Part shown: in pieces, positions 1 through 64,000 of the stretch
Layout of the letters: the number at the start of each line of letters is the position of its first letter
Position numbering within the stretch: position 1 is the first letter of the stretch
DNA from: Minisyncoccota bacterium
Lineage (GTDB): Bacteria > Patescibacteriota > Minisyncoccia > Phycocordibacterales > UBA2100
NCBI GenBank assembly: GCA_965267345.1
Contig: OZ253947.1
Location: forward strand, 72,662-136,661
Length of the DNA stretch: 64,000 nucleotides
Direction of reading: 5' to 3'
Made by a program: the position numbers and the translations under genes
Notes under the pieces: generated by a model
What the model was told of the DNA's origin: nothing
Database searches by the model: none
The model's input: only the letters and a program-made list of their open reading frames with translations

Positions 1-889
1 CACGCTTGCCGACCAGTACGGGGCGCAGAAGATTATCCACGAGGCTTATGATGATACTGCCGACGGCGAGCACGACCACGCCTTCCCAAACACTGCCCGA
101 GATAATCAGCAGCGCACCGGCCGGTACCCACACAATGGCAGGGCCCACAGCTGGGATGAGGGCGAAAATGCCCATCACAAATGCCCACAAGACGGCACTT
201 GGTACACCGACAGCAGCAAAGAGGATACCGCCGATAATTGCTTGGATGATGGCGATAATGAAGGTGCCGCGGAACATCGCGCGTACGATGGTGACGAAGC
301 GTGCCGCGAGCATGCGCTCTTTCTTGTCGCCGAGTGGGAGTGCATGAATAACACGTTCCTTAAGTGCGACACCATCACGCAGGGCAAAGAAGAGTAAGTA
401 CAACGATACGCCAACACCGATAATCGTTGAGGCGGTTGCGCGCCCCGCATTAAGTAGCTCAGGGCCGAGTTGGGCGCTTACGTTCTGCACGACGCCCGTG
501 ATACGCGCTTCAATGTCAGCGGCAGTGATGCCCACAGGTTCAAGGAATGCCCCAAGCGTCTGCACGAGCACCGAAAGCCCTTCCCAGCTCACTGTTCCGC
601 TTGAGAGGCGTTCGTAGAGGTCAACTGCTTCGTGCACGACAAGGTAGCCGAGAATGTACGTCGGCACCAGTACAATTACTAGCACAAAGAGCATCGTCAG
701 TGTTGCCGCGAGCGAACCACGTTTCTTCGTCACGCGATAGAAGTATTCGTAGACCGGGTGGAACAGGATCGCGAGCACGATCGCCCAAAAAATCGGTTGC
801 AGGTAGTCGTGCACGAGCCAGCCGAACAGCGCAGTGGCACTGGCAATGAGGAAAATAAATAATCCTGTCTGCAGTGTTGAAAAATGCAT
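1..889 (-). CDS. AI-2E family transporter (PerM/YhhT-like), 3' partial; runs off the window edge
   Basis: Minus-strand frame from ATG at 889 translates to MHFSTLQTGLFIFLIASATALFGW...LIPAVGPAIVWVP..., a multi-TM AI-2E-type profile. The listed + strand ORFs here are low complexity. Confidence 0.75.
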   Translation of the reverse strand, partial: MHFSTLQTGLFIFLIASATALFGWLVHDYLQPIFWAIVLAILFHPVYEYFYRVTKKRGSLAATLTMLFVLVIVLVPTYILGYLVVHEAVDLYERLSSGTVSWEGLSVLVQTLGAFLEPVGITAADIEARITGVVQNVSAQLGPELLNAGRATASTIIGVGVSLYLLFFALRDGVALKERVIHALPLGDKKERMLAARFVTIVRAMFRGTFIIAIIQAIIGGILFAAVGVPSAVLWAFVMGIFALIPAVGPAIVWVPAGALLIISGSVWEGVVVLAVGSIIISLVDNLLRPVLVGKR

Positions 890-934
890 GTCTGTAATGG
901 TATATGCCGTTCCTAAAAAGTCTAGTCGTGGGGC

Positions 935-1693
935 TTAGTACTCGTTGCGCAGTGGTGCGCGTTTGACGATCTCAAGTACTTCGTCTTCGTCATCGGTGAC
1001 GCGATACAGCTCTAAGTCTTCAGGCGAGACCGTTTTGTACTCATCGCGCAGCAGGGTGGCATTAAGCTCGTGCACTCGACTCCAGTAGTCTGCGCCAACA
1101 CAGATAATCGGTACGCGCGGAATCTTACGCGTCTGCACAAGTGTGAGAATTTCATAAAACTCATCGAGGGTACCAAGACCGCCGGGAAAGAAGATGTAGG
1201 CTTCAGCAGAAAAGGCGAGCGCCACTTTACGGGTGAAGAAGTAGTGAAAGTTGACGCCATGCGTCACGTGCTCGTTGATAACTTGCTCCATTGGTAATTC
1301 AATGTTAAAGCCGACCGCATTATTGCAGCTTGCCTTTGAGCCGTCGTTGCCGGCTGCCATAATGCCGGGGCCACCACCGGTAATAACCGCGTAGCCTTCT
1401 TTGCAGATGCGCGCTGAAATGCGCTTTGCGCGTTGATAGTCGGGGTGCTCGGGAGTAAAGCGCGCCGAGCCAAAAAACGTCACCGACTTAGGGAACTTTT
1501 TGATGGCATGGAAGGCATTGAGGAGTTCATCTTCGACGCGCGCCGCGCGTTCGTGTAGCATTTTTTCAATGACGCTGTCGACGGGCTGAGAGAATACGCT
1601 CGCGTCGTAGCAAATGTTGCGCTTCTTCGGGTTAGTCTGAATTTCAAATTCTTGTGCCTCATCAACGACAGGGTGGGAGTATTTCTCGCTCAT
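935..1693 (-). CDS. LOG family protein (cytokinin riboside 5'-monophosphate phosphoribohydrolase-like, Rossmann fold)
   Basis: ITGGGPGIMAAGN and PGGLGTLDEFYE motifs typical of the LOG/YvdD family. Confidence 0.85.
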   Translation of the reverse strand: MSEKYSHPVVDEAQEFEIQTNPKKRNICYDASVFSQPVDSVIEKMLHERAARVEDELLNAFHAIKKFPKSVTFFGSARFTPEHPDYQRAKRISARICKEGYAVITGGGPGIMAAGNDGSKASCNNAVGFNIELPMEQVINEHVTHGVNFHYFFTRKVALAFSAEAYIFFPGGLGTLDEFYEILTLVQTRKIPRVPIICVGADYWSRVHELNATLLRDEYKTVSPEDLELYRVTDDEDEVLEIVKRAPLRNEY

Positions 1694-1753
1694 GCGCCCA
1701 TTATACACGTCGGCATGACACTCCGCACTGCACCCTGGTGGTATGATGAAGAT

Positions 1754-2275
1754 ATGCGCCGCATTACCTCACACGATCCACTGCAAGACGGGTACACGTA
1801 CACTTGCACTGAACCAATCGGTAAACACTTTGCCGACTTTGCGCCTGAACTCACTCCGCGCGAAATGCTCGAATTGGGCGTATTCGGTGGGGTGTACTTT
1901 CACTGTGACGGAAACGGCGAACAGGCAATTGCTGAGTACCCAGCAGCTTGGTTTGCCGATGCGCGCATCGCAAAGGACGGGTGCGAGCACATTGAGTACA
2001 ACTTTTTCACGGTACACGCTTCGCAGCCACGTCGCGTGTGGCGCGAGAAGGGATGGATCCACGAAGACGACCCACGTGGCTGGGTGCAGTGGTACTTCCG
2101 CTACTACCTAGGCCGGCGCATGCCCGAAGAGGATGAGCGTCAGATTGGTCGGTGGTACGCATTTCGCCGACACGCTGCGCAAGTACGGAATAATTGCGAA
2201 CCGCGCGACTACGCGTGTCGTCCGAAGCAACGACAGGCGCTGCTGCACTGGGCGTACGACAGTCGCGCTATGTAG
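1754..2275 (+). CDS. hypothetical protein (W/Y/R-rich; GWVQWYFRYYLGRR)
   Basis: Long ORF. Start chosen at MRRITSHDP to avoid a head-to-head overlap with the LOG gene. No family recognised. Confidence 0.5.
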   Translation: MRRITSHDPLQDGYTYTCTEPIGKHFADFAPELTPREMLELGVFGGVYFHCDGNGEQAIAEYPAAWFADARIAKDGCEHIEYNFFTVHASQPRRVWREKGWIHEDDPRGWVQWYFRYYLGRRMPEEDERQIGRWYAFRRHAAQVRNNCEPRDYACRPKQRQALLHWAYDSRAM

Positions 2276-2749
2276 CTAGTTGAGCATCCAGATGCCGTAG
2301 TTGAGGTAGCCGGCAAATAACACCCACAGCAGGTAGGGGAGCAGCAAGAGTCCGGCGACTTTGTGAACCCGCCAGAATACGACGATGGTTGCCACGATAA
2401 ATACGGCAAGCACGACGAGCTCAACAAAGGCAATACTCGGCATCTGCAGTCCGAAAAACAGAAATGACCAGCCGGCGTTAAGGAGCAGTTGCGCGCCGTA
2501 CACGATAAGTGCCGTGCGTGCCAGTGGGTGCGTGTGCCGTTTTTCCCACACGAGCCATGCGGCGAGCCCCATCAGTGCGTACAGGGTGATCCACACCGGT
2601 CCGAAGACCCAGTTTGGTGGTGCCAATAGTGGTCGCTCAAGCGTGGCGTACCACGTTGCTACACTCTGGGCGGTGAAAATCGAGCCGACGAGGCCGGCAG
2701 CCTGTGCGATACCGATTGAAATGAGTGCGTAGAGGAAGCGCATACGCAC
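2276..2749 (-). CDS. tspO: TspO/MBR family tryptophan-rich sensory protein
   Basis: About 155 aa with 5 TM segments and Trp-rich motifs (NWVFGPVWITLY, LLNAGWSFLFF). Confidence 0.85.
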   Translation of the reverse strand: MRMRFLYALISIGIAQAAGLVGSIFTAQSVATWYATLERPLLAPPNWVFGPVWITLYALMGLAAWLVWEKRHTHPLARTALIVYGAQLLLNAGWSFLFFGLQMPSIAFVELVVLAVFIVATIVVFWRVHKVAGLLLLPYLLWVLFAGYLNYGIWMLN

Positions 2750-2768
2750 ATGCTAGCACAACACATGC

Positions 2769-2797
2769 AAAAAAGACCCGCTCGCGGGTCTTTTTTG
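2769..2797 (-). terminator. rho-independent terminator (bidirectional hairpin gacccgctcgcgggtc flanked by A6 and T6)
   Basis: GC stem plus T-run on both strands; lies downstream of the minus-strand gene 2820-3014. Confidence 0.7.
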
Positions 2798-2819
2798 TAG
2801 ATATCTTCCAGGCTATGCG

Positions 2820-3014
2820 CTAGCGTACCATTTTTGGTGACTGGACAGCCACGTACAGAGCTGCGAGACCAACCAGTACGTAGACAACACGTGAAAGTGA
2901 GGTCATGTCGCCAAAGAGCATCGAGACCAAGTTGTAGTCAAACGCTCCGACGAGTCCCCAGTTGAGACCGCCGACAACGACAAGAACTACGGCAAGCCAA
3001 TTGACTGCTTTCAT
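2820..3014 (-). CDS. DUF378-like small membrane protein
   Basis: 64 aa, two TM segments, GGLNWGLVG motif. Confidence 0.65.
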   Translation of the reverse strand: MKAVNWLAVVLVVVGGLNWGLVGAFDYNLVSMLFGDMTSLSRVVYVLVGLAALYVAVQSPKMVR

Positions 3015-3158
3015 ATGTGAATAGATGATGTTAGACGTATGAATAAATATTCGACGCTCCCTTTATTATACTGCGTTACAAAAACGCACGATTGACAGTG
3101 TGTGGATAATGTTTCGGAGAGAGGAAAAACCCGCGGACGTGAGCCCGCGGGTGTATTG

Positions 3159-3404
3159 TTAGAAGATCAGCAGTGCCGCCACGATCATGATTGCGATCTG
3201 CGCCACTCGCTCGGGGACGTATGCCACGATAGGCACCGTGCCGCTTTGTTTCGCGAGCAGGTAGACTTGATGCATGAGCGGACAGGTGAACCACCACAGA
3301 AAGAGCACCATGCCGATCACGGGGTCGTACAAGAAACACCCCACGAAGGCAATCACTGTTCCTACACACATCAGTGCGTAGCGTGCTTCAACACTCACTG
3401 TCAT
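3159..3404 (-). CDS. small membrane protein (hypothetical)
   Basis: GGAGG Shine-Dalgarno sequence 7 nt before ATG (MTVSVEARY...); two predicted TM segments. Confidence 0.5.
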   Translation of the reverse strand: MTVSVEARYALMCVGTVIAFVGCFLYDPVIGMVLFLWWFTCPLMHQVYLLAKQSGTVPIVAYVPERVAQIAIMIVAALLIF

Positions 3405-3561
3405 TGCTGTACCTCCAGAGTCCAGCGGTTGATCTGCGATGAGTATAGTCCGGAAATGCACGTACGCAAACCTGCCCCACCTTCCTTCCCGCGTAAGGGC
3501 GGTCCTCGTGCACAAGGACCGCCCTTGTATAGTGTTGGTGTAGTATAAAACCACACAATGT

Positions 3562-3590
3562 ATAAAAGCTCGGCTTAAACCGAGCTTTAT
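3562..3590 (-). terminator. terminator hairpin downstream of tmRNA (aaagctcgg...ccgagcttt followed by TTTTAT on the minus strand)
   Basis: 9 bp stem plus U-tract immediately 3' of the tmRNA end. Confidence 0.6.
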
Positions 3591-3596
3591 AACGTG

Positions 3597-3984
3597 TGGA
3601 GGTGGGGGAGACGAATCCCCGTCCATGAGAATCTCCATATATACGTCTACGAAATCTAGTCCATTTTCTGAGTTTAAACACGATGTGTTTGAAATGGACA
3701 AAATCACATCATGTCGATCCCCATCGATTTAAAAGCAGTGGTGAGGAAACCACGTCTTCGAGTCCGAAAGTGTGACACCGCTATTTTCAATATCGGACGT
3801 CATGAGAAGCGATGGTCGCTTAGGCTACTGCGTAAGCGAAGCCGAAATCCTTTGCCTGAATTGGGCTTAGAATTCCGCGTGCAGTTTTAGATGCACCTAT
3901 TGGGTTGAGAAGTTGATACGGCAGTCTTCTCACTGCCATTTCGCATATATACCGAGCATTCACTGTCGAAACATAGTCACCCCC
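3597..3984 (-). ncRNA. ssrA: tmRNA (SsrA)
   Basis: Minus strand starts GGGGGTGACTATGTTTCGACAG and ends GGACGGGGATTCGTCTCCCCCACCTCCA. The 7 bp acceptor stem (GGGGGTG / CACCTCC) has a G3-U70 wobble, the alanine identity element. T-arm-like 3' end. Internal frame GCA AAG GAT TTC GGC TTC GCT TAC GCA GTA GCC TAA is a candidate tag (AKDFGFAYAVA). Directly adjacent to smpB. Confidence 0.8.
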
Positions 3985-4063
3985 CGCCGCTAATTCAGTA
4001 CTGAATGAGTGGCGGCGAGAGACTATGTACTATGTGTGGGTTGTCAAGGAACAGGTGCGCAGT

Positions 4064-4507
4064 TTACCCGCGTTTCATCTGTCGTTCAATGCTTCGCTTG
4101 GTTTCGCGCTCCTTTATGGTTTCGCGCTTGTCGCGTTTCTTTTTGCCGCGGGCAAGCGCAAAACCCAACTTCAGCTTTCTGTTTTTATTATACAACGATA
4201 GTGGCACTAGTGTCAAACCCTGCTGAGTGTCTGCTCCGGCAAGTTCAGCGAGTTCTTTTTTCGTGAGCAGTAGGCGCCGAACGCGCTCAGGATTGTACGT
4301 CTCAGGCACATTTGCTGCCTGATAGGCAGGAATTGAGGCACCAACCAAAAACGCCTCACCGCCGCGAACGAGCACGTGTGCTCCGGCGAGGTTACCGCGT
4401 TTCCCGCGCAGCGCTTTTACTTCGGTGCCGAGCAGTTCAATGCCAGCTTCAAACTCTTTGAGCAGCTGAAAATCAAAGCGCGCGCGTTTGTTTTCAATCA
4501 ATGCCAT
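4064..4507 (-). CDS. smpB: SsrA-binding protein SmpB
   Basis: MALIENKRARFDFQLLKEFEAGIELLGTEVKALR... is a canonical SmpB N-terminus. Confidence 0.9.
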   Translation of the reverse strand: MALIENKRARFDFQLLKEFEAGIELLGTEVKALRGKRGNLAGAHVLVRGGEAFLVGASIPAYQAANVPETYNPERVRRLLLTKKELAELAGADTQQGLTLVPLSLYNKNRKLKLGFALARGKKKRDKRETIKERETKRSIERQMKRG

Positions 4508-4598
4508 AAGCACCTCTACTATACACATTTATGGCCGTACTGTCCCTGTGCGCAGGTGTCGTGCGAGGTAGGGGAAGCTGTGGTACAGTTGGGAAACT

Positions 4599-6599
4599 AT
4601 GGATAGGAACAAAACCACTGTCAACCTGCAGGCACGCAAACAGTCGGGCAAGCAGGCACCAAAAAAGAAAGGTCAGAAGAAGCGCGCGAAGGGGCCGCTT
4701 GGTGATATGCCGCATATGCCCGAGAACAACTTTTGGATGCAAATGGCCATCACGTTTGTGGTGTTTTTGCTGTTGCTCTCTGGCTACACAACGGTTGTCA
4801 ATCTTTTTGAAGAAAAAAATGAAATTTCACTCACACAACTCACGAGTGATATTAACGCCGGTTTAGTCAGTAGCATTGATGTCAGCGGCAACACCATTGA
4901 AGCAACGTATCCGGCACCCGAAGAGGGCACTGAGCCAATCGTCAAAGAGTCACAGAAAGAAACCGAAAGCTCACTTACTGAAACATTAACGAATTACGGT
5001 GTTAGCCCTGAGGCGCTGACCGCGGTAAATCTCACTATCAGCGATCCGAGCGGTTTTCGCTACTGGTTTATAACCCTGGCGCCGCTCTTGCTCCCGCTGA
5101 TTATTATTATCGCGATCATTTGGTATCTGTCGCGACAGGTGCGTGGTGCAGGTGTGCAGGCATTCTCATTTGGACAGAGCAAGGCACGCATTATTGACCC
5201 GAGCGACACCAAGCAGCGCGTGGTTTTCGACGATGTGGCGGGTGCTAAAGAGGCAAAAGAGGAACTGTACGAAATTGTTGACTTCCTCAAGAATCCGAAA
5301 AAGTTTATTCAAATTGGGGCGCGTATTCCGAAAGGTGTGATGCTGATGGGTGCGCCCGGCACCGGAAAGACGCTCTTGGCCCGCGCCGTCGCGGGTGAAG
5401 CGAATGTGCCGTTCTTCATTATTTCCGGTTCTGAATTTGTCGAGATGTTCGTTGGTGTTGGTGCGAGCCGCGTGCGCGATTTGTTCAAGATGGCAAAGAA
5501 GGTTGCGCCGGCCATCGTCTTTATTGATGAAATTGATGCGGTCGGACGGGTGCGTGGCACCGGTGTCGGCGGCGGTAACGACGAGCGCGAACAAACACTC
5601 AACCAGATTCTCGTTGAGATGGACGGGTTTGAGCCGAATGAAAAAGTAATCGTTATGGCGGCAACGAACCGTCCCGACGTACTCGATCCGGCGCTGCTGC
5701 GTCCGGGGCGTTTCGACCGTCGCGTTACGATCGACCTGCCCGATCGCGACGACCGCGAGAGTATTCTGAAAATTCATGCACGCAAAAAGCCGATGGGCGA
5801 GGATGTGAACTTGCGCGTCATTGCCGAGCGTACACCCGGATTCTCCGGTGCCGACCTCTCAAACTTAATGAACGAAGCCGCTATCTTGGCAGCACGCGAA
5901 GATCGCAAGGAAATCACGCAGTATGACCTCATACGTTCGATCGAGAAAGTGATGCTCGGCCCTGAGCGTAAGAGCCACGTATTGAATAAGCGCGAAAAGG
6001 AAATTACTGCCTACCATGAGGGTGGGCACGCACTGGTGGCGTCGATACTCCCATACGCTGATCCTGTACACAAAATATCGGTCATCAGCCGTGGCCGCGC
6101 TGCCGGCTACACGCTTAAGTTGCCGTTTGAGGATCGCAAGATGCAGTCGAAGCGTGAATTCCTCGACGACATTGCCGTGTCACTCGGTGGCTACGTTGCC
6201 GAAAAAATGATCTTTGATGACGTCACCACCGGCCCGTCGAACGACCTGCAGGTGCTGACGAACATCGCTCGCAACATGGTGACCCGCTGGGGTATGTCAG
6301 AGAAATTAGGCACCGTTGCACTTGCCGGCGACGATGGCAAAACACTCTACGGCAGCGGTGTGTATGGCCGCGAGTACTCGGAGAAAGTGTCGGCTGATAT
6401 TGATGCTGAGGTGAAAGCGATCATTAACGACGCCTACAAACGTGCCGAAGATATTCTCACGAAGCACCGTGGCGCACTGGACGCGATTGCTGCACGCCTG
6501 ATTGAAGTGGAAACACTTGAACGCGATGACTTTGAGGACCTGCTGCGCGAGCACAACATCACCCCCAAAAAGAAAGAAGACATTGAACATCAGAGCTAA
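4599..6599 (+). CDS. ftsH: ATP-dependent zinc metalloprotease FtsH
   Basis: AAA Walker A motif GAPGTGKT, second region of homology, HEGGH zinc motif, N-terminal TM segments. Confidence 0.95.
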
Positions 6600-6605
6600 T
6601 GACCT

Positions 6606-7643
6606 ATGGGTATCGAGAGTGCAGAAGGAGGGCGACGTATCGACACGTTTGCGCCTAAGGTCGTTCTCCATACTGAAGAGCCGCTCTTAGATGCGTCTAT
6701 CGAATTGCTGGTTACCGGTACGCCGCATACCGATGAGTTAGACGCTGCGCTCATGCACGCTGGCGGCGATGAACCAAAGTTCGTGTCGCGCATTGAACGT
6801 GCACGTCCATCCATTGAGCAATTCATCGCACGCATTGAAGCGCGCTTTGAAAAAGGTCGCGGATATCGTGCCGGTATTCGTGATGCATTGCGCTTCATGC
6901 TCAAACTGCACGCCGATCAAGGTGATCGCTATGATTCCGGTGAGCCATTTGTGACACATCCACTCGCAGTTGCTACCGATACGCTGCGTATGATGGGGAA
7001 ACGCGAGGACGCATGGCATGCGTGTATTGCGGCACTGTTGCATGACAGTGTCGAAGATCACGCGCGATGGATTAAACTTGAACGCCAACTTTTGTTAGAT
7101 GATTCGGAGGAGAGCCATGTGCCCTATGAGATTCCTCAGGAAGAAGAAACTGAGGAAGAACAGAGGCAGCGTATCAAAAAGCGTGAGCGCGCAGAAGCAC
7201 TCGCTGGTTTGCAGGCACTCTTCGATGCACGTATACGATATTTGGTAAACCGAGTGAGTACGCCGCTCAAAGAAGCAGAATACGAGAACCTGTCACAGAA
7301 TGAAAAAAATGCGATCTACACGCGTTTCATTGAAAAGATTTTTGCTGAGGAGGATGGCGATGTCGTGCCTGCAGTCATTAAATGGGCTGATTTGAAACAA
7401 AATGCACTGACTATTGGGCACATTCGCGAACGCGCGCGCCTCCTGCGCGAGCAGGGTGCGGATAACAAGGCGGAGGAGCTTGAGCGTTTCTATGAAAAAG
7501 TAAAGGTTAAGTATGCACCCGCGCTTGAGGTAGTACGGCAGTTTTTCGTCGAACTCACGAATGGAGAGCACCCACTGTTTGCAGAAAAAGAACGGGCACT
7601 TACAGACCTAAGAGCAGTGCTTACCAAAGAGTACGACGCTTGA
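6606..7643 (+). CDS. HD-domain protein, RelA/SpoT-type (p)ppGpp hydrolase-like
   Basis: FVTHPLAVA...ALLHDSVED matches the HD motif of the RelA/SpoT hydrolase domain; C-terminal charged/coiled region. Confidence 0.65.
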   Translation: MGIESAEGGRRIDTFAPKVVLHTEEPLLDASIELLVTGTPHTDELDAALMHAGGDEPKFVSRIERARPSIEQFIARIEARFEKGRGYRAGIRDALRFMLKLHADQGDRYDSGEPFVTHPLAVATDTLRMMGKREDAWHACIAALLHDSVEDHARWIKLERQLLLDDSEESHVPYEIPQEEETEEEQRQRIKKRERAEALAGLQALFDARIRYLVNRVSTPLKEAEYENLSQNEKNAIYTRFIEKIFAEEDGDVVPAVIKWADLKQNALTIGHIRERARLLREQGADNKAEELERFYEKVKVKYAPALEVVRQFFVELTNGEHPLFAEKERALTDLRAVLTKEYDA

Positions 7644-7677
7644 TATTGCGCCGCCGACTCTCTAGTATGTATTTCGA

Positions 7678-7751
7678 CCGCCCTTAGCTCAGTTGGTAAG
7701 AGCTCGGAGCTTATATCTCCGCGGTCCCAGGTTCGAGTCCTGGAGGGCGGA
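7678..7751 (+). tRNA. tRNA-Ile (anticodon UAU)
   Basis: Cloverleaf: acceptor CCGCCCT/AGGGCGG, U8 A9, D-arm GCTC-AGTTGGTAA-GAGC, anticodon stem CGGAG/CTCCG with loop CTTATAT, T-arm CCAGG-TTCGAGT-CCTGG, discriminator A. No CCA encoded. Confidence 0.75.
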
Positions 7752-7782
7752 CAGGGCATTTACGTTAGTTGCTTTAAACAGA

Positions 7783-7806
7783 GGTGTCTCGATTAATCGA
7801 GACACC
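7783..7806. promoter_or_regulatory. palindrome GGTGTCTCGATTAATCGAGACACC (first of two)
   Basis: Perfect 10 bp inverted repeat around a TTAA centre. Confidence 0.5.
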
Positions 7807-7845
7807 CGCGGTGTAGTGCCACACAGTGATCTGCCGGTGCTCTCA

Positions 7846-7867
7846 GTGTTTCGATTAATCGAAACAC
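7846..7867. promoter_or_regulatory. palindrome GTGTTTCGATTAATCGAAACAC (second of two; same TCGATTAATCGA core with a compensatory C:G to T:A change)
   Basis: Seen in sequence 40 bp after the first copy and upstream of the small gene at 7933. Confidence 0.5.
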
Positions 7868-7932
7868 ACACAGGCACCCCCTGTTGTGTTTTGGCTACAT
7901 ATGGTATAGCTAGTGACGAAAGGAGGGGAGAC

Positions 7933-8139
7933 ATGTGTGAACAACTTGTTTCTGTAATTCTTTCAGGTCTGTGCTTGCTGACACTTTTCGCTCTCGGCTT
8001 TTTTCTTGTGATGGAGGTGCATATAGCTGCCGGCTTTGCCGTAGCAGCAACAGCGTGGTGCCTCTGGGTGGTGATGACGATCTTCTGCATTCCGCCTATC
8101 ATATTTAGAATCCGAGGGCGATGGTTTCGGCTGTCGTAA
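7933..8139 (+). CDS. small hydrophobic membrane protein (hypothetical)
   Basis: RBS AAAGGAGGGGAGAC before ATG; 68 aa, two TM helices. Confidence 0.45.
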   Translation: MCEQLVSVILSGLCLLTLFALGFFLVMEVHIAAGFAVAATAWCLWVVMTIFCIPPIIFRIRGRWFRLS

Positions 8140-8231
8140 GATCTGTAGCAGGCCGCCACACTCGTGTGGCGGCCTTTCTATATCCACGAGGCACGCTTTT
8201 TCGCGTGCACCCACCGCGGTACTATTGGCTT

Positions 8232-9689
8232 ATGGAACGGCGACGCTTGTTCGTAACTATTCTTATGCTCGTGCTCTTTGTAAGTGCGGGCGCCCCGTTC
8301 GTGGCACGCGCGGCAACTGCTGAGGAACTGCGTGCACAAATTGCCGATATTCTCGCCGAAATCAACTACCTGCGCACGCAGCTCAATGCCGTGAGTGCGG
8401 GGCAGCAGGCGGGTACGACAACCGCCGAGCAACCGAGCTACACGGTTGGCTCAGCACGCGCGTCACAGGCGGCTACCTTTCAATACAGTCGCTGTCCTGA
8501 CCTGCAGTTCGACCTTGAGCGCGGTGATGTGAATGCAGATGTTGCCGAAGAGGTAAGTATGCTCCAGCGGTTTCTGTCGCAAGACTCCAGCATCTATCCT
8601 GAAGGAGAAATAACGGGGTACTTCGGGCCGGCAACCGAGCGTGCGGTGCAGCGTTTTCAGGAACGTCACGGCATTGTCGCACGAGGTGACTACCAGTCGA
8701 CGGGCTACGGCCGCGTCGGTCCGCGCACCCGATGGGCAATCAAAAACTCGTGCGACTCATCGCTGGCACCACAAAGCCAAGCACCCACATCACCCGACCC
8801 ACTCGACGAATTTGTGGTGACGAGTACATCAGGGTCGAGTTCACGCACCACGTATGCACCGGTCGGCGGTGTGCAGACGAGCGGCGGTCCCTCAACGTGC
8901 TTTGTGCAACCCGACCGCGGTACGGCGCCTCTGACCGTACGCGCCCGACTACTCCTTGGCGGCTCACTGTGTGACGGCGATCTCACCTACCAAATTGATT
9001 GGGGTGATGGCTCCACGTCCTCGCCGCGTGTGTGTAGCGACACGAATCAACACTACGAACAGCTAACGCACACCTACCTTGTGCCCGCCGTATACCCCGC
9101 ACGTCTTATACAGTCACATCCGAATGCACAGTTTGCCGACCGCTCATGTTCGGTCACGGTAGCAGCGGTTCCCGAATCCAATGACGGCACCATTACCGGC
9201 CAGTGTCGCAGCTGGACGGACGGGTGTAACACATGCTCACGCGACTATGAAAACGGTCCCGCGCGCTGTACGGAACGGTACTGCACGCAGTACGGGGCAC
9301 AGCAGTGCTACGAGTATTTCCCCGCATCGGCAGGAGCAACGGGCGACACGCTCCGCGTGCGCGTGATCAGTAAGGCATCGGGCATTATGGAATTCACGGC
9401 ACGCATCAATGTCGCCAACAGCTGCGACGGCGGTGTGTATAAAATTTACTTTGGTGACGGAGAATCATCAGTGCAACCATTGGCTCCGGGTGCGTGTCAG
9501 GCATTTGAGCGCACGGTGCGCCACACGTATGCTAACTCCGGCACTTACTCAGCCTTTCTCGTAAAAGACGACGTCGAAGTTGACCGTATCACTGTGGTTA
9601 TTAGCGACACGACCTCATCGGCAGGACACAGCAACGTCGCGAGTGTCATCGTCGCTATTGAAGAGTTTATTCGTTCACTATTTCGCTAG
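8232..9689 (+). CDS. secreted protein with coiled coil, peptidoglycan-binding domain and PKD-like repeats
   Basis: Signal peptide MERRRLFVTILMLVLFVSAGAPFVARA. PG_binding_1-like segment (RFLSQ...GYFGPATERAVQRFQERHGI). Repeats of the form C..Y.IDWGDGS....HTY...G.Y. Confidence 0.75.
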   Translation: MERRRLFVTILMLVLFVSAGAPFVARAATAEELRAQIADILAEINYLRTQLNAVSAGQQAGTTTAEQPSYTVGSARASQAATFQYSRCPDLQFDLERGDVNADVAEEVSMLQRFLSQDSSIYPEGEITGYFGPATERAVQRFQERHGIVARGDYQSTGYGRVGPRTRWAIKNSCDSSLAPQSQAPTSPDPLDEFVVTSTSGSSSRTTYAPVGGVQTSGGPSTCFVQPDRGTAPLTVRARLLLGGSLCDGDLTYQIDWGDGSTSSPRVCSDTNQHYEQLTHTYLVPAVYPARLIQSHPNAQFADRSCSVTVAAVPESNDGTITGQCRSWTDGCNTCSRDYENGPARCTERYCTQYGAQQCYEYFPASAGATGDTLRVRVISKASGIMEFTARINVANSCDGGVYKIYFGDGESSVQPLAPGACQAFERTVRHTYANSGTYSAFLVKDDVEVDRITVVISDTTSSAGHSNVASVIVAIEEFIRSLFR

Positions 9690-9693
9690 TATG

Positions 9694-11082
9694 TATCGAC
9701 GGGCACAGCTGTTTGTGATGATTGGGTGCGTATTTGCGCTTGGTGCGCTGCCCGTACACGCACAAACGCTTAACACTGACGACATTTTCGCACGCATCAA
9801 TCAATTGCTCGCTCGGGTACAGACACTGCAAGCTGAGCTCAGTGCGCTGCAGGGCAATCAGGCGCAGGGGCCAGTGCAGGGCACCTTCGCCACACCATCA
9901 CCGCACGACACGCCGCGTGTGGAAGTTTGCACACAGACACTCAGCAGCACGCTCGGCTACGGCGATCGCGGCCAGAGTGTTACCGCACTCCAGCAGTATC
10001 TTCGCGGTACGGGCGACTATACCTATCCTGAAATCACCGGGTACTACGGATCGGTAACGCAAGAAGCAGTGCAGCGGTGGCAGGCGCGCCGCGGGATTGT
10101 GGCATCAGGCACACCCGCAACAACCGGCTACGGCCGCGTCGGTCCGCAGACACGCGCGGCAATCAATAGCGACTGCGGTGACATTGTGCGCGATCCTGTA
10201 CTGTCGCGTCCACTTGTGGTGACACCTGAGATCGGACAGGTACCGCTCGACGTCGTGACGACATTCTCTGTTGCCGGTTCATCGTGCGCTTCTTACGCAC
10301 TCGACTGGGGTGACGGAACCCCCGCACTTGCGTTTGATGCAGGCGTTGGCGACACCTGCACGCGTGACATTGCGCACAAACGCGCGACACACACCTATGC
10401 CAATGGCGGAGTGTACCGTGTGACACTCCGTGCCACACAGGGCCCACTCGCAACTGCCGGCCTCGTTGGCGAAACATTCGTATCAGTCGGCGCACCGGCT
10501 CCTGGCGGTATTTCACTGTCACCAACGTCGGGACTCACACCATTTACCACAAGCGTGACCTTTCCCGTGCAAGGGTCGCAGTGTACCTCGTATCGGGTGA
10601 ATTGGGACGACGGGGTGCGCGATGAGTACGAGGCAACCAGTACCGTTTGCAATGCAAAGACGGGCACACAAGCTGTCTCGCACACCTATACTAATCCCGG
10701 AACGTACAACGTGACGTTGCAGGTTGGCCAAGCACCACTGAGCGCACTGCCGGTGCAGCAGGAGTGGGAAGTTGTGGTCAACGACGGACGCGTCGGGAGT
10801 GCGGGCGTTGATGTCGCACCAACGCGCGGCACGGCGCCGCTTGATGTTTCCGTGCGCATTTACGGCGAAGGAAAGGCATGCCAGTCATACGGCGTGCAGT
10901 GGGGCGACGGGAGTGACGGCGAGTACTACGATGCCGGCACCACGCCATGCAATGACACATACTTTAACTACACGCTACGCCACACGTACACACAAGCAGG
11001 GCGCTACCTGCTGTCAGTGGCGACCGGACGCGACGCACTCGGCAACCTCACGTCGGTGCCATACGTCGTGGTCGTTGAGTAA
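9694..11082 (+). CDS. paralogous secreted protein with coiled coil, peptidoglycan-binding domain and four PKD-like repeats
   Basis: Same architecture as the upstream gene (YALDWGDGTPA..., YRVNWDDGVRD..., YGVQWGDGSDGE... each followed by HTYxxxGxY). Starts 5 nt after the previous stop. Confidence 0.75.
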   Translation, partial: YRRAQLFVMIGCVFALGALPVHAQTLNTDDIFARINQLLARVQTLQAELSALQGNQAQGPVQGTFATPSPHDTPRVEVCTQTLSSTLGYGDRGQSVTALQQYLRGTGDYTYPEITGYYGSVTQEAVQRWQARRGIVASGTPATTGYGRVGPQTRAAINSDCGDIVRDPVLSRPLVVTPEIGQVPLDVVTTFSVAGSSCASYALDWGDGTPALAFDAGVGDTCTRDIAHKRATHTYANGGVYRVTLRATQGPLATAGLVGETFVSVGAPAPGGISLSPTSGLTPFTTSVTFPVQGSQCTSYRVNWDDGVRDEYEATSTVCNAKTGTQAVSHTYTNPGTYNVTLQVGQAPLSALPVQQEWEVVVNDGRVGSAGVDVAPTRGTAPLDVSVRIYGEGKACQSYGVQWGDGSDGEYYDAGTTPCNDTYFNYTLRHTYTQAGRYLLSVATGRDALGNLTSVPYVVVVE

Positions 11083-11083
11083 G

Positions 11084-13222
11084 CTACTCCATGTGTAGCG
11101 TTGCGGCGCGCTGTGCAACGCGATGCAGTAGCGCGGGATACGCCACAAGCGAGGCGTCCGTCTCGATGATGCGCGTTGCGTCAGTGCGCGCCGCTTCAAC
11201 CATTTTTAGATTCTGCAGTGCTTGCATGCCCATGTCAGAGATACCCCACTGTGAGCTTCCCGCAAGCTCGCCCGGCCCGCGCAGTTTCAAGTCTTCCTCG
11301 GCGAGTGCAAAGCCGTCGGCGGCCTGTTCAAGTGCACGCAAGCGGGTGAGCGACGTATCATTTTTTGACTCTGAAAATAAATAGCAGTACGGTTGATGGT
11401 GTGAGCGTTGGACGCGTCCGCGCAGCTGGTGCAGCTGTGAGAGGCCGAATCGCTCAGCGCCTTCAATGATAATGATCGTTGCATTTGGTACGTTTACACC
11501 CACTTCAATCACCGACGTCGCCACGAGTACGTCAACCGCGCCGTCGGCAAAGCGCTGCATTGCAGCGTCTTTTTCTTGCGGGGTCATCTTTCCGTGCAGT
11601 GTGCCGACGACATAGTCTTTAAATGGCCCCTTTTGCAGACGCGCCGCCTCGGCGGTGACCGATTTTGCGCGGAGGGCGAGTGCCTTTGTCGGGTCAGGTT
11701 CGTCGATACGCGGGCAGATCACGTACGCCTGCCGGCCGCTGTGCAGTTCGCTGCGCACGGCGGCGTATACCTCGTCGCGCTTTGACGGCGCAACGACCTT
11801 TGTGTGTATTGGTTTGCGTCCCGCCGGCCGCTCATCGAGCAGTGAAATGTCCAAGTCGCCGTAGATAGTTAGGGCGAGTGTGCGCGGAATGGGAGTGGCC
11901 GTCATCGACAGTAGATGCGGCGCCGAGTCGTCTTTGTGCGCCAGTGCCTTGCGCTGCTGGGTACCAAAGCGATGCTGCTCGTCAATAATGACGTACGAGA
12001 GATTTTTAAAGGTTACCGTCTTCTGTATCAGTGCGTGGGTGCCGACAATGACGGGGATTTCACCATTGGCAACCCATTTGAGGAGCTGCGCCCGTGATAT
12101 TTTTGTCGGCTTTTCCGGATGTACTTTTGACGGGAATTTTTGACACCCGCTGGACGTAATCAGGGCAATAGGGATCGGGGCACGTTGGAAATGCTCAATG
12201 AGCGACTCGAACTGCTGTTTCGCAAGAATTTCCGTCGGCACCATGTATGCGACTTGCGCGTAGGCATGCTGTTTTCCCGCGAGCGTACCCCGTGCGACGG
12301 CGCAGAGTGTTGCTGCCGCGACCGTTGTTTTCCCCGAGCCAACGTCACCTTCAAGCAGGCGCGACATCGGGTACGGCTTTTCCAAATCAGCCATAATATG
12401 CTCAATCGCGCGCTGCTGTGCCGTGGTCGGCGTGTACGGCAGTGTCTCCATAAACGATGCCAGTGCGTCGCTGCTGGGGGTGACTGCCGGCGCTTTTAGC
12501 TCACGGGTGTCGTGCCGGCTCTTTTGATGGGCGAGCTGGATGATGAAGACCTCTTCAAATGAAAATCGTTTGCGCGCCGCGGCTTCGTCACGCGAACTCT
12601 GTGGCATGTGGATCCACACGAGGGCGCTGGCAAGTGAGGGGAGCGTGTATCGTGCGCAGACCTCGGCCGGAAGCGCATCTTCCATACGTTCGTGTACTCC
12701 GTCGGCAAGTATTTTGCGCAGAGCATGGTAGAACCACCGGCTCGTGATGCCGCTGCTCTCGGGATAGACGGGAAAGAGTCTTGCTTCGGGGCTCGTATCT
12801 TCGAGCATGTCGGGCAGTCCGGGCATAGCTTCGACGGTGGGGTTGGCGAAATACACACCGCGCGTACCCGTTGCTTTACCCGTGACTTTGACGAAGCGCA
12901 CGTGCTCGAGCATGCGCGCGACGTACGGCTGGTTGAACCACCGCACGCGAATGCTTCCCGTTGCGTCTTTGAGCGTTGCCTCGATAACGTACTTTTTCGT
13001 CCGCCACGAAAGCGTCTTTTTAAAATCAGTCAGTTCGCCATAGACGGTGACCACTTCGTTCGGAACGATGTTGGCAATGTGCGCTGCAGCGCCGACGTCT
13101 TCGTAGCGGTGCGGGAAGTGAAAGAGGAGATCGGCGATGGTGGCGATGTTACGCTTTTCCAGTGCCGCCTGCTGCTGTTTCGTCAGGCGAAAATGTGTCG
13201 TCACTGCGTCCTGTGGGTGCAT
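11084..13222 (-). CDS. recG: ATP-dependent DNA helicase RecG
   Basis: Wedge domain plus SF2 helicase motifs (GDVGSGKT, DEQHRFG); C-terminal end convergent with the PKD gene. Confidence 0.9.
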   Translation of the reverse strand: MHPQDAVTTHFRLTKQQQAALEKRNIATIADLLFHFPHRYEDVGAAAHIANIVPNEVVTVYGELTDFKKTLSWRTKKYVIEATLKDATGSIRVRWFNQPYVARMLEHVRFVKVTGKATGTRGVYFANPTVEAMPGLPDMLEDTSPEARLFPVYPESSGITSRWFYHALRKILADGVHERMEDALPAEVCARYTLPSLASALVWIHMPQSSRDEAAARKRFSFEEVFIIQLAHQKSRHDTRELKAPAVTPSSDALASFMETLPYTPTTAQQRAIEHIMADLEKPYPMSRLLEGDVGSGKTTVAAATLCAVARGTLAGKQHAYAQVAYMVPTEILAKQQFESLIEHFQRAPIPIALITSSGCQKFPSKVHPEKPTKISRAQLLKWVANGEIPVIVGTHALIQKTVTFKNLSYVIIDEQHRFGTQQRKALAHKDDSAPHLLSMTATPIPRTLALTIYGDLDISLLDERPAGRKPIHTKVVAPSKRDEVYAAVRSELHSGRQAYVICPRIDEPDPTKALALRAKSVTAEAARLQKGPFKDYVVGTLHGKMTPQEKDAAMQRFADGAVDVLVATSVIEVGVNVPNATIIIIEGAERFGLSQLHQLRGRVQRSHHQPYCYLFSESKNDTSLTRLRALEQAADGFALAEEDLKLRGPGELAGSSQWGISDMGMQALQNLKMVEAARTDATRIIETDASLVAYPALLHRVAQRAATLHME

Positions 13223-13301
13223 GGAGGCAGTATACGGTATTCCACACACACGAGCACGCAGGCAAGGCCACAGAGGCCGCGTGATATACTGCGCAGTAGA
13301 T

Positions 13302-14522
13302 ATGGCGCAGCAGCATCGCACAGGCACCCTTCGTGATCAGACCCTTGAGCTCTTGATGGCCAATCGGCGTACCTCGGGCGAGTACCAGTACACAGTGCCG
13401 TCGCCCGACTCGTACCCGTACCAGTGGATGTGGGATTCCTGTTTTCACGCGATCGCGCTTTCGCATTTTGATACCGCTGACGCGAAAAAAGAGCTGGAAT
13501 CGCTCTGCGCAAAGCAGTTTGGGAACGGGTTGATCCCGCACATTATTTACTGGGACGGGCCGAAAAAGGGCGTCATCGATTTTGAGTGGGGAACGGGTGG
13601 TACCTCATCAATCACGCAGCCGCCGATGGTGGCGTATGCGGTGTGGGAAATCTACAAGCGCGATGGCGACCGTGCGTTTCTCGAGCGCATGTACCCGAAG
13701 CTCTACCACTTTTACAACTACCTGTTGACCGACCGCGATCCGCGCCGTAACCATCTGGTCAGCATCATTAACCCCGACGAATCGGGTGAAGACGACTCAC
13801 CACGTTTTGACCGCACGGTCGGCCTGCCGCCACGCCACGCGCTCGATGAGAACCTCGCGCGCCGCCTTGAGCTCGTCGAGCAGAATAAGACCTGTGATTT
13901 TGATGCGCCGTTTTGTGTCAAAAAGTTTTTCTGGGTGAAAGACGTGCCATTCAATGCCATTCTCGTGCGCAACCTTGCGGTGATGGGGGACATTGCCGAA
14001 GAGCTCGAGCGGATGGACGAGTCGTTCTATTTTCGCCGGATGCGTCTGCAGGTTGCCGAGGCGATGCGCGACCGCATGCATGCCAACGGACTATTCTGGT
14101 CGCTCTCCGGCGAGTCGTACGAAAAGCTCTATGTGAAAACGTGGGCCATTTTTGCGCCGCTGTTTGCCGGCATCCTCTCGCAGAGCGAAGCACGTGACCT
14201 TGTTGAGCTGCACCTGCGTGACGCCGAGAGTTTCGCCGCACCATTTTCCGTGCCGACGGTTGCCCAGCATGAGCCATCGTACAATCCGAATGGCTTTTGG
14301 CGTGGGCCGGTCTGGATGGCATCAAACTGGTTTATTTTTAAAGGGCTGCTCGACTATGGTTTTGCAGAAGACGCCGCACGTGTGCGCGAACACAGCGAAG
14401 CGCTCATCACACAGTCAGGATTTCGGGAGCGTTTTAATCCCGACACCGGCGCAGGCATCGGCGCGCAGCAGTTCACGTGGGGAGCGCTGGTTATTGATAT
14501 GCAGACGCCTAACGACACCTAA
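13302..14522 (+). CDS. glycoside hydrolase, (alpha/alpha)6-barrel type (GH63/mannosylglycerate-hydrolase-like)
   Basis: YQWMWDSCFHAIAL and FWRGPVWMASNWF motifs typical of six-hairpin glycosidases. Confidence 0.65.
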   Translation: MAQQHRTGTLRDQTLELLMANRRTSGEYQYTVPSPDSYPYQWMWDSCFHAIALSHFDTADAKKELESLCAKQFGNGLIPHIIYWDGPKKGVIDFEWGTGGTSSITQPPMVAYAVWEIYKRDGDRAFLERMYPKLYHFYNYLLTDRDPRRNHLVSIINPDESGEDDSPRFDRTVGLPPRHALDENLARRLELVEQNKTCDFDAPFCVKKFFWVKDVPFNAILVRNLAVMGDIAEELERMDESFYFRRMRLQVAEAMRDRMHANGLFWSLSGESYEKLYVKTWAIFAPLFAGILSQSEARDLVELHLRDAESFAAPFSVPTVAQHEPSYNPNGFWRGPVWMASNWFIFKGLLDYGFAEDAARVREHSEALITQSGFRERFNPDTGAGIGAQQFTWGALVIDMQTPNDT

Positions 14523-15457
14523 TGCGTATGGATCGTTCACACCGCTCCATTATGGATACGTGTACGGTCGGCAGCATGCCTGACTTGGATGTTGCCGTGC
14601 GTGCAGCGCTTGAGCTGTTTGCCGATGTGCCACTGCCAATGCTCGACCTTGGGACGCACCAGCGCCCGTTGGTCGTCGGCAGCGGCAATGCACTCGTGAC
14701 GGGGCGCGTGCTGTTCGACGAGCAAGACGCCATCTTTGCGAGCGAAAGTACGTATCGCAAAAAGCTTCATTTGTTTCCCGTTATTTCAGGCGCGACAATT
14801 ATTTCTGCGTCCGGCGGGAAGCATGCGGCGCCAATTGCCGAGCATCTCGCCGCGCGCAAGCTCGACATACGCTTGTTCACCACCACTGCTGACGCACCGG
14901 CAAGTGCGTTTGTGCCCGAGGGTCAGACGTTTGTATTTCCGAAGAATCGTGAGCCATTCAGCTACAACACGTCAACCTACATGGGCATGCTATTGGCAAA
15001 AACAAAAGAAGACCCGACGGCACTGCACACATTTGTCGGTGACGTGCTAGCGCAGCTTCCCGACACACTCGGTGACTATGATGCTTTTTTCTTTCTCATT
15101 CCCGAGCAATTTGCCCACATGCGTGAGATGTTTATCACAAAGTGCGAAGAGCTGTTCAGTGCACACATTGCCGTGCGTGTGTACACCCACGAGCAGGCAA
15201 AGCACGCACAAACGATTGTGCCGCACGAACGGGAGCTTTTTGTGTCATTTGGTGCAGCAAACGAGCACTTTGGTTTGCACACAATGACGGTGCCGCTTCC
15301 CGAGGAAGTGCATGCCGCAGGCATGATGGCGGTTGGGTACAGTGTCATCGGTGCGATACAGCGAGCACACCCACCGTACTTTAAAGACAACGTGCAGGCG
15401 TACGCACACCATGCCGAGAAACTCTTCGGCCATCCCGTTACTCCTATTGTTGATTAA
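14522..15457 (+). CDS. hypothetical protein (possible SIS-like sugar isomerase fold)
   Basis: Long ORF between the glycosidase and the ROK kinase. VVGSGNA / VISGATIISASGG glycine-rich segments. Family uncertain. Confidence 0.45.
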   Translation: MRMDRSHRSIMDTCTVGSMPDLDVAVRAALELFADVPLPMLDLGTHQRPLVVGSGNALVTGRVLFDEQDAIFASESTYRKKLHLFPVISGATIISASGGKHAAPIAEHLAARKLDIRLFTTTADAPASAFVPEGQTFVFPKNREPFSYNTSTYMGMLLAKTKEDPTALHTFVGDVLAQLPDTLGDYDAFFFLIPEQFAHMREMFITKCEELFSAHIAVRVYTHEQAKHAQTIVPHERELFVSFGAANEHFGLHTMTVPLPEEVHAAGMMAVGYSVIGAIQRAHPPYFKDNVQAYAHHAEKLFGHPVTPIVD

Positions 15458-15459
15458 GT

Positions 15460-16305
15460 ATGTACCTGCTCTACGACATTGGCGGCACCAAAATGCGCAT
15501 CGCGCGGACTGACACCGGTCGCGCATTTCTCGGCGAGCCGGTGGTCATACCGACGCCGCGTACCTACGACGAAGGGTTTGCCGAGGCAGTGAAAGCGGGC
15601 GAGCATCTTGCCGCCGGCGCGCGGATTGACGGCGTGGCTGTCGGTATTGCTGGTGTGCTCGCGCGCGATCGACGCAGCCTCGTCGGGAGTCCGAATCTCA
15701 CTGACTGGGTGGGACGACCGCTCGCGACTCACTTTGAAGATGTCTTTAAAACAACGGTTACGTTTGCCAACGACGCGGCACTCGTCGGCCTTGGTGAAAT
15801 GCACCATGGTGCGGGTGTCGTTGATGGGGTGGGGGCGTACCTAACCATTTCAACCGGTGTCGGTGGCGCACGGTTTGTCGACGGACGTATTGACGAAACA
15901 ACGTTTGGCTTTGAGGTCGGCAAGCAGATTATTGACGCCGACCAGTCGATTTGTCCCGAGTGTTCGAGCCCGTTTCTCGAGGACTACATTTCAGGCAAGG
16001 CAACCGAGGAACGGTGTGGGGTGAAAGCCTACACGATTACCGATGTGCAAATGTGGCAAGACTACGCAAAACTGCTTGCCTGCGGCGTCGCGAATACGGC
16101 GGTGCACTGGTCGCCCGAGCGTATCGTACTCGGCGGCTCGATGATGGTTGGCACACAGGGTCCGACCATCGACATTGCTGCGGTACACACGCACCTTGCC
16201 GAGCTCTTAACGATCTATCCCGAAACGCCTGAATTGCAGTTGGCAGCACTCGGCGATTGCGGTGGACTCTACGGTGCGATGGTGGTGTGTCGCGATGTTG
16301 TATAA
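15460..16305 (+). CDS. ROK family sugar kinase (glucokinase-like)
   Basis: N-terminal YLLYDIGGTKMR and central ROK-like glycine motifs. Confidence 0.8.
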   Translation: MYLLYDIGGTKMRIARTDTGRAFLGEPVVIPTPRTYDEGFAEAVKAGEHLAAGARIDGVAVGIAGVLARDRRSLVGSPNLTDWVGRPLATHFEDVFKTTVTFANDAALVGLGEMHHGAGVVDGVGAYLTISTGVGGARFVDGRIDETTFGFEVGKQIIDADQSICPECSSPFLEDYISGKATEERCGVKAYTITDVQMWQDYAKLLACGVANTAVHWSPERIVLGGSMMVGTQGPTIDIAAVHTHLAELLTIYPETPELQLAALGDCGGLYGAMVVCRDVV

Positions 16306-16334
16306 AACGGCGCGCGACATCTAGTCGCGCGCCG
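16306..16334 (-). terminator. 13 bp GC hairpin (aacggcgcgcgac...gtcgcgcgccgtt), T-run on minus strand
   Basis: Perfect stem immediately 3' of the minus-strand ORF 16335-16691 and 3' of the + strand ROK gene. Confidence 0.6.
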
Positions 16335-16691
16335 TTACGAGTAAGCGCCATTCCGTCGATACGGTTTGGTGCGTACGCATATCGATAATAGCCATGCCAT
16401 AGCGTCGATGCGCGCGTCGAATGACGCCGAAGCGTTCATGACGGCACCCAAACACCGAATGAAGTGAATTCGCTCAACGCGATCTTCAGTCTTCCAGCTC
16501 CATCGGTGCATGTTTGGCTGAATGCCACGGCTGTAAAAGATATCGCACGCACACTGGCGCCACTCTACCCACTCAGTGCCATTGTCGTCGCCAAACCGCC
16601 TGAAACACCATAGTGCAAGTGAGTGTTCATCAATGGCGTTGTCGTATATTGGCGGTAGCTCAACGGGTATCGCGAGTGTACTCAGTATCAT
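16335..16691 (-). CDS. hypothetical protein
   Basis: GGAGG RBS plus ATG; ends at the terminator hairpin. No family recognised. Confidence 0.4.
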   Translation of the reverse strand: MILSTLAIPVELPPIYDNAIDEHSLALWCFRRFGDDNGTEWVEWRQCACDIFYSRGIQPNMHRWSWKTEDRVERIHFIRCLGAVMNASASFDARIDAMAWLLSICVRTKPYRRNGAYS

Positions 16692-16759
16692 TACCATCCT
16701 CCAATGTGCACTCTGTATGTAAGTGAAGCGCAGTCAACAACGGGCGTCAATAGCAAAAG

Positions 16760-16785
16760 AGGCGACCGAAGTCGCCTCTTTTTTA
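16760..16785. terminator. hairpin gaggcgac-cgaa-gtcgcctc followed by T6 (bidirectional)
   Basis: Flanked by AAAA and TTTTTT; lies 3' of the minus-strand gene 16808-17185. Confidence 0.55.
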
Positions 16786-16807
16786 GCACGTTGGTGCGGG
16801 GGAGATG

Positions 16808-17185
16808 TCACGCGACACCGCTCACAATTCTGACCTCGAGTCCTCGCAGTCGCTTGGTCTGTGGGGACTCGAGACCTGCCTTGATGAGATCGGCATCTTC
16901 CTTGGGCAGATCGATGATGGTGACAATTGCCAGCCAAGGCTGACCTTCAGAGCCCTGAATCTTGATGCGGGCGACGACTTTCTCCATGCATGTGTGCATC
17001 TCGGCGCATTCGAGGTCGACATTGAACCGTGTGTGCACTGCGAAACCCTCGCGAGAGAGCTGTTGGGCCATACGCCGCAGCTCTCTTCGGTACGCGTACA
17101 CGTAGTGCCCAGACGCGTCTTCCCAAGTGTCGTGAAGACTCATGCGTGGGGGGATGTCGCCATGCAACAATAGAAATCCAAGCAT
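16808..17185 (-). CDS. hypothetical protein (126 aa)
   Basis: AAAGGAGG RBS with a 6 nt spacer before ATG (MLGFLLLHGD...). Divergent from the gene at 17294. Confidence 0.5.
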   Translation of the reverse strand: MLGFLLLHGDIPPRMSLHDTWEDASGHYVYAYRRELRRMAQQLSREGFAVHTRFNVDLECAEMHTCMEKVVARIKIQGSEGQPWLAIVTIIDLPKEDADLIKAGLESPQTKRLRGLEVRIVSGVA

Positions 17186-17293
17186 GGGTAACCTCCTTTC
17201 ATTAGTCCAAACAAAACGTATCACGGAACGTGCTAGTTTGCCATTGTGTTACAATTAAGCTTTAGACTGCTCTCTATCCAAAAGGAGGTTGTA

Positions 17294-17485
17294 ATGACCA
17301 ATGTAGATTTACCCGAAGGGTTTGAGCTCAACGAGTTTACGCCCGGTGTCATGATCAGTGACGGCTTTAGTCTGTATCTTGAAGCAGACTGCTCCTGTAC
17401 CGAAGTATGGGTCCCCGAACTGCCGTTCTGCCTGCTTCGTGACAACGAAAGTAGGGAGGTAGTCGGGATAATCTGGTGGCATTAA
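17294..17485 (+). CDS. hypothetical small Cys-containing protein (63 aa)
   Basis: AAAGGAGG RBS before ATGACCAATG; contains CSCTE...PFCL. Confidence 0.45.
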   Translation: MTNVDLPEGFELNEFTPGVMISDGFSLYLEADCSCTEVWVPELPFCLLRDNESREVVGIIWWH

Positions 17486-17528
17486 ACACTTCCCACAGGG
17501 CCGTCTAAAGACGGCCCTGTAACCGTAT

Positions 17529-17560
17529 AAACCGCTATTTTGACGTCAAAATAGCGGTTT
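17529..17560. promoter_or_regulatory. 32 bp perfect palindrome AAACCGCTATTTTGACGTCAAAATAGCGGTTT (candidate PadR operator)
   Basis: Seen in sequence about 60 bp upstream of the PadR gene. A second palindrome GGTACCTTGCAAAGCAAGGTACC lies at 17578-17600. Confidence 0.55.
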
Positions 17561-17616
17561 AGAGTATATATCCACAGGTACCTTGCAAAGCAAGGTACCT
17601 GTGCTACACTTTCCGC

Positions 17617-17973
17617 ATGACACGAGTCGATTTCGATGTTGAAAATGCACGCGTGCAGATGCGCAAGGGGCTCTTGGAGTTTCCCATTTTGCTCATCGTC
17701 GCACAGGGCGAAGTGTATGCATCCGACATTTTGGACCAACTCAAGAAAGCAGACCTCATTGTCGTTGAGGGGACACTGTATCCGCTTCTGAGTCGGCTTA
17801 AGAAAAACGGACTCGTTGCATACGTGTGGCGCGAGTCCAAGACAGGACCGCCGCGCAAATACTATACGCTTACCAGTCACGGCGAAGCGGTTCTCATGGA
17901 GCTGCTCAAAACGTGGGACGTACTAAGCAATTCAATTACGAGGCTTAAAAAGAAATATGAAAAAGGTAGTTAA
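17617..17973 (+). CDS. PadR family transcriptional regulator
   Basis: GTLYPLLSRLKKNGLV...GPPRKYYTLT is a winged-helix PadR signature. Confidence 0.85.
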   Translation: MTRVDFDVENARVQMRKGLLEFPILLIVAQGEVYASDILDQLKKADLIVVEGTLYPLLSRLKKNGLVAYVWRESKTGPPRKYYTLTSHGEAVLMELLKTWDVLSNSITRLKKKYEKGS

Positions 17974-19657
17974 CATCACCATAGGCGGCGTTGTCTTTTC
18001 GATAGAGGAGGACGCGTACACGGTACTCTCGCAGTACATCGAGACCGTTCGTGACCACTTTAGTGCGTCTGATGAAGGGCGTGAGATTATTGATGATATT
18101 GAACTTGGTATTGCCGAGAAGTTTAATCGCAAGAAAACCGGTGACGTGATCCGGCTGAGCGATGTCGAGGCGGTGATTGCCGACATGGGCACGGTTGCCG
18201 ATTTTGCGGATGCAGATGACGCAGCTTCCGGTAGTGCTGCCGACGAAGGTGGTGCGGCAAAGCGAAAAAAGAAACTCTATCGCGATGTCGACGATCAGAT
18301 TATCGGTGGTGTCGCGTCAGGTATTGCAGCGTACCTTGGGATTGACACCGTATTTGTTCGACTCCTCTTCGTGCTGTCTATTTTCCTCAACGGGTTTGGT
18401 ATCTTGCTCTATCTGGTGCTCTGGATTGTGATGCCCGCTGCCGAGACGGTGTCACAAAAGCTTGAAATGCAGGGCGACCCCGTCACCTTGCATCAATTTG
18501 AGAAGCTCATTAAAGACAAAATGCCCGTCCGTGAGCAGGAGGTGACCGTGTTCCGTCGTGCACTGCGCCTCCCGTTTGTCGTGATCCGCGGCGTTCTGCG
18601 GGGTGTGCGCATCTTTTTCGCACACATTGGCCCGTTAGCGCGTACGGTTACCGGTGTCGTACTCGTTGCTCTCGGTATTGCGGTGGAACTCGGTGTACTG
18701 ATTGCACTGACGACACTCCACTTCAGCATTAATTCGGGATTGTTTGATCTTCCCGTACGCACTTTTCTCAGTACGGCGGAGTATGTCGTCGGTCTCGCGG
18801 CACTGTGCGCTCTCGGTGTTATTCCTGCAACGCTTATCGTATTGCTCGGGTGTGTGCTGCTGCGCAAGACGAGCAAGCATACTGGTATGGCAGTTGTCGT
18901 ACTCGTTATTGTCTGGATGGGAGCACTCTTTACTGCAGGACACACGCTCTCACGCATTGTTCCGGCGTACCAGCACTACATTGCAACCATGGAGGAGGTG
19001 ACTGACGCACACGAGCTTCCGGCATTTACCGACGTGGTCATCTATTCTGCCGACAACGTCACCATTCAGCAGGGCGATGCGTATGCCATAACGATTGCGG
19101 GTAAAGAGGCGAGTGTGGCACGCCGTACATTTGGCGTCCACAACGGTGTGTTGACGGTGAACAATCAGCGCACGGGCATCTGCATCGGCTGTTTTGATCA
19201 GCGACTCGATATCGTCATCACGACGCCGACTCTGACGGGTGTGACCGCAGCACACAATGCACACATCGTGGCCGATGCACTCGAGACAGGCGCACTTGCG
19301 CTTGATCTCCGACACGGCGCGGAATTGGAAATCGATCTTGTTGCTGAGGCAGTGACCGCACAGCTCGCACACGGCGCAGAGCTTGTGATGGCAGGATCGG
19401 TAGACGAACTGTCTATCAGTGCGTACTACTCATCGACGATTGATACGACGCAATTGGAAAGCGAGCGCACGTTCCTCGATCTTCGCTACTATGGCGATGC
19501 AGACCTCGGGGCAACTGACGTGTTGAATGTTACGGCGTGGAGCAGTAGTGATGTGTACTATGTGGGTGATCCCGAGCTGACGCACGATATCTCAGAGCGT
19601 CAGAGCTCAGGAAGAAGTTTTAGGGGAGAGAAAAAGAGGCCTAAATCACTCATTTGA
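17957..19657 (+). CDS. PspC-domain membrane protein with C-terminal DUF4097/DUF2807-like beta-rich domain
   Basis: LYRDVDDQIIGGVASGIAAYLGIDTVFVRLLFVL is a PspC motif, followed by multiple TM segments. Overlaps the PadR gene by 17 nt. Confidence 0.75.
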   Translation: MKKVVNITIGGVVFSIEEDAYTVLSQYIETVRDHFSASDEGREIIDDIELGIAEKFNRKKTGDVIRLSDVEAVIADMGTVADFADADDAASGSAADEGGAAKRKKKLYRDVDDQIIGGVASGIAAYLGIDTVFVRLLFVLSIFLNGFGILLYLVLWIVMPAAETVSQKLEMQGDPVTLHQFEKLIKDKMPVREQEVTVFRRALRLPFVVIRGVLRGVRIFFAHIGPLARTVTGVVLVALGIAVELGVLIALTTLHFSINSGLFDLPVRTFLSTAEYVVGLAALCALGVIPATLIVLLGCVLLRKTSKHTGMAVVVLVIVWMGALFTAGHTLSRIVPAYQHYIATMEEVTDAHELPAFTDVVIYSADNVTIQQGDAYAITIAGKEASVARRTFGVHNGVLTVNNQRTGICIGCFDQRLDIVITTPTLTGVTAAHNAHIVADALETGALALDLRHGAELEIDLVAEAVTAQLAHGAELVMAGSVDELSISAYYSSTIDTTQLESERTFLDLRYYGDADLGATDVLNVTAWSSSDVYYVGDPELTHDISERQSSGRSFRGEKKRPKSLI

Positions 19658-29227: not shown

Positions 29228-30043
29228 ATGGATCTTTTCACCCCACTGTTCTTTTGCGTCGGTCTCATTGTTGGCAGTTTTCTCAACGTTGCCATCCTGC
29301 GTCTCCATACGGGTCAATCGCTTTCAGGTCGCAGTGGCTGCATGAGCTGCCGCGCGCAGCTGCAGTGGTATGAACTGCTGCCACTGGTATCGTTTTTTGT
29401 GCTCCGCGGACGCTGTCGCAGCTGTGGCAGTAGTGTGTCGCACCAGTACTGGATTGTTGAGCTGACGACTGCGGCGCTATTTACACTGGTTGCCGTGCAG
29501 GGCTGGGATCTAGTGGTAACGACGACGGCACTGGCAATGGTGGCTGTGTTGGTTGTGTTAGCAGTCTACGATATACGCCACACCATTCTTCCAAACGCAT
29601 TGGTCTACCTGTTTGCCGGCCTCGCGCTTGTCGCGCACGTGCCGTTTGTACTGGCGTTGCCGCTCACGGAAGCACTCGTGACTGTTGCGGGTGTGCTTAT
29701 TGCCGGTGGCATTGTTGCTGCGCCACTGTTTGTGCTGTGGCTTGTATCACGCGGGGCATGGATGGGGCTCGGAGATGTAAAGCTGGCACTTGGTGTCGGC
29801 TGGGCACTCGGCGCACTCTACGGATTTGTCGCACTCATGATTGCATTTGTGACGGGTGCACTCGTTGGCGTTGCACTTCTGTACGCACCGCGGGTTATGC
29901 GCGCGCTTTCGTTGAGCGGCATTGGGCAACAGTTTACAATGAAGAGCGAGATACCGTTTGGCCCATTCATTATCGGCGGCTTTTTTATATCGTTATTCTG
30001 GGGTTCTGAGATAGTGATCGCATTCAGTTCGTTGTTTATATGA
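29228..30043 (+). CDS. pilD: prepilin peptidase PilD (A24 family)
   Basis: N-terminal CxxC zinc motif pairs, multi-TM, conserved Asp residues. Confidence 0.85.
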   Translation: MDLFTPLFFCVGLIVGSFLNVAILRLHTGQSLSGRSGCMSCRAQLQWYELLPLVSFFVLRGRCRSCGSSVSHQYWIVELTTAALFTLVAVQGWDLVVTTTALAMVAVLVVLAVYDIRHTILPNALVYLFAGLALVAHVPFVLALPLTEALVTVAGVLIAGGIVAAPLFVLWLVSRGAWMGLGDVKLALGVGWALGALYGFVALMIAFVTGALVGVALLYAPRVMRALSLSGIGQQFTMKSEIPFGPFIIGGFFISLFWGSEIVIAFSSLFI

Positions 30044-30663
30044 ATCAGCTACAGGCACACATTTCATCTCGTACACCATGTCGACGTCGACAGGGTGGTT
30101 TTACTGTCATTGAGCTGATTGTTGTCGTTGGTATTGTTGTCACCATTTCAAGTATTGTGCTGGCCAGCTACTCGCAGTTCGGCGGCACCGTGTTGTTGCG
30201 TAACCTTGCCTACGACGTTGCATTGTCGGTACGTGAAGCACAGATTTTCGGTATTTCAGCACGCAGCTTTGGTGGCGTGGAATTTGCGGCAGGACACGGT
30301 GTGTACTTTGACTTACAGGAGACCAACAGGAGCTTTACCTTATTTACCGATGCGAACGAAGACGGCGTCTACACCTCAGCCGGCAGCGAGTGGGTCGAGA
30401 CGTATAATCTGGGGCAGGGGTACCTTATTGAGCGTATCTGTGTACCGGATGGTGAGACGGAAGATTGCTTGGTGACTGATTTGAGTATTCTCTTTAAGCG
30501 ACCGGAGCCGGACGCTATCATTCGCGCGTCGTTTGGCTCAGGGTTTTCGCAGTATGAGCGTGCGCGCATTGTGGTGATGTCGCCGCGTGAAGACCGCATG
30601 AGCATACTGGTGGAAGCAGCCGGTCAGATATCAGTCCAGCGGTATACCCTTGATGATGAATAG
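30040..30663 (+). CDS. minor pilin / pseudopilin (FimT/GspH-like)
   Basis: GGFTVIELIVV prepilin N-terminus. Confidence 0.7.
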   Translation: MNQLQAHISSRTPCRRRQGGFTVIELIVVVGIVVTISSIVLASYSQFGGTVLLRNLAYDVALSVREAQIFGISARSFGGVEFAAGHGVYFDLQETNRSFTLFTDANEDGVYTSAGSEWVETYNLGQGYLIERICVPDGETEDCLVTDLSILFKRPEPDAIIRASFGSGFSQYERARIVVMSPREDRMSILVEAAGQISVQRYTLDDE

Positions 30664-31279
30664 CATGAATACACAACGCGGATTTACCTTGGTTGAGATG
30701 CTCGTGGCAGTGTCGCTTTTTGCCGTGGTTATGACAATCAGCATCGGAGCGCTCTTGTCGCTGATTGATGCGAACCGCAAAGCACAGGCTCTGCAGTCGG
30801 TGATGAACAACCTCAACGTCGCACTCGACGGTATGGTGCGTAACATTCGCATGGGGCATACGTATCACTGTGGGTCAGCAAATGAGACAAATAAGACGAC
30901 GCTCAGTACCGCTACTGACTGTACCCTCGGCGGCGGTTTAGTTGCCTTTGAGTCATTCGGCGGCTCGAGTGCTTCGACGGCCGACCAGTGGGTGTACTGG
31001 TTTGCAAACGGTCGTCTCTACAAATCAGAGGATGCACGTGATACGGCCCTCCCGATTACCGCACCGGAAATTAACATTGATTCATTTGAAGTGTTCGTGA
31101 CGGGTGCACAGGAGACACTCAGTGATGACGGAGAAACACTGCAGCCAAAAGTAGTGATTGTCGTGCAGGGGACAGCTGCTGCTGAAGGAGATACCTTTGG
31201 GGTGATTGGGACCAATGAAAAAATACGTACGATATTTAATATTCAGGCAGTCGCGTCACAGCGATTACTCGATCTGTAG
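30650..31279 (+). CDS. minor pilin (PilW-like)
   Basis: RGFTLVEMLVA prepilin N-terminus. Confidence 0.7.
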   Translation: MMMNSMNTQRGFTLVEMLVAVSLFAVVMTISIGALLSLIDANRKAQALQSVMNNLNVALDGMVRNIRMGHTYHCGSANETNKTTLSTATDCTLGGGLVAFESFGGSSASTADQWVYWFANGRLYKSEDARDTALPITAPEINIDSFEVFVTGAQETLSDDGETLQPKVVIVVQGTAAAEGDTFGVIGTNEKIRTIFNIQAVASQRLLDL

Positions 31280-31282
31280 TCT

Positions 31283-31816
31283 ATGCAGCGCACGTACACA
31301 CCACGCCACCATATTCGCGGCTTCACACTCATCGAAACACTGGTTGCAATCAGTATCTTGGTCGTGGCAGTTGCAGCGCCGCTGACGCTGGCGTCACAGA
31401 GCCTCTTTGCGGCGCTCTACGCCAAAGACCAGACCACCGCATTCTATCTGGCACAGGAAGCTGTTGAAATGGTGCGGAACAAGCGTGATCAAAACCTACT
31501 GGCGTACCTGAACGACGGCACCACTGATTGGCTCGCCGGTATTCCCACCGATTCTGCACTGCACGTTGATGTGCCGAATGACACGATGGTCGCGTGTGTT
31601 GGCGACTGCTTGGACACGAAGCTATTGCACAACGACTCGTTTTATAATCACGAAGCGGGGGAGGCAACGCGCTTTAGCCGCAGCGTGCGCGTGACGCCAA
31701 ATGAGGAACTTGAAGGCGAAGCAACCATTACGGTGATGGTGCAGTGGCAGACAGGTTCATTCCAAGAGCGTACCTTTACCCTCGAAGAGCGCATCTATAA
31801 CTGGCTTCCAAATTAG
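31283..31816 (+). CDS. minor pilin (PilV-like)
   Basis: RGFTLIETLVAISI prepilin N-terminus. Confidence 0.7.
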   Translation: MQRTYTPRHHIRGFTLIETLVAISILVVAVAAPLTLASQSLFAALYAKDQTTAFYLAQEAVEMVRNKRDQNLLAYLNDGTTDWLAGIPTDSALHVDVPNDTMVACVGDCLDTKLLHNDSFYNHEAGEATRFSRSVRVTPNEELEGEATITVMVQWQTGSFQERTFTLEERIYNWLPN

Positions 31817-31817
31817 T

Positions 31818-32324
31818 ATGCACACACGATTCACACCCACCAATCGCGGATTCACATTGTTGCTTGCAGCACTGGTTGCGTCGCTGCTCTCAGCACTTGG
31901 GCTGGCAATGTTCGGCATCGCACAGAAGGAGGTGGTGCTCTCGGCCTTGGGTCGTGACTCGCAGCTTGCATTTTATGCTGCAGACACCGGTGCCGAGTGT
32001 GCACTCTTCTGGGATTTTAAGTATCAGGCATTTGCAACGAGCAGCGTCTACACATCGACATCGACGCCCGCCACCTGTGCCGAGCAAGATTTGCAGGATT
32101 TTCCCACGCCGTGGGAAAACGGTTTTCCTGACGGTGTTGCCGGCCTCGGTGGAAGTGACCAGACTACCTTCTGGTTTGAACCCGACGGCTACTGTGTGTA
32201 CGTAACGGTGACAAAGCGCGACACGGCACCATTTACGGTTGTCGAAGCGCTGGGCTACAGTCGTCCGTGTGACCAACCCGACCACCCGCGACGTCTCGAG
32301 CGCGCCGTGCGCACCACCTTTTAG
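31818..32324 (+). CDS. minor pilin (PilX-like)
   Basis: RGFTLLLAALVASLL prepilin-like N-terminus. Confidence 0.6.
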   Translation: MHTRFTPTNRGFTLLLAALVASLLSALGLAMFGIAQKEVVLSALGRDSQLAFYAADTGAECALFWDFKYQAFATSSVYTSTSTPATCAEQDLQDFPTPWENGFPDGVAGLGGSDQTTFWFEPDGYCVYVTVTKRDTAPFTVVEALGYSRPCDQPDHPRRLERAVRTTF

Positions 32325-32333
32325 CGAGTGTAG

Positions 32334-34662
<2,329 letters not shown>

Positions 34663-34663
34663 T

Positions 34664-36085
34664 ATGGACACACGCACCCTCACACTTGCACAGGCGCGAA
34701 CACTGCTCGACACCAAAGAGGTATCAGCACGCGAGTTGTGTGATGCGTACCTCGCACGCATTGCCGAGCGCAACGACGAGCTCAACGCCTATCTTGAAGT
34801 ATTCGATGATGCAGCTGCGGCCGCGGAGGAGGCTGACGCGCGTATCGCGCGCGGCGAACAAACGCCACTGACAGGCATCCCACTGGCAATCAAAGACAAC
34901 ATTCTCATCCACGGTAAGCGAGCAACGTCAGCGTCGCGCATGTTGGAACAGTACACTGCGGCATACGAGGCAACGGCAATCGCACGACTCAAGGAGCAAG
35001 GAAGTGTATTTCTTGGACGCACAAATATGGATGAGTTTGCACTCGGTAGTTCGACAGAGAACTCAGCGTACGGACCGACGCGTAATCCTCATGACGAGAC
35101 GCGCGTACCAGGGGGCTCATCAGGCGGTTCAGCTGCTGCGGTGGCCGACGGCCTTGCGCTGGCAGCACTCGGCTCAGACACTGGCGGCTCAATTCGCCAG
35201 CCGGCGGCGCTCTGTGGACTGGTTGGCTTCAAACCGTCATACGGTGCGGTGTCGCGGTACGGTCTCATGGCTGCAGCCTCTAGTTTTGATCAGATTGGAC
35301 CGCTGGCGCGCACGGTTACCGACGCCGAGCAGCTCTTTACTGCGATACAGGGAGCAGACGAGCACGACGCGACCTCAATTGCGGACTACGCACGGACACC
35401 GGCAGGGACGCAGCGTATTGGTGTCCCGCGCGCATTTCTCACTGAGGGTGTTGATGGGGACGTCGTTGCCGCATTTGATACGCACCTTGAAGCACTTGCA
35501 CGCGCAGGGTACGACATTGTCGATATCGAACTTCCGTCGATTGCCTACAGCCTTGCGGCGTACTACATCATTAACCCAGCTGAGGTATCAACGAACCTCG
35601 CGCGATTTGATGGTGTACGGTACGGATTACGTGTAGCAGGAGATTCGCTCGCCGATGACTACATGCAATCACGCGGGCAAGGCTTTGGCGCCGAAGTGCG
35701 TCGTCGTATCCTCACGGGAACATTCGTGCTCTCGTCAGGCTACGCAGATGCCTACTATCGAAAAGCTGCCGCTGTGCGGAATGTTATGCGCGATGAATTT
35801 GCCCGCGTGCATGCCGACATTGATGCAATTGCAACACCGACGAGTCCGACGCCCGCATTTGCTCTCGGCGAAAAAACAGACGACCCCGTTGCGATGTATG
35901 CGGCCGATCGCTTCACGGTACCCGTGAACCTCGCGGGTGTGCCCGCACTCTCGGTGCCAATGGGTACGGTAGAGCGCGAGGGCACCGCACTGCCAATCGG
36001 CATGCAGTTTATCGGCGCGTACGGTACTGACACACACCTCTTTGCGCTCGGACGCGAATTTGAGAAGATGCGAACAGAGCTATGA
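34664..36085 (+). CDS. gatA: Asp/Glu-tRNA amidotransferase subunit A (amidase)
   Basis: Amidase signature GGSSGGSAAAVA with the Ser-cisSer-Lys triad context. Confidence 0.95.
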   Translation: MDTRTLTLAQARTLLDTKEVSARELCDAYLARIAERNDELNAYLEVFDDAAAAAEEADARIARGEQTPLTGIPLAIKDNILIHGKRATSASRMLEQYTAAYEATAIARLKEQGSVFLGRTNMDEFALGSSTENSAYGPTRNPHDETRVPGGSSGGSAAAVADGLALAALGSDTGGSIRQPAALCGLVGFKPSYGAVSRYGLMAAASSFDQIGPLARTVTDAEQLFTAIQGADEHDATSIADYARTPAGTQRIGVPRAFLTEGVDGDVVAAFDTHLEALARAGYDIVDIELPSIAYSLAAYYIINPAEVSTNLARFDGVRYGLRVAGDSLADDYMQSRGQGFGAEVRRRILTGTFVLSSGYADAYYRKAAAVRNVMRDEFARVHADIDAIATPTSPTPAFALGEKTDDPVAMYAADRFTVPVNLAGVPALSVPMGTVEREGTALPIGMQFIGAYGTDTHLFALGREFEKMRTEL

Positions 36086-36729
36086 ACCCAACACCGGTGA
36101 ACACACAGGCGCTGCCCACGTTCGATACACCAATTGAAGGTGGTCGTGCCGAAGTGGTGCAGCCCACGCAAGAGACGGCAGTATCGTCGTTTGACGTACC
36201 ATGGGATATTTTCACCAGCGCGTGGATTAACTTCTTTCTCGTCGCGCTGATTGTGTCGGTAGTGTTTGCGATCATTACACTGTATGCGCGCTTTCGTCTG
36301 TACCAGATACGTAGTGCGGAAGCGGAGTACTACACAAACCAGCCGCTGTCATCTGCTGCACGGAAAGTGTTGCAAATTGAAGAGGCGGCGAGTATGGCCG
36401 GCGGTGCACACGAAGCGCGGTGGCGTGATGTACTGCGCCTTGCCGATTCAGCACAGCCAAATGATTGGCGACAGGCTATTGTCGAAGCTGACATCATGCT
36501 CGAAGATGCAATAACGCAGAAAGGATATCAGGGCGAGTCGCTCGGTGAGAAAATGAAAACGGTACGTCGCAGCGAGGTGAATACAATTGATGGCGCATGG
36601 GAGGCGCACAAGATGCGCAACCGCATTGCGCACGAAGGAGCGGCAATGGAACTGTCGCAGCGTGAAGTGAAGCGCATCATTGCGCTGTTTGAACGCACGC
36701 TGCGTGAACTCGATTACATTTTCGCATAA
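36082..36729 (+). CDS. membrane-anchored protein with HEPN-like C-terminal domain (W...RNRIAHEG, Rx4-6H motif)
   Basis: One TM helix (FFLVALIVSVVFAIITL). C-terminus GAWEAHKMRNRIAHEGAAME resembles the HepT/HEPN Rx4-6H motif. Start overlaps the gatA stop (ATGA). Confidence 0.5.
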   Translation: MNPTPVNTQALPTFDTPIEGGRAEVVQPTQETAVSSFDVPWDIFTSAWINFFLVALIVSVVFAIITLYARFRLYQIRSAEAEYYTNQPLSSAARKVLQIEEAASMAGGAHEARWRDVLRLADSAQPNDWRQAIVEADIMLEDAITQKGYQGESLGEKMKTVRRSEVNTIDGAWEAHKMRNRIAHEGAAMELSQREVKRIIALFERTLRELDYIFA

Positions 36730-36767
36730 GTTTTACCCGACGAGCGCTTTATGCTATAGTGCGCCGC

Positions 36768-36839
36768 AGCGGGGTGGAGGAGTAGTAACTCGCCGGGCTC
36801 ATAACCCGGAGATCGCTGGTGCAATTCCAGCCCCCGCAA
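36768..36839 (+). tRNA. tRNA-fMet (initiator, anticodon CAU)
   Basis: AGCGGGGTGGAGG...CTCATAA...CCAGCCCCCGCAA. Three G:C pairs closing the anticodon stem; 1:72 mismatch; close to E. coli tRNA-fMet. No CCA encoded. Confidence 0.8.
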
Positions 36840-37042
36840 CAAGTACACATAACGCCACACAATTTTGTGTGGCGTTATGTGTTACTGGTGCGCGGGGAGC
36901 AAGGCACCTGCGTGCCTTGCGTCTGGAAGTGCAAGGCGGAGCCATGTCTGAACGAAGTGAAGACGGGCGAGCCCGGACAGGAGCCACTTATCCTGAGTGC
37001 ACGAAGGATTAGTGAGCTGACGTCAATTCCAGCCCCCGCAAC
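36840..37042 (+). repeat. tRNA-fMet-attached element (copy 1): hairpin, conserved core, then a 20 nt copy of the tRNA 3' end (37023-37042)
   Basis: caattccagcccccgcaaca is repeated exactly. Core ...CATGTCTGAACGAAGTGAAGACGGGCGAGCCCGGACAGGAGCCACTTATCCTGAGTGCACGAAGGATTAGTGAGCTGACG is shared with copies 2-4. Confidence 0.65.
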
Positions 37043-37083
37043 ACGTAATGTAAAACACCACGCGACCACGTGGTGTTTTACAT

Positions 37084-37160
37084 TGGTGCCGAGGGACGGG
37101 ATCGAACCGTCGACCTTAGGTTTATGAGTCCTACGCTCTAACCAACTGAGCTACCTCGGC
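37084..37160 (-). tRNA. tRNA-Met (anticodon CAU; elongator Met, or Ile2 if lysidinylated), CCA encoded
   Basis: Reverse complement reads GCCGAGGTAGCTCAGTTGGTTAGAGCGTAGGACTCATAAACCTAAGGTCGACGGTTCGATCCCGTCCCTCGGCACCA. Confidence 0.8.
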
Positions 37161-37318
37161 AATGCACGTATGCGCACAACGATACCAATTTCACGCGCTG
37201 CTTTCAATAAAAATACACTTGTGCACACCATAGTGTCGTGTGCGCAAACAGATACGCCATGAACATGTATACTTGAAGTAGGTCGAGCACATTACTCACT
37301 CCTTACGCATTTTTGTTT

Positions 37319-37528
37319 ATGGCAACACGCAAAACAGCAAAAAAGCGAACGACCGCGAAGCGCAAGCCTGCAGCACGTAAGCGCGTCGCGAAAAAGACAG
37401 CGCGCAAGACGACAGCAAAGAAGCGCACGACCGCGAAGCGCAAACCTGCAGCAAAGAAGAAAACGACTACAAAGCGCAAAGTGGCACGTAAGACGACGTC
37501 ACGCAAGAAAGCAACACGTCGTCGCTAG
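37319..37528 (+). CDS. histone H1-like / HC2-like basic repeat protein (69 aa, K/R/T/A-rich)
   Basis: MATRKTAKKRTTAKRKPAARKR... with internal tandem repeats of TTAKKRTTAKRKPAA (DNA repeat 37340-37465); followed by a terminator. Confidence 0.55.
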   Translation: MATRKTAKKRTTAKRKPAARKRVAKKTARKTTAKKRTTAKRKPAAKKKTTTKRKVARKTTSRKKATRRR

Positions 37529-37546
37529 GACGACGTGTGCTCACGA

Positions 37547-37577
37547 AAAACCCGCTGACAGAGCGGGTTTTTCGTTT
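37547..37577 (+). terminator. rho-independent terminator (aaaaacccgctgacagagcgggtttttcgttt)
   Basis: CCCGCT...AGCGGG stem plus T-run. Confidence 0.7.
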
Positions 37578-37622
37578 GAGAAAGTGGCAACTTTTAAATA
37601 TCCTGTTAGAATAGCGCCTGTT

Positions 37623-37697
37623 GCGGACGTAGCTCAACTTGGTTAGAGCACCCGCCTGTCACGCGGGAGGTTGCGGGTTCAAGTCCCGTCGTTCGCG
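37623..37697 (+). tRNA. tRNA-Asp (anticodon GUC)
   Basis: GCGGACGTAGCTCAACTTGGTTAGAGCACCCGCCTGTCACGCGGGAGGTTGCGGGTTCAAGTCCCGTCGTTCGCG. Confidence 0.9.
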
Positions 37698-37891
37698 CAT
37701 AAACTCAGTGTAGTCCCGACCCGAGAGGGTTGGGGCTTTACTGATTTACAGCGAGGTGGGACTTGAAAGACGGAGCCGGTATACAAGACAAAGCGTAGCG
37801 AAGTGCTTGTCGGCGAGTCCGGGCAGGAGCCACTTATCCTGAGTGCACGAAGGATTAGTGAGCTGACGCCACGTCCCGTCGTTCGCGCATA
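37698..37891 (+). repeat. tRNA-Asp-attached element (copy 2): terminator-like hairpin, conserved core, 19 nt copy of the tRNA 3' end (37873-37891), then a second terminator-like hairpin
   Basis: gtcccgtcgttcgcgcata is repeated exactly. The flanks (cagtgtagtcccgacccgagagggttggggctttactg vs cagttagaccccgtgcggtagcactggggttttactg) are only about 70% identical. Confidence 0.65.
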
Positions 37892-38124
37892 CAACAGTTA
37901 GACCCCGTGCGGTAGCACTGGGGTTTTACTGTTTTAGCGACAAAGTGGGGCGTTTCTCGGTGCACAAAACATGCTACTATACATGCAATGAACATCGCGG
38001 AATTTTTCAATACACTCGTTGCACTTGCCGCGAAAGCCATCACGCTCTTTTTAGAGTTTCTGCTGGCAATTTTTGCCTTTTTCATCACCCTCATCCAAGG
38101 ACTGCTTAGCTTTCTCTCGTAAGT

Positions 38125-38730
38125 ATGTCACATAGTTTTACACGTCAGCAGTGGGTGATTCTCATCTTTTCGCTTAGCTACCTGTGTGCATTCACTGCCT
38201 ACTATCTGGTGAGCGCAAACTACGAATTCCTGTGGTATGTCGCGGTGATGGTATTCTTTTTCGCGCTCCTCATCGGCACACTCCGCTCTTCGCAGTTCAC
38301 GCCGTTGATTTTATGGGGGCTCTCAGTATGGGGACTGCTCCACATGGCTGGAGGCAGCATTCCCGTGGGTGATACGGTCCTGTATGGGGTGCAGCTTATC
38401 GATATCGTCAGTGACGGCGGCGAGTTTGTCATTCTTAAGTACGACCAATTCGTGCACGCATTTGGCTTTGGTGTCACGACACTCGTTGCGTATCACTTGA
38501 TGGCGCCACGCTGGCGTGAGGGTGCATCGCACGGACTACTGCTTGCACTGTGTGTGGCAATTGGTATGGGACTCGGCGCAGTAAACGAAATTGTTGAGTT
38601 TATCGCGGTCGTCGCGATCAGTGAAACGGGCGTGGGCGGATACTTCAATACGTCACTCGACCTCGTCTTCAACGCGCTTGGAGCGCTTGGTGCTGCCGGC
38701 ATACTCGCGTACCGACACAAAGCGAGATAG
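38125..38730 (+). CDS. DUF2238-like (YjdF-like) inner membrane protein
   Basis: 201 aa, 6 TM segments, KYDQFVHAFGFG motif. A 44-codon hydrophobic mini-ORF (37988-38122) precedes it. Confidence 0.55.
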   Translation: MSHSFTRQQWVILIFSLSYLCAFTAYYLVSANYEFLWYVAVMVFFFALLIGTLRSSQFTPLILWGLSVWGLLHMAGGSIPVGDTVLYGVQLIDIVSDGGEFVILKYDQFVHAFGFGVTTLVAYHLMAPRWREGASHGLLLALCVAIGMGLGAVNEIVEFIAVVAISETGVGGYFNTSLDLVFNALGALGAAGILAYRHKAR

Positions 38731-38770
38731 TTTGCGCTCACCACCAAACATTGTAAGATACAGCGCACGT

Positions 38771-38843
38771 GCCGGGATAGCTCAGTTGGTAGAGCGCACC
38801 CATGGTAAGGGTGAGGTCACGGGTTCGAATCCCGTTCCTGGCT
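38771..38843 (+). tRNA. tRNA-Thr (anticodon GGU)
   Basis: GCCGGGATAGCTCAGTTGGTAGAGCGCACCCATGGTAAGGGTGAGGTCACGGGTTCGAATCCCGTTCCTGGCT. Confidence 0.85.
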
Positions 38844-39010
38844 CACGCAGGCGATGAGCCAAGTGAGGAGGAAAGCAGGCACACTGCTTTGCCTGCGTCG
38901 GGATGCGAAAAGCGCAGTCATGTCTGAGCATTGCGAAGACAGACGAGCTCGGGCAGGAGCCACTTAGCGCGTAGCGCTTAGTGAGCTGACGCCGAATCCC
39001 GTTCCTGGCT
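38844..39010 (+). repeat. tRNA-Thr(GGU)-attached element (copy 3): hairpin, conserved core with a variant hairpin (GCGCGTAGCGC), then a 19 nt copy of the tRNA 3' end (38992-39010), abutting the next tRNA
   Basis: cgaatcccgttcctggctc is repeated exactly. Core ...GTCATGTCTGAGCATTGCGAAGACAGACGAGCTCGGGCAGGAGCCACTTAGCGCGTAGCGCTTAGTGAGCTGACG. Confidence 0.65.
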
Positions 39011-39015
39011 CCAGC

Positions 39016-39088
39016 GCCACCGTAGCTCAGTTGGTAGAGCAATACATTCGTAACGTATAGGTCGGAGGTTCGAGTCCTCTCGGTGGCT
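39016..39088 (+). tRNA. tRNA-Thr (anticodon CGU)
   Basis: GCCACCGTAGCTCAGTTGGTAGAGCAATACATTCGTAACGTATAGGTCGGAGGTTCGAGTCCTCTCGGTGGCT. A31-C39 mismatch in the anticodon stem. Confidence 0.8.
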
Positions 39089-39090
39089 CA

Positions 39091-39447
39091 ATGAATTTTG
39101 AACGCGAACGTCAAGAGAATTCACTTGAGAAGGCACTGCGCGCGTTTTCGTTTCAACGTACCAGCAATGGTGGCATGCTCGCATATCGCGATGCTCTCCG
39201 AGACATCGGCCTCGTGCAAGCCATATTTTGGGAGGAGCTTAGTCAACGCCCAGGAGCGATGGTGACTTTTGACACCTGCCGCCACCTCGTGGGCGACAGC
39301 GCGGCAGGGCGAAGGGTTCACAACAATCTCGTCAGAACGAATATGCGCTTTTTGAGTCAGGTGGTGAAAGATATAAGCGCGGGAAAAGTCGATGTGCGCG
39401 AGGAGCCAAAGGTCGGGTATCGACTCGTGCTCACTGATGTAGAATAG
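39091..39447 (+). CDS. hypothetical protein (118 aa); ATG starts 2 nt after the tRNA-Thr 3' end
   Basis: Long ORF. The only Shine-Dalgarno-like sequence (GGTGG) lies inside the tRNA acceptor stem. No family recognised. Confidence 0.4.
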   Translation: MNFERERQENSLEKALRAFSFQRTSNGGMLAYRDALRDIGLVQAIFWEELSQRPGAMVTFDTCRHLVGDSAAGRRVHNNLVRTNMRFLSQVVKDISAGKVDVREEPKVGYRLVLTDVE

Positions 39448-39476
39448 CGCTTGTACGCTAACAACAGAAAAATACT

Positions 39477-40337
39477 TTGCCGATGAATAACGAAAAGGTA
39501 CAAAAACGCATTGCAGCTATTGAAGCGGCAATGGCACAGCCGGACTTTTGGAACAATCCGGCACAGGCACAGCAACGCATAAAAGAAATGCAGGAACTTA
39601 AAGACGAGCTTGCAGGCGTGGGGAAGTACGACCGTGGGAATGCCATCATCAGTATTCTCTCAGGTGCAGGCGGGAGTGATGCCGAGGATTTTTCGGCGAT
39701 GCTCTTTCACATGTACCGGAAGTTTGTTGAGAGTCGTGGTTGGAAAGCACACATTCTCGACGAAAGTAGCACTTCGGCAGGGTATCGCAGCATTTCGTTT
39801 GAAGTTGAGGGAAAGAATGTCTACGGTACGCTCAAACATGAATCAGGGGTGCATCGCCTCGTGCGCATCAGTCCGTTTAATGCACAAGGAAAGCGGCAAA
39901 CGTCATTTTCCCTCGTTGAAGTACTTCCTGAGTTGCCATCGACTGAGGACATCGAGCTTTCAGATGCTGATCTTGAGATTAGCTTCGCTCGTTCAGGCGG
40001 CGCCGGTGGGCAGAATGTGAATAAGGTGGAAACGGCAGTGCGCATTACCCACATCCCGAGCGGTATAACAGTAAAGTGTACTGCGGAGCGCAGTCAGGCG
40101 CAGAATAAAGAGAAAGCTATGGAGATACTGCGCGGTAAGCTCTACCGTAAACAGGAAGACGATCGCGAAAAGGAAGCGCAAGGACTGTCGGTATCGAAAG
40201 ACACAAAAATTGAATGGGGGAGCCAAATTCGCTCATACGTGCTGCATCCGTACCAGAAGGTTAAAGACCATCGCACCGACGTTGAAACAGCAAATGTCGA
40301 CGCAGTGCTCGGTGGCGACCTGTCAGTGTTTCTTTAA
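39477..40337 (+). CDS. prfB: peptide chain release factor 2 (no programmed frameshift site apparent)
   Basis: SPF tripeptide ([15 protein letters not shown]) and GGQ motif ([17 protein letters not shown]). Single continuous ORF of 286 aa. Confidence 0.9.
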
Positions 40338-40405
40338 ATACGCGGGTCCTATTTGGTGTGTCTTTTGACTCGGGGTATAATTGTGTCCGTAGTTGCTCAC
40401 ACACG

Positions 40406-41086
40406 ATGATTTACTTCGACAAAGTATCAAAGTTCTACAACGACGGTCCAGCAGCTCTGGACGACGTCACTCTTTCAATTGAGCCGGGCGAGTTTGTGTC
40501 GGTGGTTGGCCACTCGGGTGCCGGCAAGTCGACACTCATTAAAATGATTCTTGCGGCAGAGGTTCCGAGTGAGGGAACGGTCTTCTTTGAATCGAATGAT
40601 ATTGCGCGTTTGCGCAAACGCGAGCTCAACCTGCTTCGCCGCAACATTGGCACTGTGTTTCAGGATTTCCGCTTGCTGCCGAGCAAGACGGTATTTGAAA
40701 ACATCGCATTTGCCATGGAGGCAGCCGGCAAACACGAGGAAGACATTATTGCAGACGTGCCTCACGTACTCGATTTGGTTGATCTGGCGGAAAAAATGGA
40801 TAATTTCCCGCGCGAGCTCTCCGGTGGTGAGCAGCAGCGCATTGCCATTGCGCGCGCCATCGTGAATCAGCCGGCCGTTATTGTTGCCGATGAGCCGACG
40901 GGAAACCTCGACCCCATCAGTACGTACGAGGTCGTACAGATTCTGAAGAAAATTAATGACCTTGGCACAACCGTGATTCTTACCACGCACAACAAAGGGG
41001 TGATCGACAGCCTTGGCAAGCGCGTTATTACTATGGATGAAGGCCGTGTCATTCGTGACGATCAGAGCGGTCGCTACATTCTCTAA
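40406..41086 (+). CDS. ftsE: cell division ATP-binding protein FtsE
   Basis: ABC ATPase: Walker A GHSGAGKST, signature LSGGEQQR, Walker B. Confidence 0.9.
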   Translation: MIYFDKVSKFYNDGPAALDDVTLSIEPGEFVSVVGHSGAGKSTLIKMILAAEVPSEGTVFFESNDIARLRKRELNLLRRNIGTVFQDFRLLPSKTVFENIAFAMEAAGKHEEDIIADVPHVLDLVDLAEKMDNFPRELSGGEQQRIAIARAIVNQPAVIVADEPTGNLDPISTYEVVQILKKINDLGTTVILTTHNKGVIDSLGKRVITMDEGRVIRDDQSGRYIL

Positions 41087-41097
41087 GTTCTTTTACT

Positions 41098-42024
41098 ATG
41101 GCATTCTGGGTAAACGTAAAACGAGTATCACGAGCAGGGTTTCTTGGATTTTTGCGTAATGGGTACGTCTCACTCGCGACGGTGCTCATTATGGCCATCA
41201 CGCTGTTTGCGATCGGAACGGTCACGATCACCAGTGCTGCACTTGATGCGGTGCTTACCCAGCTTGAAAATAAAGTCGACATCAACGTGTACTTCCTTGT
41301 TGATGCACCGGAGAGTGAGATTTTGGCACTGCGCGATGCAGTACAAGAATTGCCCGAAGTTGCGGCGGTGACCTATGTATCGCGTGAGGAGGCACTGGAG
41401 CAATTCAGAGCCCGACACGCCGACGACCAGCTGACCCTGCAGGCTCTTGATGAGCTGGATGAGAACCCACTGGGCGCCAGTTTGGCAATCCGCGCTCAGG
41501 AAACGAGTCAGTATGAACGCATTGCCAACGTGTTACAGGAAGAAACAACTGTCGGCGGAAGCGACCCCATCATTGAGAAGATCAACTACTTTCAAAACCG
41601 TGCGGCAATCGATAAGTTGACCGACATTATTACGGCATCTGAGCGCATTGGCTTCGCGACGACTATCTTCTTGGTGATCGCCTCAGTACTCATTGTGTTT
41701 AATACGATTCGACTGGCTATTTACACCACGAAAGACGAGATTGGCGTCATGCGTCTCGTCGGTGCATCCGACTGGTACGTGCAGGGGCCATTCCTTGTTG
41801 AGGGCGCACTGTACGGTTTTGCAGGTGGTCTCGTTGCGCTGCTGGCACTGTATCCGATTGCCCTGTGGACCGGTCCGGCATCGGAAGCCTTTTTCGGGAA
41901 CTTTAATGTATTGACGTACTACACGAGCCACTTCGGGTACCTGTTTGTAGTACTCGTGGGCATCGGTGTGGTACTCGGCGTCGTGTCGAGTGCACTTGCC
42001 GTGCGTCGCTACCTTAAATTATAA
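41098..42024 (+). CDS. ftsX: cell division permease-like protein FtsX
   Basis: Follows ftsE; N-terminal TM, periplasmic domain, three C-terminal TM segments. Confidence 0.85.
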   Translation: MAFWVNVKRVSRAGFLGFLRNGYVSLATVLIMAITLFAIGTVTITSAALDAVLTQLENKVDINVYFLVDAPESEILALRDAVQELPEVAAVTYVSREEALEQFRARHADDQLTLQALDELDENPLGASLAIRAQETSQYERIANVLQEETTVGGSDPIIEKINYFQNRAAIDKLTDIITASERIGFATTIFLVIASVLIVFNTIRLAIYTTKDEIGVMRLVGASDWYVQGPFLVEGALYGFAGGLVALLALYPIALWTGPASEAFFGNFNVLTYYTSHFGYLFVVLVGIGVVLGVVSSALAVRRYLKL

Positions 42025-42072
42025 GCTTGCAAAGTGACCCGCATATACTAGACTTCACAACATTTGGTGCGC

Positions 42073-43716
42073 ATGGCGAAAAAAGGACACAAATACATCT
42101 TTGTCATTGGTGGCGTTATGTCCGGAGTGGGGAAAGGTGTCGCTAGCGCTTCAATTGGTAATCTCCTGCAGGCAAATGGATTCAAGGTCAACTTGGTAAA
42201 AGTTGACCCCTATTTAAATGTCGATGCCGGCACCATGAATCCGACCGAGCACGGCGAGACGTTCGTGTTGGAGAGCGGCCTCGAAACCGATCAGGACATG
42301 GGTAACTACGAGCGCTTTTTAAACCGATCGCTCCCGCCGGAAAACTACCTCACCAGCGGTATGGTGTACCGCAGTGTCATTGAGCGCGAGCGCAATCTTG
42401 AGTACGACGGGAAGTGTGTTGAAGCGGTGCCACACATTCGCGACGAAATTATCGAGCGATTTGAAAAGGCGGCGAGTATCAACGGCTCGGAAATTAGCGT
42501 GATTGAAATCGGTGGTACGGTCGGCGACTACCAGAACATTATGTTCATTGAAGCGGCGCGCATCATGGAAGCGCGTAATCCCGACGACGTGCTCTTTATT
42601 ATGGTGACGTACCTGCCCGTGCCGAACAAAGTCGGTGAAATGAAGACAAAGCCGACACAAAACGCTATTAGGCAGCTCAACTCATACGGTGTGCAGCCCA
42701 ACATCGTCATCGGGCGCTCGGAAGAAGAACTCGACGAGCGACGCAAGAGCAAAATTGCCGAGCAGTGTAATATTCGCCCTGACCGCGTTATCTCAGCGCC
42801 TGACATCGACAGTATCTACGACGTGCCGCTGAACTTCCGTCGCGATAACTTCTCAACGACGCTCCTTGAAGAGCTTCGCCTCAAGCGTCGCAAACGTACC
42901 CCCGACATGAGCAAGTGGGAAGCATTTGTGCGCAAGGTGCACAACTCAAAAAAGGAGGTGGGCATTGCTGTTGTCGGTAAGTATTTTGATACGGGCGACT
43001 TCGTGCTCTCCGACGCCTACATTTCTGTTATTGAAGCACTCAAGTTTTCAGCATTTCACCTCGGTGCCAAGCCGCAGCTGCACTGGCTGTCATCACACGA
43101 TTTTGAATCGGGCAAGAAAAAACTCAGCGAACTCAAGAAGTATGATGGGGTGCTCGTTCCGGGCGGATTCGGCAAGACGGGCATCGAAGGGAAGGTGCAA
43201 GTCATTGAGTACGTCCGCAAAAATAAGATTCCATATTTCGGTTTGTGTTACGGCATGCAGTTGGCGGTCGTTGAGTACGCACGCAATGTTGCCGGCATTA
43301 AGGGAGCAACGACGCGCGAGATGAGCAACGACGCCGAGCATCTCGTCATAGACATCATGGAAGACCAGAAGGAAAAGCTGCGCAACAACGATTACGGCGG
43401 CACGATGCGTCTCGGGGTCTATCCCGCGTATCTCAAGCGCGGCACGATCGCACGGAAAGCCTACAAACAGGAGATTGTCGAAGAGCGCCACCGCCACCGT
43501 TACGAGGTTAATCCCGAGTACGTCACGCAACTCGAAGATGCTGGTATGGTGTTTTCCGGTGTGTCGCCTGATAAGCGACTGATGGAAATCGCCGAGTTAC
43601 CCAAAGAGGCCCATCCGTTTTTCGTTGGTACGCAGTTTCACCCTGAATTACAGGCACGACCCCTTGATCCGCATCCGCTTTTCACGGCCTTCATCAAAGC
43701 GGCACTTGGCAAATAG
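42073..43716 (+). CDS. pyrG: CTP synthase
   Basis: N-terminal synthetase domain GGVMSGVGKG, C-terminal glutamine amidotransferase with the GLCYGMQ cysteine. Confidence 0.95.
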   Translation: MAKKGHKYIFVIGGVMSGVGKGVASASIGNLLQANGFKVNLVKVDPYLNVDAGTMNPTEHGETFVLESGLETDQDMGNYERFLNRSLPPENYLTSGMVYRSVIERERNLEYDGKCVEAVPHIRDEIIERFEKAASINGSEISVIEIGGTVGDYQNIMFIEAARIMEARNPDDVLFIMVTYLPVPNKVGEMKTKPTQNAIRQLNSYGVQPNIVIGRSEEELDERRKSKIAEQCNIRPDRVISAPDIDSIYDVPLNFRRDNFSTTLLEELRLKRRKRTPDMSKWEAFVRKVHNSKKEVGIAVVGKYFDTGDFVLSDAYISVIEALKFSAFHLGAKPQLHWLSSHDFESGKKKLSELKKYDGVLVPGGFGKTGIEGKVQVIEYVRKNKIPYFGLCYGMQLAVVEYARNVAGIKGATTREMSNDAEHLVIDIMEDQKEKLRNNDYGGTMRLGVYPAYLKRGTIARKAYKQEIVEERHRHRYEVNPEYVTQLEDAGMVFSGVSPDKRLMEIAELPKEAHPFFVGTQFHPELQARPLDPHPLFTAFIKAALGK

Positions 43717-43771
43717 CGGCACTGCACGTAGGATACAGAAAGCGTTATTCGCATTTTAAATACACAGAGTT

Positions 43772-44338
43772 ATGGATACATTACACACCGGTCAGCATGA
43801 GACTGACAACACACCGTCGGGCGTCGGCAAGAAGCACCACATTTACCTTCCCGAGTTTGTGTACGGGAGTATGGACGGTTTGGTGACCACATTCGCTATT
43901 GTGACGGGTGCGGTTGGTGCTTCACTATCTCCCGCAGTCATTCTGATTCTCGGCTTTGCCAATGTATTGGCAGACGGTTTTTCTATGGGATCATCAAACT
44001 ACCTCTCGGCAGTATCTGAAGAGTCGATTGGCGGCACGATGCACAAAAAGCCGCCGATTAACCAAGCGGTGGTGACGTTCTTCTCCTTCGTTATTATCGG
44101 CCTCGTGCCCATTTTGCCATTCGTGGCGGCACTGATGGTGCCGTCATTTGCACCGTCGGCGGCGTACACCTCAGTGGGTGCAACGCTGGTTGCATTTGCG
44201 CTCGTCGGCTACATTTCGGGTATCATCGAAAAGAAAAGCCCGTGGTTTGCCGCGCTGCGGAACGTACTCATTGGTGGCTTTGCCGCGCTCATTTCATTTA
44301 TCGTCGGTGTGATTCTCGGCGATATGTTTGGCCTCTAG
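43772..44338 (+). CDS. VIT1/CCC1 family (DUF125) membrane protein
   Basis: [16 protein letters not shown] motif and C-terminal TM helices. Confidence 0.7.
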
Positions 44339-44413
44339 CGTGAACGGGGACGGTACCACTACAGGGGAAACTCGTGTATGATGGGCGCATAGTCGTTTAA
44401 TAAAGACACTGGT

Positions 44414-44920
44414 ATGAAAACTTATATTGTAAGTGCAGTTGTTATTGTTGCCTTGGCAGTCATCGCATATCTACTCGTGACCTACGAAGACATGCCCGCT
44501 GATCAATCAATGGAGCAGGGTCAGGAGTCAATGATGGATAACGAGGGCGATGCCATGATGCTCAACCGCGATGATGTCGAAGGAGACATTGTCGGAACGT
44601 GGCAGAGCACCGAAGATCCAAAGGCGGTCGTCGTGTACAAAGCTGATGGTACCGTTGAGGATCGCTACGATGGCGAGGTGATGAGCACCGGTACGTGGGA
44701 GCTCTACGCTGACGGTGAAGCAGAGTACGACCCATCAAGCGTATTTCTTCGCACCACCATTGACGGTGAGACATACGAGTACGCCGTACTCGACTCAGGT
44801 GAGTCACAGCTGACGATCAACTACCTTGCGCGCGGCAACACACTCGACTACGAGCGTGTTACCGAAGATGACGGAGCAATGATGGAGGCCGGCGTTGAGG
44901 TTGATGCCTCAGTGCAGTAA
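44414..44920 (+). CDS. acidic membrane-anchored/secreted hypothetical protein
   Basis: N-terminal TM; D/E-rich. Followed by a strong terminator. Confidence 0.5.
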   Translation: MKTYIVSAVVIVALAVIAYLLVTYEDMPADQSMEQGQESMMDNEGDAMMLNRDDVEGDIVGTWQSTEDPKAVVVYKADGTVEDRYDGEVMSTGTWELYADGEAEYDPSSVFLRTTIDGETYEYAVLDSGESQLTINYLARGNTLDYERVTEDDGAMMEAGVEVDASVQ

Positions 44921-44950
44921 TTGAGTCTCACACCAAAAACGTGTAGTATA

Positions 44951-44984
44951 CGAAACGCACCACACTTTGGTGCGTTTCGTTTTT
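44951..44984 (+). terminator. rho-independent terminator (acgaaacgcaccacactttggtgcgtttcgtttttg)
   Basis: 13 bp stem plus T-run. Confidence 0.8.
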
Positions 44985-45019
44985 GCTGGGTCGCGAATGC
45001 GGTTATGGCAAAGACATAT

Positions 45020-45090
45020 TGCCGGGTCGTCTAACGGTAGGACGACGGATTCTGGCTCCGTTAATCTAGGTTCGAGTCCTAGCCCGGCAG
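45020..45090 (+). tRNA. tRNA-Gln (anticodon CUG)
   Basis: TGCCGGGTCGTCTAACGGTAGGACGACGGATTCTGGCTCCGTTAATCTAGGTTCGAGTCCTAGCCCGGCAG. U1-A72 is typical of bacterial tRNA-Gln. Confidence 0.85.
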
Positions 45091-45179
45091 CATCTTCGGA
45101 CACAGTGACCCAAGAGGGTCATGTACCCAAGAACCTATTCTGACATTGCACACCTGTTGAGTGCGGTAGCCAGACAAAA

Positions 45180-45206
45180 AACTGCCCTCAGGGGCGGTTT
45201 TTTGTT
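45180..45206 (+). terminator. terminator hairpin (actgccctcaggggcggttttttg)
   Basis: Stem plus T6. Confidence 0.6.
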
Positions 45207-45292
45207 AGAATTAAGATGGTAATGGATGAGCAAATGAATATATTGACCCTGCGAGCTGTCACTTAGTGGAGTCATAGGTTAGTATTATTTCT

Positions 45293-45859
45293 GTGGAAGT
45301 ACACATTACTCAATATAAATGGGAGGGTTCATGGGGACCGTTTAAAATTCAAGTGCCCTGTGGTGAATGTAGTGCTACTGAAGGCGTGATTAAACATGTA
45401 ATTGATACTCGATTTCCTGGCGCACCTATAGCTTTTGAAGCGAAGCCATGGCTTGATAACTGGTGGGAAGTCCTTTGGAAAGGTGGTTGGCATGCGCCCA
45501 TAACACTGGTAAATGGAAGGGTGATTTCGCAAGGGGCTGTACTCGATGCGGGTCTACTCGCTTACCACATACGAAAAGAGTTAGTAAAAGGATTCACAAT
45601 CCCGGATGATCGGAATGTGATGTATACAAAACCCGGCTGTTCATACTGTTTACGGGCGAAAGATCTCTTTACTAAGCACGGTATGCTCTACGAGGAGCGC
45701 GATATTGTGAGAAATCCTCTCTATGCGCATGAGTTATTTTTTACTACTTCTCAGTTCTTTCCCAAAAATAAACCGGTTACTACGCCACAGATTTGGCTTG
45801 GGGGGACATACCTGGGCGGAGCTGAGGATCTAGAGGCGTACTTTCAAAACCGTGATTAG
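45293..45859 (+). CDS. glutaredoxin-like protein (C-terminal Grx domain with CSYC; N-terminal extension with CGEC)
   Basis: C-terminal 80 aa MYTKPGCSYCLRAKDLF...TTPQIWLGGTYLGGAEDL is a canonical glutaredoxin. The upstream in-frame region may be a GTG-initiated extension, or the true start is ATG at 45617. Confidence 0.6.
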   Translation: MEVHITQYKWEGSWGPFKIQVPCGECSATEGVIKHVIDTRFPGAPIAFEAKPWLDNWWEVLWKGGWHAPITLVNGRVISQGAVLDAGLLAYHIRKELVKGFTIPDDRNVMYTKPGCSYCLRAKDLFTKHGMLYEERDIVRNPLYAHELFFTTSQFFPKNKPVTTPQIWLGGTYLGGAEDLEAYFQNRD

Positions 45860-46502
45860 AAAAAGGAAAAGAATATTTTTTCTCATTTCTGTCATTTTAC
45901 TTTTGACGCTAGTTATAGTATTTCGGGATTTTGTTTATACTCAGATTGGACTTATTCGGGAGCTTGAAGGGACGTCCCTGATTTTGGCTGCTCTGGTCCT
46001 TATAGCTTCTAAGGGTATTGCAGGGCTTATTGGATTTCCTGGGACACCACTTACACTTCTCGCAGGCGCCGTGTTCGGGACATTCTGGGGGAGTATTGTT
46101 GCGCTCATTGGGAATACACTCGGTGCAATAGCGGGATTCGTGCTTGCGCGCTACGTTTTTCAAGATTCATTCCATCGCATGCTGGATAAATATCCACGCC
46201 TGAAGAACTATGAGCAAAGATTTGAAGAGGCGCCGTTTTCAACAACAATAACACTTCGTCTCATACCACTATTTCCATTCAATGCTTTAAATTACGCTCT
46301 TGGACTCACGCGAATGTCACTTCCAACTTACAGCCTGAGCACTTTCATCGGAATTATCCCAGGCACGGCCGCGTTCGTATACTTTGGTGAGTCACTCGCA
46401 ATGCTTGACCCTATCAACATTGCGTTTTCTGCAGGAGCGGTTGTAGTGCTCATTTTATTCGGTCGAGCATACGAAAAGCGAGTGCGGCGAAATATGGAGT
46501 AA
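45852..46502 (+). CDS. DedA / TVP38/TMEM64 family membrane protein
   Basis: GFPGTPLTLLAGAVFG...LIPLFPFNALNYALGLT motifs. Confidence 0.8.
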   Translation: MIRKRKRIFFLISVILLLTLVIVFRDFVYTQIGLIRELEGTSLILAALVLIASKGIAGLIGFPGTPLTLLAGAVFGTFWGSIVALIGNTLGAIAGFVLARYVFQDSFHRMLDKYPRLKNYEQRFEEAPFSTTITLRLIPLFPFNALNYALGLTRMSLPTYSLSTFIGIIPGTAAFVYFGESLAMLDPINIAFSAGAVVVLILFGRAYEKRVRRNME

Positions 46503-46642
46503 AGTCAAAGAGTAAAATTCGTGTAATGACCTTATTGGGTTTGCTACGAAAGGTGAGAGCATAGCCAGCTAATTAACATACTCTTCCATGTAAGGTATTC
46601 ATGTGTACACAGCATCATTCTTTTTTGCTATATTAGACGCGT

Positions 46643-47035
46643 ATGTTTGAGACCATATTAGCTCAAACCAACTGGCTTGCCGTTATTCTAAGCACCATCG
46701 GCGCCTTTGGGTTTGGCGCACTCTGGTATTCAGAGAAACTACTCGGGGCACGGTGGCGTGCGGGTATTGGCGTACCTGCGGTGAACACGACGGCGCACAT
46801 GTACTTTGGCATGGTAACGCAGTTCTGTGCCACGCTCGTGCTGGCATTTATTGTGAGCGCAACCATTTTACTCGGATCACTCATGGCGCTCATCGTGATT
46901 GCCATTATGTTGATGGGCTTTATCAAAGCGCACGGCTTTTACGCCGGTAAGACAAAAACCGCGATTACTATCGAAGTGAGCTACATTTTGGTGATGGTAC
47001 TCATTCTCTACGGCGTACAGACTATTTTTTACTGA
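46643..47035 (+). CDS. DUF1761-like membrane protein
   Basis: 130 aa, four TM segments, FGFGALWYS N-terminal motif. Confidence 0.6.
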   Translation: MFETILAQTNWLAVILSTIGAFGFGALWYSEKLLGARWRAGIGVPAVNTTAHMYFGMVTQFCATLVLAFIVSATILLGSLMALIVIAIMLMGFIKAHGFYAGKTKTAITIEVSYILVMVLILYGVQTIFY

Positions 47036-47058
47036 AAACACTGCTTTTCTGGGTACAG

Positions 47059-47088
47059 AATCACTCATTTGACGTCATATGAGTGATT
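47059..47088. repeat. 30 bp hairpin repeat AATCACTCATTTGACGTCATATGAGTGATT (copy 2; followed by a T-run, so probably a terminator for the upstream gene)
   Basis: 29 of 30 positions identical to 19644-19673. Confidence 0.7.
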
Positions 47089-47127
47089 TTTGCCGCGCGA
47101 TGGGCGCATGTGGTAAACTACAATCAT

Positions 47128-48042
47128 ATGAAAAATATCACCATTGGCATACTCATTATTATCCTCGTAGGAATCGGCGGCTTCGTTGCGTGGCAACAGG
47201 GCTGGTTCGCCGGCACGACCACGCCACAACAGAACACTGACACGGCAACAACGACCGATATGTCGGACCAACAGTCTGACGACACGACAACCCAAGACGA
47301 TACGCAAACGACCATTGGGCAATCGGTTGATGGTCGTGACATCGTTGCGTACCACTACGGCAGTGGCGACACTGAGGTGCTCTTCGTTAGTGGCATTCAC
47401 GGTGGCTATGAGTGGAACACGACACTGGTGGCGTATGAGCTCATGGACTACCTCGAGGCGCAGTCAAGTGTTGTACCCGACAACGTGCGGGTGACAGTGG
47501 TACCGGTTCTGAACCCAGACGGATTGCACACAACTGTCGGTACGGCAGGACGTTTTACCCGCGCGGACGTACCAACGCCACAGTCGGCGACGGTCGCAGG
47601 GCGCTTCAACGCGAATACGGTTGACCTTAACCGCAACTTTGCGTGTGACTGGCAGGAGGAGGGCATATGGCAGAGTCGCACTGTTAATGCCGGTACGAGC
47701 GCGTTCTCTGAACCTGAATCACAGGCCATTCGCGATTACGTTAACGAGGTGAGACCGGCGGCAGTTGTGGTGTACTACAGTGCTGCTGGTGGTGTGTTTG
47801 CCTCAAGTTGTCACAACGGGGTGCTCGACGAAACGCTCACGCTGACGAACCTGTACGCTGATGCGTCTGGCTACCCAGCGTATGAAGAATTCGACTTTTA
47901 CGAAATTACGGGCGACATGGTGAACTGGCTTGCGAGCGAAGACATTCCCGCCATTAGTGTATTGCTGACCAACCACACTGATGTTGAATGGAGTCAAAAT
48001 CGCGCAGGTGTTGACGCCATTCTCAACTACTACGCAGAATAA
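47128..48042 (+). CDS. M14 family zinc carboxypeptidase-like protein (murein-peptide peptidase-like), membrane-anchored
   Basis: GGYEWNT...NPDG...VDLNRNF are M14 motifs; N-terminal TM and T/D/Q-rich linker. Confidence 0.75.
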   Translation: MKNITIGILIIILVGIGGFVAWQQGWFAGTTTPQQNTDTATTTDMSDQQSDDTTTQDDTQTTIGQSVDGRDIVAYHYGSGDTEVLFVSGIHGGYEWNTTLVAYELMDYLEAQSSVVPDNVRVTVVPVLNPDGLHTTVGTAGRFTRADVPTPQSATVAGRFNANTVDLNRNFACDWQEEGIWQSRTVNAGTSAFSEPESQAIRDYVNEVRPAAVVVYYSAAGGVFASSCHNGVLDETLTLTNLYADASGYPAYEEFDFYEITGDMVNWLASEDIPAISVLLTNHTDVEWSQNRAGVDAILNYYAE

Positions 48043-48917
48043 TGCCGGCATTGGTACGCACGTTCTGGTTTTGGGCTGTAGTACTCGCACTTATAGCTGC
48101 GAGCGCTGGTGCATATTTCGTTTTTTTTGCGCCAGAGCAAGTGCCGGCGCCGGTTGCTGACGTTGTCGCTACGACCCCCGCACGAACTGTTATCGGGCAA
48201 TCCGTGGAAGGACGTGCCATTGAAGCCTACACCTTTGGCTCAGGCGATACGCACTTGCTCTTCGTCGGTGGCATCCACGGTGGCTATGAGTGGAATAGCG
48301 TACTGCTTGCGTACGAGGCAATGGAGTACCTCACGGCGTATCCCGAGACGATCCCCGACACCGTGTCGGTAACCATTGTGCCGGTGGCAAATCCTGACGG
48401 TCTGTATGAAGCTGTCGGTACAGCGGGGCGCTTTACGCGCGCTGATGTTACGAGTGGCGACACCGCGCAGGCACGCTTCAACGCCAACGCGGTCGACCTC
48501 AACCGCAACTTTGACTGCAAGTGGGCTCCCGAGAGCAGCTGGCGCGGCGAAGTTGTCAGCGCGGGCTCGGCACCGTTTTCTGAACCTGAGGCACGTGCCA
48601 TTCGCACGATTGTCACCACGACGAATCCGGCGGCAGTTGTGTTTTGGCACAGTCAGGCCGATGCTGTGTATGCATCTGAGTGTGAAGAGGGTGTATTGCC
48701 CGAAACGCTCGCTGTCATGAATGCGTATGCGGACGCTGCAGGGTATCGAGCTGTCGAGAGTTTTGATGCGTACCCCATTACCGGCGACGCGGAAGGATGG
48801 CTGGCCTCACTCGGCATTCCGGCGATTACGGTTGAACTTGCGACGCACGAAACCGTTGAGTGGGAGCAAAACAAAAAAGGTATCGAAGCACTTTTTTCAT
48901 ACTACGCCCAGCAGTAA
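48042..48917 (+). CDS. M14 family zinc carboxypeptidase-like protein (tandem paralog)
   Basis: Same motifs (GGYEWNS, NPDG, VDLNRNF) with about 55% identity to the upstream gene. ATG overlaps the previous stop (TAATG). Confidence 0.75.
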   Translation: MPALVRTFWFWAVVLALIAASAGAYFVFFAPEQVPAPVADVVATTPARTVIGQSVEGRAIEAYTFGSGDTHLLFVGGIHGGYEWNSVLLAYEAMEYLTAYPETIPDTVSVTIVPVANPDGLYEAVGTAGRFTRADVTSGDTAQARFNANAVDLNRNFDCKWAPESSWRGEVVSAGSAPFSEPEARAIRTIVTTTNPAAVVFWHSQADAVYASECEEGVLPETLAVMNAYADAAGYRAVESFDAYPITGDAEGWLASLGIPAITVELATHETVEWEQNKKGIEALFSYYAQQ

Positions 48918-48988
48918 CCTCTCTTTGATTCCCTAGGGTGTGTAAGACTGCGCTGTCTCGCACGTCTTTGAGCACATAACAAAACTAT

Positions 48989-49759
48989 ATGCAGTCACCT
49001 ATGCACAATGGAAAATCTCAGCAGGTATATACGGCGCGCACCATCGCGCTGTGGTGTCTCGCGCTTGCAGCCATTGTCATCGGTGGGTATTCATTTTTTG
49101 CTCTTGCCCCTTCTGATGCACCACGTGGCGGACAGTCATCTGATGTGTGTATTCAAGTGATTACCGACGCCCGAGATCCAGAGACGGGAGATGTACACAC
49201 ATTTCCAACACCATGTGATGTGCCCGAGGGGTGGGACACACTTGAGACCGACCACGAACAGATCTCACGGGACGGTGAAAGTTGGACGCGCTACCGCAAT
49301 GACGATTTAGGGTTACGGTTTGAGTATCGTGTCGAACCCGACGGTTTTACCCTTGTTGAACAAGACGAGAGCGTGACGGGGCACGCAGCGCTTGTAGAAC
49401 ACGTGACACTTGTGCGCACTGACGAGTACATTGAATTGCTGACAAGCAGCGTACCACGCGAAGGACCACCCGCCATTACCGTTATGGTTTTTGATAACCC
49501 GAGTGCGTTGACGCCACGCGAGTGGGCAACCGAAAACCCGAACGTGTCAAACAGCACACGTACGCTTTCGGCGATGCGCGAGGTTTCGTTTTCCGGTGTG
49601 CCGGCGGTGCGCTACACTAGCGACGGGCTCTACGCTACTGACACGATTATTGCAGCGAACAACGGACGCATCTACCTCATTGCGGGAAGCTATATCGATG
49701 AAGCCTCAACACTTCGCGCTGACTTCCTCGCTATGCTCGAATACGTCTCGCTTTACTAG
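48989..49759 (+). CDS. membrane-anchored secreted hypothetical protein
   Basis: N-terminal TM; no recognised domain. Confidence 0.5.
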   Translation: MQSPMHNGKSQQVYTARTIALWCLALAAIVIGGYSFFALAPSDAPRGGQSSDVCIQVITDARDPETGDVHTFPTPCDVPEGWDTLETDHEQISRDGESWTRYRNDDLGLRFEYRVEPDGFTLVEQDESVTGHAALVEHVTLVRTDEYIELLTSSVPREGPPAITVMVFDNPSALTPREWATENPNVSNSTRTLSAMREVSFSGVPAVRYTSDGLYATDTIIAANNGRIYLIAGSYIDEASTLRADFLAMLEYVSLY

Positions 49760-49850
49760 CGGATGTCAGGCAGTGTGCCGCGTTGACACTCGCAACACCG
49801 TCACGGTACCGTGAACGCAGACAATAACACTCAACGAAGAGGAAGAGGTT

Positions 49851-50231
49851 GTGAAGATACTGGTGGAAAACCAAGATCACTACCTTGCGTTTGAGAAGCT
49901 ATTTCCAGACTCTCTATTCACCGTGATCAAATCTGACGACAATAATTCGATTCTGTCAGAGGCGAAGATGCACTTAGTGGGGAATCAGAAGGGGTACGTG
50001 TGTGTTTCGCTTGAAGCAGCACGGCCTTCGGTTCTATTCGATCTTTGCAAGGCGTGTGACGTATCCCGCTCTCCAGTAGTTGTGGTGCGCGGAAACACGT
50101 GTAATACATACGATCTTGCACGAGCAATAGCGATGGGCGCATACCCGCTACGATTACCTAGTTGTGCAACTGTTACGGGATTCACATTGGAGCGCATTTG
50201 GAGGTGGCATCAAGAACGCTTAGATGAGTGA
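49851..50231 (+). CDS. degenerate receiver-like domain protein (GTG start), in lower-GC sequence
   Basis: GAGGAAGAGG RBS then GTG. KILVENQD...PVVVVRGN...AYPLRLP resembles a receiver fold but lacks the phospho-acceptor Asp pair. Confidence 0.4.
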   Translation: MKILVENQDHYLAFEKLFPDSLFTVIKSDDNNSILSEAKMHLVGNQKGYVCVSLEAARPSVLFDLCKACDVSRSPVVVVRGNTCNTYDLARAIAMGAYPLRLPSCATVTGFTLERIWRWHQERLDE

Positions 50232-50263
50232 GGGGCGCGGGAGAGATCTCGCGCCCTTTTGTC
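50232..50263 (+). terminator. terminator (gggcgcgggagagatctcgcgcccttttgtctttct)
   Basis: GC stem plus T-run. Confidence 0.7.
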
Positions 50264-50292
50264 TTTCTGCACAAGGGGCTGTATGATTACTG

Positions 50293-51759
50293 GTGATGCA
50301 TCGTCTACTACTACATATGAGCAGATATACATTCGCACTCGGTATGGTCATGATGGCAGGTATGGTAATGCCCGCAGCAACACATGCTGCAGGAGAGCTT
50401 GAGCTCTCGGCATGGATCCCGTACTGGCGAGCCGAGGCAGGGGTGGGGAGCATGATGAATAATCTCGGTGCATTCACCGAGGTAAATCCGTTTCTCTACA
50501 CGGTGAAAAATAACGGTGAGCTCCATCAAGCCGATGCACTCACGGATGACGAGTGGCAACAATTGAAAAATGCGGCCGTTGCACGCAACATCCGCTTTAT
50601 CCCAACAGTAATGTGGTCGGGTTCGGACGCGATACATGACACACTGAGCGATCCTGAGCGCCGTCGTGCACACATTCAGTCCATCACACGCGAAGTGTAC
50701 GCACACGACCTCGACGGTATCGATATCGACTATGAAGCAAAGTACGCGCGTACGAATCCGTACTTCTCACAATTTTTGAAGGAGCTGGCTGATGCTATCG
50801 GCTACGACCGTTGGATCATCTGTACCATTGAGTCACGCACGCCACTTGATTCGCGGTACTCATCACCTGAGTCGATTCCTGACGACATTGCCTACGCAAA
50901 TGATCTTGTTGCGATTAACCAGCACTGCGATCGCGTGCGCATCATGGCCTACGATCAGGGGCGCATTGATGTGAAACTCAATGACGCAAAGGGCGACCCT
51001 TATATCCCTGTTGCTGATACCGACTGGGTTGAAAAAGTGATGCGGCTTATGGCTGAAGATATCGACCCAGAGAAACTCGTGCTCGGTGTGCCGACCTACG
51101 GCTATGAGTACGACACGTTCACTGACGATGACGGCGACTTCCGCTATTCGCGACTGTGGTCGTTTAATCCCGGATACGCTGATGAAGTTGCGACAAAACT
51201 CGGCATTAGTGCGCAACGCAATTCAGCCGGTGAGTTGTTTCTAACGTATCCGGCATCGCAGTCTCCCGACCCGATTATTCCGTTACCAAATGCAACGCGC
51301 GTTATGTCATGGAGCGACGCTGAGGCAATTCGTGCGAAGCTCGACTTGGCTCGCGAACTTGGCCTTGCGGGCGTTGCGATTTTCAAGGTGGATGGGGGAG
51401 AAGACCAGCGCCTCTGGAATGTGGTGACTGACTACGGAACACCAGCAACAACTGCGACGCTCACCCCGCCAACATGGGCGACTACTAACGCCGGTACGTC
51501 CAATGCGGTGACGATTACGCCACCAACACGCAATCTTGAGTACGGCATGCGCAATGAAGACGTGCGCACACTACAGCGTTTCCTCAATGCGCATGGCTTT
51601 ACCGTTGCCGCCAGCGGTGGTGGTTCTGCCGGCAACGAGACCACCTTTTTTGGTCCGGCGACACGAGACGCACTTGCGCGCTTTCAAGCTGCGCATGGCA
51701 TTAGTCCGTCAGTTGGCTACTATGGCCCTCTAACTCGCAGTACTATCGCGTCACTCTAA
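50293..51759 (+). CDS. GH18 family glycosyl hydrolase-like protein with C-terminal peptidoglycan-binding domain
   Basis: DGIDIDYE catalytic motif (DxxDxDxE), signal peptide, T/P-rich linker, PG_binding_1-like C-terminus (LQRFLNAHGF...FGPATRDALARFQAAHGI). Confidence 0.75.
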   Translation: MMHRLLLHMSRYTFALGMVMMAGMVMPAATHAAGELELSAWIPYWRAEAGVGSMMNNLGAFTEVNPFLYTVKNNGELHQADALTDDEWQQLKNAAVARNIRFIPTVMWSGSDAIHDTLSDPERRRAHIQSITREVYAHDLDGIDIDYEAKYARTNPYFSQFLKELADAIGYDRWIICTIESRTPLDSRYSSPESIPDDIAYANDLVAINQHCDRVRIMAYDQGRIDVKLNDAKGDPYIPVADTDWVEKVMRLMAEDIDPEKLVLGVPTYGYEYDTFTDDDGDFRYSRLWSFNPGYADEVATKLGISAQRNSAGELFLTYPASQSPDPIIPLPNATRVMSWSDAEAIRAKLDLARELGLAGVAIFKVDGGEDQRLWNVVTDYGTPATTATLTPPTWATTNAGTSNAVTITPPTRNLEYGMRNEDVRTLQRFLNAHGFTVAASGGGSAGNETTFFGPATRDALARFQAAHGISPSVGYYGPLTRSTIASL

Positions 51760-51855
51760 GGATGCAGTGTTATGTAGGTACAGTGTTCGCGCATAGCATA
51801 TAAGTGCTATGCTTGAGTGGTAAGAGAAAGCTTTACTATTCGTCGTTATAGTCAT

Positions 51856-52929
51856 ATGGATTTTTTCAAAAAATTTGAGGTGACGCCACTCAATATTCTC
51901 AAGGCGGCAGGGGTTCTTATCATTGCACTCGTTGTTATTACGTTTCTATTCCGCTTGTTTGAACCACTCGTTCAGACCACACTGACGCAGGCCACTCGTG
52001 GCGGCGTCGGCCTTGCCGGTAAAGTAGCACCGGGAATGATGCAGGGCGAAGGATACTATGAAGAGAGCTACGCACGTGACATGGCGGATTCAGCCTATGG
52101 CTACGGCGGCGGCAACGACGGACTCATGTTGTCGTCTACGAACATCGGCATCCCGTCGCCACGACCGGGCTACACGACAGGTGACGATGCAGAAGAGTTT
52201 GAGGTGACTGAATACAGCGCAACTATTGAAGTCCGTGATAGCGCACGCGCATGTGCGGATCTGTCAGCGCTCAAGGCGCGATCGTACGTTATCTTCGAGC
52301 ATGCAAATGAATACGATCGCGGGTGTAACGTCACCTTTAAAGTTGCTCACGATAATGTTGCAGAGATACTCGGCATCATCGAAGATATGGATCCCGAAGA
52401 TCTCTCTGAGAGTACCTATACGATCAAGCAGCAGATCGATGACTATACGTCCGAGACAGAGATCCTTGAGCGTAAACTCGAGACTATCGACGAAACACTC
52501 GAGAGCGCTGTTGCTGCGTACGATGAGCTCACCGTACTGGCAACGCGCACGCAGGATGTCGAAAGTCTCGCGAAAATTATCGACAGTAAGATCGGTATCA
52601 TTGAACGTCTGACGCAGGAGCGCATCACTATTAGCGCGCAACTTGAGCGGCTCGAACGATCCAAGGCTGAGCAGCTCGATCGACTCGAATACACGTACTT
52701 CCACGTGAATGTCTACGAGAACAAGCTCATTGACGGTGAACAACTAGCGAACTCATGGGAGCAGGCAGTGAAGTCATTCGTACGCGACATGAACGGCATC
52801 GTGCAAGACGTCACCATTAACCTCGTTGCACTGCTGTTTGTGATCGCTCAGTACGTACTCTACTTCTTCATTCTGTTGTTCGTTGCGAAGTACCTCTGGC
52901 GTGCAGGGCGATACCTCTGGGAAAAGTAG
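51856..52929 (+). CDS. DUF4349-like protein (N-terminal TM, long coiled coil, C-terminal TM)
   Basis: Architecture and composition only. Confidence 0.55.
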   Translation: MDFFKKFEVTPLNILKAAGVLIIALVVITFLFRLFEPLVQTTLTQATRGGVGLAGKVAPGMMQGEGYYEESYARDMADSAYGYGGGNDGLMLSSTNIGIPSPRPGYTTGDDAEEFEVTEYSATIEVRDSARACADLSALKARSYVIFEHANEYDRGCNVTFKVAHDNVAEILGIIEDMDPEDLSESTYTIKQQIDDYTSETEILERKLETIDETLESAVAAYDELTVLATRTQDVESLAKIIDSKIGIIERLTQERITISAQLERLERSKAEQLDRLEYTYFHVNVYENKLIDGEQLANSWEQAVKSFVRDMNGIVQDVTINLVALLFVIAQYVLYFFILLFVAKYLWRAGRYLWEK

Positions 52930-52990
52930 GTATCCCACACGCGACAGTTGTCGCACCTACCACAACATGTAACTATATAGGCACGCACCT

Positions 52991-53278
52991 ATGAGCGATG
53001 TACTCAAGATGGACATATTCTTCGTCGTGACGACGATTGCCGTCATCATTCTGAGCGTACTGCTTGCACTCGTGTTGTACCGCGCGTGGCGCATCTTGCG
53101 GCATGTGCAGGACACCTCGGCACTAATTGCACGAGAGAGTGAGCACCTACGGGACGACTTTGAGTCATTGCGCGCTATTGTGCGTGCGGAAGGTGCACGA
53201 GCGCGCACGCTCGTTGATACATTCCTTCCGAAAGCAAAGCCACGTCGCCGCACGACGCGGCGGAAAACGGAAGAGTAA
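52991..53278 (+). CDS. small membrane protein (DUF948-like), hypothetical
   Basis: N-terminal TM plus a charged helix. Confidence 0.45.
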   Translation: MSDVLKMDIFFVVTTIAVIILSVLLALVLYRAWRILRHVQDTSALIARESEHLRDDFESLRAIVRAEGARARTLVDTFLPKAKPRRRTTRRKTEE

Positions 53279-53305
53279 TTACTAATTGCATAACGTACGA
53301 TATAT

Positions 53306-53734
53306 ATGGCAGCAAAAAAGAAAACAGATCACACAAAGCGAAATAGCGCACTCGGTGCAGGTGCATTGGCAGCAGGTGCAGCGCTTGCTGCGGGGTACTA
53401 CTTTTACGGAAGCAAGGACGCAAAGAAGCACCGTAAGGCTGCAGAAAAGTGGGCAAACGATCTGAAAAAAGACGTTGCACGTGAGATAAAAGATTTGGAG
53501 AAGGTGAGCAAAAAAGATGTCACCCGTATCGTGAATCAAGCAGCAAAATCGTATGCTGCGCTCAGCGAACTCGATACGTCAGACGTCATGGCAGCAGCAA
53601 AAGAGCTCAAAGACAATTGGGAGACGCTTACTGATGAGGTGACGAAAAAGACAAAGAAAACAACCAAGAAGGCTCGTAGCACTGCGAAAAAAGCAGTGAA
53701 AACGGCGAAAAAGCGCACGGCTAAGAAAAAGTAA
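53306..53734 (+). CDS. lysine-rich hypothetical protein (YtxH-like?)
   Basis: N-terminal glycine-zipper TM then a K/A-rich helical region. Confidence 0.45.
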   Translation: MAAKKKTDHTKRNSALGAGALAAGAALAAGYYFYGSKDAKKHRKAAEKWANDLKKDVAREIKDLEKVSKKDVTRIVNQAAKSYAALSELDTSDVMAAAKELKDNWETLTDEVTKKTKKTTKKARSTAKKAVKTAKKRTAKKK

Positions 53735-53780
53735 GGAGATCAGGCCGCCAACAAAGCGCGACCATGTTTGATATAGGGAT

Positions 53781-54143
53781 ATGACACTACGTGTACCCGA
53801 AACACAGGAAGCGTACGACCGCCTTCGCGCATCGGGTGCGCTGTCGGATCGGTGTGTGCTATGCGAAAAGGAGCCGGTGCAGGCATTTCAACACTGGAAG
53901 ATTATCACTAACGATTTTCCGTATGATCGCATTGCGCGCGTGCACCATATGCTGGTACCGTACCGCCATGTGACCGAACGGGGACTTAGCGAAACTGAGC
54001 GACGTGAGCTCCTTGATATTAAACGCGACTACATCAATAAAAGTGCATACAACTGGCTGATGGAGGCAGCCAAGGGGCACAAAACAATTCCTGACCATTT
54101 TCATCTGCACATACTCGCTGAAAGGGAAGCGTTTAGTGCTTGA
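53781..54143 (+). CDS. HIT family protein
   Basis: Histidine triad HFHLHIL near the C-terminus. Confidence 0.7.
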   Translation: MTLRVPETQEAYDRLRASGALSDRCVLCEKEPVQAFQHWKIITNDFPYDRIARVHHMLVPYRHVTERGLSETERRELLDIKRDYINKSAYNWLMEAAKGHKTIPDHFHLHILAEREAFSA

Positions 54144-54208
54144 CGTGGCGAGACTTCGCCACTATGCTTTTCGGAGCTGTTACTGTGCACACACGGAGGA
54201 ATGTACCC

Positions 54209-54415
54209 ATGGGACGCCCAAACAGCATCAAGCCGGGCGATCGTGTACGAATTGAGGGTGGCGCGGGTGAGACATACACTGTCGCACACAAACAAGGAGG
54301 TCGCGGCGCGACACTCTTTTACCTTAAAGAGCACACCGATCCGACAGGTAAAAGAGGGGCTTTCTTTCGCGACGAACTCATCCTCGTGGAAAAAGCAGAC
54401 ACCCCCTCACGCTAA
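54209..54415 (+). CDS. small hypothetical protein (68 aa)
   Basis: GGAGG RBS before ATGGGACGC; followed by two terminator hairpins (54398-54470). Confidence 0.4.
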   Translation: MGRPNSIKPGDRVRIEGGAGETYTVAHKQGGRGATLFYLKEHTDPTGKRGAFFRDELILVEKADTPSR

Positions 54416-54480
54416 CGCGTGAGGGGGTTTTAAAAAAAGTCGGCGCACATACAGGTGCGCCGACTTCTGTCACACATGTA

Positions 54481-54657
54481 TTAGTGACAGTTTTGGTTTT
54501 GTTGGTACTCACTCAAATCTTTGAGTGCTCCCGATGGATTATTTTCTATGCGCTTTAGTAGGTCAGGACGTTCCGTCGCCCATGCGTCTCCAAAAAGGGA
54601 GCAGGCGAGTGCCCGTGCTCTTTTTGTGTCGCGTTTGCGCGCCTCTCGGTAATCCAC
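54481..54657 (-). CDS. small basic hypothetical protein (58 aa, GTG start)
   Basis: AAGGAGG RBS 6 nt before GTG, preceded by a hairpin plus T-run. Low confidence. Confidence 0.3.
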   Translation of the reverse strand: MDYREARKRDTKRARALACSLFGDAWATERPDLLKRIENNPSGALKDLSEYQQNQNCH

Positions 54658-54851
54658 AGACACCTCCTTTGTATGTGGTACACAAAACCCCTCCGCAAGG
54701 GAGGGGATTATCAACGTGAGATTCTGACGCACATTAACACTCCTCTCCCGCGGAGGGACTGTTAAACCAATATGCGCCGTATCGATGCATGCGCTCACTT
54801 TACCACTCGGTAGTACGGCGGGCAACGACAAATGCTACACTAAGCAGCACT

Positions 54852-56384
54852 ATGGAGGAGCTTCGTGCACGCGTGGTGTCGTATAGTGCTCGACCGAGCG
54901 TGCTTGTTGGCGCGGGTCTCGTGCTTGGCGCCACAACCGTATTTCCGTACCTCTTCTGGCTTGTTCCGTTGGCGTTTTTCCCAGTACTGGTATTTATCTC
55001 TCAATCACCATCGCGACGCGCTCTCTGGTGGAAGAACTACTTGTTCGGACTCGGCTTTTTTGCGGCAGTGTACGCATGGGTGTGGGGCACCTATCCACTG
55101 ACGTGGATTGGCCTTGATGCACCAGTGCTTTCATTGCTATTCATTGCACTAGCGTGGATCGTTACCAGTGCCATACTCGCAACAACAATAAGTGTACGCA
55201 TTGGTGTGGTCACAGAAGTCGACCGTTTCTCGTCGCCTGTGTTCCCGTACCTGTTTGCGCTCGGGTGGGTACTTGGTGAACTGCTGCAAGCAGTTACCTT
55301 TGAGGTCCTCTGGTCGGGTGCACAAGGAGTGATCGGTGGTCACTGGTCATTTGGCTCTCTCGGGTACGCACTTGCCGAAGTGCCGGTCGTGCGCTCGCTC
55401 GCTGCACTGGGAGGTGTGTATCTTCTGAGTTTCTGTGCAGTGCTGGTCAGCGTTGCTGTATTTCACTGGGTCATGAAAAAATGTGTACCGCGACATCTCT
55501 CTGTCGCGCTGTGTATTCTTGCGGTGTGTGCTGTTGGTATGTATGGCATCAGTACTGCGAATAGCGGACGTGAACGCACAGCGCTGCTCACGCACACGCA
55601 ATTTCGCATCCCTGCAGAAGAGGTAACACAACGTGATGTCACGCAGCGCTCACTGCATGTTGCAGCAGTGATAGCCTCGGCGCTTGACGACGGTGTGACA
55701 CCTGACATCGTTATATTTCCTGAAGGGTCGGCAATCCTCAACTACTTGCCCGACGCACCAAAGCAGCTCCTGCTCGAACGTCTTGCCGCACATGATACGC
55801 TCATCGTAAACCCGTCAAATAGTAAAGATAGTGACGGCAGGCTGACGTCGTCAATTTGGTATGTACAGCCTCGTGATGATGTGGTTCGCGAGCAGAAAAA
55901 AGATATGCTCGTTCCCGTGGGTGAGTATCCGCCGTATTTTGCGGTAGCCTTTGCGCGTCTTTTTGGTGTTTCGGAGTGGCTCGATACTGTCTACGCGGTG
56001 CATGGGTACCATCGTGTTACACTGCAGGCACACAATGACGCGGACGCGCTTGTAGGCGCATTGCAGTGTTCTGAAATTATTTCACCACGTCTGTACCAGG
56101 TGCTTGCGCGCGACAGTGGGATTCTCGCAAATCTTGCCTCACACGGTCCGTTCGCGCACCCACTTCTCATTCGACATCAGACGCTCAAAATGGCACGTCT
56201 GCATGCGGTTGCAGCGGATCGCTTCTTTCTGCAATCAGGAAACGTTGCACCGACGTTTGTTATCGACAATACCGGTCGTGTGCAATTCTATACACATGAC
56301 GTGCAGCGTACCGTCTCGGTTGTATCAGCAGAAGAGCGACGTACGCATACGCCGTACGTTTACATTGGAGCCTTTGTCGAGTAG
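54852..56384 (+). CDS. lnt: apolipoprotein N-acyltransferase (Lnt)-like
   Basis: N-terminal multi-TM region plus CN-hydrolase domain with VIFPEGS (Glu), LVPVGEYPPY (Lys region) and QCSEII (Cys). Confidence 0.8.
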   Translation: MEELRARVVSYSARPSVLVGAGLVLGATTVFPYLFWLVPLAFFPVLVFISQSPSRRALWWKNYLFGLGFFAAVYAWVWGTYPLTWIGLDAPVLSLLFIALAWIVTSAILATTISVRIGVVTEVDRFSSPVFPYLFALGWVLGELLQAVTFEVLWSGAQGVIGGHWSFGSLGYALAEVPVVRSLAALGGVYLLSFCAVLVSVAVFHWVMKKCVPRHLSVALCILAVCAVGMYGISTANSGRERTALLTHTQFRIPAEEVTQRDVTQRSLHVAAVIASALDDGVTPDIVIFPEGSAILNYLPDAPKQLLLERLAAHDTLIVNPSNSKDSDGRLTSSIWYVQPRDDVVREQKKDMLVPVGEYPPYFAVAFARLFGVSEWLDTVYAVHGYHRVTLQAHNDADALVGALQCSEIISPRLYQVLARDSGILANLASHGPFAHPLLIRHQTLKMARLHAVAADRFFLQSGNVAPTFVIDNTGRVQFYTHDVQRTVSVVSAEERRTHTPYVYIGAFVE

Positions 56385-56445
56385 TAAATACATTACGCGA
56401 CCCCTCGTGTACCTACGCTGACCAGACGCGTACCGACCCCCTTAA

Positions 56446-56483
56446 CCTTCTTGGTGCCCATTGGCAGGAGTTTTAGGGGATGT
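56446..56483. repeat. 38 bp repeat ccttcttggtgcccattggcaggagttttaggggatgt (copy 1, intergenic after lnt)
   Basis: About 35 of 38 positions identical to 60079-60118, where it encodes the C-terminus LVPDWQEF* of the large surface protein. Confidence 0.65.
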
Positions 56484-56531
56484 CCACACACGAAGCATTT
56501 TAGTAGTAGTAACAGGATATACTTTAGACAT

Positions 56532-58136
56532 ATGAGACACTGTTCATTAGCCTTCGGTACTCCAGCTGCACTTTTTGCAGTACTTGCGCTCTCCTGCGCA
56601 CTCTTTATCACGTCGGCAAATATTGCTGCTGCCCAGCAACAAACTGCCGATCCTGCGTGTATCACTGAAACGCAAAATGAGTTGCGCGATCGTGCAGGCG
56701 AGGTCTTTAATTCCATTGACGAAGCAACGCAAACCACGATTGCAAATTTCATATGCACGGCCGGCGTTGACCTTGATGCACTCAGTGACACTGAGATCCA
56801 AGGTATGCTCTTTGAAGCAGGTATTCTTGCGCAGAATGCACCAGCGTCTGGTGGCGTAGGGGAAACAGGTGGGAATGCGCAGTTGGCAAGCTGTTTTAAC
56901 TACTACAGCTTTGGCTCCGTCGTGCCGCATCTCTCGACAGAGTTGGAGCAGGTGGTATCGGGAACGACGATACACGTCAAGGGTACCGTTGAGAACACTA
57001 ATCCGTATCCAATTGTAGAAGGGACACTGTATGTGAAGGTGTTCAAGAAACGGGGCGACGGCACCCAGAAAGATCCAAACGGTCCTGATGTCGTTGATCA
57101 GTTTGTTGCCGTTGATGACATTAGCATTGACGCTGAATCGTCGGTTCCTGTGGCGTTTACGTGGGATGTCCCTGCGTACGCGCAGAGCGGTGACTACGAG
57201 ATTGCCACATTCTTTACTACTTCAAAGCGCTACAATCTTCTCGGTCTTGCCTTCACTGATGATGTGGTTGGCACAACGGTGCGCTTCAGTGTTGCGGGTG
57301 AACACGATACCGGCACGGCATTTCAGAAAGACTCAGTAACGGTAAACGAGCGTGATTACTTCTTTGCGGCGTATCCACCACGATTTGCTACAGAGACACC
57401 GATTGCCGTGCAAGCGACACTCGAAAATACGGCAGATCGTGCCGTGACTGTGCCTGTCACGTTTGAATTGTACCGCTGGGATCAGCAGCGTCGCGAAAAC
57501 ATCCTCGATACACAGACACAGCAGGTGCGTGTAGGTGCCGATGGTGTGACCGACGTCGCGTACGCCATTCGTGATACTGAACACCCAGTGTACTTACTGG
57601 TTGTCACTGCTGAATACGGTGACACAAAATCTATTCTGAACGTGCGCGTTGTACGCAACGGTGTAGCAGGCGCACGGATTAACTTCCCAAGTCTGACAGC
57701 ATTTCCGCTGGAGCGCGGTACGCAACACACGGTGTTCGCATGCATGCACAGCATGAGCGACCAGACGACTCCCGACAGCGAGGTCGTGGTGACGCTCACT
57801 GATCGATTGGGGAATGAAATCCATTCGGCAAACTACGTCGGCAACATTACGGGTGCCATGATGGGGATGGCGAGTGCCTTTACGCCGCGACGTGACCACG
57901 ACTACGTGAATCTTACTGCGCAGTTGTTTACGGGCGGTACCCTCATTGAGGCGGTTGAATTGACCTACGACTGTGAGGACATTAATCCTGCGTTTTGTGG
58001 CGACGAGGCAGAAACACAACTCTTTGATTTCACCGATGGAACGACACTTATTGGGCTTGGTGTTGTGGTATTTGTACTTTTCGGACTTGGCTACATACTC
58101 ACTCGTCGAAGTGATGTGGATAATGGTTTCACATAG
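56532..58136 (+). CDS. secreted surface protein with signal peptide and C-terminal TM anchor (hypothetical)
   Basis: Signal peptide MRHCSLAFGTPAALFAVLALSCALFITSANIAAA; C-terminal hydrophobic helix plus RRSD. TATACT box 12 nt upstream of ATG. Confidence 0.55.
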   Translation: MRHCSLAFGTPAALFAVLALSCALFITSANIAAAQQQTADPACITETQNELRDRAGEVFNSIDEATQTTIANFICTAGVDLDALSDTEIQGMLFEAGILAQNAPASGGVGETGGNAQLASCFNYYSFGSVVPHLSTELEQVVSGTTIHVKGTVENTNPYPIVEGTLYVKVFKKRGDGTQKDPNGPDVVDQFVAVDDISIDAESSVPVAFTWDVPAYAQSGDYEIATFFTTSKRYNLLGLAFTDDVVGTTVRFSVAGEHDTGTAFQKDSVTVNERDYFFAAYPPRFATETPIAVQATLENTADRAVTVPVTFELYRWDQQRRENILDTQTQQVRVGADGVTDVAYAIRDTEHPVYLLVVTAEYGDTKSILNVRVVRNGVAGARINFPSLTAFPLERGTQHTVFACMHSMSDQTTPDSEVVVTLTDRLGNEIHSANYVGNITGAMMGMASAFTPRRDHDYVNLTAQLFTGGTLIEAVELTYDCEDINPAFCGDEAETQLFDFTDGTTLIGLGVVVFVLFGLGYILTRRSDVDNGFT

Positions 58137-58145
58137 CAATAGCAT

Positions 58146-60110
58146 ATGTATCCTACGAAACAAAAAATATACACACTAAAGACACTACTCATATCGAGTA
58201 GTGTAATAACGGCCTCTACTTTTAGCATGTATGCTCTTGCAGCACCGCTGGTGGCAGAGAGTGCAGGCGGAGGAGACTTGAATATCAATATCGATGCAGG
58301 TGATGTTGATTTTGGTGGACCGGTTGAGTATGTACCAAGTTCGCCGAGTTCAAGTAGCACTTCATACAATGGCAATAATATTCTCTGGACAGCGTTTGAG
58401 GGTATCTCTCTCTGTGCTGATGGGGGGTGGTACCTTTGCGTAACAGGATTACGAGAGCCACAAATCACCGTCCAATACTCAGTTGAAATCACCAACATTA
58501 ATTCAGGCGAAGTGTACGAACATGGCTCGCCAATAGAAGTGGCGGAGGGTACACAATTGCAGCTACGCTTTATCCCACACGCATCGGAGCATATATCATG
58601 GTTTGGGACCGGTAGCAGCATGGATTCACCATACGGTGAGTGGGGCAACAGTGCGAATGCTGGCGGTCCCGTGTGTCAGGTTGAAGATATTGTTTCAAGC
58701 GGTGTTGATGGAGTGACGAGCAATGCGTACATTCGACTTGTTGCCGATGCGCCGACGAAGACCCTCACACCGCCCGACAACCTTTCCTGTGCCGATACCG
58801 GCGATGGGCTTACGTACAACTGTGTAGCGGACGATCAGGGTACGGGTACTGCGACGTTTGAGTTTGCGCAGACCACAGGACGTTTCTACGGAGCATACGC
58901 CGGTTGGGCGACAGACGCTGATCAGACGATTCTCAATTTAATTCGACCACAACATCGCAGCGTTGCCGAAGGAGGCTCGATGGATGGTACGTTGTGCGTT
59001 GGTCGAGCGGAGCCGATGCAAAATGCCAATGGCATGAATGGTTTATGGAGTCCCGACCCCGAATTGTATCCACAGCAGTATTCGAATGGGTTCAACGACC
59101 CCCGCACCCCATACACCCTCACCATCCCTGCCCAATCCCGCCAATACACCATTGTCGTCGGCGAAGCTGAGGAAGACGACAGCCCGGGCTCACCAAGCGT
59201 CAACCCTGTCACCGTCAACGGTGACCCAACCGCCTGCACCACCAACGCCCCCTACACAGTAGAGGTCACCGCCACCGACCCCCAGTCAGACGACATCCGC
59301 TACCTCATCGACTGGGACGCTGACGACACAGTCAACGCCTACGCACCAAGCTCTGGCTACACCACCAGCGGCACCACCCAAACAGCATCACGCACCTTCA
59401 CCACTGAAGGTGAGCGTAGCGTGAAGGTCCGTGCCCAAGACGAACATGGCAACCTCTCTGACTGGTCAGAGACCTTCACCTTCACCTGTACGGATGACAC
59501 CCCACCGTACACCCCAACCGTCACCACCGCTTCAGGCTCACAGTGTACCCCTGACACAGCTCAAGACGTCACCGTCAGTGCCGACCACGCCTCAGACAAG
59601 GAGGTATACTACCAACTCGACTGGGACCGTGACGGCGCAACCGACACCCGACTCCCTGCCACCGGCACTGTTGCTGCAGGGACAGAGCTCACCACCACCC
59701 ACACCTTCACCAGTGGTGACTACGCCTTCAGAGCTCGTGCCGTTGATGAAGACGACATTGCCTCAAACTGGACCACCATCACCGGTACCTGTGGCGTCAC
59801 CCAAGAGGAGTGCCCCATCTGTGCAGCAGGCAGCCCTGACGTCTCCCTTTCAGCACAACCATCCCTCGTGGCCCAAGACGCCAGCACCACCCTCAGTTGG
59901 GACATTGCAGGTATCGACACCCTCCAGACCTGTTCCATCACCGGCACCAACGGTGACAGCGTATCGTGGGACACCATCAGCTCACAGTCCTCCTACACCA
60001 CACCAAGCATCACCATCCAAACCACCTACACCCTCTCGTGTACCTACACCGACCAAACCCTGACTGACACCGCCCTCATCTTCTTGGTGCCTGATTGGCA
60101 GGAGTTTTAG
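58146..60110 (+). CDS. large secreted repeat protein (DWD/PKD-like repeats, T/S/P-rich), ends ...LVPDWQEF
   Basis: Signal peptide. Repeats YLIDWDADDTVN / YYQLDWDRDGATD. 3' end overlaps repeat copy 2. Confidence 0.6.
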   Translation: MYPTKQKIYTLKTLLISSSVITASTFSMYALAAPLVAESAGGGDLNINIDAGDVDFGGPVEYVPSSPSSSSTSYNGNNILWTAFEGISLCADGGWYLCVTGLREPQITVQYSVEITNINSGEVYEHGSPIEVAEGTQLQLRFIPHASEHISWFGTGSSMDSPYGEWGNSANAGGPVCQVEDIVSSGVDGVTSNAYIRLVADAPTKTLTPPDNLSCADTGDGLTYNCVADDQGTGTATFEFAQTTGRFYGAYAGWATDADQTILNLIRPQHRSVAEGGSMDGTLCVGRAEPMQNANGMNGLWSPDPELYPQQYSNGFNDPRTPYTLTIPAQSRQYTIVVGEAEEDDSPGSPSVNPVTVNGDPTACTTNAPYTVEVTATDPQSDDIRYLIDWDADDTVNAYAPSSGYTTSGTTQTASRTFTTEGERSVKVRAQDEHGNLSDWSETFTFTCTDDTPPYTPTVTTASGSQCTPDTAQDVTVSADHASDKEVYYQLDWDRDGATDTRLPATGTVAAGTELTTTHTFTSGDYAFRARAVDEDDIASNWTTITGTCGVTQEECPICAAGSPDVSLSAQPSLVAQDASTTLSWDIAGIDTLQTCSITGTNGDSVSWDTISSQSSYTTPSITIQTTYTLSCTYTDQTLTDTALIFLVPDWQEF

Positions 60111-60165
60111 GGGGATGTGCCCATTGGGCACCCCATGCTACGAGGGATTTGTGTATACTGTACGC

Positions 60166-60831
60166 ATGCAGTACCTATTCTGGGGATGTATCGGCATCGT
60201 AATTATTTTTCTTGCGTGGGTTGCGTATGGGTATTTTTCAGTGCGGAATGTCGAGGAACCGGCGTATACGGTTGTGCGCGACGAAGGTACATACGAAATT
60301 CGACTGTATGAGCCGATGGTCATCGCGGAGACAACAGTCGAAAGCACTTCTTACCGAGACGCGCTCAATGAAGGGTTTCGACGCCTTGCGGACTATATTT
60401 TCGGAAACAATGCCGCGACAGAGAGTCTCGCCATGACCGTACCGGTGCAGCAGCGTGACATGGGTGAGGGGGAGGTTATTGCAATGACGGCACCGGTAGT
60501 GAGTGAGGATGCGGACGCGAATGACCGCGTGATTTCATTTGTGCTGCCGTCATCATACACACTGGAATCAGCGCCGCAGCCAAAAAATGCAGCTGTCAGA
60601 CTTCGTACCGTACCGGAACGTGCTGTAGCAGCAGTGTCATTTAGCTGGTTGCCGACGCAGGCGCGTATTGAGGCACAAAAGCGCGCGCTTCGCGAAGTGC
60701 TTGCTGCCGACGATGTTCGTGTAATAGGCGAAGAGAGTGTTGCATTCTATAACCCGCCGTTCACACCACCATTTATGATGCGCACTGAGATTCTTATCCC
60801 CGTAGCAGTATCCTATGAACAGGACCAGTAG
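60166..60831 (+). CDS. SOUL/HBP heme-binding family protein, membrane-anchored
   Basis: YEIRLYEPMVIAETTV...FRRLADYIFGNN...MTVPVQQ are SOUL family motifs. TATACT 12 nt upstream. Confidence 0.65.
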   Translation: MQYLFWGCIGIVIIFLAWVAYGYFSVRNVEEPAYTVVRDEGTYEIRLYEPMVIAETTVESTSYRDALNEGFRRLADYIFGNNAATESLAMTVPVQQRDMGEGEVIAMTAPVVSEDADANDRVISFVLPSSYTLESAPQPKNAAVRLRTVPERAVAAVSFSWLPTQARIEAQKRALREVLAADDVRVIGEESVAFYNPPFTPPFMMRTEILIPVAVSYEQDQ

Positions 60832-61294
60832 TTTGTATACATTTTTCCGTTGGGCAGTTGTTGCCTTTTCACTTGTTGGTATTGTTGACGCGGCATATTT
60901 GTCATACGCGCGCTTCACGCACTCAGCACTGTCGTGCACTATTCTCGATGGCTGCAACGTAGTTGCGGCAAGTCCGCATGCGGTGTTGCTTGGGGTTATC
61001 CCACTCGCATACCTCGGCCTTGTCTTCTACATCGCGATTTTTTTTCTGGGTGTCATGCTATTCCGCTACGACCAGCGCAGCATCCGCCTTACACTCGTGG
61101 GGGCAACGGGTATCGGGATTGTTGCGTCGGCGTATTTTGTATACGTGCAGTCAGTGCTGATTGGCGCATACTGTCTGTATTGCATCATTTCAGCAGCGCT
61201 CTCAGTTGTGCTCTTTCCGCTGGCGCTGGCACTTCTCCGCAAAGACTCGCTTGAACACAGTAATGACTTGCCTGTTACAAGGCCATTGAAATGA
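60815..61294 (+). CDS. vitamin K epoxide reductase (VKOR) family protein
   Basis: CxxC active site (CLYC) in the last TM, loop cysteines (CTILDGC), 4-5 TM segments. Confidence 0.65.
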   Translation: MNRTSSLYTFFRWAVVAFSLVGIVDAAYLSYARFTHSALSCTILDGCNVVAASPHAVLLGVIPLAYLGLVFYIAIFFLGVMLFRYDQRSIRLTLVGATGIGIVASAYFVYVQSVLIGAYCLYCIISAALSVVLFPLALALLRKDSLEHSNDLPVTRPLK

Positions 61295-62442
61295 TGCAGT
61301 ACATAGCAGCATCACGCATCTGGCTTTGGCTTCTTGTTGCGCTTATCGTGACAAGTGCGGTGCCACTCGTTGCACATACACAACAACTGGTCAATCAAGA
61401 TCGTGGCATCATGAAAGCCCGTGTCATTTCTGCGGGTGAGGGTATGCCGCGCGAAGTGATTGGCACCGGCACGGAGACGCTCATACAACCACTGACAGTT
61501 ACTATTATCGACGGTGCTGCTGCTGGGCGAGAGGTGGCAATTGAAAATGAATTTGAAACCACACTTGAAGTAGGGGACATTGTCTTCGTGCAGCAGTTTA
61601 TCGACGTTGGCGGGCGCGAGTGGTTTACACTATTTGAAATACAACGGGCGCCACAATTAGGAGTACTTTTTGCTGCGTTTGCTGTCATGCTACTACTATT
61701 TGGGGGTGCACAGGGTGCGCGTGCACTTGTGGCACTTGCGGGCAGCTTGCTCGCTATCGTTTATATCCTCGTGCCGGCAATTTTAGCTGGATACAACCCA
61801 ATTATTACAAGTATCGGCGTGGCAGTAGTGGTACTCTTCCTCGCACTCTTTTTTACACACGGCTTTAATCGTGTTGCGCTATCAGCCTTTCTCGGCACTG
61901 TAATCGCCATCATTATTACCGGGTGCATTGCGTGGTTTTCAATCGAGTTTTTGGATTTGACGGGTATTGCCTCGGAAAACGAAGTGTACCTAAACTTCAA
62001 TACCGACGGCGCGCTTGATTTTGTTGGGCTACTGCTCGGCGCCATTATTATCGGTGTCCTTGGTGCGCTTGATGATATTGCCATTACGCAGGCAGCAACG
62101 GTGCGAGAATTGTACGGTGTGAGCAGCACTATTGCGCGACGCGATGTCTTTACACGAGCATTACGAATCGGGAAAGATCACGTCAGTGCACTTGTGAACA
62201 CACTGATTCTTGCGTATACAGGGGCTGCACTACCGCTGCTTTTGCTCTTCTTGCAGCAAAATGATATTTCCTACATTCTCAATATTGAGATATTTGCTAC
62301 TGAAGTAGTACGTATGATTGTCGGCAGTATTGGCCTCATCCTCGCAGTACCGTTTACCACAGCGATCGCTGCCGTACTCCTTGAGCGCTATCGTGGGAAT
62401 CAATCAGACGTAGTCATGGGCGCACACACGCACGTGCGATAG
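61291..62442 (+). CDS. YibE/F family membrane protein
   Basis: N-terminal periplasmic domain plus multiple TM segments with a G/A-rich YibE/F-like pattern. Confidence 0.65.
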   Translation: MMQYIAASRIWLWLLVALIVTSAVPLVAHTQQLVNQDRGIMKARVISAGEGMPREVIGTGTETLIQPLTVTIIDGAAAGREVAIENEFETTLEVGDIVFVQQFIDVGGREWFTLFEIQRAPQLGVLFAAFAVMLLLFGGAQGARALVALAGSLLAIVYILVPAILAGYNPIITSIGVAVVVLFLALFFTHGFNRVALSAFLGTVIAIIITGCIAWFSIEFLDLTGIASENEVYLNFNTDGALDFVGLLLGAIIIGVLGALDDIAITQAATVRELYGVSSTIARRDVFTRALRIGKDHVSALVNTLILAYTGAALPLLLLFLQQNDISYILNIEIFATEVVRMIVGSIGLILAVPFTTAIAAVLLERYRGNQSDVVMGAHTHVR

Positions 62443-62669
62443 CTACTCGTGTGGCGTGGCCACGCCCCTCTTCCTTTATAAAAACAACAGCGGCAAAGGC
62501 GAGATGATGGATATTTTCTGGGTCAATGCACGGGCTACTTCCAAATGAATACGACATCCGAGAGTAACGTTAACACGACAGCAGTCACTTCAAGTAACAA
62601 ACACACTACCCCGTAGACGCAACGGCATATTAAATGCAAATCAGTTGTATATATGACATAGTATCATAT

Positions 62670-63092
62670 ATGGAGAGACAGGCACCCAAGACAGCAGAAG
62701 AGTTTATTCGCGCTGCAGGACTTCGATGCACTGCGCCACGTGTGCTGGTGTTGGGGCGTCTTATGCGCGCTCGGGAGCCACTATCAATTGACGATCTGGA
62801 AAAACGCCTGAAAGGGAAAGTGAATATCGTGACTATTTATCGCATCCTTCGCGAATTTACGAAACACAACCTTACGTATCAGACCAACTTTCATACGGGA
62901 AAAGCATTTTTTGAATTTCAACATACACACCACCACCATATTATCTGTACGGAGTGCGGACGCCGTGAGGATGTCACGATACCCGATCTTGACCGTAAGC
63001 TGACCGACACTGCACAGTCACAGTCACGATTCTCGCGTGTGTCGCATCATACACTTGAATTTTTTGGTGTCTGCCGCGCGTGCGCCGCGTAG
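62670..63092 (+). CDS. Fur family transcriptional regulator (Fur/Zur/PerR-like)
   Basis: HTHHHHIICTECGR...CRAC metal-binding motifs plus a winged-helix N-terminus. Confidence 0.85.
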   Translation: MERQAPKTAEEFIRAAGLRCTAPRVLVLGRLMRAREPLSIDDLEKRLKGKVNIVTIYRILREFTKHNLTYQTNFHTGKAFFEFQHTHHHHIICTECGRREDVTIPDLDRKLTDTAQSQSRFSRVSHHTLEFFGVCRACAA

Positions 63093-63147
63093 TCCCTGTT
63101 GAATAGTCGACCTGCAGAGTAACCTGCAGATACGGTATACTAGTAGC

Positions 63148-63900
63148 ATGTCATTGTTATCACGATTTCGCGTTATCGACGAAACACTTAAAGGTCGGGC
63201 CGTACGGCAGTTGGTAGAGGAGTCAACACCTGATTTCGACTACTTTCTGATGTTGGTGCTCTCGGCAATGATGGCCACCTTCGGGCTTCTTGCCGGTAGT
63301 GAAACCATTGTGATTGGTGCCATGTTGCTCGCACCACTGCTCGCTCCCGTGATGGGGCTTGCCCTTGGTACGTCAATGTCACACCATCCACTGATAACCC
63401 GTTCACTCACCACTATCGGCTCCTCGGTGCTCTTTGCGGTCGGCGCTGCTATTGTCGGCTCGTTCCTGTTTTCAGTGGGTAACTTGCAAGGTGGCATGAA
63501 TGAAATCATCCTTGCGCGCACCGAACCATCGCTACTGTTCTTCATTGTTGCCGTTATCTCAGGATTTGCGGTTGCGTATACTGCAGTGCGACCGAAACTC
63601 TCGGCAACACTGCCGGGTATTGCCGTTGCGGTTGCTCTGATTCCGCCGCTCAGTGTACTAGGTATTGGTATCGCCGCGGTGAACCCAACGATTATCGCCG
63701 GCTCAGCACTCATGTTCCTAGTGAACACTCTCGGCATTGTTTTTGCAGGTATGGTAACGTTTTCGCTCATGGATGTGCACCACACGCGGTATATTGCTGA
63801 AACAACAATAAAAAAGGAGGAAAAGCGCCTTGAAGAGGAGTCTGAAGAAATCGAAAAAATGGAAAAGAAGACCGATACACCGCCGCCCTCAGTTGTGTAA
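63148..63900 (+). CDS. DUF389-like membrane protein
   Basis: Multi-TM with an acidic C-terminal tail. Confidence 0.6.
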   Translation: MSLLSRFRVIDETLKGRAVRQLVEESTPDFDYFLMLVLSAMMATFGLLAGSETIVIGAMLLAPLLAPVMGLALGTSMSHHPLITRSLTTIGSSVLFAVGAAIVGSFLFSVGNLQGGMNEIILARTEPSLLFFIVAVISGFAVAYTAVRPKLSATLPGIAVAVALIPPLSVLGIGIAAVNPTIIAGSALMFLVNTLGIVFAGMVTFSLMDVHHTRYIAETTIKKEEKRLEEESEEIEKMEKKTDTPPPSVV

Positions 63901-63911
63901 ATGAGCGTCAT

Positions 63912-64000
63912 ATGAAACGTATCATCGGGCATCTGGATATGGATGCTTTTTTTGCTTCGGTTGAAGAGCGTGACAAGCCCTATCTGAAAGGCGCTCCTGT
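63912..64000 (+). CDS. dinB: DNA polymerase IV (Y-family), N-terminal fragment; continues past the window
   Basis: MKRIIGHLDMDAFFASVEERDKPYLKGAP is the canonical Y-family polymerase start. Confidence 0.7.
   Translation, partial: MKRIIGHLDMDAFFASVEERDKPYLKGAP

Follow-up and report, generated by a model that had tools for sequence, protein, structure and literature searches.

Which protein occupies the place directly behind gatA in this genome, and what might it do there? In the window, by which is meant the whole stretch of 64,000 nucleotides analysed here, gatC and gatA are followed not by gatB, which the first-pass annotation expected at this position, but by an ORF for a 215-aa, membrane-anchored protein with a predicted HEPN fold, here called X (36082..36729, + strand). 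The conserved gatC-gatA-X block opens with gatC (34372..34662, +; 96 aa), whose product matches Pfam GatC (PF02686) at 29.1 bits (cut-off 23) and scores 41.1 bits with TIGR00135, slightly under the 47.1 cut-off. It continues with gatA (34664..36085, +; 473 aa), which is identified by the TIGR00132 equivalog (551.9 bits; cut-off 481.1) and by Pfam Amidase (1e-140). The ATG of X at 36082-36084 shares bases with the TGA stop codon of gatA at 36083-36085, which confirms the ATGA overlap from which translational coupling of the two genes had been proposed. Upstream lies ligA (32346..34379, +; 677 aa), assigned by tblastn and by ligase genes at the same position in relatives, for which Pfam ligase domains are on record. 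Between ligA, gatC, gatA and X, a simple scan of the + strand detected no terminator-like sites above chance. Downstream, 39 nt past the stop codon of X, is an initiator-type tRNA-Met(CAT) (36768..36840, +; ARAGORN; Rfam 58.8 bits), and a promoter-like TTTACC-17-TATAGT (36732-36760) separates it from X. Apart from gatA, the neighbours of X are tRNA genes, a 71-aa basic ORF, a DUF2238 membrane protein and a release factor; an Rfam scan around X returned tRNAs only. The composition of the X gene is normal and its GC content unremarkable.

The position of X raises the possibility that it takes over the function of GatB in a GatC-GatA-X amidotransferase. Only two points speak for such a substitution, namely the place of X after gatA and the lack of a gatB gene in the 64-kb window. 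The latter had been noted at the outset and holds up: tblastn searches of the window with two Paceibacteria GatB proteins gave nothing better than E >= 0.1, and an S. aureus GatB sequence found no match in it at 1e-5. The window has 15 ORFs of 400 aa or more, and none of them matches a GatB model; the 11 scanned with Pfam or NCBIfam have other identities or no match, those at 13137, 50293 and 54789 match other Pfam families, and ligA is accounted for by tblastn. X itself does not match GatB_N (PF02934) or GatB_Yqey (PF02637), while genuine GatB proteins from relatives reach 496-562 bits, and its fold differs. All that the two proteins share is the position after gatA, with no relation in sequence or fold. 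In this clade GatB is a separate gene product of 470-500 aa, and among the matches listed, genes for full-length GatB occur commonly in Paceibacterota. Two related loci carry both genes, one in the order gatC-gatA-X-gatB (L044) and the other in the order obg-gatB-ligA-gatC-gatA-X (L031), and obg-gatB pairs occur in two further loci (L088 and L089). Thus, gatB was indeed to be sought elsewhere: in related genomes it usually follows obg, or, in L044, X. Because that locus reads gatC-gatA-X-gatB, X is best regarded as an added member of the operon and no GatB substitute; it sits where gatB was expected without taking its place. Replacement is refuted for the relatives and is almost certainly wrong here. 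The annotation expectation needs correction as well: gatC-gatA-X is the normal order in these bacteria, with gatB after obg, and the missing gatB is therefore no sign of pathway loss.

How general is this arrangement? The family of X is large and has no name in the source database. One search returned 84 homologues; in all, the family comprises 3064 cluster representatives and is present in 573 or more species genomes. All named sources are Patescibacteria of the Parcubacteria/Paceibacteria type. Among loci found through the X protein, gatA lies directly 5' of X in every case (87/87); in a sample picked by gatA alone, X follows gatA in 62 of 64 loci and is missing in the other two (L130 and L156). 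Across both samples, the chromosomal position of X is the same in no fewer than 149 loci, which upholds the earlier view of a protein riding the amidotransferase operon. It is co-oriented with gatC-gatA, and the gap between gatA and X has a median of 12 nt and measures 50 nt or less in 74 of 86 cases. The conserved surroundings extend further on both sides. A ligA homologue is the common 5' neighbour of gatC-gatA-X, detected upstream by tblastn in most related loci, and in 60 of 83 loci the 300 nt past X have a tRNA-Met(CAT) as their first feature. As the gatA-X linkage lies within this wider block, with ligA upstream and a tRNA cluster downstream, it may reflect inherited gene order and not shared function. 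X and GatA also diverge together, X being only slightly less conserved: pairs of sequences share on average 53% identity in the X domain and 58% in GatA, and the two identity matrices correlate at r = 0.54, a value reached by none of 999 permutations. In the literature searched, of which coverage was partial, neither this family (in work on HEPN together with Patescibacteria or with gatA/gatB) nor a fixed gatCA-operon position of a TM-HEPN protein in one bacterial lineage was found described.

X divides into a variable tail, a membrane anchor and a conserved C-terminal domain. The tail (residues 1-45; 36082..36216, +) is unconserved and indel-rich in an alignment of 54 family sequences, and is modelled by AF2 at low confidence (pLDDT 51-57). 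The single TM helix claimed for X is confirmed by a Kyte-Doolittle peak over its only hydrophobic segment, residues ~46-69 (SAWINFFLVALIVSVVFAIITLYA; 36217..36288, +), and by an unbroken AF2 helix at residues 38-86 that spans it (pLDDT 97-98). Y68 and R72, at the cytoplasmic end of this helix, are near-invariant in the same alignment. The net charge around the last TM is -0.55 before and +1.09 after it, and because of this distribution the HEPN-fold domain, which begins about 40 residues downstream of the anchor, is predicted to lie in the cytoplasm and the tail outside it. In about half of the relatives another TM lies closer to the N-terminus, and in the longest members bacterial SH3 (SH3_3) repeats fill the region between the two TMs. 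For these long members (450-696 aa) a GatA-X fusion was considered and rejected, as SH3_3 repeats are present and amidase domains are not.

The invariant part of the family is the C-terminal domain of ~105 aa (residues 109-215 in X; 36406..36726, +), for which AF2 predicts, at pLDDT 96-98, a four-helix up-down bundle of two alpha-hairpins. Its helices are H1 (109-121), H2 (126-146), an insert helix (154-160) between helices 2 and 3, H3 (169-188) and H4 (193-209). In the published description of HEPN domains (PMC3710099), helix 3 ends with Rx4-6H, the motif arginine is followed by a polar residue (N, D or H), helix 2 contains an acidic residue, typically as Ex3[KR], and an insert separates helices 2 and 3. 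The predicted layout of X agrees with this description in the motif, the polar residue and the insert. Residues 171-190 (GAWEAHKMRNRIAHEGAAME) contain R179-x4-H184, and the motif R179-N180-R-I-A-H184 (36616..36633, +) falls at the end of helix 3. The polar residue after the arginine, N180, is invariant; helix 2 carries E135-A-D137 with an invariant D137, and the Ex3[KR] form is absent. In the 54-sequence alignment W129, A136, D137, L140, G151, A172, W173, H176, R179, N180, I182, A183 and H184 are all invariant, and 227 of 228 family proteins retain the pattern W-x2-H-x2-R-N-x3-H.

A bare Rx4H is so short that chance matches are frequent, which is the one point in favour of regarding the RNRIAH match as coincidental, or the ORF as no real gene. 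With thousands of homologues, near-complete conservation of the motif, a confident predicted fold and conserved synteny, this idea is already refuted and can be given practically no weight; the motif first picked out from the sequence is real.

Fold comparison also supports HEPN. A Foldseek search with the X domain returned HEPN entries at probabilities of 0.99, 0.97 and 0.91, and HepT toxins, with which a predicted structure was to be compared, rank among the best structural matches. Profile searches, likewise suggested in the first-pass annotation, assign no different well-known family. No Pfam or NCBIfam model matches X at its cut-off, NCBIfam giving chance TM matches only. HEPN_Swt1 (Pfam) recurs as a weak, sub-threshold match in 25 of the 54 aligned members (best 1.3e-3): the window protein scores 12.6 bits with it and 13.4 bits with RiboL-PSP, and the best family member reaches 17.4 against a cut-off of 27.5. 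By sequence, searches of the PDB with the whole protein and with the family profile gave TM-driven or chance matches only and no solved HEPN structure. DUF4145, which had also been named as a candidate, is absent both from the list of three families for the window protein and from the 25 most matched of 55 families for the 54 members (E <= 1). Unlike the DUF4145 TM-HEPN group, X has no invariant WP in its TM in the 54-sequence alignment. Taken together, the fold search, the position and conservation of the motif and the recurrent HEPN_Swt1 matches support a predicted HEPN fold for the C-terminal domain and bear out the original HEPN-like reading.

Does the likeness to HepT make X a toxin? HepT is a soluble protein encoded beside the MNT nucleotidyltransferase, and the tyrosine two residues past its motif histidine is AMPylated. 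In contrast to HepT of the type VII MNT-HepT systems (for example SO_3166, PDB 5yep; 8xdj; 7ae2), X has a TM anchor and no MNT neighbour; as had been remarked before, no nucleotidyltransferase gene adjoins it, either among its neighbours in the window or in seven loci of relatives (L001-L007). HepT has Rx4HxY whereas X reads RNRIAHEG, and the residue at +2 after the histidine is glycine in at least 90% of members. Neither is there a match to a DUF86-type profile, and membership of X in the HepT/DUF86 family was rejected on these grounds. Of the HEPN/HepT resemblance first suggested, the HEPN Rx4H therefore stands and the assignment to HepT does not.

More broadly, X could be a conflict-system toxin, from an abortive infection or toxin-antitoxin system, lodged by chance in the gatCA operon. 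Defence and TA systems do account for most prokaryotic HEPN families (PMC3710099), the top structural matches of X include HepT toxins, and one family member has a weak PADLOC match to CARF_HEPN (E 0.005). Against this, PADLOC is blank for five of six members, and PHROG is blank at E <= 0.1 for two of the three members scanned, including the window protein; the matches of the third (P0056) are weak (E 0.0028 and 0.057), concern families of unknown function and lie in the TM/linker region, outside the HEPN domain. Neither MNT nor another partner gene stands beside X, and the HxY of HepT is replaced by H184-E-G. A chromosomal position fixed in at least 149 loci, divergence that tracks GatA and normal composition also argue against a toxin, making this origin very improbable.

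Closer parallels are found among membrane-bound HEPN proteins. [quoted passage not shown] X resembles them in its single TM followed by a predicted cytoplasmic HEPN domain with an intact Rx4-6H, in the role proposed here, and in that its sole Pfam signal, sub-threshold, is a Swt1-like HEPN model. It differs at the N-terminus, which in the X family is a variable tail or consists of SH3_3 repeats between two TMs. Another relative in architecture is Csx28 of type VI-B2 CRISPR-Cas, which is of similar size and has an N-terminal TM helix and a C-terminal cytoplasmic HEPN four-helix bundle. Csx28 is linked to Cas13b and, with its divergent HEPN, forms an octameric membrane pore with no nuclease activity, in which face-to-back contacts are non-canonical and the motif arginine is buried (bioRxiv 10.1101/2021.11.02.466367). 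One alternative is that X has a HEPN fold but no nuclease activity and acts as a Csx28-type membrane oligomer or pore, or retains GatCAB or tRNA at the membrane as a scaffold or RNA-binding anchor. X, however, has a canonical RNxxxH and no CRISPR context: neither the window genes scanned nor the related loci showed any cas genes, Cas13 included. Moreover, the motif is usually lost in non-catalytic HEPN domains (PMC3710099), whereas R179, N180, H184, D137 and H176 are invariant in the X family. A non-catalytic role is thus unlikely, if the most credible of the alternatives.

The likely function of X is that of a cytoplasm-facing, membrane-tethered putative endoribonuclease. More fully, we consider it probable that X is a conserved, membrane-tethered HEPN-fold protein of the gatCA operon and a putative metal-independent endoribonuclease in a housekeeping or regulatory role. 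[quoted passage not shown] Because its neighbours are GatCA and a tRNA cluster led by an initiator-type tRNA-Met, tRNA or translation-linked mRNA would be the most likely substrate class. Where an ectodomain is present, dimerisation may be under its control, as in HEPN enzymes of the Ire1 and RNase L type. Like the KEN domains of these enzymes and like C6orf70, X combines an ectodomain or lumenal part, a TM and a cytoplasmic HEPN RNase for RNA located at a membrane, the last putative in X (PMC3710099). Unlike X, KEN proteins have a kinase module, are circularly permuted and are eukaryotic, with no detectable sequence relation to X.

The family places a predicted HEPN domain with an intact active-site motif in a core translation operon, where it is inherited with GatA across hundreds of species. 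To our knowledge, nearly all bacterial HEPN domains described so far belong to toxin-antitoxin, abortive-infection or CRISPR systems, which evolve fast and move between genomes. The bacteria that carry X are ultra-small and host-dependent, a lineage for which we are aware of few recognised RNases and almost no genetics. Should X prove to have RNase activity, the lineage as a whole would possess a membrane-tethered enzyme of RNA processing or regulation. A bolder version, speculative and rather improbable, makes X a minimal Ire1-like sensor RNase for core translation control in Parcubacteria/Paceibacteria: the ectodomain would read an envelope or host-contact signal (through SH3 repeats in the long forms), leading to HEPN dimerisation and cleavage of a particular translation RNA such as the downstream initiator tRNA or the tRNAs served by GatCAB. 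Were this true, bacteria would have in X a HEPN nuclease with a housekeeping role, vertically inherited and functionally coupled to transamidation.

X, a 215-residue protein, is encoded at 36082..36729 on the forward strand, and its ATG overlaps the TGA of gatA (34664..36085, +; TIGR00132 551.9 bits against a cut-off of 481.1) as ATGA, confirming the overlap described in the first-pass annotation. Ahead of gatA lie gatC (34372..34662, +; above the cut-off of Pfam GatC) and ligA (32346..34379, +; assigned by tblastn, not by family scan). The order gatC-gatA-X recurs in all seven homologue-bearing contigs, and among 87 loci collected by tblastn through X, gatA is directly 5' of X and co-oriented in every one, with a median gap of 12 nt (≤ 50 nt in 74 of 86). 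Since that sample was chosen through X, a second was drawn from metagenome contigs through gatA alone; of its 64 loci in which 700 nt or more of sequence lie beyond gatA, X follows in 62. This linkage supports the suggestion that X rides the amidotransferase operon. The two remaining loci, L130 (2525-4896) and L156 (1394-3800), are real exceptions. Their gatA is 55-57% identical to that of the window and has no X downstream; a 494-aa secreted protein takes the place after gatA in L130, and in L156 a membrane protein of 160 aa stands there together with a LAGLIDADG-like ORF. ligA is the usual but not universal upstream gene (L006 has an M48 peptidase there), and the protein genes downstream of X vary among loci.

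The annotation had placed X where gatB is expected. X does follow gatA, but it does not replace gatB, as relatives have both. Neither sample contains a single locus with gatB directly after gatA. In the window itself, tblastn with two Paceibacteria GatB sequences and one Obg found nothing better than E = 0.1, a Staphylococcus aureus GatB gave no match at 1e-5, and no GatB model matched among the scanned ORFs of the 15 that reach 400 aa, those scanned with Pfam or NCBIfam having other identities or no match; gatB is absent from the window, as first noted. Full-length GatB genes are nonetheless abundant in Paceibacterota. gatB follows obg in L088 (9030-11440) and L089 (8975-11440), L031 reads obg-gatB-ligA-gatC-gatA-X (obg-gatB at 1308-3753), and in L044 the order is ligA-gatC-gatA-X-gatB, the stop of X and the start of gatB being 20 nt apart. 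In related Paceibacteria gatB thus seems, as a rule, to be placed immediately behind obg, which encodes a GTPase, and from such relatives we infer where the window genome's own copy would lie. Because gatB is found elsewhere in relatives, and after X in L044, X is an extra operon member and no stand-in for GatB.

Profile searches assign X to no curated family: its Pfam HEPN matches are all sub-threshold (RiboL-PSP E 0.075, Swt1-like HEPN E 0.17), an NCBIfam scan gave chance matches to the transmembrane (TM) segment only, and PDB sequence searches gave no relevant match. Weak matches to the Swt1-like HEPN model do recur in 25 of 54 family members. A first homologue search returned 84 relatives, all annotated as hypothetical and, where a source was named, all from Patescibacteria (Kaiserbacteria, Wolfebacteria, Parcubacteria). 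An exhaustive search with a C-terminal-domain profile yielded 3064 representatives at E ≤ 1e-3 (760 at E ≤ 1e-30); nearly all of the 150 matches listed have the domain at their C-terminal end or close to it. Scanning species-representative genomes placed the domain in at least 573; the 80 genomes retained from these are Patescibacteria MAGs without exception. In an alignment of 54 sequences the N-terminal half is unalignable and the last ~105 residues are well conserved, with W129, A136, D137, L140, G151, A172, W173, H176, R179, N180, I182, A183 and H184 invariant. The segment GAWEAHKMRNRIAHEG of X holds R179-x4-H184, and since W-x2-H-x2-R-N-x3-H is kept in 227 of 228 family proteins, coincidence is ruled out for the RNRIAH match.

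An AlphaFold2 model built on the family alignment predicts residues 110-210 at pLDDT 96-98, with helices at 109-121, 126-146, 154-160, 169-188 and 193-209. A fold search with it has HepT toxins among its best matches, and after these Roquin, the C-domain of kanamycin nucleotidyltransferase, YutE, HI0074, sacsin HEPN, Csm6, Csx1 and MtlR; Foldseek agrees, matching it to 2hsb (probability 0.99), 1wwp (0.97) and 2q00 (0.91). The HEPN superfamily is described by four features (PMC3710099), and three of them map plainly onto X: an Rx4-6H motif that closes helix 3 (R179..H184 in helix 169-188), a polar residue directly after the arginine (N180), and inserted sequence joining helix 2 to helix 3 (the short helix 154-160). 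For the fourth, a conserved acidic position within helix 2, the candidates are E135 and the invariant D137 (helix 126-146), although the typical Ex3[KR] form is absent. From the predicted fold, which upholds the original HEPN-like reading, we conclude that the C-terminal domain is a HEPN domain of a family without a curated profile.

The single TM helix proposed for X is borne out as one hydrophobic helix at residues ~46-69, inside a long predicted helix at 38-86. Of the 228 family proteins, 106 carry a single hydrophobic segment ahead of the domain and 111 carry two; net charge is -0.55 over the stretch of 15 residues leading up to the last TM segment and +1.09 after it. By the positive-inside rule, the HEPN domain should therefore be cytoplasmic. 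X is the short form, with a 45-residue low-confidence tail and one TM segment. Long members (384-696 aa) run from a short N-terminus through TM1, bacterial SH3 (SH3_3) repeats and TM2 to HEPN. Between the two TM segments, SH3_3-like repeats (GERYWYVDFESGPDGWV) occur in tandem, three to seven of them, in P0127 (696 aa), P0156 (607 aa; SH3_3 at E 6.6e-11), P0085, P0119 and L037 6216-8306, which suggests a cell-wall or ligand-binding ectodomain. Fusion to GatA was rejected as an explanation of the long members in favour of these repeats.

HEPN proteins such as HepT act in toxin-antitoxin pairs, and a mobile conflict gene was accordingly weighed. One of six members has a weak PADLOC CARF_HEPN match, the other five none; against PHROG families, X and one other of three members scanned have no match at E ≤ 0.1, and P0056 has two weak ones, both in its TM/linker region and to families whose function is unknown. 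The reading does not fit X: no partner gene was found, no nucleotidyltransferase gene lies among its neighbours (as first noted), its GC content is similar to theirs, and the divergence of its domain tracks that of GatA (pairwise identities, r = 0.54 over 74 loci, reached by 0 of 999 permutations). The X domain is almost as conserved as GatA (mean pairwise identity 53% versus 58%), a pattern in keeping with vertical inheritance and purifying selection. HepT/MNT identity was likewise rejected, as MNT, HxY and a profile match are all missing.

In 60 of 83 loci the first feature met in the 300 nt behind X is a tRNA-Met(CAT), which shares the strand of X in 52 of them. In the window it lies at 36768-36840 (+), followed by tRNA-Met(CAT) (37084-37160, -), tRNA-Asp(GTC) (37623-37698, +), tRNA-Thr(GGT) (38771-38844, +) and tRNA-Thr(CGT) (39016-39089, +). 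This cluster order is shared with L001, L003, L009, L013, L024, L046 and others.

Taking together the predicted HEPN fold, the invariant active-site signature, the membrane tether, the predicted cytoplasmic side and the operon position, we infer from the established chemistry of the HEPN family (PMC3710099) that X is probably a metal-independent endoribonuclease. His184 would activate the 2'-OH and Arg179 stabilise the transition state, in an active dimer that pairs two motifs; the tether would limit X to RNA close to the membrane, and where there is an ectodomain it could control dimer formation in the manner of Ire1 or RNase L, an idea proposed for other TM-fused bacterial HEPNs (PMC3710099). 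The adjoining GatCA genes and tRNA cluster point, through guilt by association, to tRNA or translation-linked RNA as candidate substrate. The chief competing reading is a non-catalytic assembly resembling Csx28, which also combines a TM segment with a (divergent) HEPN domain and forms a pore (bioRxiv 10.1101/2021.11.02.466367); the invariant R-N-H triad of X argues against it and leaves it the less probable reading. The closest known kind is the membrane-associated bacterial HEPN domains described in 2013 (PMC3710099). X resembles them in its TM-HEPN layout and its weak match to the Swt1-like model, but does not have that group's conserved N-terminal domain; it also lacks the WP signature of the DUF4145 group. 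X represents a new, unnamed family of a known superfamily and architectural class. Its conserved place in a core operon is unusual and seems not to have been described before, no literature linking HEPN with Patescibacteria or gatA/gatB having been found in an incomplete coverage.

Several further features deserve mention. The acceptor stem of the first tRNA-Met after X resembles that of E. coli tRNA-fMet (xGCGGGG...CCCCGCAAC); with a mismatch at 1:72 and, in the window, three G-C pairs beside the anticodon loop, this tRNA is probably the initiator; it adjoins X inverted in eight loci. The X stop and this tRNA are separated by 38 nt, and the spacer holds a promoter-like TTTACC-17-TATAGT with extended TG (36732-36760, +), so the tRNA may have a promoter of its own. 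A 71-aa ORF between two tRNA genes (37313-37528, +; mirror ORF 37303-37506, -) is built of repeats with little besides K, R, T and A (KKRTTAKRKPAA...) and matched nothing in Pfam or NCBIfam; it may encode a small basic protein that binds nucleic acids, or be no more than a repeat. The release-factor gene at 39477-40337 (+), with PCRF and RF-1 domains, encodes only 286 aa and matches from PCRF profile position 77; as relatives have 269-296 aa, the short N-terminus seems typical of the clade. Upstream, a type IV pilus gene set (21027-32324, +; PilM-like, PilB/GspE ATPase, PilC/T2SSF, several prepilin-like ORFs) extends to ligA, and pilin genes precede ligA in L001, L003, L004 and L005 as well. 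Two adjoining, partly overlapping ORFs (8121-9689 and 9580-11082, +), both with PG_binding_1 and PKD, are probably paralogous surface proteins, and a tRNA-Ile with anticodon TAT (UAU), uncommon in bacteria, lies at 7678-7752 (+).

Follow-up and report, generated by a model that had tools for sequence, protein, structure and literature searches.

Integrative elements that target tRNA genes with a tyrosine integrase of the T-loop class resemble the elements described here in leaving an intact tRNA, the element, and a displaced 3' copy starting in the T-loop, and also in piling up at one tRNA and carrying cargo between the tRNA and the copy. Bacterial MITEs and small repeats (Correia/NEMIS, RPE, REP/BIME, PATE) are likewise small, non-coding, multi-copy, strongly folding, co-transcribed and patchily distributed. 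Guide-bearing elements (the IS110 bridge RNA, the IS200/605 TnpB omega/reRNA, and the EBS-IBS pairing of group II introns) share a structured, target-complementary RNA, whose existence is inferred in the present case; with TnpB, the flank automatically determines the guide. Folded single-strand sites (integron attC, and the CTX-phage attP on which XerCD acts) share a strand-specific imperfect inverted repeat that mimics the target duplex, and for attC and CTX attP structure is conserved above sequence and tandem arrays are typical. Finally, the group I tRNA introns of the same phylum are small, structured RNA elements as well; they too go with tRNA genes, and most of them have no homing endonuclease gene.

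We have analysed a stretch of 64,000 nucleotides from a Minisyncoccota bacterium (Kaiserbacteria, candidate phyla radiation, CPR; contig OZ253947.1, positions 72,662 to 136,661), referred to below as the window. Its tRNA genes are intact, with Rfam scores of 58.8-68.9 bits, and elements stand at four of the eight. The features are as follows, the listed tRNA genes being those called by ARAGORN and Rfam.

36768..36840, plus strand: tRNA-fMet (CAU); positions 57-74 (36823-36840) are the upstream member of the direct repeat
36845..36882, plus strand: E1 hairpin directly 3' of tRNA-fMet; its stem extends outward to take in the tRNA 3' end and the inverted copy, with arms that measure 32 nt and show 84% complementarity
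36888..36933, plus strand: inverted copy of the tRNA-fMet 3' end, with anti-acceptor (36888-36897), the inserted E2 hairpin with CUGC loop (36899-36920), and anti-T segment (36922-36933), the latter being the reverse complement of the T-loop and the T-stem 3' strand
36934..37024, plus strand: fMet core, type A1 (88.2 bits), with J1/2 AGGCGGA, hairpin P2, CGAGCCC, and a long P3 ending GTGAGCTGACGTC
37025..37042, plus strand: direct copy of tRNA-fMet positions 57-74, identical to 36823-36840
37047..37084, plus strand: hairpin 3' of the fMet direct copy
37623..37698, plus strand: tRNA-Asp (GUC); positions 57-74 at 37681-37698
37706..37743, plus strand: Asp E1 hairpin
37751..37767, plus strand: contiguous inverted copy GCGAGGTGGGACTTGAA of the tRNA-Asp 3' end, without an E2 hairpin
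37768..37870, plus strand: Asp core, type A1 (84.2 bits)
37871..37888, plus strand: direct copy of tRNA-Asp positions 57-74, with one mismatch to 37681-37698, at tRNA position 58
37895..37931, plus strand: hairpin 3' of the Asp direct copy, about 65% identical to Asp E1
38771..38844, plus strand: tRNA-Thr (GGU); positions 57-74 at 38827-38844
38855..38909, plus strand: Thr inverted copy, with anti-acceptor (38855-38863), E2 with CUGC loop (38875-38896), and anti-T segment (38897-38909)
38910..38993, plus strand: Thr core, type A1 with short P3 (86.3 bits)
38994..39011, plus strand: direct copy of tRNA-Thr(GGU) positions 57-74, identical to 38827-38844
39016..39089, plus strand: tRNA-Thr (CGU)
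19694..20148, minus strand: tRNA-Ser(GCU) with two tandem elements (covariance model, 40.6 and 35.1 bits)
20061..20148, minus strand: tRNA-Ser (GCU)
20005-20017, 19894-20004 and 19875-19893, minus strand: anti-T segment, core and degenerate copy of the proximal Ser element, type A2
19856-19870, 19747-19855, 19729-19746 and 19694-19723, minus strand: anti-T segment, core, copy and terminator of the distal Ser element, type A1-like
19729..19746, minus strand: the copy of that distal element, an exact copy of the tRNA-Ser 3' end, identical to 20061-20078

The original prediction was that tRNA-fMet, tRNA-Asp and tRNA-Thr(GGU) are each followed by an exact copy of their own 3' end, from the middle of the T-loop through the discriminator base. 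For fMet and Thr the copies are identical, while the Asp copy differs at position 58, and the extent is corrected to tRNA positions 57 to 73/74. By our own arithmetic, an exact 18-mer is expected by chance within 400 nt only ~6e-9 times per tRNA. The further copy announced at tRNA-Ser was recovered there, in a pair of tandem elements. The proposed order of tRNA, core and 3' copy is also borne out, but a further tRNA-derived segment had been overlooked: 5' of each core lies the tRNA 3' end in inverted form. As for the flanks, said to have drifted to about 70% identity, this applies to Asp (34 of 52 hairpin positions identical) but not to fMet and Thr, where they are unrelated. Constraint on the copy itself is weakly indicated for Asp alone (at most 1 mismatch in 18 against 30-35% flank divergence, P ~0.014), and elsewhere copies decay.

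The core CAGGAGCCACTTA..TAGTGAGCTGACG has three exact occurrences in the window versus none in 100 shuffles, and a covariance model built from relatives gives five matches there (fMet, Asp, Thr, and two at tRNA-Ser) and none other. The cores are mosaic within this genome, itself a sign of mobility: P3 joins fMet with Asp (45 nt identical), while the P2 types join fMet with Thr and Asp with Ser, the Asp P2 being of the GGTATACAAG type common to the distal Ser element. The fMet and Asp elements fold with z-scores of -7.8 and -5.3, respectively, and the fMet element folds as an acceptor-like stem with arms.

From 5' to 3', the unit consists of the intact tRNA, E1, an inverted copy running from position 74 to 54, a Y-shaped core, a direct copy running from 57 to 73/74, and the native flank; that is, target-derived segments are interleaved with element segments. 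The inverted copy, interrupted in some elements by the CUGC-loop hairpin (E2), pairs with the direct copy on the tRNA-sense strand as the closing helix P1, which is predicted to stack on the long core hairpin as a three-way junction in the transcript or in a single DNA strand. The P1 register is constant: three nucleotides stay unpaired, GAA (or GCA where the T-loop starts TGC), and beyond them at least 8 pairs form in 62-85% of 105 elements. The inverted copy reaches over the whole T-loop and ends at position 54; since it covers 54-56, the antisense segment has in the real tRNA a better pairing partner than in the copy.

P2 and the base of P3 (GGY:RCC) covary. AGG/AGA/AAG is matched by CC/TC/CT in 86 of 112 elements, and at the P3 base we count at least 62 GGC:GCC, 21 GGT:ACC, 8 GGT:GCC (U.G wobble) and 1 GGC:ACC (C.A). 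In alignment A4 (52 sequences), 96.2% of paired cells are complementary, compared with 82.1% after shuffling and 27-37% with slid partners; there are 214 double-change cells, and double changes occur at 7 of the 9 P1 pairs. As these sequences were chosen for at least 7 of 8 P1 pairs, with P2 and the P3 base unselected, the P1 statistics are inflated. P3b and P3c (AGC:GCT, CAC:GTG) were set by the search motif and are invariant in A4, so they add paired cells but zero covariation evidence. In 90 of 103 elements, folding is better on the plus strand than on the minus strand. In addition, the core carries tandem G.A internal loops, which are typical of protein-binding RNA. At least three unrelated cores (A, B and C) have the same guide-core-copy layout, and in type B, positions 57-58 of P1 form a 2x2 U.U mismatch that is conserved.

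The direct repeat of positions 57-73/74 is found in every window copy and in 73 relatives. Identity between tRNA and copy drops from 72/73 at position 73 to 43/73 and 31/73 at positions 75 and 76, respectively. Because C74 is gene-encoded in 96-98% of all tRNA genes in these organisms, identity at position 74 is uninformative. CCA comes next after 19% of the copies, against 20% for background genes and 10% for genes that bear an element, in keeping with a copy located in the ancestral flank. The repeat measures 17-18 nt at tRNAs, 43 nt at a non-tRNA site (L106), and shrinks to a few nt or nothing in the short form. The idea of a non-autonomous family with a long target duplication is right about a non-coding family at many tRNAs, but what delimits the repeat is tRNA positions 57 and 73/74, not a fixed length. 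Where tRNA and copy differ, the inverted copy agrees with the tRNA at 8 positions and with the copy at 6, that is, with neither consistently.

The suggested core search beyond the window was productive: 118 metagenome stretches contain the 20-nt core motif in exact form, with 130 core matches, a set which, being collected by that motif, carries ascertainment bias. In 104 of the 130, a tRNA on the same strand is found upstream at a distance below 700 nt; between them, these tRNAs have 35 anticodons and represent all 20 amino acids, and the flanking arms usually correspond to the local tRNA. An unbiased search with the model, run over 848 kb of syntenic loci, gave 27 matches, nearly all directly 3' of a tRNA. 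Of 196 tRNAs in syntenic loci, 25 have a copy. The elements measure ~130-330 bp. Copies decay, and an exact 12-mer is missing in about 40% of relatives. No match was obtained among 2.9 million viral contigs. The recommended Rfam search returned no Rfam 15 family for the core, either in the window and 11 related loci at the gathering threshold or in two regions at E up to 10; the matches obtained were limited to tRNA, tmRNA, one FMN riboswitch, and chance-level ones. A group I or other self-splicing intron is not supported, as the tRNAs are intact (58.8-68.9 bits) and neither Intron_gpI nor a group II model matches at E up to 10. Nor is a hammerhead core supported: the hand mapping fails, since the would-be CUGANGA nucleotides lie in covarying pairs.

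In the window, promoter-like sites occur only upstream of tRNAs and the elements have none of their own. No canonical terminator separates tRNA and core in the fMet, Asp and Thr copies, and between tRNA-Thr(GGU) and its element a terminator-like hairpin is absent. Judging from these signals, transcription from the tRNA promoter would read through into the element and yield it as RNA, and the earlier suggestion of a co-transcribed RNA whose 3' end repeats the 3' part of the tRNA is plausible.

The proposed search for empty sites led to a syntenic relative (L001) without elements at fMet and Thr; none of its six tRNAs carries one. Its two Thr genes are 5 nt apart, which matches the 4 nt between the Thr direct copy and tRNA-Thr(CGU) in the window and suggests that the downstream copy sits in the ancestral flank. 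Since no closely related filled/empty pair was found, the exact insertion boundaries are deduced. Arrays or nesting occur at L100, L113 and L092 (arrays), at the window tRNA-Ser and at L025, and elements of differing core types are found nested at a single tRNA. At L010, 2 kb of cargo lie between tRNA and copy, and rare non-tRNA insertions (L094, L106) are found behind protein genes. The 130-330 bp elements are free of ORFs. Pfam assigns the ORFs of the L010 cargo, L025 and L003 to inositol monophosphatase, the 2'-5' RNA ligase superfamily (a gene of the L010 cargo), HTH, LAGLIDADG, or no family; no integrase or recombinase was found in the small elements or in these scanned ORFs (L010 cargo, L025 ORF, L003 tRNA-flanking). 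One ORF at L072 looks GIY-YIG-like when read by eye. No enzyme could be linked to the elements, though one acting in trans from another part of the genome may serve them, and a free or circular form was not seen. Given the empty orthologous sites, the tandem and nested arrays, the cargo versions and the few non-tRNA insertions, the family is probably selfish and mobile; since the intact tRNA is always retained, the element is presumably harmless.

The best reading as a whole, to which we give about an even chance, is that these loci form a large, undescribed group of protein-less, selfish elements of Parcubacteria/Paceibacteria (CPR), which join the 3' ends of tRNA genes, keep the tRNA intact, are co-transcribed with it, and have arms templated by the local tRNA. 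The layout of "1 + epsilon" units, i.e., one unit and the start of the next, would fit recombination through the 17-18-nt tRNA-derived segment, with for example a circular or concatemeric unit as the substrate of integration or amplification. Speculatively, two successive strand switches, snap-back copying at the E1 hairpin and then at the self-folding core, would give exactly the order of tRNA 3' end, hairpin, reverse complement, core, and 3' end again, and such switching might rewrite the arms automatically at every new tRNA. On a further reading, against which we lean, the element could be a self-programming one: ~20 nt of the neighbouring tRNA would be written in twice, as an antisense guide inside and a sense copy at the end, either via an RNA intermediate or by snap-back/template-switch synthesis where two modules fold on themselves, and the RNA or single-stranded fold would then steer further recombination or processing at tRNA T-loops. 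Concerted evolution, i.e., gene conversion of cores among resident elements, could mimic frequent retargeting, and the strong conservation of sequence and structure could equally be compatible with a host function.

Such a function, with the element as a beneficial cis-acting RNA that extends the tRNA transcript at its 3' side, is unlikely in our judgement. It might be a two-state switch, whose antisense segment sits either on the real tRNA 3' half or on the downstream copy and so affects tRNA folding, processing or decay, or else a mimic of the acceptor/T-arm, with RNase P, RNase Z and the CCA-adding enzyme as its processing enzymes. The tRNA orientation, the want of an own promoter and of a canonical terminator before the core in the window, the conserved core with its G.A loops, the better pairing of the antisense segment with the real tRNA (54-56 included), and the acceptor-like fold at fMet all agree with this. 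On the other hand, presence is patchy (4/8 window tRNAs, 0/6 in L001, 25/196 syntenic), copies decay, and tandem arrays, nesting of different core types, cargo genes and sites behind protein genes occur; in many relatives a strong hairpin with a T-run stands 5' of the element and would limit its expression. A small ribozyme or intron-like element at the T-loop, which we regard as improbable, would use the antisense segment as an internal guide over the 56/57 junction, its core catalysing cleavage/ligation or exchange of the tRNA 3' part, by cis splicing or trans replacement. The guide is indeed complementary to both junction sides, GAA to 54-56 of the real tRNA and the rest to 57-65 of the copy, and a guide that spans the junction follows the way P1/P10 work in group I introns. 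The unrelated cores with one layout, the type B mismatch and the ligase-superfamily gene in the L010 cargo point the same way, as does the fact that tRNA genes of this phylum commonly carry group I introns (PMC13011429). Against it, no Rfam ribozyme or intron model fits (E up to 10), the core, at about 90-110 nt, is much smaller than known self-splicing introns, the tRNA needs no splicing to be intact, and almost no guide exists in the short form and at non-tRNA sites.

The interpretation as attL/attR remnants, i.e., scars of miniaturised islands or prophages of tyrosine integrases with the core as a former attP arm, fares worse, and we consider it very improbable. It accounts for the repeat from T-loop to tRNA 3' end and for the regenerated tRNA; the accumulation of elements at a single tRNA and the presence of cargo between a tRNA and its copy, as reportedly seen with tRNA-targeting integrases, also fit. 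However, a single conserved core with matching arms stands at 35 anticodons, the compensatory changes indicate a single-strand fold rather than duplex protein sites, an inverted target copy lies inside the element among element-specific modules, no integrase occurs in the small elements or scanned cargo, and the viral contigs gave no match. Hardly credible is a decayed tandem tRNA duplicate with the core inserted in the T-loop of the second copy, in which the "inverted copy" would be the 5' acceptor and 5' T-stem strands of a pseudogene. These strands of any tRNA do resemble the reverse complement of the 3' strands, and 2 of 8 informative acceptor positions agree with the 5' strand. But the segment is a true reverse complement that includes the T-loop (ACTTGAA for TTCAAGT, AATTGCA for TGCAATT), it complements positions 73-74 and often also the trailer, in tRNA-Ala it places an A opposite U70, whereas the gene itself has G3 (G3.U70), and remnants of the D-arm and anticodon arm are absent.

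If the family is mobile, it represents an abundant, overlooked selfish class in reduced CPR genomes, usable with any tRNA and exploiting the most conserved genes. Arms that always match the local tRNA call for either an unknown templating mechanism or an unusually efficient concerted evolution, and since they vary per site around a compact conserved scaffold, the elements are a candidate natural guide system. Were the self-programming reading true, it would add target-templated acquisition of guides as a new principle, distinct from CRISPR and from the flank-derived guides of TnpB; a host RNA would mean a new gene-by-gene control or mimicry of tRNAs. In practice, the family accounts for many "tRNA fragments" and assembly breaks beside tRNA genes in metagenome-assembled Parcubacteria, and Rfam would gain at least one, probably three or four, new families.

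Overall, the elements part from each of the known systems. Compared with tRNA-targeting integrative elements, which use one or few att sites per family, the present family has its 20-nt core motif behind 35 anticodons, goes down to ~130 bp with no integrase found, contains an internal inverted target copy, and has as its conserved part a single-strand fold rather than duplex binding sites. Group I tRNA introns interrupt the anticodon loop (35/36), require splicing and fit group I models, whereas the present elements stand behind an intact tRNA and fit none. Unlike guide-bearing elements, they have no recombinase, nuclease or reverse transcriptase in cis and no Rfam match, and their ~20-nt guide lies inside the element, accompanied by a sense copy. 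The strand-specific hairpin of attC has a counterpart here (U.G 8 versus C.A 1, plus strand better in 90/103), but the target is a tRNA gene and the core sequence is highly conserved too. Finally, MITEs are marked by terminal inverted repeats that stay constant and derive from a parent transposon, and by a short target duplication whose length is fixed, while the present arms copy the local tRNA, vary from one tRNA to the next, and go with a repeat bounded by tRNA positions 57 and 73/74.

In the window, four tRNA genes are followed by copies of their own 3' ends, and their placing in the original prediction is borne out.

Direct copies of tRNA 3' ends in the window
37025-37042, tRNA-fMet copy, identical to 36823-36840
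37871-37888, tRNA-Asp copy, one mismatch to 37681-37698
38994-39011, tRNA-Thr-GGU copy, identical to 38827-38844
19729-19746, minus strand, tRNA-Ser copy, identical to 20061-20078

Between gene and copy lies a conserved core, of which a shared string has exactly three occurrences in the window and none in 100 shuffles. A covariance model built from relatives has detected five cores in the 64 kb, and otherwise nothing above noise: three fall in the range predicted originally, and two stand in tandem behind tRNA-Ser. A neighbouring 215-aa protein has its homologues in Kaiserbacteria and related CPR genomes; the host belongs to the Parcubacteria and is Candidatus Kaiserbacteria-like.

Directly 5' of every core we have found an inverted copy of the same tRNA 3' end, which was overlooked in the original prediction. 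Three features identify it as a true reverse complement. Its T-loop is inverted (ACTTGAA for TTCAAGT; in initiator tRNAs, AATTGCA for the TGCAATT loop), positions 73-74 are represented by their complement, as frequently is the trailer, and of 8 non-Watson-Crick acceptor positions it agrees with the 3' strand at 5; for the two tRNA-Ala genes that have G3.U70, the inverted copy has A. The inverted copy stops exactly at position 54 with GAA, or GCA if the T-loop begins with TGC, and is followed by an invariant A in place of the complement of G53. The direct copy extends from position 57 to 73/74: at position 73 it is identical to the gene in 72 of 73 cases, at position 75 in 43 of 73 and at position 76 in 31 of 73, while identity at position 74 is uninformative since nearly all tRNA genes here encode C74. 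This C is present in 96–98% of the 368 distinct tRNA genes from all loci, with A after it in about two thirds (C-A-N) and the full CCA encoded in only about 20%.

In some elements a CUGC-loop hairpin, E2, stands between the acceptor and T parts of the inverted copy, and its presence or absence tracks the core subtype. The segment order is then tRNA 3' end, hairpin E1, anti-acceptor, E2, anti-T, core and direct copy, that is, element-specific and tRNA-derived segments are interleaved. Perfect 7-bp CTGC-loop hairpins occur in the window only within elements (36901, fMet; 19960, proximal Ser). The inverted copy shows no preference for the real tRNA over the downstream copy (8 against 6).

The two arms pair as a closing helix, P1, whose register is fixed: three unpaired bases are followed by at least 8 pairs in 62–85% of 105 elements. 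The other two arms of the three-way junction closed by P1 are P2, a short hairpin resting on a tandem G.A motif that has a one-base bulge, and P3, a long hairpin; the apical loops are mostly GNA or GNRA with a C-G closing pair. Covariation among the helices is pronounced: the triplet before CGGAG covaries with the YY of CGAGYYC (AGG-CC 46, AGA-TC 32, AAG-CT 8; n=112), and the P3 base occurs as GGC:GCC, GGT:ACC and GAC:GTC. In an alignment of 52 sequences, 96.2% of the cells are paired, versus 82.1% after shuffling and 27–37% with slid partners, and 214 cells carry double changes; this percentage is raised by P3b and P3c (AGC:GCT, CAC:GTG), which were set by the search motif, are invariant and give no covariation evidence. 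These sequences were picked for a good P1, but no such selection acted on P2 or the P3 base, which are 98.7–100% paired, with double changes. Overall, the core forms a genuine single-strand structure, and its fold is that of the tRNA-sense strand, as indicated by the U.G excess (at one pair, U.G 8 times versus C.A once), by the higher stability of the plus strand in 90 of 103 cores, and by the fold z-scores of the window elements (Asp -5.3, fMet -7.8). Rfam 15, searched at gathering and E-value thresholds, holds no family for any element type.

The family extends well beyond the window. In 85 syntenic loci, retrieved via the neighbouring protein, 25 of 196 tRNAs have a downstream copy of their own 3' end, and at least three further cores (A2, B and C) take this position and likewise have the inverted-plus-direct layout. 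Querying metagenomes with the exact 20-nt motif of A1, the core type of the window fMet, Asp and Thr elements, plus GTGAGCTG has matched 118 stretches. A same-strand tRNA lies within 700 nt upstream of 104 of 130 metagenome cores, covering 35 anticodons and all 20 amino acids; an exact 12-mer of this tRNA directly follows the core in ~60%, the rest being mostly at contig ends or with decayed copies. An unbiased model search of 848 kb gave 27 matches, essentially all directly 3' of a tRNA, and a search for A1 and B cores in viral contigs gave none. In addition, core variants are shuffled relative to tRNA identity: one P3 apex is common to His, Ser, Phe, Ile, Leu and Val tRNAs, the P3 hairpins of the window fMet and Asp elements have 45 nt in common without a difference, and by P2 type fMet groups with Thr and Asp with Ser.

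Several observations bear on mobility. Empty sites, as envisaged in the original prediction, are present in a relative (L001) at both fMet and Thr: behind its fMet gene come a terminator and, after 65 nt, the next tRNA, and 5 nt separate its two Thr genes. The corresponding distance in the window, from the Thr copy to tRNA-Thr(CGU), is 4 nt, so it is the copy that stands in the ancestral context rather than the 3' end of the gene itself. The share followed by CCA is 19% for copies, 20% for genes lacking an element and 10% for element-bearing genes, consistent with the copy occupying the ancestral flank; copying from mature tRNA was rejected, as CCA after the copies only reaches the genomes' background rate. 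Three loci (L100, L113 and L092) carry tandem arrays of the whole unit, and many single elements resemble one unit and the beginning of a second. Elements also accumulate at one tRNA, as at the window Ser and in two relatives. In one of them (L025), a 149-aa ORF (11383-11832, plus strand) with a HERIH motif and no Pfam family lies between two nested elements behind tRNA-Asp. In the other (L010), tRNA-fMet is separated from a type B element by an inositol-monophosphatase gene and a 2'-5' RNA-ligase-superfamily gene, and an A1 element follows. Two genes of the latter superfamily (2H phosphoesterases) flank the element pair there (8350-9003, plus; 9539-10012, minus), one being inside the inserted segment and adjoining the inositol monophosphatase gene. 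A short form has only a few target-derived bases and is also found behind a protein gene (L094), and at a non-tRNA site (L106), behind an ORF, a core has a copy of a 43-nt hairpin on either side. BLAST comparison of all 204 sequences with one another gave no filled/empty close pairs of at least 80% identity with both flanks, and an exact-protein look-up for strain variants found the window proteins not on record.

Promoter-like sites occur only upstream of the tRNAs, and the stretch from tRNA to core lacks a predicted canonical terminator in all three window copies; together these favour transcription of the elements by read-through from the tRNA. In many relatives, a strong hairpin with a T-run lies between tRNA and core.

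Other insertions and features were observed near these tRNA genes. Mirror-image elements occur on the 5' side, in the window (20149-20309, minus strand) and in relatives (L031 ~6290-6484, L005 2384-2582, L074, L028, L078). In the window one, 18 nt of the tRNA-Ser 5' end are repeated at 20292-20309, 143 nt upstream of the gene, and a CUGC-loop hairpin comes next. Relatives have one or two tandem ~97-nt units upstream of tRNA-fMet/Met, and every unit opens with the initial ~25 nt of the tRNA. Anticodon-loop sequence and an inverted copy of it are further components of the unit in L031, L074 and L028. In L003 (11840-12740; also L004), a LAGLIDADG homing-endonuclease gene and a different tRNA-Asp have replaced an older minus-strand tRNA-Asp, of which only the 3' 22 nt are left (~11868-11890), and a second HTH plus LAGLIDADG-like ORF pair lies directly upstream of tRNA-Met (10827-11508). 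In L072 (~6992-7520), a small ORF judged by eye to be GIY-YIG-like (motif YIGYTSDLKKRLKEHQSG) stands between tRNA-Asp and a copy of positions 56-73, with neither RNA core nor inverted copy; the same T-loop site thus seems to receive endonuclease genes also. The tmRNA gene of the window (3594-3984, minus strand) has a palindromic terminator (3540-3600) that reaches into its last six bases (CCACAC...GTGTGG) and is like the short-form hairpins, but has no core after it. Between tRNA-Met and tRNA-Asp, a lysine/alanine-rich ORF of ~70 aa (37320-37529, plus strand) with internal 42-nt repeats (KRTTAKRKPAAKK...) is kept in L005 and has no Pfam match.

The best-supported interpretation is that the elements are a selfish, protein-less family specialised on tRNA gene 3' ends, which leaves the tRNA intact and has a conserved fold with tRNA-derived arms as its closing helix. 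Integration or amplification may proceed by recombination through the tRNA-derived segment, which the one-unit-plus-epsilon layout and the arrays fit. Arms matching a new tRNA might arise from two strand switches at two self-folding modules, which would yield the order of 3' end, hairpin, complement back to 54, core and 3' end from 57. The main alternative, that the cores of long-resident, tRNA-specific elements have evolved in concert, still requires at least 35 retargeting events.

The other readings have less to recommend them. An RNA with a host function, for which the conserved fold might speak, is rather unlikely. A small ribozyme or intron-like agent is improbable: the stem order of the three-way junction fits a hammerhead, yet the nucleotides fail, since the would-be CUGANGA and U-H nucleotides lie in covarying pairs or are C-G, and the group II domain V likeness of GAGCCGGTATAC was dropped, with no 14-bp bulged hairpin and no Rfam match. 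Scars left by an integrase are highly improbable, and a second, decayed duplicate of the tRNA is hardly credible, having been rejected because of the inverted T-loop and the A facing U70.

With no Rfam entry and no description found in full-text literature searches, we regard the selfish family proposed here as undescribed, and we know of no precedent for its tRNA-matched inverted and direct arms. The nearest paper describes group I introns in the anticodon loop (position 35/36) of Patescibacteria tRNAs (PMC13011429), from which the present elements differ. The closest systems in their working are tRNA-targeting integrative elements and MITEs, but the elements fail the defining features of both.

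Follow-up and report, generated by a model that had tools for sequence, protein, structure and literature searches.

A branched, base-paired element behind Patescibacteria tRNA genes with a closing helix matched to the gene it follows

Analysis of 64,000 nucleotides of a Minisyncoccota (Patescibacteria) genome, the whole stretch hereafter called the window, reveals a small non-coding element that occurs there in five copies, each 3′ of a tRNA gene, and that belongs to a large and well-supported structured nucleic-acid family with covariation in a consistent fold. Each unit is laid out as a hairpin (P0 or terminator-like), a 7–10-nt antisense arm, a core and a repeat of the target, and this repeat starts exactly where complementarity to the arm starts. 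We favor, tentatively, the reading that the element, only about 135–200 nt in size, is a non-autonomous insertion element of Patescibacteria targeted by base pairing, probably by way of RNA.

The interval 37770–37872, flagged by a first-pass annotation as a structured core of about 90 nt, lies 72 nt downstream of tRNA-Asp(GTC) on the same strand and is the middle of element copy c2 (37756–37889, plus strand). A core of that size is real, and the whole unit is longer, beginning with the 5′ arm at 37756 and finishing with the tRNA-derived tail, which ends at 37889. The four copies counted earlier become five with a divergent tandem copy at 20017–19874 that was detected with a covariance model. 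The features of the window are:

36900–37041, plus strand: copy c1, 3′ of the initiator-type tRNA-Met (36768–36840), 105 bits; P0 hairpin with a CUGC loop at 36900–36919, model match at 36921–37044, and a tail at 37024–37041 that is the 3′ end of tRNA-Met.
37623–37698, plus strand: tRNA-Asp(GTC), host gene of c2 (ARAGORN, Rfam).
37680–37699, plus strand: sequence R, positions 56–74 of tRNA-Asp, repeated after the c2 core.
37706–37743, plus strand: spacer hairpin between tRNA-Asp and the element, with a 17-bp stem and a GAGA loop (direct sequence reading).
37756–37764, plus strand: P1 5′ arm of c2, GGTGGGACTT (covariation).
37765–37768, plus strand: junction J1/2, GAAA (family consensus GAAA ahead of the G of P2).
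Within 37769–37819, plus strand: P2 of c2, G-A-C at 37769–37771 with G-T-C at 37817–37819, and the GGA/GA internal loop between P2 and P3.
37775–37814, plus strand: P3 arm of c2, its variable tip containing the CGAAG loop.
Within 37822–37870, plus strand: P4 of c2, GGC at 37822–37824 with GCC at 37868–37870, and the AGG/GAC internal loop between P4 and P5.
37828–37836 with 37855–37864, plus strand: P5 of c2, AGCCACTTA with TTAGTGAGCT, including a bulged A and a U·U mismatch.
37837–37854, plus strand: variable distal hairpin of c2.
37870–37889, plus strand: c2 tail R′, CACGTCCCGTCGTTCGCGCA, a direct repeat of tRNA-Asp 56–74 with a single A-to-C change; its first 7–8 nt are the P1 3′ strand.
38875–39011, plus strand: copy c3, 3′ of tRNA-Thr(GGT) (38771–38844), 104.5 bits; P0 at 38875–38896, model match at 38897–39013, tail at 38993–39011; tRNA-Thr(CGT) begins 4 nt past it.
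19727–19868, minus strand: copy c4b, the distal member of a tandem pair behind tRNA-Ser(GCT) (20061–20148, minus strand), 41 bits; its tail at 19728–19747 is identical to the tRNA-Ser 3′ end.
19874–20017, minus strand: copy c4a, divergent, adjoining tRNA-Ser in tandem with c4b, 30.8 bits (E 5.6e-9); its tail is shortened to about 10 nt, CGAATCCCC.

In c2, the arm sequence GGGACTT is the reverse complement of tRNA-Asp positions 57–63 (AAGTCCC). A diverged second copy of the 37706–37743 hairpin lies past the c2 tail at about 37890–37935, and the layout of a hairpin before and a hairpin after the element recurs at other loci. The conserved blocks reported for the plus-strand copies are located as described, with GGCGAGYCCGGRCAGG at 36966, 37812 and 38942, CAGGAGCCACTTA at 36978, 37824 and 38954, and TTAGTGAGCTGACG at 37009, 37855 and 38978, more matches than in any shuffled sequence. 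Their supposed invariance holds for c1 and c2; copy c3 has two changes in the first block, and in the fourth copy of the first-pass annotation, which is c4b on the minus strand behind tRNA-Ser with its hairpin CATATTTTAT...ATAAAATATG, all blocks differ, yet in a compensatory manner (GGCAC.../...GTGACC). As had been noticed, the last two blocks enclose a hairpin that is exchanged between copies, being TCCTGAGTGCACGAAGGA in c1 and c2, GCGCGTAGCGC in c3 and a long AT hairpin in the fourth copy.

The core is a three-way junction in which a P2–P3 arm and a P4–P5 arm are closed by helix P1. Read 5′ to 3′ on the tRNA-sense strand, the order is the arm (P1 5′ strand), GAAA, P2, the GGA/GA loop, P3 with its variable tip, a CG linker, P4, the AGG/GAC loop, P5, the variable distal hairpin and the tail (P1 3′ strand), with the core 3′ end ...GCUGACNC directly ahead of the tail at tRNA position 56. 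The family consensus pairs G-N-C with G-N′-C in P2, GGY with Y′CC in P4, and AGCCACUUA with UUAGUGAGCU in P5, the latter with a bulged A and a U·U mismatch. Both irregularities of this lower stem are retained as the first-pass annotation had observed, the bulged A in 138 of 146 copies and the bases of the U·U mismatch in 137 and 139 of 146 (about 94%). GAAA of J1/2 is conserved in 73–85% of the 146 copies, and tandem G·A pairs are frequent in the variable distal hairpin.

Support for this fold comes from covariation. A covariance model built on 65 copies and applied at a cut-off of E below 1e-4 retrieved 146 copies from 59 genomes, nearly all Patescibacteria, including 43 copies outside the seed pattern. 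The helix pairs emerged from mutual information without prior assumption, and compensatory double-sided changes are present in every helix. Among the 65 pattern-selected copies aligned with MAFFT, 22 of 32 pairs show double-sided changes, paired cells reach 89.6% against 73.4% when shuffled, and the covariation score is 0.415 against 0.126; none of 500 shuffles scored as high, and slid partners scored 0.10 or less. The larger alignment that had been suggested as a check gave the same answer, as the 146 model-aligned copies show double-sided changes in 31 of 32 pairs, 88.7% paired cells against 66.7% shuffled, a covariation score of 0.482 against 0.142 and 972 double-sided cells against 298 expected (observed values reached by 0 of 500 shuffles). 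P1 has double-sided changes in all nine of its pairs, and its arm covaries with the tail throughout; the middle pair of P2 is GC in 54 copies, AU in 37, CG in 28 and UA in 4, the third pair of P4 is CG in 88, UA in 30 and GC in 14, and the P3 pairs likewise covary. P5, which the seed search pattern had frozen, was tested separately in the 43 independent copies outside that pattern and covaries there (one pair is AU in 19, GC in 10 and CG in 6). Folding with RNAalifold gave partial corroboration, recovering P2 independently of mutual information. The minimum-energy fold of c2 contains P1, P4 and P5, and its folding energy alone is ordinary compared to shuffled sequence (z = −0.8); the structural argument comes from covariation.

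These results also answer the question of coding. Base pairing is conserved and coding is not, as the first-pass annotation had proposed: covariation exceeds that of shuffles in both the 65- and the 146-copy alignments, no conserved reading frame runs through the element and its other frames contain stops, no open reading frame lies inside the unit, and the minus-strand peptides SSLILRALRISGSCP and LTKRYALSGSCP were reproduced in frames that differ between copies. An ordinary decaying repeat, or a short coding or leader sequence without selected structure, would be in keeping with a c2 folding energy no better than shuffled, but this explanation is refuted by covariation in the 65-, 43- and 146-copy tests, where double-sided cells far exceed expectation, no shuffle matches the data and the slid controls collapse. 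Spread over 59 genomes of a phylum and unconserved, stop-containing frames speak against it as well, and we give it practically no weight.

Conserved purine-rich loops and tandem G·A pairs exist on the tRNA-sense strand only, and G·U pairs outnumber A·C pairs by 138 to 73 overall and by 42 to 16 in P2–P5 (G·U about 3%, roughly twice A·C). This strand specificity and the G·U excess make a symmetric double-stranded cruciform unlikely; otherwise the data are compatible with both forms envisaged in the first-pass annotation, a functional RNA and a DNA structure. Three-nucleotide C(GNA)G loops of the GCGAAGC type make up more than half of the terminal loops (72 of 139 and 68 of 122) and are better known from stable DNA hairpins, copies c1–c3 lie on the G-rich strand, and it is possible that the sense-strand fold is adopted as single-stranded DNA. 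A further reading is a retron-like or other template RNA, with P1 serving as a1/a2, P2–P3 as msr and P4–P5 as msd, which a reverse transcriptase encoded elsewhere would copy into single-stranded DNA. The DNA-type loops at the long-hairpin tips, the conserved G residues beside P1 and the terminal inverted repeats that close a short arm plus a long variable hairpin fit this scheme, but we consider it very improbable: an adjacent reverse transcriptase was found at 0 of 218 loci, no Rfam retron or reverse-transcriptase-associated motif matches, a family with dozens of tRNA-end copies in each genome is unlike retrons, and the tail derives from the target, a feature retrons do not show.

Most copies target a tRNA gene, with the junction placed between positions 55 and 56 of the T-loop. 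The P1 5′ strand is the reverse complement of tRNA positions 57–63/65, and the P1 3′ strand directly repeats upstream tRNA sequence, starting at position 56 and ending near position 74. The arm complements T-loop residues too (CAAGT gives ACTTG, CGAGT gives ACTCG), and it is therefore complementary to the tail and not copied from the T-stem 5′ strand of the tRNA. In about 65 of 100 pattern hits, spanning 19 amino-acid specificities, the 19–24 nt after GCUGAC-N-C match the upstream tRNA 3′ end; 78 of the 146 model hits combine a tRNA at most 400 nt upstream with a tail identity of at least 12 nt, several apparent exceptions follow tRNAs that ARAGORN misses owing to large insertions, and in about 80% of all hits the tail and upstream sequence share a direct repeat of 10 nt or more. 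An identity profile computed over 67 tRNA-type copies defines the repeat boundary, with identity between tRNA and tail of at most 0.2 at positions 48–55 (0.00 at 54), 0.99 at position 56, about 0.97 up to position 65, 0.84–0.94 at positions 66–74 and 0.55 at position 75. The left edge of the repeat is thus sharp, and the right edge varies, giving repeats of 19 to 116 nt.

Downstream of tRNAs the antisense arm is confined to element-bearing sites, where the longest match averages 7.1 nt against 4.7 nt at element-free tRNAs, a value close to that of shuffled sequence. We rejected the arm as a native feature of tRNA terminators on the ground that it is absent from tRNAs lacking elements. We also withdrew the proposal that a better fit of the arm to the tRNA copy than to the tail copy (11–12 cases, never the reverse) reflects stronger selection on the arm, because arm mutations lower both matches equally and leave the test uninformative; arm mismatches, at about 10% per position, are as frequent as differences between the repeat copies. 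A full tRNA-like cloverleaf, with an acceptor 5′ strand, P0 as body arm and P1 as T arm, is not a general feature of the family, and pairing of the P0 CUGC loop with a core GCAG was discarded since the nucleotide is already paired in P4 with full covariation. In UBA3458 this trailer hairpin is found without an element.

The same architecture occurs at targets other than tRNA. At locus L084 the element lies 3′ of a zinc-finger protein gene. The pairing partner of the arm GGTTTTTG is here CAAAAACC, within the coding region, and the core is followed by a 116-nt repeat of the coding 3′ end and flank; L079 holds a diverged ortholog of this element. The arms of L091 and L058 pair with a stretch made up of the final bases of tRNA-Arg and its trailer. 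The rule that links arm, target and repeat is independent of tRNA biology. A minority of repeats extend over 30–116 nt, through a terminator or into the next unit: the repeat of L010 stops at the T-run of the terminator, and those of L036, L094, L011 and L077 enter a truncated second unit, with the downstream hairpin of c2 as a further case. Other core types fill the same frame of arm and tail, sometimes in tandem (L055, L041, L039 and L030).

Searching a single genome for each species with the exact pattern returned 98 loci. Two of them, in a Shewanella and a Bacillota contig, are chance hits, and the rest lie in Patescibacteria metagenome-assembled genomes or in small contigs binned elsewhere; at least 120 further metagenome contigs also contain the pattern. 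Viral contigs yielded no exact match, a looser viral pattern gave 120 hits judged to be chance, with no covariance-model match among 80 of those loci, and no small circular contig carrying the element was evident in the metagenome scan. The gap between tRNA-Thr(GGT) and tRNA-Thr(CGT) that holds c3 in the window is empty at L099 and L100, measuring 7 and 22 nt, with an identical tRNA at the empty L100 site; in UBA3458 the tRNA-Thr site carries a 580-nt insert with a weak HNH-like open reading frame. At syntenic tRNAs L064 carries fewer copies than L088 or none at all, other copies are kept at syntenic sites across species (L064/L088, L003/L056, L058/L091), tandem and 3′-truncated second copies are found, and cores are closer to copies of the same genome than to copies at the same tRNA elsewhere (41 versus 16). 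Two further observations concern tRNA loci: a 196-nt repeat flanks a 3-gene islet at L075, and a solo 34-nt repeat of a tRNA 3′ end lies at L064. The closest relatives of the window genome, whose contig here measures 644 kb, are Kaiserbacteria and UBA3458, at about 70% protein identity.

The genes around the element offer no evident partner. Pfam analysis of 20 open reading frames in the window returned housekeeping functions only (GatA, LigA, RecG, FtsH, pilus genes and CTP synthase), and the ten most recurrent neighbor families across 218 loci are likewise housekeeping (EF-G, GatA, CCA-adding enzyme, Hsp20, PilM/N, RluA-type synthase and similar); no reverse transcriptase, recombinase or nuclease is present in the window or enriched near the 218 loci. 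Promoter-like sites in the window are found only ahead of tRNA-Met and tRNA-Asp, making co-transcription of tRNA and element plausible, and at many loci a canonical terminator stands between the two, which would limit transcription of the element.

A different reading is that the element is a host-serving tRNA-trailer RNA, co-transcribed with its tRNA and acting in cis or trans in tRNA 3′ processing, stability, folding control or operon punctuation, where a tRNA-like P1 plus tail may recruit tRNA-processing enzymes and copies would arise by local duplication. Fixed orientation, a narrow spacing of 44–60 nt (the peak of the distance from tRNA end to arm), promoter-like sites only ahead of tRNAs, copies within tRNA clusters and even directly before the next tRNA (c3), a tail about 90% identical right to the tRNA end, syntenic retention across species of a structure under purifying selection, and the devotion of about 0.5–1% of a streamlined genome to elements (5 copies in 64 kb) all agree with it. 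However, orthologous tRNAs lack the element, the same architecture stands behind a protein gene whose coding 3′ end it repeats, tails are truncated or decayed in tandem and older copies, and terminators often lie ahead of the element. P1 is T-stem-like, but a strand that could complete the acceptor stem occurs in only about 15 of 82 copies, and an acceptor 5′ strand of at least 7 nt in about 18 of 82; where present, the strand fits the upstream tRNA end plus its own flank (for example L003 and L062), and the matching of arm and tail to each new host gene is left unexplained. We judge a trailer RNA to be a less probable account, although one with a real claim to consideration.

Slightly less probable again is a DNA recombination module, a miniature integrative element bringing its own replacement for the tRNA 3′ end, with a folded single-stranded core that is read by a site-specific recombinase supplied in trans, comparable to integron attC or the folded attP of CTX phage, with P1 mimicking the target duplex. 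Like an att core, the repeat starts in the T-loop and goes no further than the tRNA 3′ end, and the dominance of C(GNA)G loops with low G·U, the terminators between tRNA and element, the strand-specific structure with c1–c3 on the G-rich strand, and the integration scars at other tRNA loci (the L075 islet and the L064 solo repeat) can be accommodated in the same way. Against this, no integrase lies in or near any copy, G·U still exceeds A·C, and with more than 19 tRNA targets plus a protein gene the recombinase would have to read structure and not sequence. Repeats that include local non-tRNA flank (L010, L084) would be unexpected if the end were imported, and a direct reading of P1 shows none of the symmetric arms expected of a tyrosine-recombinase core site.

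We return to the favored reading, insertion directed by base pairing. The arm resembles a guide, the joint lies exactly where pairing starts, and the repeat is fixed on its left side and ends on its right at the tRNA end or terminator; this geometry is best accounted for by an insertion that selects its site by pairing and duplicates the 3′ segment of the target. The arm would act as a guide that chooses the site through base pairing, and the core 3′ end would be joined to the target there, most likely on a transcript, in a ribozyme-like capture of a 3′ fragment ending at the tRNA 3′ end or a terminator. The chimera would then be copied back into DNA and recombine with the gene through the captured segment, giving the order gene, repeat, element, repeat with the gene intact, and the resident element would be carried behind the tRNA with its fold maintained by selection. 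Consistent with this model, the structure is strand-specific with compensatory changes in every helix, arm and tail match the host gene and the arm is found only with the element, the repeat has one sharp and one variable edge, and one rule covers the L084 protein gene and the tRNA end plus trailer at L091 and L058. Filled and empty orthologous sites, tandem and truncated copies, the likeness of cores within a genome and the tRNA-only promoter-like sites that make co-transcription plausible point the same way.

Several features weigh against insertion by this route. No reverse transcriptase, recombinase or nuclease accompanies the element in the window or by enrichment at the 218 loci, terminators separate tRNA and element at many loci, G·U is scarce and DNA-type C(GNA)G loops prevail. 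Syntenic conservation of some copies across species indicates that these are not highly mobile, a new tRNA target needs several arm changes, and likeness within a genome could reflect gene conversion in place of spread. There is no match to any family of self-cleaving or splicing ribozymes, the c2 folding energy is ordinary, and site-specific integration at tRNA genes also yields a sharp repeat end at the tRNA 3′ end. A stronger version of the model, in which this is a protein-free mobile element programmed by base pairing whose three-way junction, a candidate new ribozyme, uses the guide arm to join itself to the 3′ fragment of a target transcript, usually a tRNA cut at the T-loop, and is then written back behind the gene, we hold to be unlikely.

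Patescibacteria genomes are among the smallest of bacteria and, to our knowledge, the phylum lacks many standard RNA-processing enzymes, yet 64 kb of one such genome hold five units of an element undescribed in databases and literature. If the arm truly picks the insertion site, this would add a new, very small kind of guided insertion element, on a par in interest with guide-RNA transposons and bridge RNAs yet without an encoded protein; if the protein-free ribozyme version is true, it would be a new RNA-mediated route of gene-end duplication and insertion in bacteria, and its guide would in principle be re-programmable. If the element instead serves tRNAs, it points to an unrecognized step of tRNA maturation or control in Patescibacteria. 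Under either outcome the family is a new structured nucleic-acid family with a testable fold, accounts for puzzling partial tRNA 3′ duplicates in these genomes and allows better annotation of tRNA loci across thousands of metagenome-assembled genomes.

Comparison with known systems shows that the element matches no described RNA or mobile-element family, each of which fails on at least one defining feature. A scan of the window with Rfam 15 (4,227 models) at gathering thresholds returned only tmRNA and tRNAs, the same models found no match on the element within 36700–39150 at E up to 10, and a literature search found no description of it. Among self-cleaving ribozymes (hammerhead, twister, pistol, hatchet, HDV-like and hairpin) there was no Rfam match at E up to 10; a hammerhead core does not fit junction strands of GAAA, CG and none on direct reading, and inspection dismissed a circularly permuted hammerhead and a kink-turn in the GGA/GA and AGG/GAC loops, whose consensus sequences do not fit. 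The string GAAAG-N-C...AG-N-CCGGGC resembles conserved region I of RNase P, with different pairing partners.

Group I introns, through their internal guide sequence, P1/P10 and reverse splicing, share with the element a 5′ segment that pairs with the target at the 3′ joint and a fold kept by covariation without protein. A group I intron, however, interrupts its host gene and has a P3–P9 core with a G-binding site and a length of about 200 nt or more, whereas the element lies outside the gene with a complete tRNA upstream whose function needs no splicing, and its core of about 100–140 nt is too small for P3–P9 and has no Intron_gpI match. Group I introns are frequent in Patescibacteria tRNA genes, according to a study that deals with anticodon-loop introns only (PMC13011429). 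The omega RNAs of TnpB/IscB resemble the element in placing about 20 nt of flanking target 3′ of a structured scaffold; they differ in that no TnpB/IscB open reading frame or IS200/IS605 end lies near the copies, no Rfam HEARO or IS605 motif matches the element, its first 7–9 "guide" nucleotides pair with its own arm, and the flank repeats upstream sequence.

Rickettsia palindromic elements, Correia elements and REP/BIME sequences are likewise short, non-coding, multi-copy repeats with conserved secondary structure, no transposase of their own and co-transcription with neighboring genes, but they have terminal inverted repeats or palindromes and short fixed target duplications, unlike the branched fold, target-derived closing helix and 19–116-nt repeats of the element. 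A miniature inverted-repeat element (MITE) does not fit either, as the ends, arm...GCTGACNC, form no terminal inverted repeats and repeat length is not fixed, ranging from 19 to 116 nt. Plant mitochondrial t-elements, mascRNA and viral tRNA-like structures also have a 3′ end that mimics the T-stem and acceptor 3′ strands; here a core of about 100 nt takes the place of the T-loop, the mimic is an exact copy of the neighboring tRNA, and a matching acceptor 5′ strand is usually absent from the element.

Close parallels to the arrangement at tRNA genes are tRNA-targeting integrative elements, which also lie 3′ of a tRNA gene that they leave intact and are bounded by a direct repeat of its 3′ part from the T-loop region to the tRNA 3′ end, and from which the element differs in its small unit of about 150–200 nt without an integrase inside or adjacent (218 loci), its range of more than 19 tRNAs plus a protein gene, repeats that in some cases reach local non-tRNA flank, and a conserved three-way junction with an arm antisense to the repeat. 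Integron attC and CTX phage attP share with it a reliance on the structure of one strand over sequence, the retention of extrahelical bases and mismatches, and variable tips, but the element has neither an integron integrase context nor R and L boxes, and where attC and attP are single hairpins it forms a three-way junction in which one helix copies the target.

The frame of the tRNA-attached element, composed of a hairpin, an arm antisense to the tRNA, a core and a tRNA-derived tail, is also occupied by different conserved cores in comparison loci from other genomes, at times in tandem with the core type of the window copies.

L055 3400-3690, and loci L041, L039, L030 and L006: different cores in the element frame
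L009 (Pro), L014 (Val), L020 (Leu), L067 (Arg) and L077 (Val): different cores at tRNAs flagged in the scan for an antisense arm downstream of tRNAs

Several of these cores share a 5′ module GAA-N-CG...GAG; together with the common frame, this indicates a wider superfamily.

In hairpin P0, 5′ of the arm, the CUGC loop is conserved and the stem varies in sequence, as in GCAAA-CUGC-UUUGC or GUGC-CUGC-GCAC, across many loci (for example L001, L021, L047, L052 and L094); in other copies a terminator-like hairpin takes its position.

36900-36919 and 38875-38896 of the window: P0 with CUGC loop

Retention of the loop on different stems suggests a separate recognition site. Some elements contain other small palindromic inserts at the junction of core helices P4 and P5, between GGGCAG and G.

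L043 6100-6250; L065 4620-4740; L085 1870-2060 (-); L031 2400-2500; L018, L072 and L060: nested palindromic inserts

One such insert terminates in CCCACACCATAC...GTATGGTGTGGG, and another consists of the hairpin CCTGCCTGCCGGTAGGCAGG. The CUGC loop of P0 also holds inserts, in L065 and in the downstream copy of L084. Together, the inserts at both positions resemble either a second family of miniature elements or sites where expansion is tolerated.

We compared the gap between tRNA-Thr(GGT) and tRNA-Thr(CGT), which holds element copy c3 in the window, a 580-nt insert in UBA3458 and only 7-22 nt in two relatives.

L101 3252-3831 (UBA3458): 580-nt insert between tRNA-Thr(GGT) and tRNA-Thr(CGT)

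This insert encodes a 153-aa ORF with a CPNCD motif and a weak HNH_3 match, and the L101 locus has the first 18 nt after tRNA-Thr(GGT) in common with the window. 3′ of the c3 tail, window positions 39009-39015 read GGC-T-CCA-G, a discriminator and CCA followed at once by the next tRNA; the bases after the genuine tRNA-Thr(GGT) are CAC, and the discriminator and CCA reading may be coincidence.

The window carries a tmRNA gene together with GatA, LigA, RecG, FtsH and type IV pilus genes, which identifies it as ordinary chromosomal DNA from a small Patescibacteria genome (644-kb contig).

3594-3984 (-): tmRNA gene (Rfam, 80 bits)
37313-37528 (+): 71-aa ORF a short distance 5′ of tRNA-Asp

The 71-aa ORF, very high in Lys, Arg, Thr and Ala (AKKKTTTKRK...) and with no Pfam match, may encode a histone-like or nucleic-acid-binding protein.

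In L075 (5421-7611), a 1.8-kb islet of three genes (for a YdjM-like membrane protein, a SET-domain protein and an unknown product) is flanked by a 196-nt repeat, 99% identical between copies, that comprises the last bases of tRNA-Asp, a hairpin, a complete element and the tail; L086 has a related disruption. In L064 (2330-2500, -), the 3′ third of tRNA-Leu(TAG) (positions ~40-76) recurs as a 34-nt direct repeat 31 nt past the gene, with no recognisable feature in the gap, and L095 has a similar partial 3′ copy of tRNA-Thr; other integration or excision events may have left both behind as scars. For element copies in L080, L026, L016, L093 and L011, ARAGORN misses the host tRNAs, located 200-300 nt 5′ of these copies, because of large insertions within the tRNAs; the insertions probably correspond to the group I introns described in tRNAs of Patescibacteria.
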